Under the pieces are notes generated by a model. It made no database searches and had not been told where the DNA came from. It saw only the letters and a list, made by a program, of their open reading frames with translations. Below, in pieces: positions 1-16,705 of a DNA stretch of 16,705 nucleotides. Both the position numbers and the translations under genes were made by a program. The stretch is from Thermoplasmatales archaeon SW_10_69_26 (lineage in GTDB: Archaea; Thermoplasmatota; SW-10-69-26): assembly GCA_003009755.1 (NCBI GenBank), contig PXUB01000033.1, positions 1 to 16,705 on the forward strand, written 5' to 3'. Positions within the stretch are counted from its first letter, which is position 1; every line of letters begins with the position of its first letter.

Positions 1-3000
1 CCGTCACCGTATCACCCACGGGCGAGCCCCCGCGCTCGATCGCGATCGCCGGCGGCTGGTTCTCCTCACCCACGGTGACCGTCACCATCTGCGTGTCCGT
101 GAGCCCCTCGGCCTCGGCGGCGAGCGTGATGTTGTGCTCGCCGACCTGGCTGTCCTCGGTCGGGGTCCAGGCGAACGTGGCCGTCGGCTCGGCGGTGGTC
201 TGGTTCTCGACCGTGAACGTCGCGTTGGAGGGCACGTTGCTGGCGGTGAGTTCGACGGGGTCGCCGTTGGCGTCGGTGGCGTTCGCCGTGAACGTGACCT
301 CGTGACCCAACCGCGTCGTCGGATCCGGCACGGGCTCGATCACAGGCCCGTCGTCGGTCACCGTGATCTCCACCTGGTCGGTGGTCTCGGCACCGTGCTC
401 GTCCCTGGCGGTGACCTCGAGCACGTACGTGCCGCGGTCCCTCGCGTCGATGTCCGTCCACGCGAGCGTGCCGACCGGGGCCGCGGTCCCCTGATCCTCG
501 ACGCTGAAGGTGGCGCCCTCCTCCAGCGGGGTGCCGCTGGCGGACAGCTCGACCGCGTCACCCTCCTCGCTGCTGGCGCTCACGTTGACCGACAGGTCCT
601 GCTCGTGGGCGCTCTCGACGGCGATCGGTGCCTCCAGCGCGGGCGCGAGGTTCCCGACGGTGACGGTGCGGGTCGTGGTGGACCGCATCCCCTCGGCATC
701 CTCGACCGTGAGCTCGACCTCGAAGCTGCCCAGCTCGTCGTAGGAGTGGGTGGGGTTGGCCATGCGACTCGTGTCCCCGTCGCCGAAGTCCCACTCGTGG
801 AAGACGATCGGCGCCGACCCCGGACGCGAGGTGTCGTTGAACTGAACCTCGTCCAGCCGGGTCGGCTCCTCGGGCTCGTAGGTGAACGAGCTGACAGGCT
901 CGACGAGGCAGCCGTTGTCGAGCGTGACGTCCGGGTTGGGGCCCTGCCAGGGCTGGAACTCGACGGTGTTGTCCTGGCCCTCGTCGAGGATGCGCTCCTC
1001 GATCGCGGCGCGGTGGTAGGCACCCCAGTCGTTGCAGGTCGCCTCGACAGTGAGACCCTGCGTGCCGCTGGTCAACGCCAGCGGGACCGTGGTGGTCTCC
1101 AGCCGCGTGTTGTTCACCGTGACGTCGGTCGGCTGCACACCGGCCTCGCCAGCGGCGAGCTCGACACCGCCCGTTTCGCCGGTGTTCACCCGATCGTTGG
1201 CGAGCGTGGCGCGGCGAGCCTCGTCGAGCTCGACGGCGAGCGTGTTCGCGGTCAGCTCGTTGTCGGCGGTCGCGACGTCGGTCCCGGTGACGGCGATGCC
1301 GACGTCGTTGGCCGTCAGCGTGTTGGCGGTGATCTCGGCGTCGTCGCCGTCGACCTGGATACCGGTCCCGAGCCCGTCGGCGGCGACGTTCTGGACCCTG
1401 GCATTCTTCGCCGTGTCACCGACCAGCAGGCCGGCGGAGGCGCTGGTGTCGAGCGTCGAGCCCTCCAGGCCCAGACCGGCGACGGTGGCCTCGTCGGCCG
1501 TCACGCGGATCGCGGGCTCGTCGGTGGCGCGTCCCTGGACGGCGACCTGGTCGTTGGCGACCCGGCAGGCATCCCCTCCGGGGGCGGCACAGAGCCTGAG
1601 CCCCTCGTGGGGGATCGTGACCGATTCGACGTAGGGCGTCGCGTCGACGCCGGAGCTGCCGGGGAGCAGCACGGTTCCCTCGGGCCCTGCGGCGTCGACG
1701 GCCTCCTGCACGCCGACGTAGGTCTCGCCCGTGTCGGCGACGATCGGCAGGGCCGGATCGGGAGAGCCGTCGGGGAGCAGGAACGGCACCAGCTTCAGCA
1801 CGTTGTCGGAGCCGTCGTCGGTGGCGCGTTGAGCGACGAGCTCGTGATCGTAGACGCTCCAGTCGTTGAGCCGGGCATCCACGGTGAGCTCCTCAACGTC
1901 CGCGTTCACGATCAGCGCCTCGGCGTTCGTCAGGTTCAACTGGTTCTCGCGGAGCCTCAGACCGTCGGGCTGGGTCTCCGCGGCGCACGTGGCTTCACCG
2001 CAGGCGCTCACCTCGACGGCGGCCGCATCCTGACCCTCGAAGTCGTTGGCCTCGATCAGCGTGTCCTGGGCGCCATCGTGCACCCAGACGCCCGAGCCCT
2101 CGCCGTCGACGTCGGTGGTCTCGAGCAAGTGGAGGGTGATCGCGTTGTCGCGAACGACGGCGTCCTGCGTCCCCGAGAGGCTGATGGCGCGAAGCCCGTT
2201 CGTCTCGAACGTGTTCTCGACGATCGTGGGCGATGCGTCGGTACCCGCCTTGATCGCCGAGCGGGTGATCTCGGTGAACGTGTTCCCTTCGATCGTACCC
2301 GGTGCGTTGGCGTCGGCGGCGACACCGGCGTGATCCCAGCGGCTGAACGTGTTGGCGTCCTCGGCGTCGGGGCCACCGATCTGGTAACCCTCACCCGCAT
2401 CGGGGTGCAGCTGGACGCCGCGCTGGTTCTCGGCGGGGCTCTCGTCCTCGAAGACGTTGCCCTCCAGGACGCTGCCCTGCAGCGTGAAGCCGGGGGCCTC
2501 ACGGGCCTTGATGCCGCCGCCGAACCCGGACAGGCCCGAGTTCTGGATGGTGAGACCCTGGATGGTGACGTCCTCGGCCTCGACCTGAACCGTGAAGGCT
2601 TCCTCACCTTCGGCGTCGACGACCGTCTGCTCGGTGTTCGCCGCGCAGGGATCCTCGAGCACGGGCTCGCCGGGCTCGAACTGGGGGTCGGGTGAGGTGC
2701 TGCAGATCCGGAGGCCGGTGAGCCTCTCGGCCTCGGTCTCGTCGGTGTCGTCGCCGTTGCCGTTGCAGTCGATCGTATCGTCGGCGCAGTTGTTGCGGTC
2801 GACGGTGGCGGGCCCGTCGTACGTGTTGGGCGTCAGAGTGCCTCCGTCGGAGGCGGGGATGGCGACGGTCACGTCGGGGTGGGCGAAGTCGACGGCGGCT
2901 TGGATGGTCGCGAACACGCACTCCTCGTCGCCGTCGCCGTCCTTGTCGATCCAGCGTGTATCCCCGAGACCATCCCCGTCGGCGTCGTAGCCACCGGTGG

Positions 3001-3691
3001 TCGTCTCTCGGTCCGGGTCGATGCAGTTGGACTCGGTCTGGCTGTGGTGGGCGTCGCCGACGAGGACGGGCAGGCCGGGTTCGGCGGTGCCGTCGTCGAG
3101 CAGGAAGGGGGAGAACAGCGCGGTGCCGGCGCCGGTGAGCTGGTCCTCGACCGCATCGGACGTGTCCAGGCCCCAGTCGTTGAGGCGGAGATCGGCGTCG
3201 ATGCCCTCTGCCGTAGCAACCGTGCCGTCGATGCGGTTGAAGTCGAGGACGGCGTCGCCCTCGACCGCGACGAGGGGAGCGGTGGAGCCGTCGGGGTTCT
3301 GGATGGTGAGTTCGGTGAGGCTGACGCCGTCGGCAGCGATGGCAAGCGTCGGATCGGCGGCTCCGTCGCCGTCGAGGATCGTCGAGCTGCGATCGGTGCC
3401 GACGATCTCGACAGGCTTGTCAACGGTGACGGTCTCTGCATAGGTGCCGGCCTCGACCTCGATCGTGTCGCCGGCGGCGGCGTGGTCGACGGCGGCTTGG
3501 AGCGACGCGAAGTCGGCGTCGCCATCGTCGTCGACGACGATCGCGGATCCCTCGTGGCTGGCGGCGGCCGGCGCGGACAGGGCCGCGAGGCCGGCGGTCA
3601 GGAGAACGGCGGCCAGCGCGAGGACGGCGGGCCTGGCGAACGTCGAAGCTGCTGAGCGAGAATCGTTGGCACGCGATCGAGTGCGGTTCAT
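1..3691 (-). CDS. Large secreted/surface protein (3'-truncated at the window edge, >1230 aa): signal peptide + 3 right-handed parallel beta-helix (pectin-lyase/NosD-like) modules + PKD + at least 2 Ig/cadherin-like (He_PIG-type) domains
   Basis: I translated this by hand and found no stop between the ATG at 3691 and position 1, consistent with its absence from the ORF track. GGGAGG lies 6 nt upstream. N-terminus MNRTRSRANDSRSAASTFARPAVLALAAVLLTAGLAALSAPAAA|SHEG. Beta-helix N-caps DFASLQAAVD..GDTIEVEAGTY, VFATIQAAVD, YVGVQEAVD; C-caps DLRLNDWG, DARLNDWS, EATCNDWG. PKD motif HEWDFGDG..PTHSYDELGSFEVELTVED (~650-900). Ig-like motifs GATFSV..LAWT..GTYVLEVTARD and NATFTV..FAWTPT..VGEHNITL. Codon usage is C-ending like the neighbouring gene. 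Confidence 0.92.
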   Translation of the reverse strand, partial: MNRTRSRANDSRSAASTFARPAVLALAAVLLTAGLAALSAPAAASHEGSAIVVDDDGDADFASLQAAVDHAAAGDTIEVEAGTYAETVTVDKPVEIVGTDRSSTILDGDGAADPTLAIAADGVSLTELTIQNPDGSTAPLVAVEGDAVLDFNRIDGTVATAEGIDADLRLNDWGLDTSDAVEDQLTGAGTALFSPFLLDDGTAEPGLPVLVGDAHHSQTESNCIDPDRETTTGGYDADGDGLGDTRWIDKDGDGDEECVFATIQAAVDFAHPDVTVAIPASDGGTLTPNTYDGPATVDRNNCADDTIDCNGNGDDTDETEAERLTGLRICSTSPDPQFEPGEPVLEDPCAANTEQTVVDAEGEEAFTVQVEAEDVTIQGLTIQNSGLSGFGGGIKAREAPGFTLQGSVLEGNVFEDESPAENQRGVQLHPDAGEGYQIGGPDAEDANTFSRWDHAGVAADANAPGTIEGNTFTEITRSAIKAGTDASPTIVENTFETNGLRAISLSGTQDAVVRDNAITLHLLETTDVDGEGSGVWVHDGAQDTLIEANDFEGQDAAAVEVSACGEATCAAETQPDGLRLRENQLNLTNAEALIVNADVEELTVDARLNDWSVYDHELVAQRATDDGSDNVLKLVPFLLPDGSPDPALPIVADTGETYVGVQEAVDAAGPEGTVLLPGSSGVDATPYVESVTIPHEGLRLCAAPGGDACRVANDQVAVQGRATDEPAIRVTADEATVAGLGLEGSTLDTSASAGLLVGDTAKNARVQNVAADGLGTGIQVDGDDAEITANTLTANDVGIAVTGTDVATADNELTANTLAVELDEARRATLANDRVNTGETGGVELAAGEAGVQPTDVTVNNTRLETTTVPLALTSGTQGLTVEATCNDWGAYHRAAIEERILDEGQDNTVEFQPWQGPNPDVTLDNGCLVEPVSSFTYEPEEPTRLDEVQFNDTSRPGSAPIVFHEWDFGDGDTSRMANPTHSYDELGSFEVELTVEDAEGMRSTTTRTVTVGNLAPALEAPIAVESAHEQDLSVNVSASSEEGDAVELSASGTPLEEGATFSVEDQGTAAPVGTLAWTDIDARDRGTYVLEVTARDEHGAETTDQVEITVTDDGPVIEPVPDPTTRLGHEVTFTANATDANGDPVELTASNVPSNATFTVENQTTAEPTATFAWTPTEDSQVGEHNITLAAEAEGLTDTQMVTVTVGEENQPPAIAIERGGSPVGDTVT

Positions 3692-3697
3692 CGACAG

Positions 3698-3703
3698 CCT
3701 CCC
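3698..3703 (-). promoter_or_regulatory. Shine-Dalgarno ribosome-binding site for the gene starting at 3691
   Basis: Minus strand reads GGGAGG-ctgtcg-ATG (6-nt spacer). Confidence 0.75.
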
Positions 3704-3731
3704 ATGCTGACCGAAAGCCAGCAGTTGCGGG

Positions 3732-3737
3732 TATAAA
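3732..3737 (-). promoter_or_regulatory. Putative archaeal TATA box for the beta-helix gene
   Basis: TTTATA on the minus strand, ~41 nt upstream of the ATG, in an otherwise GC-rich region. The spacing implies a short leader that would just contain the SD. The BRE match is weak. Confidence 0.5.
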
Positions 3738-3836
3738 CAGCCAGCCCTGCATAAGTGCTGTCCGCCAACCGGGGTAAGCAACACCTTCACGCGACCTGTT
3801 CCCACGTCTACCAGCCGTTGGAGGCGGTGGCGGACT

Positions 3837-3872
3837 GGCCCCGGCCTCCGTCGTTGATGGGAGACCGGGGCC
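3837..3872 (-). terminator. GC-rich stem-loop just downstream of the giant protease gene (terminator or mRNA 3' stabiliser)
   Basis: Minus-strand RNA GGCCCCGGUCUCC-N10-GGAGGCCGGGGCC: a 13-bp stem with one G:U pair, starting 16 nt after the TGA. No U-tract follows. Confidence 0.55.
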
Positions 3873-3888
3873 GTGGTGGGGTGGCCGA

Positions 3889-6800
3889 TCAGCCGTCCTT
3901 GTACGGCTGGTAGATCACGTCGTTGCCGTTCTCCTCGAACCGCTGTTCGACGAGCAGGTCGGTGTAGACGCCCCAGTCGTTGTACCGGGCGTCGTAGGTC
4001 AGGCCGTTCGTGGCGTCGGTGAAGGTCAGGCAGACCGACGTGTCGAGGGTGCAGGTGGACGCCCACATCAGCGAGCCCGTGGGGGCTGCTTGGCCGTCGA
4101 CGTCCTCGACGAGGACGCCCTCGTTCAGCTCGTCGAGTTCGACGTGCTCGATCATCGTGCTCGGCGCGGTCACGTGGGCCCCGCGAGCGGTGTCGTTCAG
4201 GCGAACGCCCTGGAGCGAGGTCCCCTCGGCGGCGAGGGTGAGGGCGGTGCCTTGGGGGGCGGTCAGGTTCACGCTCGGCTCCGACAGGCAGCGATCGGCT
4301 GCGTCGGTGCTACCGCACAGCGTCACGCCCGGCGTGTCGACGGTGAAGGGGCCGGTGTAGTTGCCGGGCTCGACCCACACGGTCCCGTCGGTCGGGACGG
4401 CGGCCAGGGCCTCGTCGATCGTCTGGTAGCCCAGATCCTCGGAGGTGCGCGCCGCGCGGGGCACGTCCTCGACAGTGATCTGTACGCTCTCCTCGACCGT
4501 CACGTACGTGTCGTTGGCGCTGAACGTGACGGTGTAGGTGCCGGCCTGGTCGGCGGTGGGTCGCCACGTCAGCTCGCGGGCGTCGGCGTCGAAGGTGGCG
4601 CCCTCGGGCAGCCCGGAGGCGTCGACGGTGAGCTCGGCCTCGGTGTTGTCGCGGTCGCTGACGTCGACGGGGACCCTCAGCGTCGTCATCTCCTCGACCG
4701 TCTGGTCGGGGATGGGGGCGATCTCGGGGGCGCGGTTCTCCACGGTGACGTCGACCGTCGCCCGGGTGCTCGTCGCGCCGTCGTCGTCGACGACCTGCAC
4801 GGTGGCAGCGAAGGTGCCCTGCTGCTCGTAGGTGTGGGTGAGCGTCGGGTCCTCGGTCCGGATGGGATCGGTCCCGTCGCCGGGATCGAACACGTACTCC
4901 GCGATCGAGCCGTCGACGTCGGTGCTGTTCCCGGCGTCCAGCGTGCGCTCGGTGTACGTCAGGTCGCGCTCGGGCGAGACGTCGAGAGCCGCCCTCGGGG
5001 CTTGGTTGAGGACCTCGATGGTGTGCGTGGCGTCGTCGGTGGCGCCGTTGCTGTCCTCGACGGTGAGCTCGACGGTGTAGGTCCCCTGGGCTTCGTAGGT
5101 GTGGTTGACCGTGGCTCCTGTCAGCGAGGTGCCGTCCCCCATCGACCACCGGTAGCTTTGGATCGCACCGTCGGGGTCCTGGCTGTCGGTCGCGTCGAAC
5201 GTGGCCGGCGTGAAGGTGGCGATCTCGTCGGGAGCTTGGACCGCGGCCGTGGGTGCGAGGTTCTCCGCGACGATCTCGACGGTGTCGAGGGTCGACCAGC
5301 GGCCGTCGTCGTCTCGAACGGTCAGCGTGGCGTTGTACGTGCCGGGCTCGGTGTAGTTGTGCTCGATCGTGGCCGCATCCGTCGTGACGGAGCCGCTGTC
5401 GTCGCCGGGGGTGAACCGGTAGGTGGTCACGGTCCCGTCGGGGTCCGCGGAGGCGGAGCCGTCGAGGGTGACCGTCGTGTTCATGTCGGTCGTCGTCGGC
5501 GAGGCGTCGAGGACGGCGTCGGGTGCCGTCGTGACGGTGACGTCGTTGCGCGTGGGTCCGTTCATGTCGAGCCCGTCGAAGTAGCGGGCCTCGATGCCGA
5601 CGTCGCCCTTGGACGAGCTGGCGTCCCAGTCGTAGGTCCAGGTGGCCCACGAGCCATTGGGGCCGGTGGCGGTGGCCGGTCGCCAGTCCTCCTCGGCGCC
5701 TAGCGATTCGTCCGCGGTCTCCTCGCGGAACTCGACATAGCGATCGCCGACGGCGGCGACGTCGGTGGTCGCGGTGTCCTGTCCGGCGTCGTTGGTGGCG
5801 GTGACGTTGACGTCGTAGCGCCCGGGCTCGGTGTAGGCGTGCGTGACGGTGCTGTTATCGGTCGTCGTCAGGGTCGACCCGTCCCCGAACTCCCACTCGT
5901 AGGTGACCGGTGAGGTGCCCTGCGAGAGGTTGACGGTGAAGTTCACGGGTTGGTCGACGTCGGCTCGCGAGGGGTCGGCCGCGAACGACTGGATGCGCGG
6001 CGGCTCGTTGTCGGCGACGTTGTCGACGGCGAACGCGACGGTGTCGCGCACCTGGTCGCCGTCCTGGGTCGTGTAGAGAGCGCTCGCGGAGTAGTCGCCG
6101 TCTCCGACCTGGGTGCTGTCCCAGCCCGTGGACCAGCTCTGCACCCCGTCGGCGTCGGTCGGGCCGAAGACGGTCTCGCCGTCGGCCAGCCGGGTGACGG
6201 TCACCTCGACGCGTTCGTCGGTCGTCTCGGCTTCGGGGGTGGCGGTCACCGTGTCGGAGGTCGGGCCTTCGACGCCGTCAGCGACGGCGCTGACAGTGTA
6301 CCCGTAGGATTGGCCGTTGATGACGTCCGTGTCGGTGTAGCGGGTCTCGGTGATCTCGGCGACCTGGGACCCATCGCGGTAAACGCGGTAGTCTTCGGCG
6401 CCGTCGACGGGCGTCCAATCGAGGTGGACCTGCTCGTCGCCAGCGGTGGCCTCGAGGCCGGTGACTTGGGCGGGCGCGGTCGGCTCGGTGACCTCCGGCA
6501 CGGTCAGGGACCAGGGGTTGTCGGGACCGCCGCCGAACACGGCGTGCGGCGGGCCGAAGTAGGCGTCCAGCTCCTGCGAGGAGTCGAACGTGATGGCGAG
6601 CTGGAGCGTGGAGCCGGCCGCCAGCGTAGTCGGCGCACCCGAGTCGAACGTCAGATCCACCATCCAGGGGTACTCCTGGAAGGTCAGCGGGCCGACCGTG
6701 GCGCCGGTCTCGCCGACCGCGCCAGGCTCGCTGGCGGTACCGACCTGAGCGGAGACGTCGATCGGGGCCAGCGCGCAGTCCCCGCACGGGAAGCCCGAGA

Positions 6801-9800
6801 CGCCGGTGCGGACGGAGACGGTCTCGCCGGCGGCGATCTCGAGGTCGCTGTCGAGCGTGGTGGTGAACACCATCTCGAGGGGTTCCTCGGTGCAGCCGAA
6901 CGCGGTGTGCGAGGCGCTCTCGCCGGTCGGCTCGGTCTCGGTCAGCGGTCCCTGCAGCCCGGTGCAGCTGTCCGTTGCGCCGCTGCGCTGCTGGAGCGTG
7001 GCGAGCACGTCGTCTGGGTGGAAGGTGCGCGGCTCGACGGTGCCCACCGATCCGTCGTCGATGCTGTCGGTGAACGGCAGGGTGAGCTGCCAGCTGTCGG
7101 TTTCCTCGCCGCGAAGGTCCACGCTGTTGTCGTCCTGCGTTCGGTAGGTCACGACGACGTCGACGGCGGCGCCCTTAGGCACTGTGCCGTCCCAGTCGTC
7201 GTCGACGAGGACGTCGAACGTGACGGTGTTGGGTTGTTGGGCGATGAAGTTGGCCGTCGTGGAGCCGCTTGCTCGCTTCTGCCCGTCGACCAGCACGTCG
7301 AGCTGGATCTCAGCCTCGATGTCGGCCGGGGCCGAGAACGTGAGCTGGGCCTGCCCGACCCCGCCGGGTCGCACGAGCAACTCCTGGCTGGGAGCCGGGA
7401 GCAGCGGGAACGTGTCCGTGCCGTCGCCGGCGACGCTGATTGACGTGGAGCCACCGGCGTTGCTCTCCGGATCGTCCTCGTCGGCGCTGGTCCACTGCGA
7501 GTCGATCGTGCTGTCGCCGTCCTCGTCGCGTAGGTGGAAGAACAGCGTGTCCTGGCTGGGGCTGGGTTCGCCGCCGGCGTGGCCGTGGGCTTGCACGGTC
7601 ACCGTGTCCGCGACGGTGGAACCGTCGAGGAGGGTGGCCGTGAGCGTGAGCTCGTGGGTGCCGGGCTCCTCGTAGACGTGGTCGAGCACCGCGGGCGGGG
7701 TGCCGAACCCGGTGAGGCTGGTGCCGTCCCCCCAGTCGACGCGCCACTCGGTGATGGTGCCCTCGGTGTGGGTCCGGATCTGCGTGGAGAGCGGCGCCTT
7801 GCTCTCGGTGGGCGTGAGCGGTTCGACGAGGATGCCGCCCTCGCTCGTGGTCGACGTGGAGTCGGCGCTCGTCGGATCCTCGGCGGTGCCGGCGATCGTG
7901 ACGGTGCCATCGACGGTCTCGTCCTGGGCGGGCGTCTCGATCGTGACCGACGGTCCGGGGGTGTCGGCCTCGTTGTTGACCGTGACGCCAACGACGTCTT
8001 CGTCGGTTGTGGAGCCGGCGGTGACCCGCGCGGTGATGGAGGTGTCGCCGTCGTCGGCCTGCGTCGTATCGAAGGTGGCCGACCAGTCGGCGGTCGCGTC
8101 GACCGTCTTCGTGCCGAGCTCGGGGATCTCGACGGTGACCTGGCCCTCGGAGGCCTCGGGGCTGACGGTGACATCGGTGCCGGCGGGAGCCTGGCCGGTG
8201 TCGGCGGGGCCGCTGGCGCCGTTGGCGCCGAGGGACACGATGCCGAGCAGATCGGTCAGCCTCTCGCCGTCCTGGACGGAGTTGCCACCGGAGTCCTGGA
8301 TCGCGGTCTTGGAGACGTTGAAGGCGACGAGGTCGTCCTCGGGCGCCCAGTAGCCATCCACGTACTGCTCGAAGCTCCACTGGCTGGCGGCTTCGCCGGG
8401 CGCGGGCTCGGCGCGGGTCAGCAGCCGGAACTCGGGGGTCAGGTTCGTGTCCTGGTTCTCGGCGCTGAAGACGGGGTTGATCTTGCTATCCAGCCAGAAC
8501 TCCTGGTCGGCGTAGCTGAACTGCACTCCATAGCGCAGATACTCGGCGTTCGTCGGTTGCTCGGGGAGGTCTGCGACCCCGATCCCGAGGTTGAACCGGT
8601 CGTCGCTTGGCCCCTCGTCGCCCCAGGCGTACCCGGCGACCATGTCGGCGCGGTCGAGCGGGAAGCTGCCGGCCCCGAAGAGGCTGGCGTCGCCCTCGGG
8701 GTCCGTCCACAGCGGATCGTCCAGCGACAGCGAGGGGTCCGGCGAGGGAACGTGGGCATCCCCGGTGACGGTCAGGTCGTCGGACACGCTTGCGCCGTCG
8801 TCGGGCTCGGTGATCGCGACGGTCAGGTCGTCGGCGACGGTAACTGTGGTCGTGTCGGTGGCTTGTTGGTCGTCGGCGTCGGTGACGGTGAGCGTGACGT
8901 CGTACTCCCCGGCCTGCGTCCAGGTGTGCGCGATCTCGGCGCCGGTCTTCGTGTTGTCGTCGCCGAGCTCCCACTTATACGAGTACTCGGGGGTCCCGCC
9001 GGAGGCCGAGGCCGACAGCGTCGTCTCGACGTCGGGCGCGGTCTCGTAGGGGCCACCCGCGTCCGCGGTGAACGCGTCGTCGGGATCGTAGCGATCGCGG
9101 GCCTCCTGGACGGCGAGGTAGGCGTCCACGTTGCCGTAGCCGACGACGGGCGCCCACTGCCCGGTGGGCTCTTGGTCGCCAACGTGGGCCGTCTGCGTGA
9201 GGATCTCCTTGACCTCGGTGGGTGTGAGGTCGGGGTTGGCCTCGTACATGAGAGCGACGACGCCGGCCACGATCGGCGCTGAGAAGCTGGTGCCGCTCGA
9301 GCACTCGTTGTAGGCGTTATCGTTGGCGCTGGTGGGCATGGCCACGCAGACGCCGGGAGCCATGACCTCGGGCTTGTCGATCGTGGTGTCGGAGGCGGCC
9401 ACGCTGCCGGAGGCCCCGCAGGGGGAGATCCAGCCCTTCGCGAACCCGCCGGCACCGTGGCAGGGGACGTCGTCGATCCGGGAGACGCTGTTCAGGGTGT
9501 CGATGTTGCCGACGGTGATGGCTCGCTCGGCGGTCGCCGGGGAGCCCATGGTGCCGAAGTTGCCCGAGGAGGTGACGACGACGAGGCCCTGCTCGGCGGC
9601 CTGGTTGATGCACGTGTCGTCGGCGCTGCTGATGGGGACGACCGATCCGTAGCTGAGGCTCGCGACGCGGATGTCCGCCGGGTGGTCGATCGTCTTTTCC
9701 AGGGCCTCGCAGGTGCGCGTTGCAACGGTTCCCGTGTTCGGGTCGGGCTCGGACAGGGCCTGCACGTTCAGGACACCGGCCGCGGGCGCCGCGCCCACGT

Positions 9801-12800
9801 GGGTGGCGGAGGGGCCGCCGGTGCCGGCGGCCGCGCCCGCGCTCTTCGTGGCGTGCGCGGCGTTGGACTCGTGGTCGAAGATCGCCAAGCGGTCGATGAT
9901 CTTGGAGTCGCTGGCGTTCTGTGTCTCGTTCGCGAAGGTCTGCCACTCGAAGGCTTCGTGGGATTCGCGTACGCCGCTGTCGAAGTTGGCGTAGCCGACG
10001 TCGCGACCGGTGAAGCCCAGGCACTCGCTGGCGCCCCAGACGCACTCAGAGCCGTAGGTGGTGGATTGGCGGGCCTTGGTGTTGGGCACGTTGAGGGCCA
10101 GGTGCTTCTCGGCAGGCGGGGACCACTCGACGCGGATCGCGCCGTCGTGGTCCAGCAGGTCCCGCACGTTCTCGGCTTCGACGCCCTCCAGGGTGACGGC
10201 GTCGATCAGCCACAGAGCCTTGGCACGGTCGGCGTCGGCGAGATCGCCAAGCGCCTGCTGGTCGTCCTCGGTCGCCTCACGGTCGAGCAGGACCTTCACG
10301 TCGAAGGGGCCCGAGGAGGAGTCCATCTCCTCCTCGAGGGGATCCTGCACGCCATCGCGGTCGGCGTCGTCGTCGAACGGGAGCGTCCACATGCCGGCTT
10401 GCGTGGTGGACGTGGACCCGTCGTCGGTCGAGCCGTCTTGGCCCGATCGGTCGCTGGTGGTGCCGTTGACGGCCACGGTCTCGGGGTCGAGGAAGGCCCC
10501 GTCGGCGGGCTCGTCGATCTCGACGGGCCCGCTGTCGGTGACGAGGACGGTCACCTCGTCGGGCGGCGAGGTCTGCGATCCGTCGTAGTACTCGGCGGAG
10601 ATCGTGACCTCGGTCCCGTCGGCGATGGACGAGAAGTCGTGGTCGAGGTGCCAGTCGCTCCAGTCGCCGCTATCGTCGACGGCTTGCTGGAGGGGGCCAT
10701 CGGCCACGCGCACGTAGACGCCCTCCTGCTGGGGTCCGACGTCGATCGTCGTGCTCGCGGTCGCGGAGCGGTCGCCGGTGTCGGTGACGGTGAGCTCGGC
10801 GTCGGCGTTGAGCTCGCTCTCGTAGGTGTGGTTGACGGTGAACGTGCCGTCGTTGTTCAGCGGAACGTCGAGAGGGGCTGAGCCGTCGCCGGGGTCGAGC
10901 TGGACGGTGTCGATCGGGTCCGAACCGGGGCTCACCTCGCCGGTGAACGTCACGGGTAGCGGAGCGTTACCGGTCGTCGGGTCGGCTGCGAACGCCGCGA
11001 CCGTCGGCGGGTCGGCCTGCTGTGCGTCTTGCAGCTGGTAGTTGCGGCCGGTATCGGAGGAGGATGTTGGCGGAACCGTTTCCTCGGGGCCGCCGCCCGG
11101 AGCGCGGTCCACGGTCGGAAGCACGCTGACGGGGCTGGGCGCCCCGGGCACGCGCATCCGGGACTGGAGGTAGGGCTCGGTGAGACGGTCGCCGACCTCG
11201 AGCGCGTCTCCACCGAGGGCCCCTTCCCAGGCGTCGAAGGGGATCGTGGCGGTGAGGGTGTCGTCTTGGATCTCGACCTCGAACCCGCCTTCGACCTCCG
11301 CCCACCCGGCCCCCTGGGCACCGCAGCCCAGGCAGTAGGCGGAGGCGCTGAACGAGGGGTTCTGGGCACCGTCGGAGAGGATCCAAAGCCCCAGCGTGCG
11401 GCTCTCGTGCTCGAAGTTGAACTCCCACTCGGCCGCGGAGGAGCCGGGGTGGGGCAGTGCCGGATCGAACCCGTGCACGTCGACCGTGGCGGTCAGTGAG
11501 GAGCCGTCGTTGGCGAGGAAGGCGTTCTCGAGGTCCATGCTGCGGTAGGGGTCGGGCAACTCGGCGGGGTCGTCCTCGGCGAGGACGCGGAACCCGTCAG
11601 CGTTGCCGCTGTCGTCCCCGTCACCTTGGCTCGCATCCGCGACCGGCAGCTCGATGTGCGAGGGCGTGGTCGGGCTGTCGTAGTACACGCTGTAGGCGGG
11701 GCCGACGTTCGCGTATTCGACCCAGAAGCGGAGCTGGAGCTCGGCGCCCTCGTCGACGACGATGTCGCCATCATCGTCGGTGGGAACGGTGAGGTTGCTG
11801 GTCGACTCGTCGTACTCGGAGCCGTTCAGGACCTTCTCGTAGTTCTTCCCGAGCTTGAGCGGGATCGAGGCCTCGGTGGGGATCTGGTTGGGGAACGGAC
11901 CGTCGTCGGTGTACGTGGAGGCCAGCGTCACCGTGCCGCTGTCCGTGACGGCGTTCAGTTCGGCGTTGAGGCCCTTCACGAATACGGTGTTGCTCCACGT
12001 GGAGATGTGGAGGTTGGCGGTGGCCTCGTCGACGGTGTCGGGGTCATCGTCGCCGAGATGGAGCTCCTGGGCGAGAGGCCCGCTGTCGATCTGGAGGGGC
12101 AGCGTGTCGAGGCTGCCGCTGTGGACGGTCGGCGCCTCGCCGTGGGGCTCGGCGGTCGAGAGGTCGCCGCCCGCGACGCCGAGGTCGCCGCCTTCGATCG
12201 TGGCGGGCGCCGTCAGCTCGGCGCCGTCGGCGTCGGGTGCTCGGTCGTCGGGGGTGAGCCCGTCGGCCGAGGCGGTGTAGGATGTGACATGTAGGTTCGT
12301 GATGGGATCGCCAGGGGAGGCGCCGATCTCCGTCCACGGGATGGTGACGGTCACGGCGTCGTCGGCGAGGTCGGCGGTCACCGTGGCACTGGTGTCTGCA
12401 TCGACGGCGTCGGTCACCGTGGGTCCGTTCGCGCCGAGCTGCACGGCGTACCGGTGGGCTTGGCCGGCGTGCTCGAAGGCGAGATGCCAGGCGGTCGGGG
12501 CCAGGCGGGCGTCCTCGACGTCGCCGGCGAGGTCGGCGGTGACGTCCAGCGTCTCCTCGTCGGTGGCGGTCCCGAGGCTTCGGATGTCGGCTTCGCTCGT
12601 GGATGCGTCTCCGGCGTCGTCGGTTGTTGCGGTCTGCGTGAGGTCGCCGTCGACGCGGGCGTCGAGTGTGAGTTGGGACCGGTAGAGGTCGGAGCCGTCC
12701 CACTTGAGCCGAGTGGCCTCGCTCCCGGCGAAGAAGTCCGGCGTGAGGCCGACCATGATCTTGTTGCCCTGCTCGAAGGTGTAGGAGTCGGCGCCGGAGT

Positions 12801-15687
12801 GCTGGTAGGCCAGCCGGTTCTGCATGCAAGCGCCGTCGACCGGGTCGTTGTCGAGGAGGGTGGCGTTCGCGTACTCGTTCCCCGGGTTGCTCAACGCGAG
12901 CTGGCTCTGGCCGTCACTGATCTCGTACACGTCAGCGAAGAACAGGCCACCGCCGCTGTCGGCGATGCAGGTCGTGAGCGAGGCGCCTTGGGCGACCGTC
13001 CAGGGGTTGCCGTCGGTGTCGGTGATCGTCTCCACACCCTGGGCCAGCGTGATGTCCGCGGGCAGGGGCTCGGAGACGAAGACAGCCGGGTGCTCCTCGA
13101 CGACGTCAGCCTCGTCGGCGAAGGTCTGCTGGGCGATACCGCTGAGGCCACCGCCGACGAGCGCGTTCTTGGGATCGTTGCCCGGCGTGGGGGACATGGT
13201 GCCTTTGACGGTGTAGGCGTCGTCCGGAGCCGGTTCGGGCGCGTCGGCGAGCGTGCCGTTGTGATAGTGGAAGCCGATCGTTCGGGTCTCGTCCGTGGGC
13301 GTCACGCATTCCTCGACCGTGTTGGTGTCCGTGGCGCCGGTGCTGTCCTGGGTGCGAACCGCGAAGCAGGTCTCCTGGCCAGCGGTCAGGCCGTCGACGG
13401 TCGTGGAGAGGTCGGTCGTCTCCTGGATGGCGGTTTCGTAGTCGATCTCGGGGGTGCCCTGGTAGACGAGATACGTGTAGGGCTGTTCGCCGCCGCTGGC
13501 CTCGTCCCATGCGAGCTCGGCCGTGGTCTGCTCGGCCTCGGCGGTCTTGGCGGTCTGGAGGCCCGCGAAGGTTTGCGGGGTCGTGTCGGAGCCGCCGGAA
13601 CTGCCGGCCGTTCCGGCGATCCGCGTCTCGCCGGACACGCGATCGCCCTCGCTCGGGGTCGTGATGGAGACCGAGGGGGCCTCGACGTCGCTGCCGACGG
13701 TCGCGGTCGTTGTGGCGGTAGCGGTGGTGCCGGTGTCGTCGGTGACGGTTAACGTGACGTCGTAGACCCCCGATTGGTCGTAGGCGTAGGTGAAGCTTGC
13801 ACCGGTCTCCGTGGTCCCGTCACCAAGGTTCCAGGTGAACTCGTAGGGGGAGTCGCCATTGCTGGCGGTCCCGGTGAACGCGATCTCCTGGCCGGTCGCG
13901 GCGGTGTACGGGCCGCCGGCGTCGGCGGTGAGGGAGGTGGCCAAGCCGCAGACCTCTGTCACGGTCGTCGAGGGCGTGGCTCCGTTGGGCTGGAGGACGT
14001 TGGCCCAGGCCCAGCAGAGCGCGCCGAAGGCGGAGACCTCGCCGTAACCGAACCCGTTGTTCCACGTCAGTCCGTCGGCGCCGGGTCCCTCCCACTTGTC
14101 GATCATGTCGTCGGGGACGCCAGCCGTCCGGTAGTCGGCGGCGTGGATGAGGGCGTCGCGGACCGGATGCTCGCCCGGCACGTGGTCGCCGTTGTTGTCG
14201 AAGCCGCGTCCGTCGGGCTCCATCAGGTTCTCGCCACCGGTCTCGTCGCTGACCTCGGCACCGGCCTGCAGCAGGAGGGCCGAGATGCCCGCGACGTGCG
14301 GAGTAGACATGCTCGTCCCCGTCTTCTCGGTCCGTGTGCTGATGGCGCCACATTCCGTGATGGCGCAGGCCGCCTCGATATCGGTGCCCGGGGCGGTGAT
14401 GTCGGGCTTGCGGTGACGGTCGGCGAGATCATCAGCGCCGGTGGCACCACCGGCAGCGCCGTCGCCGCCTCCGCCCTCGCTGTTGGGTCCCCGGCTGCTG
14501 GAGGGGTTGATCCGGTCGTCGATGCGCGAGATCGTGGAGCGATCGTCGGCGTTCGCGACGCCGAGGGCGCCGGCGGCGTTGCCGGGGCTGGAGATGCCGT
14601 TCTCCTTGTCCCCGAAATCGCACAGGCTGGAGGGCTGGGGACCGCAGTTGCCGACGGCGATCGTGACGGCGACGCCCTGCTCGGCCAGGTTCGTGATCGC
14701 GGACTCGGCGCTGCCGGCGTTGGGGCCGCCGCGACCTGCCGAGCCGAAGCTGAGCGTGGCGACGTTGATCTTGTCGTCTTCGCTGGCGCCGCACTTCGGC
14801 TCGCCGTTCTCGATGGCCTGGTTCCACTCGTGCACGAACTCGAAGCCGCGGAGCGAGCCGCCCAGCGAGACGATGCCACCGCTGATCTCGACCTCCACGA
14901 GCTGGGCCTCGGGCGCGGTCCCGCCGGCCGCCTCAGCGGGGTTGCCGACGGCGGTCGAGGCGACGTGGGTGCCGTGGCCGGAGCGGTCCTGGTTGTCGAC
15001 GCACTCGATCGTCTGCGGTGTCGAGACGTCGGCTCCCGCGACCCGCTTGCCGCTCGGGAAGGCCGGGTTGGTGTTGTCGACGCCACTGTCGAGCACCGCG
15101 ACGACGGAGCCTTCACCCTGGTATCCCAGCGTACCGGCGGTTTCGCCGGCGTAGGGGCCCTCGAGTGCGCCAGCGTCCCGGGACTGGGTCGCCGGTGCGC
15201 TGACGTCGAGCGTGCGGTTGAGTTCGTAGTCGTGCTCCACGGCGACGACGCCGTCGAGGTCGCCCAGCGCGCCGACTTCGTCGGCGGGGACTTGGGCGTT
15301 GATCGTCGGGATGAAGCTGAACCGATAGGTCTCGACGGCCCCGTGGGAGGAGGCGAGGCGGTCGACGTCGGTCTTCGTCGGATCGTGGTCGTAGGTGAGC
15401 AGGACGGGGACGAGCTTGTCGGGGTTCCCGTCATCGACGTGCCCTTGGGCGATGGCCTCGGCTTCGTCGTCGACGAGGTTGTCGTCCTCGTCGAAGGCGT
15501 CGAGCCACGGTCCGACCCAGTCGGGGGCCGAGCCGCCGCTCGTCGTGGCGGCGGTACCGGTCGGGACCACGGAGGTCAGGGGTCCCGCCAGCATGGCGAC
15601 GGCGAGGAGCACGGGGAAGAGAGTCGTTTCCGAGAGCTTAGCAGCCGATCCGACGACGCTGGAGAACTGTGTGAAGCGATCGCTCAA
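3889..15687 (-). CDS. Giant (3932 aa) secreted double-subtilase: two S8 serine peptidase units with PKD, FN3, Ig-like, DOMON-like, jelly-roll and beta-helix domains
   Basis: Uninterrupted ORF. TTG start with GGGAGG 8 nt upstream. Hydrophobic N-terminal segment LFPVLLAVAMLAGPLTSVV..TAA. Two full S8 catalytic sets: D200/H238/N347/S459 and D1903/H1945/N2043/S2134. Eight PKD motifs (WNLGDG, LDPGDG, WELGDD, VDWGDG, WEFGDG, FTPGDD, WSMGDG, FDPGDG), two FN3-like domains and a terminal beta-helix ending DARYNDWG..QPYKDG. Confidence 0.95.
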   Translation of the reverse strand: MSDRFTQFSSVVGSAAKLSETTLFPVLLAVAMLAGPLTSVVPTGTAATTSGGSAPDWVGPWLDAFDEDDNLVDDEAEAIAQGHVDDGNPDKLVPVLLTYDHDPTKTDVDRLASSHGAVETYRFSFIPTINAQVPADEVGALGDLDGVVAVEHDYELNRTLDVSAPATQSRDAGALEGPYAGETAGTLGYQGEGSVVAVLDSGVDNTNPAFPSGKRVAGADVSTPQTIECVDNQDRSGHGTHVASTAVGNPAEAAGGTAPEAQLVEVEISGGIVSLGGSLRGFEFVHEWNQAIENGEPKCGASEDDKINVATLSFGSAGRGGPNAGSAESAITNLAEQGVAVTIAVGNCGPQPSSLCDFGDKENGISSPGNAAGALGVANADDRSTISRIDDRINPSSSRGPNSEGGGGDGAAGGATGADDLADRHRKPDITAPGTDIEAACAITECGAISTRTEKTGTSMSTPHVAGISALLLQAGAEVSDETGGENLMEPDGRGFDNNGDHVPGEHPVRDALIHAADYRTAGVPDDMIDKWEGPGADGLTWNNGFGYGEVSAFGALCWAWANVLQPNGATPSTTVTEVCGLATSLTADAGGPYTAATGQEIAFTGTASNGDSPYEFTWNLGDGTTETGASFTYAYDQSGVYDVTLTVTDDTGTTATATTTATVGSDVEAPSVSITTPSEGDRVSGETRIAGTAGSSGGSDTTPQTFAGLQTAKTAEAEQTTAELAWDEASGGEQPYTYLVYQGTPEIDYETAIQETTDLSTTVDGLTAGQETCFAVRTQDSTGATDTNTVEECVTPTDETRTIGFHYHNGTLADAPEPAPDDAYTVKGTMSPTPGNDPKNALVGGGLSGIAQQTFADEADVVEEHPAVFVSEPLPADITLAQGVETITDTDGNPWTVAQGASLTTCIADSGGGLFFADVYEISDGQSQLALSNPGNEYANATLLDNDPVDGACMQNRLAYQHSGADSYTFEQGNKIMVGLTPDFFAGSEATRLKWDGSDLYRSQLTLDARVDGDLTQTATTDDAGDASTSEADIRSLGTATDEETLDVTADLAGDVEDARLAPTAWHLAFEHAGQAHRYAVQLGANGPTVTDAVDADTSATVTADLADDAVTVTIPWTEIGASPGDPITNLHVTSYTASADGLTPDDRAPDADGAELTAPATIEGGDLGVAGGDLSTAEPHGEAPTVHSGSLDTLPLQIDSGPLAQELHLGDDDPDTVDEATANLHISTWSNTVFVKGLNAELNAVTDSGTVTLASTYTDDGPFPNQIPTEASIPLKLGKNYEKVLNGSEYDESTSNLTVPTDDDGDIVVDEGAELQLRFWVEYANVGPAYSVYYDSPTTPSHIELPVADASQGDGDDSGNADGFRVLAEDDPAELPDPYRSMDLENAFLANDGSSLTATVDVHGFDPALPHPGSSAAEWEFNFEHESRTLGLWILSDGAQNPSFSASAYCLGCGAQGAGWAEVEGGFEVEIQDDTLTATIPFDAWEGALGGDALEVGDRLTEPYLQSRMRVPGAPSPVSVLPTVDRAPGGGPEETVPPTSSSDTGRNYQLQDAQQADPPTVAAFAADPTTGNAPLPVTFTGEVSPGSDPIDTVQLDPGDGSAPLDVPLNNDGTFTVNHTYESELNADAELTVTDTGDRSATASTTIDVGPQQEGVYVRVADGPLQQAVDDSGDWSDWHLDHDFSSIADGTEVTISAEYYDGSQTSPPDEVTVLVTDSGPVEIDEPADGAFLDPETVAVNGTTSDRSGQDGSTDDGSTSTTQAGMWTLPFDDDADRDGVQDPLEEEMDSSSGPFDVKVLLDREATEDDQQALGDLADADRAKALWLIDAVTLEGVEAENVRDLLDHDGAIRVEWSPPAEKHLALNVPNTKARQSTTYGSECVWGASECLGFTGRDVGYANFDSGVRESHEAFEWQTFANETQNASDSKIIDRLAIFDHESNAAHATKSAGAAAGTGGPSATHVGAAPAAGVLNVQALSEPDPNTGTVATRTCEALEKTIDHPADIRVASLSYGSVVPISSADDTCINQAAEQGLVVVTSSGNFGTMGSPATAERAITVGNIDTLNSVSRIDDVPCHGAGGFAKGWISPCGASGSVAASDTTIDKPEVMAPGVCVAMPTSANDNAYNECSSGTSFSAPIVAGVVALMYEANPDLTPTEVKEILTQTAHVGDQEPTGQWAPVVGYGNVDAYLAVQEARDRYDPDDAFTADAGGPYETAPDVETTLSASASGGTPEYSYKWELGDDNTKTGAEIAHTWTQAGEYDVTLTVTDADDQQATDTTTVTVADDLTVAITEPDDGASVSDDLTVTGDAHVPSPDPSLSLDDPLWTDPEGDASLFGAGSFPLDRADMVAGYAWGDEGPSDDRFNLGIGVADLPEQPTNAEYLRYGVQFSYADQEFWLDSKINPVFSAENQDTNLTPEFRLLTRAEPAPGEAASQWSFEQYVDGYWAPEDDLVAFNVSKTAIQDSGGNSVQDGERLTDLLGIVSLGANGASGPADTGQAPAGTDVTVSPEASEGQVTVEIPELGTKTVDATADWSATFDTTQADDGDTSITARVTAGSTTDEDVVGVTVNNEADTPGPSVTIETPAQDETVDGTVTIAGTAEDPTSADSTSTTSEGGILVEPLTPTESKAPLSTQIRTHTEGTITEWRVDWGDGTSLTGFGTPPAVLDHVYEEPGTHELTLTATLLDGSTVADTVTVQAHGHAGGEPSPSQDTLFFHLRDEDGDSTIDSQWTSADEDDPESNAGGSTSISVAGDGTDTFPLLPAPSQELLVRPGGVGQAQLTFSAPADIEAEIQLDVLVDGQKRASGSTTANFIAQQPNTVTFDVLVDDDWDGTVPKGAAVDVVVTYRTQDDNSVDLRGEETDSWQLTLPFTDSIDDGSVGTVEPRTFHPDDVLATLQQRSGATDSCTGLQGPLTETEPTGESASHTAFGCTEEPLEMVFTTTLDSDLEIAAGETVSVRTGVSGFPCGDCALAPIDVSAQVGTASEPGAVGETGATVGPLTFQEYPWMVDLTFDSGAPTTLAAGSTLQLAITFDSSQELDAYFGPPHAVFGGGPDNPWSLTVPEVTEPTAPAQVTGLEATAGDEQVHLDWTPVDGAEDYRVYRDGSQVAEITETRYTDTDVINGQSYGYTVSAVADGVEGPTSDTVTATPEAETTDERVEVTVTRLADGETVFGPTDADGVQSWSTGWDSTQVGDGDYSASALYTTQDGDQVRDTVAFAVDNVADNEPPRIQSFAADPSRADVDQPVNFTVNLSQGTSPVTYEWEFGDGSTLTTTDNSTVTHAYTEPGRYDVNVTATNDAGQDTATTDVAAVGDRYVEFREETADESLGAEEDWRPATATGPNGSWATWTYDWDASSSKGDVGIEARYFDGLDMNGPTRNDVTVTTAPDAVLDASPTTTDMNTTVTLDGSASADPDGTVTTYRFTPGDDSGSVTTDAATIEHNYTEPGTYNATLTVRDDDGRWSTLDTVEIVAENLAPTAAVQAPDEIATFTPATFDATDSQDPDGAIQSYRWSMGDGTSLTGATVNHTYEAQGTYTVELTVEDSNGATDDATHTIEVLNQAPRAALDVSPERDLTYTERTLDAGNSTDVDGSIAEYVFDPGDGTDPIRTEDPTLTHTYEQQGTFAATVQVVDDDGATSTRATVDVTVENRAPEIAPIPDQTVEEMTTLRVPVDVSDRDNTEAELTVDASGLPEGATFDADARELTWRPTADQAGTYTVTFSANDTYVTVEESVQITVEDVPRAARTSEDLGYQTIDEALAAVPTDGTVWVEPGNYTGPFTVDTPGVTLCGSTDAADRCLSEPSVNLTAPQGTALTLAAEGTSLQGVRLNDTARGAHVTAPSTMIEHVELDELNEGVLVEDVDGQAAPTGSLMWASTCTLDTSVCLTFTDATNGLTYDARYNDWGVYTDLLVEQRFEENGNDVIYQPYKDG
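3892..4440 (-). other. C-terminal short right-handed beta-helix module
   Basis: YQTIDEALAAV..GTVWVEPGNY..VTLCG (N-cap) through YDARYNDWG..YQPY (C-cap). Confidence 0.75.
4465..4737 (-). other. Putative Ig / cadherin-like (He_PIG-type) domain
   Basis: NRAPEIAPIPDQTVEE..SDRD..ASGLPEGATFD..LTWRPTADQAGTYTVTFSAND..VQITVED. Confidence 0.8.
4738..5525 (-). repeat. Three tandem PKD domains in the C-terminal stalk of the giant protease
   Basis: Three ~88-aa units with the pattern AP.A...P......T.D...S.D.DG.I/V..Y....GD......H.Y...GT....L/V.V.D..G. Confidence 0.88.
6235..6485 (-). other. Fibronectin type III-like domain 2
   Basis: PAQVTGLEATAGDEQVHLDWTPVDGAEDYRVYRDG..YTDTDVINGQSYGYTVSAV..EGPTS. Confidence 0.85.
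9100..10392 (-). other. Internal propeptide + subtilisin S8 catalytic domain 2 (approximate bounds)
   Basis: LWLIDAVTLEGVEAENVRDLLDHDGAIRVEW (pro), GFTGRDVGYANFDSG, AHATKSAGAAAG, VVVTSSGN, KPEVMAPG, SGTSFSAPIVAGVVALMYEANPDLTPTEVKEIL, GYGNVDAYLAV. Confidence 0.9.
13297..13587 (-). other. Fibronectin type III-like domain 1
   Basis: TFAGL..AELAWDEA..YTYLVY..TTVDGLTAGQETCFAVRTQD. Confidence 0.75.
14015..15525 (-). other. Propeptide (I9-like) + subtilisin S8 catalytic domain 1 (approximate bounds)
   Basis: YRFSFIPTINAQVPADEVGALGDLDGVVAVEHD (pro), GYQGEGSVVAVLDSG, GHGTHVASTAVG, IAVGN, SSSRGP, KPDITAPG, GTSMSTPHVAG, GYGEV. Confidence 0.93.
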
Positions 15688-15695
15688 GCTTGACG

Positions 15696-15701
15696 CCTCC
15701 C
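15696..15701 (-). promoter_or_regulatory. Shine-Dalgarno site supporting the TTG start at 15687
   Basis: Minus strand reads AGGGAGG-cgtcaagc-TTG (8-nt spacer). Confidence 0.7.
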
Positions 15702-15765
15702 TGGGCGGCCTCCGCCTTCGGATCGGCGCCGAAGACGTCGGACCTCCAAGGTGAATGACCCACCC

Positions 15766-15792
15766 AAACAGAAAAGCGTTCCGTTGGAACGC
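15766..15792 (-). promoter_or_regulatory. Perfect inverted repeat followed by a T-rich tract (terminator of the upstream gene, or operator/promoter of the protease gene)
   Basis: Minus strand GCGTTCC-AAC-GGAACGC (15776-15792) immediately followed by TTTTCTGTTT. Confidence 0.5.
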
Positions 15793-15890
15793 CCGTCAGT
15801 GAGGCGGCAACTCGGGTCGCCTGCCCGGTTCGCGCTCGGTCCATCCGGTCGACGACGCGCTGGCGGTGCAGCTGGTCGGGTCCGGCCGGG

Positions 15891-16705
15891 TCACCCGGAC
15901 AGGGGTCCGGTCACCTCGTACCCGATCCTCGACCGGTCCACGAGCACGCCCGGCGTCGCATCCAGCCCCGACTCGCGCGTCACCTCGACCACCAGCTCGT
16001 GCTCACCCTCCACGTTCGACCCCGGCTGCGAATCCGTATCGAACGGCAACAACGTCGCCACCAGCCCCTCACTACTCGTCTCCGTCCGCGTGACCGTCAT
16101 CTCACCCAAGTCCGCGTGCGAGACGGTCAGATTCACCCCAGCACCGGGCACGGCTTGGCCGACCTCGTCGACGACGTACACGCCCGCCGTCGGGCGCTGT
16201 TGGATGCCGACCTCCCCCTCCGGATGACTGACGAGATCGGCCTGCGCGATCACCGCATCCTCCACCACGATCGTGACGTTGGCGGTATCCTGAGCGCCGA
16301 GGTGGTCACTGACGGTCACGGTGGCCGTGTAGACGCCGGCCTCCGGGCCAACCCACGTCGCCTGGGCCCCATCCTGGGATCCGCTGCCATTGGCTGGCAG
16401 CTGCCAGTCGATCGAGATCGGACGATCCTGCGGATGCTCGCTCGGGCTGGCGTCGACGCGGGCGGGCGAGATGCCGTCCGTGACGCGGACCTCCGCCGCG
16501 GTCGTGTTCGCCGTTGGCCCCTGGTTGGCCTCGACGGCCACGGTCGCGTTCTGGTTCGTGACCCGCCCCGCCTCGTCCACGGCCGTGATCGTGTAGGTCA
16601 CGTCCTGGCTGCCGGCGGTGGCCACGGTCTCCTCAGCCACCCACACGCCATCGACCAGCTCGGCGTCGATCGTCGAGCCGTCCACGGTGAAGCTCACCCC
16701 AGCCA
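15891..16705 (-). CDS. 3' end of a PKD/Ig-like domain surface protein (5'-truncated, >270 aa)
   Basis: The frame stays open past the GTG at 16697 to the window edge. Ig-like tail YTITAVDEAG; PKD-like NQGPTA..VDASPSEHPQDRPISIDW..GVYTATVTVSDHLGAQDTANVTIVV; final Ig-like domain VVDEVGQAVPGAGVNLTV..TSSEG. TGA at 15891. Confidence 0.85.
   Translation of the reverse strand, partial: AGVSFTVDGSTIDAELVDGVWVAEETVATAGSQDVTYTITAVDEAGRVTNQNATVAVEANQGPTANTTAAEVRVTDGISPARVDASPSEHPQDRPISIDWQLPANGSGSQDGAQATWVGPEAGVYTATVTVSDHLGAQDTANVTIVVEDAVIAQADLVSHPEGEVGIQQRPTAGVYVVDEVGQAVPGAGVNLTVSHADLGEMTVTRTETSSEGLVATLLPFDTDSQPGSNVEGEHELVVEVTRESGLDATPGVLVDRSRIGYEVTGPLSG

Follow-up and report, generated by a model that had tools for sequence, protein, structure and literature searches.

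Can domains that are cut in two along a polypeptide chain reunite across inserts far larger than themselves? The question is raised by P0001, a 3932-residue open reading frame in the window (the whole stretch of DNA that was analysed, 16,705 nucleotides), in which the initial annotation had seen four split Ig-like domains nested like balanced brackets. In the reading that we regard as fairly probable, four Ig domains are cut by cargo modules, closed in cis and nested as brackets.

Eight half-domains in one open reading frame

Residue i of P0001 corresponds to nucleotide 15687-3(i-1), a formula that arithmetically reproduces every coordinate of the initial annotation. The protein is very acidic, its DNA has ~70% G+C, and by eye its N-terminus is hydrophobic and signal-like. 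For the SSU rRNA of the source genome, the archaeal model gives 1497.8 bits versus 1108.8 bits for the bacterial model. In the best explanation P0001 is a giant archaeal protein that is secreted or displayed at the surface. The half-domains were located with a custom HMM built from 500 domain copies, which were taken only from intact tandem domains of other, unrelated proteins. The features are as follows, with the custom-HMM matches in brackets.

3889..15687, minus strand: P0001, 3932 aa, the single open reading frame holding all eight half-domains
14038..15120, minus strand: first subtilase (S8), aa ~190-550, from the Peptidase_S8 profile and D/H/S motifs seen by eye
13606..13680, minus strand: N1, aa 670-694, strands A-B of a Big_7-type Ig domain, preceded by a PKD domain and then a Gly/Ser linker (aa 670-727, profile 2-59, 21.0 bits, the tail being weak over-extension; Big_7 positions 1-30, E 0.014)
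10726..13605, minus strand: insert 1, aa 695-1654, 960 aa, by Pfam scan an FN3-like stretch, ~760 aa without a Pfam family and a PKD domain; colinear with the homologue in genome G002
10534..10725, minus strand: Ca, aa 1655-1718, strands C-G, putative partner of N1 (aa 1633-1718, profile 15-99, 27.9 bits)
10456..10530, minus strand: N2, aa 1720-1744, 52% identical to its orthologue (aa 1722-1752, profile 5-34, 4.5 bits)
5749..10455, minus strand: insert 2, aa 1745-3313, 1569 aa, from Pfam scan and homologue alignment: linker, second S8, PKD, two inner split domains with their inserts, PKD
9175..9981, minus strand: second subtilase (S8), aa 1903-2171, inside insert 2, the best Pfam stretch
8755..8826, minus strand: N3, aa 2288-2311, after a PKD domain (aa 2289-2315, profile 4-30, 10.5 bits), also placed by model confidence and structure matches
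8149..8754, minus strand: insert 3, aa 2312-2513, 202 aa, one beta-rich domain by structure search of the model
7972..8148, minus strand: Cb, aa 2514-2572, which in the model reads as one sandwich with N3 (aa 2517-2572, profile 38-99, 26.5 bits)
7882..7956, minus strand: N4, aa 2578-2602, seven residues past Cb and outside the N3+Cb ranges in the model (aa 2579-2610, profile 3-34, 25.5 bits)
6217..7881, minus strand: insert 4, aa 2603-3157, 555 aa, from Pfam scan and homologue searches: PKD, ~370 aa that match no Pfam family and no known relative except in G002, FN3
6019..6216, minus strand: Cc, aa 3158-3223, putative partner of N4 (aa 3144-3223, profile 17-99, 16.8 bits)
5530..5748, minus strand: Cd, aa 3314-3386, putative partner of N2 (aa 3332-3386, profile 44-98, 23.0 bits)
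3889..5529, minus strand: C-terminal part, aa 3387-3932, with PKD domains, He_PIG and a ~190-aa tail without a family

The custom HMM thus recovered exactly four N-halves (strands A-B) and four orphan C-halves (strands C-G), in one frame and where the initial annotation had placed them. In the whole protein it found no intact Big_7-type domain, and whatever longer matches it made were weak and coincided with PKD and He_PIG domains. All four breaks lie in the B-C loop, at profile positions ~30-37, which bears out the proposal that the same Ig loop was broken recurrently. The inserts between presumed partners, earlier put at ~960, ~1570, ~200 and ~555 aa, measure 960, 1569, 202 and 555 aa and are 2 to 17 times larger than the host domain. 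Instead of the contiguous sandwich of ~70-100 aa expected of Big_7, every copy in P0001 is thus interrupted, by 202-1569 aa. In the Pfam scan, Big_7 (PF17957) aligns with the N-halves over positions 1-30 of its profile; its gathering score of 24.1 bits is reached only by the segment aa 2401-2640 (25.5 bits, in two stretches, Cb and N4), with N1 (16.5 bits) and N3 (13.3 bits) below it. PF17957 has no match at E<=1e-5 in the whole source genome (G000); the family is present in 264 of the 401 sampled genomes of the phylum.

The Peptidase_S8 profile (PF00082) matches P0001 in two stretches, with a whole-protein E of 7.5e-60 for both copies together. By eye, copy 1 carries the motifs DSG, HGTH and GTSMSTP and copy 2 the motifs FDSG, AAHAT and GTSFSAP. 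By profile and Asp/His/Ser motifs both copies are PF00082 members and predicted proteases.

A homologue of 3986 aa (G002:C4, L019:3836-15796) is encoded by a genome of the same archaeal class and another family. It is colinear with P0001 from aa 585 to ~3740 at ~40% identity, and the custom HMM finds all eight halves in it too, arranged as in P0001. Orthologous N-halves are 36-52% identical and C-halves 37-55%, values comparable to those of the flanking folded domains. The recurrence of all eight pieces at such distance indicates that the split pattern is real and conserved. The comparisons support the view that all the pieces come from a single domain family, as genuine halves broken in the same B-C loop.

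The initial annotation had also advised looking for homologues with different or empty inserts at the same position, and a case with a different insert is the paralogue L082 in the source genome. According to full-domain profile scans, BLAST and pairwise alignment, L082 keeps N1', Ca' and N2', and BLAST found nothing in common between insert 1 and its counterpart of ~578 aa. This argues for a conserved socket with varying cargo in P0001 and L082. The Cc'-PKD-Cd' stretch of L082 aligns to its counterpart in P0001, and N3', Cb' and N4' were not detected in profile scans and alignment. The order of its halves is N C N C C N, which leaves one C-half without a detected partner; an N-half may have escaped detection, or else C-halves can also occur unaccompanied, a warning against strict bracket bookkeeping.

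Relatives are otherwise scarce. A whole-length search of a 5.8-billion-protein index gave 12 matches among 1707 candidates, of which P0001 itself was the only one of full length, the others covering 4-14% through PKD; the region aa 2290-3075 retrieved P0001 only from the same index, with none among shorter proteins. Genome contigs gave 24 loci, all partial PKD/Ig matches, and metagenome contigs 104 pattern matches without a relative. Residues 2701-3075 occur in two of the 401 phylum genomes, G000 and G002, and aa 2701-3072 retrieved only unnamed clusters of low recognition from the ESM Atlas. Half-profiles revealed no other open reading frame in G000 with a clear orphan N/C-half pattern at the thresholds used. 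Six loci in other genomes with Big_7 matches at profile 13/18-70 were considered and set aside as not split, since strand A is absent from them or their A-B loop is longer.

The model of N3, insert 3 and Cb

AlphaFold2 was run on aa 2281-2612 as the natural chain. Extra alignment rows were supplied only on Cb-N4; N3 and insert 3 had two rows, and no rows linked N3 to Cb. A block alignment of N-only and C-only rows was discarded because MAFFT either aligned all 76 N rows to N4 or spread the fragments over the insert. The mean pLDDT of the model is 77.2, with 92-93 for N3 and 87-95 for Cb. A longer segment, aa 2200-2615, with a two-row alignment gave a mean pLDDT of 44.2 and was uninformative.

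In a structure search of the model against the PDB, 46 of the best 50 rows were single contiguous Ig/FN3/PKD-like domains of ~90 aa. These rows span the model from residues ~1-9 to ~291-296 with just 77-95 residues aligned, so that insert 3 is skipped. The top match is 6tn6_A (Z 12.9, rmsd 1.6 Å over 87 residues), and the other four of the best 50 rows match insert 3. The sandwich comprises model residues 8-32 and 234-292 and the separate domain residues 39-229; the strands of N3 lie at residues 9-14, 19-21 and 24-32, that is, through strand B. N4, which directly follows Cb, falls outside all sandwich ranges despite its deeper alignment support. Read from the alignment ranges and lengths, the model indicates that N3 and Cb form one beta-sandwich from which insert 3 stands apart as a domain of its own. 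Among the four pairs, this is the one for which an Ig-like sandwich is predicted once the halves are assembled. Foldseek against the PDB returned nothing at E<=0.001, only generic two-Ig matches, and when PDB sequences were searched with aa 2286-2610 the best E was 0.94.

Insert 3, for which no Pfam match was obtained, aligns in the model (residues 39..229) with residues 772-1020 of 1ulv_A at Z 9.6 (153 residues aligned, rmsd 3.3), and also matches 2ivf_C and 7b04_C. Its predicted fold resembles that of glucodextranase domain C and DOMON-like modules, although a Z of this size can reflect mere common arrangement.

Pairing of the halves and the proposed scaffold

Of the split-and-nested reading in the initial annotation, the split gains support from the modelled N3-Cb sandwich. 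The pairs N1-Ca, N4-Cc and N2-Cd, and hence the nesting, would follow from parsimony and from the tandem-like junctions Ca|N2 and Cb|N4. These junctions, of 3 and 7 residues, resemble those between tandem intact domains, and wherever intact domains stand in tandem, the C-half of one domain is followed by the N-half of another. The order along the chain, N1 Ca N2 N3 Cb N4 Cc Cd, is by itself weak evidence, since 14 of 70 random orders of four N- and four C-halves are balanced (the Catalan number over the binomial). Joining the halves in silico, as the initial annotation proposed, would merely sum their profile scores and carry no information on which N-half goes with which C-half. In a complex prediction, the chains were N1 (aa 664-700), Ca-N2 (aa 1650-1752), which served as the scored partner, and, as chain 3, Cd (aa 3312-3390). 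Scores of 0.68, 0.69 and 0.69 were obtained; replacing the partner lowered the control scores to 0.00 and 0.00, and replacing chain 3 gave 0.57. We count this prediction neither for nor against the pairings. We likewise infer that closure is intramolecular rather than intermolecular, as we infer the function proposed below.

There is a small but appreciable chance that only N3-Cb closes and that Ca, Cc and Cd are domains of five strands that their neighbours complete or shield, the matching N-halves being leftover two-strand linkers. In the profile alignments, Ca and Cc begin as early as positions 15-17 and take in the last strand of the PKD or FN3 domain before them, which would allow a neighbour to lend a strand, and the unpaired C-half of L082 points the same way. 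Arguing against this possibility is the G002 homologue, in which all four N-halves keep the A-B strand pattern (36-52% identity) whereas the adjoining Gly/Ser/Thr linkers, compared by eye, are gapped or barely conserved. N- and C-halves are, moreover, equal in number in both proteins, and from Ig topology the core of a sandwich would lie exposed if strands A and B were missing.

Closure between molecules, by strand or domain swapping into oligomers or a surface lattice, is rather unlikely. With partners 555-1569 aa apart it would be sterically possible, and donor-strand complementation is reported to build archaeal extracellular filaments (bioRxiv 10.1101/2024.12.30.630787). The model, on the other hand, has N3-Cb closing in cis with high confidence, and effective concentration should favour cis closure in general. 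Equal numbers of halves in a non-crossing order in two distant homologues are also the expected trace of successive insertions into one chain.

That the halves pair in a crossing manner, for example N2-Cc with N4-Cd, is very improbable. If N must precede C and N1-Ca is fixed, four pairings can be drawn, and similar N-halves are indistinguishable to structure predictors. N1 is closest to N4, whereas among the C-halves Ca pairs with Cd and Cb with Cc; the N-half similarity therefore does not mirror that of the C-halves, but the N-halves are too short to weigh much, and the trees of both are too weak for assigning partners. Under nesting the most similar C-halves would belong to the tandem neighbours Ig1-Ig2 and Ig3-Ig4, as by tandem duplication. 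Simple insertion of contiguous modules cannot produce crossing pairs, and N3-Cb closes in the model. A circular permutation, in which a C-half folds with the N-half directly after it (Ca+N2, Cb+N4), is scarcely credible: these pieces are contiguous and 149 of the 150 matches listed in a representative search align Cb+N4 as one stretch, but the matches listed are tandem arrays of intact domains, in which the two halves lie in separate domains, linkers of 3 and 7 residues are normal between domains, strand G ends at the pole opposite the start of strand A in Ig topology, the model ranges have Cb completed by N3 with N4 outside, and two N- and two C-halves would remain orphans.

In the nested reading closed in cis, the backbone would consist of four Big_7-type Ig sandwiches, each interrupted in the B-C loop by cargo, and strands A-B of the N-half would reunite with strands C-G of the C-half to close the sandwich. 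A small 'socket' domain would hold each cargo out to the side, the two ends of the cargo lying next to each other. Ig1 (N1+Ca) would carry the 960-aa module and be followed directly by Ig2 (N2+Cd) with the 1569-aa module, within which the second subtilase, Ig3 and Ig4 would lie. Ig3 (N3+Cb) would hold the 202-aa cargo resembling glucodextranase domain C or DOMON, and Ig4 (N4+Cc) the 555-aa module. The outcome would be a branched, compact display scaffold. By analogy with the proposal for the split Ig domains of RTX adhesins, its likely function would be to hold binding or catalytic modules off the stalk axis.

A bolder version, doubtful as a whole, takes the Big_7-type domain to be a reusable socket for branched giant proteins in this lineage, two of the four being nested in a third, and adds a subtilase-cut chain clasped by Ig2. 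Subtilases usually remove an N-terminal pro-segment. If the second subtilase did so, it would cut the chain between N2 and Cd, which together span 1667 aa, and the reassembled Ig2 would then be a non-covalent clasp joining two halves of ~200 kDa. A pro-segment before this subtilase is suggested by eye only, and Pfam did not find Inhibitor_I9 at the presumed position.

If the nested reading holds, archaeal branched proteins of ~400 kDa are assembled in this way, and linear 'beads on a string' cartoons are wrong for giant archaeal surface proteins. Domain finders would miss such halves, as PF17957 does in the source genome at the threshold given above. Natural examples of a host of 90 aa that accommodates inserts as much as 17 times as long would also be relevant to domain-insertion engineering.

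Comparison with known split and nested domains

The novelty of the architecture had been overstated in the initial annotation, in view of the split Ig domains of RTX adhesins (PMC12077191, PMC10865825), the nesting in RrgA (PMC5333627) and a catalogue of nested insertions up to six levels (PMC13114784). In the RTX adhesins MpIBP, FrhA and AhLap, studied by the Davies laboratory, split Ig-like domains are reported to project ligand-binding domains (crystal structure 9CSE, PMC12077191; FrhA, PMC10865825). As described there, a discontinuous Ig-like sandwich in a giant surface protein lets its cargo bud out with both ends adjacent, the cargo includes carbohydrate-binding modules, and nesting occurs as well, an RTX roll being split by a vWFA domain that is itself split (PMC12077191, PMC10865825). 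The same combination of a discontinuous Ig fold and a budding folded cargo is found in the model of N3, insert 3 and Cb, and is presumed for the other three pairs. RTX adhesins are Gram-negative, type-1-secreted proteins with RTX repeats, whereas P0001 has an archaeal host, and no RTX-repeat family is listed in Pfam scans of the whole protein. Their split is described as following the single first strand (PMC10865825, PMC12077191), that of P0001 follows strand B; they are reported to carry one cargo domain each, of ~15-30 kDa, in contrast to four sockets with multi-domain inserts of 202-1569 aa that include a subtilase. P0001 and the RTX adhesin split domains showed no sequence relationship. 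If the architecture is as proposed, split cargo-projecting Ig domains are not peculiar to bacterial RTX adhesins but occur in archaea too, with another host family and break point.

In the solved structure of the pilus adhesin RrgA of Streptococcus pneumoniae, D3 is inserted into D2 and D2/D3 into D1, and the two halves of D2 are reported to reassemble when produced separately (PMC5333627). RrgA resembles P0001 as a surface protein with sandwich domains made of N- and C-terminal pieces (PMC5333627), and its A1-B1-C-B2-A2 type is compatible with the order N2 N3 Cb N4 Cc Cd in P0001, where N3-Cb is the modelled pair. As described, RrgA has ~890 residues and two nesting hosts of CnaB or other folds, is locked by isopeptide bonds and carries a vWA-like cargo; in P0001, by contrast, the four hosts all come from a single family and the cargo is far larger. 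In lipin/Pah, N-Lip and C-Lip are reported to co-fold into one Ig-like domain across a linker of 250-500 residues (PMC7066176). These proteins differ from P0001 in being eukaryotic and intracellular, with a single split at the E/E' hairpin and a largely unstructured linker, and have no sequence kinship to it.

Tandem Big_7 (PF17957) arrays belong to the same family as the halves of P0001, which cover profile positions 1-30 and ~35-100, but their domains are contiguous and none in P0001 is. According to the conclusions of the survey that catalogues nested insertions, inserts are consistently smaller than their hosts (PMC13114784); in P0001 the opposite would hold, which speaks against the proposed architecture; if that architecture is correct, P0001 is a counter-example to this rule. 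Split domains and nested domains were thus already known as such. What we rate as new is their occurrence in an archaeon, the split after strand B, and the presence of four sockets with inserts of 202-1569 aa, a protease among them.

Reading frame and half-domains

One open reading frame fills the window, between two neighbours:

3889-15687, minus strand: open reading frame of 3932 aa
start near 3691 and running off the window, minus strand: downstream neighbour, a beta-helix/NosD, PKD and He_PIG protein with a signal-like N-terminus
15891-16703, minus strand: upstream neighbour, the C-terminal end of a PKD protein

The G+C content of the window is about 70%, and the genome holding it (2.8 Mb, 49 contigs) is archaeal, its SSU rRNA scoring higher with the archaeal model (1497.8 bits) than with the bacterial model (1108.8 bits). 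Positions 1-3888 and 15688-16705, which flank the frame, also encode large secreted proteins, and these genes make up a surface-protein cluster. In the 3932-aa protein, Pfam identified two subtilases (S8), at least eight PKD domains, FN3 and He_PIG but assigned no family to aa ~800-1560, 2312-2513 and 2700-3070.

The initial annotation had placed in this protein four N-terminal and four C-terminal halves of a Big_7-type Ig-like domain, here called N1-N4 (strands A-B) and Ca-Cd (strands C-G), in the order N1 Ca N2 N3 Cb N4 Cc Cd. Their coordinates are borne out, and the four plus four halves were confirmed at the level of sequence using a profile of 500 intact domain copies, taken to avoid circularity from tandem arrays in other proteins that the representative search had matched. 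The N-terminal partial matches at aa 670, 1722, 2289 and 2579 cover profile positions 2-59 (with a weak tail), 5-34, 4-30 and 3-34; the C-terminal ones at aa 1633-1718, 2517-2572, 3144-3223 and 3332-3386 cover positions 15-99, 38-99, 17-99 and 44-98. The profile scan found no full-length match in the protein. The N-halves align to positions 1-30 of Pfam Big_7, the cut-off of which is exceeded only where Cb adjoins N4. All four domains are broken at profile positions ~30-37, the B-C loop, by inserts of 960, 1569, 202 and 555 aa (inserts 1-4).

Modelled closure of N3-Cb and proposed pairing of the other halves

A model of aa 2200-2615 computed from two alignment rows had a pLDDT of 44 and was uninformative. 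For a model of aa 2281-2612, 76 distinct intact domains were cut from loci of related genomes, and rows were added on the contiguous Cb-N4 stretch only: 76 C-halves and 26 pieces spanning natural C(i)+N(i+1) junctions. Both N3 and insert 3 were left at two rows, and no row linked N3 to Cb. The resulting mean pLDDT was 77.2 (N3 92-93, Cb 87-95, N4 94, insert 50-91). A comparison of this model with 48,161 PDB representatives yielded, in 46 of the 50 best rows, a single contiguous Ig/FN3/PKD-like domain of ~80-100 residues that extends from model residues 1-9 to 291-296 with only 77-95 residues aligned. The top match was 6tn6_A (Z 12.9, rmsd 1.6 Å over 87 residues, chain 401-494), followed by 9kvu_A (Z 10.8) and 3pe9_A (Z 10.4, chain 1-90). 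N4, at model residues 298-322, lies outside every aligned range of the Ig-like matches. Since these matches skip the 201 residues in between, their N-terminal strands, as read from the alignment ranges, can in the model only be N3.

The pLDDT of N3, still at two rows, rose from 30-50 to 92-93 after rows had been added over Cb-N4 only, and that of the insert also rose. Adding rows on a well-populated host domain alone is a practical route to folding the orphan inserts it carries.

We infer the pairs N1-Ca, N4-Cc and N2-Cd on several grounds. Half of one sheet of the standard Ig topology is missing from a C-half that has no strands A and B. The junctions Ca-N2 and Cb-N4 measure 3 and 7 residues, like those between successive domains of tandem arrays, and in an Ig domain strand A starts at the pole opposite the end of strand G, so that an N-half cannot complete the C-half directly before it. 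If every C-half takes an N-half from earlier in the chain, Ca can pair only with N1; with the modelled N3-Cb, this leaves either N4-Cc with N2-Cd, which is nested, or N2-Cc with N4-Cd, which is crossing. Insertion of contiguous modules yields the nested form only. The most alike C-halves are Ca/Cd (30-35% identity) and Cb/Cc (28-39%); nesting would put the members of each pair in adjacent domains of a tandem (Ig1-Ig2 and Ig3-Ig4), which also favors it. The N-halves, only 25 residues long, group differently from the C-halves, with N1 closest to N4. The split-domain reading of the initial annotation is supported by the model for N3-Cb and plausible for the other three pairs.

Homologues and inserted modules

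A scan of the whole genome with the intact-domain profile revealed a paralogue, L082:

G000:C34:32776-47530: second giant frame, at least 4918 aa, truncated at the edge of the contig

Over its first 726 aa this frame shares 50% identity with the first 700 of the window's protein, a stretch that takes in the S8 head, PKD and a half resembling N1 (N1'). N1' is followed by PKD, ~400 aa of no assigned family and PKD, a stretch in which BLAST detected no similarity to insert 1. Ca'-N2' at 1305-1396 aligns to aa 1640-1746 of the window's protein and is followed by PKD, FN3, a subtilase and ~560 aa; Cc'-PKD-Cd' at 2659-2895 aligns to aa 3150-3353. A homologue with other inserts at the same site, of the kind that the initial annotation proposed to look for, is thus at hand: L082 keeps N1' and Ca'-N2' with unlike inserts, and therefore the first sockets are conserved and the cargo is variable. 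Profile scans of L082 detected no N3', Cb' or N4', which gives the order N C N C C N with one C-half partnerless. Either a diverged N-half escaped the profiles or a C-half persists without its N-half; this order is the main caution against taking the bracket count as proof.

In an index of 5.8 billion proteins the sole full-length match was the window's own protein. Species-representative genomes gave 24 matches, all of them partial PKD/Ig, and a scan of metagenome contigs found no relative. A survey of the class yielded matches in 9 of 21 genomes, one of which, in a genome of another family (G002), lies in a frame of 3986 aa and is 41% identical over residues 5-322 of the 325-residue query. 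This homologue is colinear with the window's protein from aa 585 to ~3740 at ~40% identity, and the intact-domain profile finds all eight halves in identical order, with 36-55% identity between orthologous halves. In its head (L019:3836-5515, aa 1-560) no S8 was found, only a weak BNR/Asp-box match (E 0.019). It ends, at aa 3889-3982, in an extra intact Big_7-type domain that the window's protein lacks. The modules at head and tail are swapped, with the conserved core between them.

Against representative proteins, aa 2286-2610 gave 298 matches at E<=0.001; among the 150 listed, all but the window's protein (149) cover query residues 166-325 only, that is Cb plus N4, and the five inspected were all ordinary tandem arrays of intact domains. 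Loci L076-L081 from other genomes of the phylum, with strong Big_7 matches at profile positions 13/18-70 only, were rejected as not split; they lack strand A or have a longer A-B loop.

The cargo includes a glucodextranase-C/DOMON-like domain, a subtilase with PKD, and two large modules for which no relatives were detected outside G002. The glucodextranase-C/DOMON-like domain is insert 3 (window 8149-8754, aa 2312-2513), which has no Pfam family and G002 as the sole sequence relative found. The remaining 4 of the 50 PDB rows match it (model 37-39 to 229-233, to 290 for 7uwu_A), the best being glucodextranase domain C (1ulv_A 772-1020, Z 9.6, 153 residues); its model also resembles the DOMON-like subunits 2ivf_C and 7b04_C. 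This fold is used for ligand or carbohydrate binding. By eye, aa ~1040-1190 and ~1430-1560 resemble insert 3.

Among 401 genomes sampled from the phylum, the module aa 2701-3075 (window 6463-7587) was detected in two, G000 (the window's own) and G002; it has no Pfam family, and no search found a relative other than G002. Both copies carry the motifs GxPCGDCALAPI (invariant) and YFGPPHAV, and by eye the module consists of two similar halves. Between N2 and the second subtilase, aa 1745-1902 (window 9982-10455) look by eye like a subtilase pro-segment, with no Pfam match; if this segment were cleaved, the chain would be cut inside insert 2.

Proposed mechanism and comparison with known systems

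The window's protein probably works by means of Big_7-type sockets that bear cargo. Each sandwich would be a small socket in a stalk: the chain would exit after strand B, build a cargo module, return and complete the sandwich.

Split and nested sandwiches are known in principle. For RTX adhesins, split Ig-like domains are described, with a crystal structure (9CSE), as is a nested case in which a vWFA domain, itself split, splits a beta-roll (PMC12077191). In RrgA, D2 hosts D3 and D1 hosts D2/D3, and the two parts of D2 come together again in trans (PMC5333627). A survey covering 2.7 million domains reports that 20% of multidomain proteins contain insertions, which nest up to six levels deep (PMC13114784). 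A full-text search of the open-access literature found no paper on split Ig-like or immunoglobulin-like domains mentioning archaea. The socket role proposed here is that assigned to the split Ig-like domains of RTX adhesins. Unlike the RTX adhesins and RrgA, the present protein is archaeal and has Big_7 as its host family, broken after strand B. One chain would carry four sockets of the same family, two apparently within a third; the inserts exceed their host in size by a factor of 2-17, and a protease lies within one of them.

Follow-up and report, generated by a model that had tools for sequence, protein, structure and literature searches.

We describe a single archaeal reading frame whose product, 3932 residues long, is a secreted and branched multidomain protein with two subtilase modules like that of Tk-SP, the Thermococcus kodakarensis subtilisin-like protease (PDB 3afg, 9ues). 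The second of these (S8-2) is directly preceded by a propeptide homologue of its own, and the resulting pro-S8-2 module very probably stands between the two halves of an interrupted Ig domain. Cleavage at the internal propeptide is fairly likely, by analogy with characterized subtilases; the whole scenario, in which the chain is cut and its halves are held by the split Ig, is put forward tentatively, its chances falling a little short of even. If it is true, self-activation nicks the giant chain while the Ig halves may hold the pieces together.

Layout of the protein

The window analyzed is a stretch of 16,705 nucleotides. It comes from an archaeal genome whose proteome is acidic. The reading frame and its terminal regions are as follows.

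3889..15687, minus: open reading frame of 3932 aa with a TTG start and a GC3 of 0.92 in frame; giant secreted multidomain protein
15193..15525, minus: S8-1 pro-region, ~aa 55-165, which aligns with the internal pro-region
14008..15180, minus: S8-1 catalytic domain, ~aa 170-560 (Pfam and sequence motifs)
3892..5526, minus: distal stalk, aa 3388-3932, with PKD repeats, a He_PIG domain and a C-terminal domain of unknown family (Pfam)

The database copy of this frame (P0002) has 3907 aa and is thus 25 residues shorter. Read from the sequence, the N-terminus ahead of the S8-1 pro-region is hydrophobic and signal-like. Pfam places Peptidase_S8 (PF00082) on two stretches of the 3932-aa protein, at 203 bits (cut-off 21.8), the best covering aa 1903-2171 within S8-2. 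S8-1 has D200 in DSGV, H238 in HGTHV and S459 in GTSMSTP. Both S8-1 and S8-2 follow the same kind of pro-region, composed of an acidic DxDxDG-type motif and an I9-like beta-alpha-beta-beta-alpha-beta core.

The internal protease and its pro-region

10393..10446, minus: Ser/Thr/Asp/Gly linker, aa 1748-1765; pLDDT <50 and 10 residues shorter in the ortholog
10312..10392, minus: conserved acidic W...DxDxDG..D motif opening the pro-region, aa 1766-1792
10123..10311, minus: propeptide core like I9 and Tk-SP proN, aa 1793-1855 (homology and an AlphaFold2 beta-alpha-beta-beta-alpha-beta order)
10087..10122, minus: propeptide/mature junction SPPAEKHLALNV, aa 1856-1867, the expected autoprocessing zone
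9088..10086, minus: S8-2 catalytic domain, aa 1868-2200 (Pfam, invariant residues and structural match to Tk-SP)
9979-9981, 9853-9855, 9559-9561 and 9286-9288, minus: S8-2 active-site codons for D1903, H1945, N2043 and S2134, respectively

The catalytic Asp-His-Ser and oxyanion Asn of S8-2 occur in family order, with S2134 in GTSFSAP. All four are kept in the ortholog and occupy invariant columns (D188, H230, N328 and S419) of a 70-sequence alignment; from these residues S8-2 is predicted to be catalytically intact. Its AlphaFold2 model (pLDDT 80.8) has a subtilisin fold and resembles Tk-SP most closely (9ues_B; 287 residues aligned at Z 40.7 and rmsd 2.3); subtilisin BPN' matches over 261 residues at Z ~36 and rmsd 2.0.

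The first-pass annotation had proposed a propeptide-like segment at 10100-10392, and this interval, aa 1766-1863, does lie directly before S8-2 and shares homology with the pro-regions found at the N-terminus of stand-alone subtilases. Its landmarks were likewise correctly placed: SDRSGQDGSTDDGSTSTT at aa 1745-1762, AEKHL at 1859-1863, ALNVP at 1864-1868, and 5530-5748 as aa 3314-3386. A phmmer search with aa 1718-2205 was run against 1.84 billion representatives, and many of the best 150 matches, which were those considered, are stand-alone subtilases of ~450-1500 aa. In these alignments the query enters at positions 38-57 (aa 1755-1774) and the matched subtilase at its residues ~20-60, just past the signal peptide. 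The two pro-regions of the protein align with each other end to end (26% identity, 108 aa, E 6e-4). The profile of the 70-sequence family spans residues 31-511 of ProN-Tk-SP (3afg_A, E 2e-117), so that its start falls within the Ala1-Ala113 N-propeptide, and it reaches pro-subtilisin E (3whi_A) from residue 23. A single-sequence search with this module matches the Tk-SP catalytic domain only, not its propeptide, and Pfam Inhibitor_I9 matches neither pro-region at E <= 1. In the AlphaFold2 model the core elements run E80-86, H92-101, E106-110, E115-121, H123-131 and E135-140 (model numbering), with block-mean pLDDT of 82-97. Sequence homology and the model together identify aa 1766-1863 as a subtilase propeptide homologue, a resemblance beyond chance.

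The acidic motif is found directly after the signal peptide in stand-alone relatives. Between the protein and its ortholog it shows 67% identity. Across the 70 sequences D1774 does not vary and D1782 is conserved to at least 90%, and the motif may constitute a Ca2+ site.

A new N-terminus had been expected near AEKHL/ALNVP, which structural equivalence and profile alignment place within the right 12-residue junction. By structural equivalence, residue 2 of subtilisin BPN' corresponds to aa 1860 and residue 115 of Tk-SP to aa 1859, which puts the predicted N-terminus at ~aa 1859-1860; profile alignment puts it at ~aa 1866/1867. Model confidence is low at aa 1859-1861, and only 4 of the 12 junction residues (33%) are identical in the ortholog.

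Split Ig domains

Ig halves were located with an HMM of 90 positions built from 18 complete Big_7-like Ig units. They are listed along the chain, lettered in order of occurrence.

13588..13689, minus: Ig N-half (a), aa 667-700; HMM from position 1, E 2e-5
10537..10731, minus: Ig C-half (a'), aa 1653-1717; HMM 22-89, E 8e-6; closes the first split Ig
10447..10536, minus: Ig N-half (b), termed N2, aa 1718-1747; HMM from position 3, E 9e-4
8749..8832, minus: Ig N-half (c), aa 2286-2313; HMM from position 2, E 2e-5; Pfam Big_7 positions 2-27 of 70
7972..8148, minus: Ig C-half (b'), aa 2514-2572; HMM 27-90, E 4e-8
7867..7971, minus: Ig N-half (d), aa 2573-2607; HMM 1-29, E 1e-7
6019..6222, minus: Ig C-half (c'), aa 3156-3223; HMM 15-90, E 7e-6
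5527..5748, minus: Ig C-half (d'), aa 3314-3387; HMM 42-88 (aa 3334-3385), E 4e-3; proposed partner of N2

The HMM thus recovers four N-halves (starting at positions 1-3) and four C-halves (from 15-42 to 88-90), and no complete unit anywhere in the 3932-aa protein. All four Ig domains are interrupted at the same loop, HMM position ~28-30; intact, uninterrupted units of the same family are present in relatives. None of 200 block-shuffled copies reached the 6.5 bits of the weakest half (shuffled maximum 6.4).

N2 and aa 3314-3387 had been predicted to be partners, and both the HMM and the alignments identify them as complementary halves of one Ig family. The N2 match starts at aa 1722, and its reported alignment extends into the linker; N2 also matches positions 4-28 of 83 of Pfam Glucodextran_B. 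N2 aligns with the N-halves of the 18 complete units and aa 3314-3387 with their C-halves; the two are 50% and 54% identical, respectively, in the ortholog, whose equivalent of the C-half matches HMM 31-89 at E 6e-7. Modelled without a partner by AlphaFold2, N2 is disordered (pLDDT <50). Between the two halves lie the pro-S8-2 module and ~1100 aa of further domains.

Assignment of N2 to this particular C-half follows from the nesting of the halves, whose order, ( ) ( ( ) ( ) ), is fully balanced. Nested pairing is favored because successive insertions generate nested pairs only, never crossing ones. On this parsimony and by analogy, N2 probably pairs with aa 3314-3387.

Ortholog and simpler relatives

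In the collection searched, the class of the source genome is represented by just 21 genomes, and one ortholog was found, from another family. Over aa 586-3745 it is colinear with the protein, at 44% identity, and it has the same eight Ig halves in identical order. BLASTP found no match between its N-terminal 488 aa and the S8-1 head, and the internal module is kept. The idea that the layout serves to let one protein carry two independently maturing subtilases is therefore not supported, the sole ortholog found being without the first protease.

An independent family (P0085, P0123, P0144 and P0158-P0161) has the order N-half, linker, pro-S8, jelly roll, FN3 and C-half, and its sole split Ig is the one around the pro-S8 module. 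Part of its halves register at E <= 0.05, the rest being weaker matches backed by alignment coverage of 96-100%. The AlphaFold2 model of the P0085 module was compared with a contiguous 94-residue beta-sandwich (6tn6_A 401-494): 92 residues aligned over model positions 3..890 (Z 13.7, rmsd 2.4), which is the sum of the two Ig halves. In this model the two halves seem to come together as a single Ig sandwich, closure being read from VIA-align alignment ranges, not coordinates, with the halves at pLDDT 62-80. No Ig halves were found in P0024 and P0097, two other proteins with an internal pro-S8.

Proposed mechanism

The internal pro-region would chaperone and inhibit S8-2, as in Tk-SP and other subtilases. 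Autoprocessing within the junction would then nick the chain into pieces of ~1860 and ~2070 aa. With N2 before the nick and its C-half after it, the chains would stay non-covalently joined via the beta-sandwich; the propeptide-enzyme complex would also join them at first. The end product of maturation would be an assembly of two chains.

The first-pass annotation had further suggested that cleavage with both pieces held together would explain why the layout is nested. This is not supported, given that just one of the four split Igs in the protein has a protease inside it, so that the clamp need not have evolved for cleavage. The split-Ig layout is better read as a scaffold for insertions in general, one that belongs to this protein lineage and did not originate for the protease.

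Alternative readings

The cut might be made and the Ig halves be a generic insertion scaffold only, with the cleaved propeptide staying tightly on S8-2, linking the pieces and keeping the enzyme latent until a signal. Such retention is known from CspB, whose prodomain is reported to remain bound after cleavage, and from PCSK9 (PMC3567191); the propeptide core is modelled docked at high pLDDT, and both the split Igs that lack a protease and the internal pro-S8 proteins that lack Ig halves fit a generic scaffold. Against this, Tk-SP, the closest characterized structural relative, is degradative, and its propeptide is described as rapidly degraded after autoprocessing (PMC3567191, PMC3599501), while the only split Ig of the P0085 family encloses the pro-S8 module exactly. 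We consider this reading unlikely. It is decidedly improbable that the single chain goes uncut, with the pro-region remaining tethered as a lasting intramolecular chaperone or lid and S8-2 either latent or activated by displacement. The internal prodomain before the second subtilase-like domain of CspBA is reported not to be autoprocessed even with the triad restored (PMC7200643), and the junction here is poorly conserved and modelled with low confidence. That CspBA domain is a pseudoprotease, however, whereas D, H, N and S are intact here and invariant in 70 relatives, and the junction is as long as that of stand-alone relatives, which must mature.

A true polyprotein, in which autoprocessing and propeptide degradation free an N-terminal piece of ~1750-1860 aa (protease 1 and branch 1) from the stalk as the Ig halves fail to hold, would suit the small size of N2, only ~30 residues and disordered when modelled alone. 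We regard it as very unlikely: the identity of N2 and its proposed partner between families is on par with that of folded domains, a C-half without an N-half is an incomplete sandwich, and in the model of a relative the two halves seem to make up a single domain. Finally, the halves may be paired differently, for example N2 with aa 3156-3223 and aa 2573-2607 with aa 3314-3387, or N2 may be vestigial and unpaired. The C-half of the P0085 family directly follows FN3, as does aa 3156-3223 here, and identity-profile correlations gave no signal separating the C-halves; yet the order is balanced and the same in the ortholog, and crossing pairs do not arise by insertion, which leaves this alternative a slim chance. 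The clamp would outlive a different pairing, because the cut would precede every C-half located after aa 1867.

Comparison with known systems

Precedents are found in CspBA with its internal prodomain, in RrgA with its nested domains, and in the SEA/GAIN domains. Tk-SP, whose N-propeptide is reported to be autoprocessed at Ala113/Val114 (PMC3599501), resembles S8-2 most closely in structure, is spanned by the family profile through its N-propeptide, and shares a beta-jelly-roll after the catalytic domain with the P0085-type relatives. Its propeptide is N-terminal, after the signal peptide, and a small piece is removed, whereas the one described here lies ~1765 aa into the chain and its cut would halve the protein; the module here also has the extra acidic DxDxDG-type motif.

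SEA/SEAL and GAIN domains are beta-rich folded units cut from within, and their products are reported to stay non-covalently associated (PMC10556640; bioRxiv 10.64898/2026.05.12.724683). The cleaved-yet-associated outcome would be that of the mechanism proposed here, as a functional analogy only. They self-cut by strain or an N-O acyl-shift within the domain, whereas here the cut would come from a subtilase active site in an inserted region that is far from the sandwich; they have no sequence or fold relationship to this protein, and a whole-protein Pfam scan at E <= 0.01 found no SEA or GAIN family.

CspBA of Clostridioides difficile likewise has two subtilase-type domains per chain, the second with its own prodomain, and, according to its authors, autoprocessing would leave the fusion in two fragments (PMC7200643). 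Its second domain (CspA) is a pseudoprotease without autoprocessing, and another protease, YabG, separates the domains; CspBA is moreover intracellular, spore-associated and ~1100 aa long, without a split Ig around the module.

The pilus adhesin RrgA of Streptococcus pneumoniae builds beta-sandwiches from N- and C-terminal segments, with D3 inserted in D2 and D2/D3 in D1, and isolated halves of D2 are reported to re-associate in trans (PMC5333627). Its insert holds no protease or propeptide, its halves are isopeptide-locked, and it belongs to another fold family and other organisms, whereas the protein described here has four split units with inserts of up to ~1570 aa.

A zymogen module within a giant archaeal protein

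An intact zymogen module resembling that of Tk-SP, the subtilisin-like protease of Thermococcus kodakarensis, lies about 1765 aa into the chain of a giant archaeal protein, where it is flanked by complementary Ig halves. This zymogen-between-Ig-halves arrangement recurs in a second protein family. The textbook picture of subtilase maturation concerns N-terminal propeptides, and an internal one raises the question of the fate of a 3900-residue chain once the second protease activates. The features concerned are as follows, where the codon of residue i ends at window position 15687-3(i-1).

window 3889-15687, minus strand: giant ORF, 3932 aa, TTG start
aa 1745-1762: linker SDRSGQDGSTDDGSTSTT
aa 1766-1863 (window 10100-10392): propeptide-like segment of the first-pass annotation
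aa 1856-1867: propeptide/mature junction SPPAEKHLALNV
aa 1859-1868: AEKHL/ALNVP
S2134: within GTSFSAP
aa 3314-3386 (window 5530-5748): distal Ig half of the first-pass annotation

Checked against the translated ORF, the strings and positions of the first-pass annotation were all correct. The database copy of the protein (P0002) has 3907 aa and is thus 25 residues shorter. Pfam recognized two Peptidase_S8 stretches (S8-1 and S8-2), eight PKD_4 stretches and one He_PIG domain.

Both subtilases are apparently competent, judged by their catalytic residues. S8-1 has D200, H238 and S459 within the usual motifs, and those of S8-2 (D1903, H1945, N2043 and S2134) occupy invariant positions in an alignment of 70 S8-2 relatives. 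When aa 1716-2290 were modelled with AlphaFold2 (mean pLDDT 80.8), the model superposed on Tk-SP (9ues_B) with Z 40.7 and rmsd 2.3 A over 287 aligned residues, and on subtilisin BPN' with Z about 36 and rmsd 2.0 over 261. The VIA-align lists obtained with this model, and with that of the simpler protein P0085 described below, were filled by catalytic-domain matches.

The internal propeptide

The propeptide-like segment ahead of S8-2 proved to be real on the evidence of stand-alone relatives, a profile match to Tk-SP, its modelled fold and its alignment with the S8-1 pro-region. A phmmer query with aa 1718-2205 was scanned in full against 1.84 billion representative proteins, and the best 150 matches included many stand-alone subtilases of about 450-1500 aa. 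These align from query position 38-57 (aa 1755-1774), corresponding to their own residues about 20-60, and in those that were read individually a signal peptide precedes the start of the alignment. Since the stand-alone relatives align from just past the signal peptide, the segment ahead of S8-2 is homologous to the usual N-terminal pro-regions. Used as a profile, the 70-sequence family matched ProN-Tk-SP (3afg_A) over chain residues 31 to 511 (E 2e-117), as well as unautoprocessed pro-subtilisin E (3whi_A) from residue 23 onward. The Tk-SP N-propeptide is described as Ala1-Ala113 and as being autoprocessed first (PMC3599501).

In the AlphaFold2 model, the pro-region comprises beta 1795-1801, alpha 1807-1816, beta 1821-1825, beta 1830-1836, alpha 1838-1846 and beta 1850-1855, with block-mean pLDDT of 82-97. 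An end-to-end alignment of the internal and S8-1 pro-regions spans 108 aa at 26% identity, with E 6e-4 from a search of small size. Inhibitor_I9 matched neither pro-region when Pfam was run on the isolated regions at E <= 1, and a phmmer search of PDB sequences with aa 1766-2205 returned catalytic-domain matches to three sequences, none of which reached the Tk-SP propeptide.

An acidic motif, MWTLPFDDDADRDGVQDPLEEE, stands at the start of the internal pro-region. All 70 sequences share D1774, and conservation of D1782 among them is at least 90%; in the stand-alone relatives the motif directly follows the signal peptide. Its shape suggests that it may form a Ca2+ site, possibly the propeptide's own. 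We also observed that a motif of the form W..W..DxDxDG..D..E begins both pro-regions of the giant protein, at aa 1766-1792 (window 10312-10392) and at aa ~55-78.

Split Ig domains around the zymogen

In relatives from the same class, complete Ig units of ~90 residues stand in tandem arrays and follow the consensus PxVxIxxPxxGxxVxGxVxVxGTASDPDG-xVxxVEVRIDGGxWxxAxGTxxWSYxWDTTxxxDGxHTIxARAxDxxG...VTVDN. An HMM built from 18 such units found no complete Ig unit in the giant protein, and instead identified four N-halves and four C-halves. The alignments of N-halves (a) to (c) overrun into the following sequence, and their ends were taken near HMM position 28-30.

Ig half-domains of the giant protein and the HMM positions that they match
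N-half (a): aa 671 onward; positions 1 onward
C-half (a'): aa 1642-1717; positions 22-89
N-half (b), the N2 of the first-pass annotation: aa 1722 onward; positions 3 onward
N-half (c): aa 2289 onward; positions 2 onward
C-half (b'): aa 2510-2572; positions 27-90
N-half (d): aa 2579-2607; positions 1-29
C-half (c'): aa 3144-3223; positions 15-90
C-half (d'): aa 3334-3385; positions 42-88

Independently of this HMM, positions 2-27 of the 70 in Pfam Big_7 match aa 2289-2312. None of 200 block-shuffled controls attained the 6.5 bits of the weakest half, the best shuffled score being 6.4. At 1717/1718 and 2572/2573, where a C-half abuts an N-half, the chain resembles a normal boundary between neighboring domains of a tandem array.

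As expected of complementary halves, N2 aligns column for column with the N-part of the 18 complete units, and aa 3310-3390 with their C-part. Along the chain the halves run N C N N C N C C, which reads as ( ) ( ( ) ( ) ) and is perfectly balanced. If the halves are nested, this order makes aa 3314-3387 the partner of N2, as the first-pass annotation had proposed. By nesting parsimony we would thus favor 3314-3387 over 3156-3223 or any other C-half, and the topology of the clamp would be the same with any C-half beyond aa 1867. Matching of C- and N-halves by identity-profile correlation, using 95 complete Ig units, was uninformative (0.24-0.51, without preference). Modelled without a C-half, N2 was disordered (model residues 1-49, pLDDT below 50).

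As a natural instance of domain insertion, this nested architecture is extreme: four Ig domains are interrupted, by inserts that reach about 1570 aa. It also matters for annotation, since Pfam misses half-domains. In a side observation, the inserts at aa 800-1545 and 2314-3072 (window ~6472-13290) contain two kinds of beta-rich domain without Pfam match, each in three to four copies, as supported by weak self-similarity (e.g. B1 vs B2, E 2e-4).

A second family with the same arrangement

P0085 (2114 aa, equal to the L029 ORF at 99.95%) and P0123 (1382 aa) belong to a simpler family with a pro-S8 module. Read directly, both have the order N-half, low-complexity linker, DxDxDG motif, propeptide, S8, beta-sandwich, FN3 and C-half. 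Five further proteins (P0144 and P0158-P0161) match this module with 40-48% identity over 96-100% of its length. At E <= 0.05 the Ig-unit HMM registered just part of the halves in this family; weaker matches lie at 581-601 (N) and 1403-1453 (C) in P0085, and at 519-545 (N) and 1342-1381 (C) in P0123. The beta-sandwich after the catalytic domain in P0085-type proteins resembles one of the two beta-rich kinds in the inserts of the giant protein.

A model of the P0085 module (890 aa, 36-row alignment, mean pLDDT 77.6) has an N-half with strands at 4-10 and 20-29 (block pLDDT 72-80), a disordered linker at residues 31-52, a propeptide again in the order beta-alpha-beta-beta-alpha-beta, and a C-half with five strands at 831-887 (block pLDDT 62-77). 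When this module was searched against 48,161 chains with VIA-align, the contiguous segment 401-494 of 6tn6_A aligned 92 residues over the model range 3..890 (rmsd 2.4 A, Z 13.7). The two halves together amount to about 93 residues, and the FN3 rows are separate and confined to model residues 735-840. The 92-residue match and the separate FN3 rows lead us to read the P0085 halves as one sandwich, a predicted closure that follows from alignment ranges rather than from coordinates.

In two further multidomain proteins, P0024 and P0097, a pro-S8 module likewise sits internally, several hundred residues from the N-terminus, and the Ig-unit HMM found no Ig halves in either. P0024 has similar domains on both sides of its module. 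Internal subtilase zymogens may be commoner than the literature suggests.

Proposed cleavage and attachment of the pieces

Subtilases with such propeptides are described as folding with the aid of the propeptide and then being cut at the propeptide-mature junction (PMC3567191, PMC3599501). Autoprocessing of S8-2 would accordingly nick the giant chain, leaving an N-terminal piece of about 1860 aa and a C-terminal one of about 2070 aa. Counted from the conserved 'VE' to 'L(D)xSxxAxKAR', the junction (aa 1856-1867) is as long as that of stand-alone relatives. In the superposition, aa 1860 coincides with mature residue 2 of BPN' and aa 1859 with Tk-SP residue 115, and the profile alignment places the Tk-SP Ala113/Val114 site near N1866/V1867 by way of an arbitrary 4-residue gap. 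The cut predicted in the first-pass annotation, after L1863, would fall in the middle of the junction zone. Model confidence in this zone is low (pLDDT below 50 at aa 1859-1861), and 4 of its 12 residues are identical in the ortholog described below.

The pieces would be held by the Ig sandwich of N2 and its C-half and, initially, by the propeptide-enzyme complex too. Two parts of a beta-sandwich that have an insert between them are able to join, even in trans, as reported for RrgA D2 (PMC5333627). The region between aa 1456 and 1881 contains no Cys, and Cys positions on either side form local pairs, so a disulfide tether across the cut is not evident. Cleavage followed by continued attachment is plausible.

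The first-pass annotation was right in its anatomy and topology; its account of why the layout is nested is not supported. Three of the four split Ig domains enclose no protease; their inserts consist of FN3, PKD and unassigned beta-rich domains. This argues that the nested layout is a general building habit of the lineage and not a consequence of the internal protease. Nor are two subtilases per chain the conserved feature of the design. The one ortholog found, from another family of the same class (genome G007, 3958 aa), is colinear throughout from the first PKD (aa 586-3745, 44% identity) and repeats all eight halves in unchanged order, with one complete Ig unit added at the C-terminal end. 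The acidic motif, the propeptide and an intact triad are retained, as is the linker, which is shorter by 10 residues. Identity is 50% for N2, 54% for aa 3314-3387, 67% for the acidic motif, and 52% each for the propeptide core and S8-2, so that the Ig halves are about as conserved as folded domains. By BLASTP, the S8-1 head had no match in the N-terminal 488 residues of the ortholog (L028 nt 1420-2883).

A second giant ORF in the genome of the window (G000:C34:32776-47529, plus strand, at least 4918 aa, ending at a contig edge) is 50% identical to the S8-1 head (aa 1-700) and then diverges; the common head comprises signal peptide, pro-S8-1, PKD and the first Ig N-half. The head, lacking a BLASTP match in the ortholog and common to the second giant ORF, therefore appears to be an exchangeable module. 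By sequence comparison, the conserved feature is the internal zymogen within a split Ig domain. Compared with proteins of 2162-6881 aa, aa 1650-2320 found no full-length relative, its seven matches being the protein's own copy and six PKD-only proteins, and two scans of genome contigs (a protein query and a 2-row alignment) found no relatives.

Relation to known systems

Of the described tandem subtilases that have an internal prodomain, CspBA of C. difficile comes nearest; its second domain is reported to be a pseudoprotease without autoprocessing, and YabG makes the cut (PMC7200643). CspB and PCSK9 are described as keeping the prodomain after cleavage (PMC3567191), RrgA as having nested insertions in beta-sandwich domains (PMC5333627), and SEA/SEAL and GAIN domains as being cut while remaining associated. 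In the open-access literature we found no account of a split Ig domain that contains a subtilase propeptide.

If the Ig halves hold, they would offer a simple, evolvable route from one gene to multi-chain extracellular assemblies, in a protease-operated version of the cleaved-but-attached logic of SEA/GAIN domains. A bolder reading, which we regard as rather unlikely, is that insertion of a subtilase zymogen in an Ig-domain loop is a recurrent archaeal device (two families) in which self-activation yields a stable non-covalent two-chain machine, with the Ig sandwich as a mechanical latch whose rupture sheds a protease-bearing head. Were it true, force, low salt or a second cut could rupture the latch and release that head, making the device a protease-driven counterpart of those domains.

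Genomic setting

The window spans the whole of a 16.7-kb contig. The genome to which it belongs measures 2.8 Mb and is 95% complete, with 69% GC and a 16S gene that is archaeal (1498 bits with the archaeal model); the median ORF pI is 4.9 by a crude estimate. The class of the host numbers just 21 genomes in the collection searched. The term "haloarchaeal", used in the first-pass annotation, plausibly fits only loosely, in the sense of an archaeon with an acidic proteome.

Upstream, on the minus strand at window 15891-16697, is the 3' end of a 5'-open ORF with PKD/Big_9. This ORF lies on the same strand, which places the giant gene in a run of large genes for PKD/Ig-type domains. Directly downstream (window 2-3888, minus strand) is a large gene of at least ~1290 aa that continues past the window edge and encodes Beta_helix/NosD, PKD and He_PIG domains. 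A long plus-strand ORF at window 2-2695 is the antisense shadow of this downstream gene (GC by codon position 0.92/0.48/0.69).
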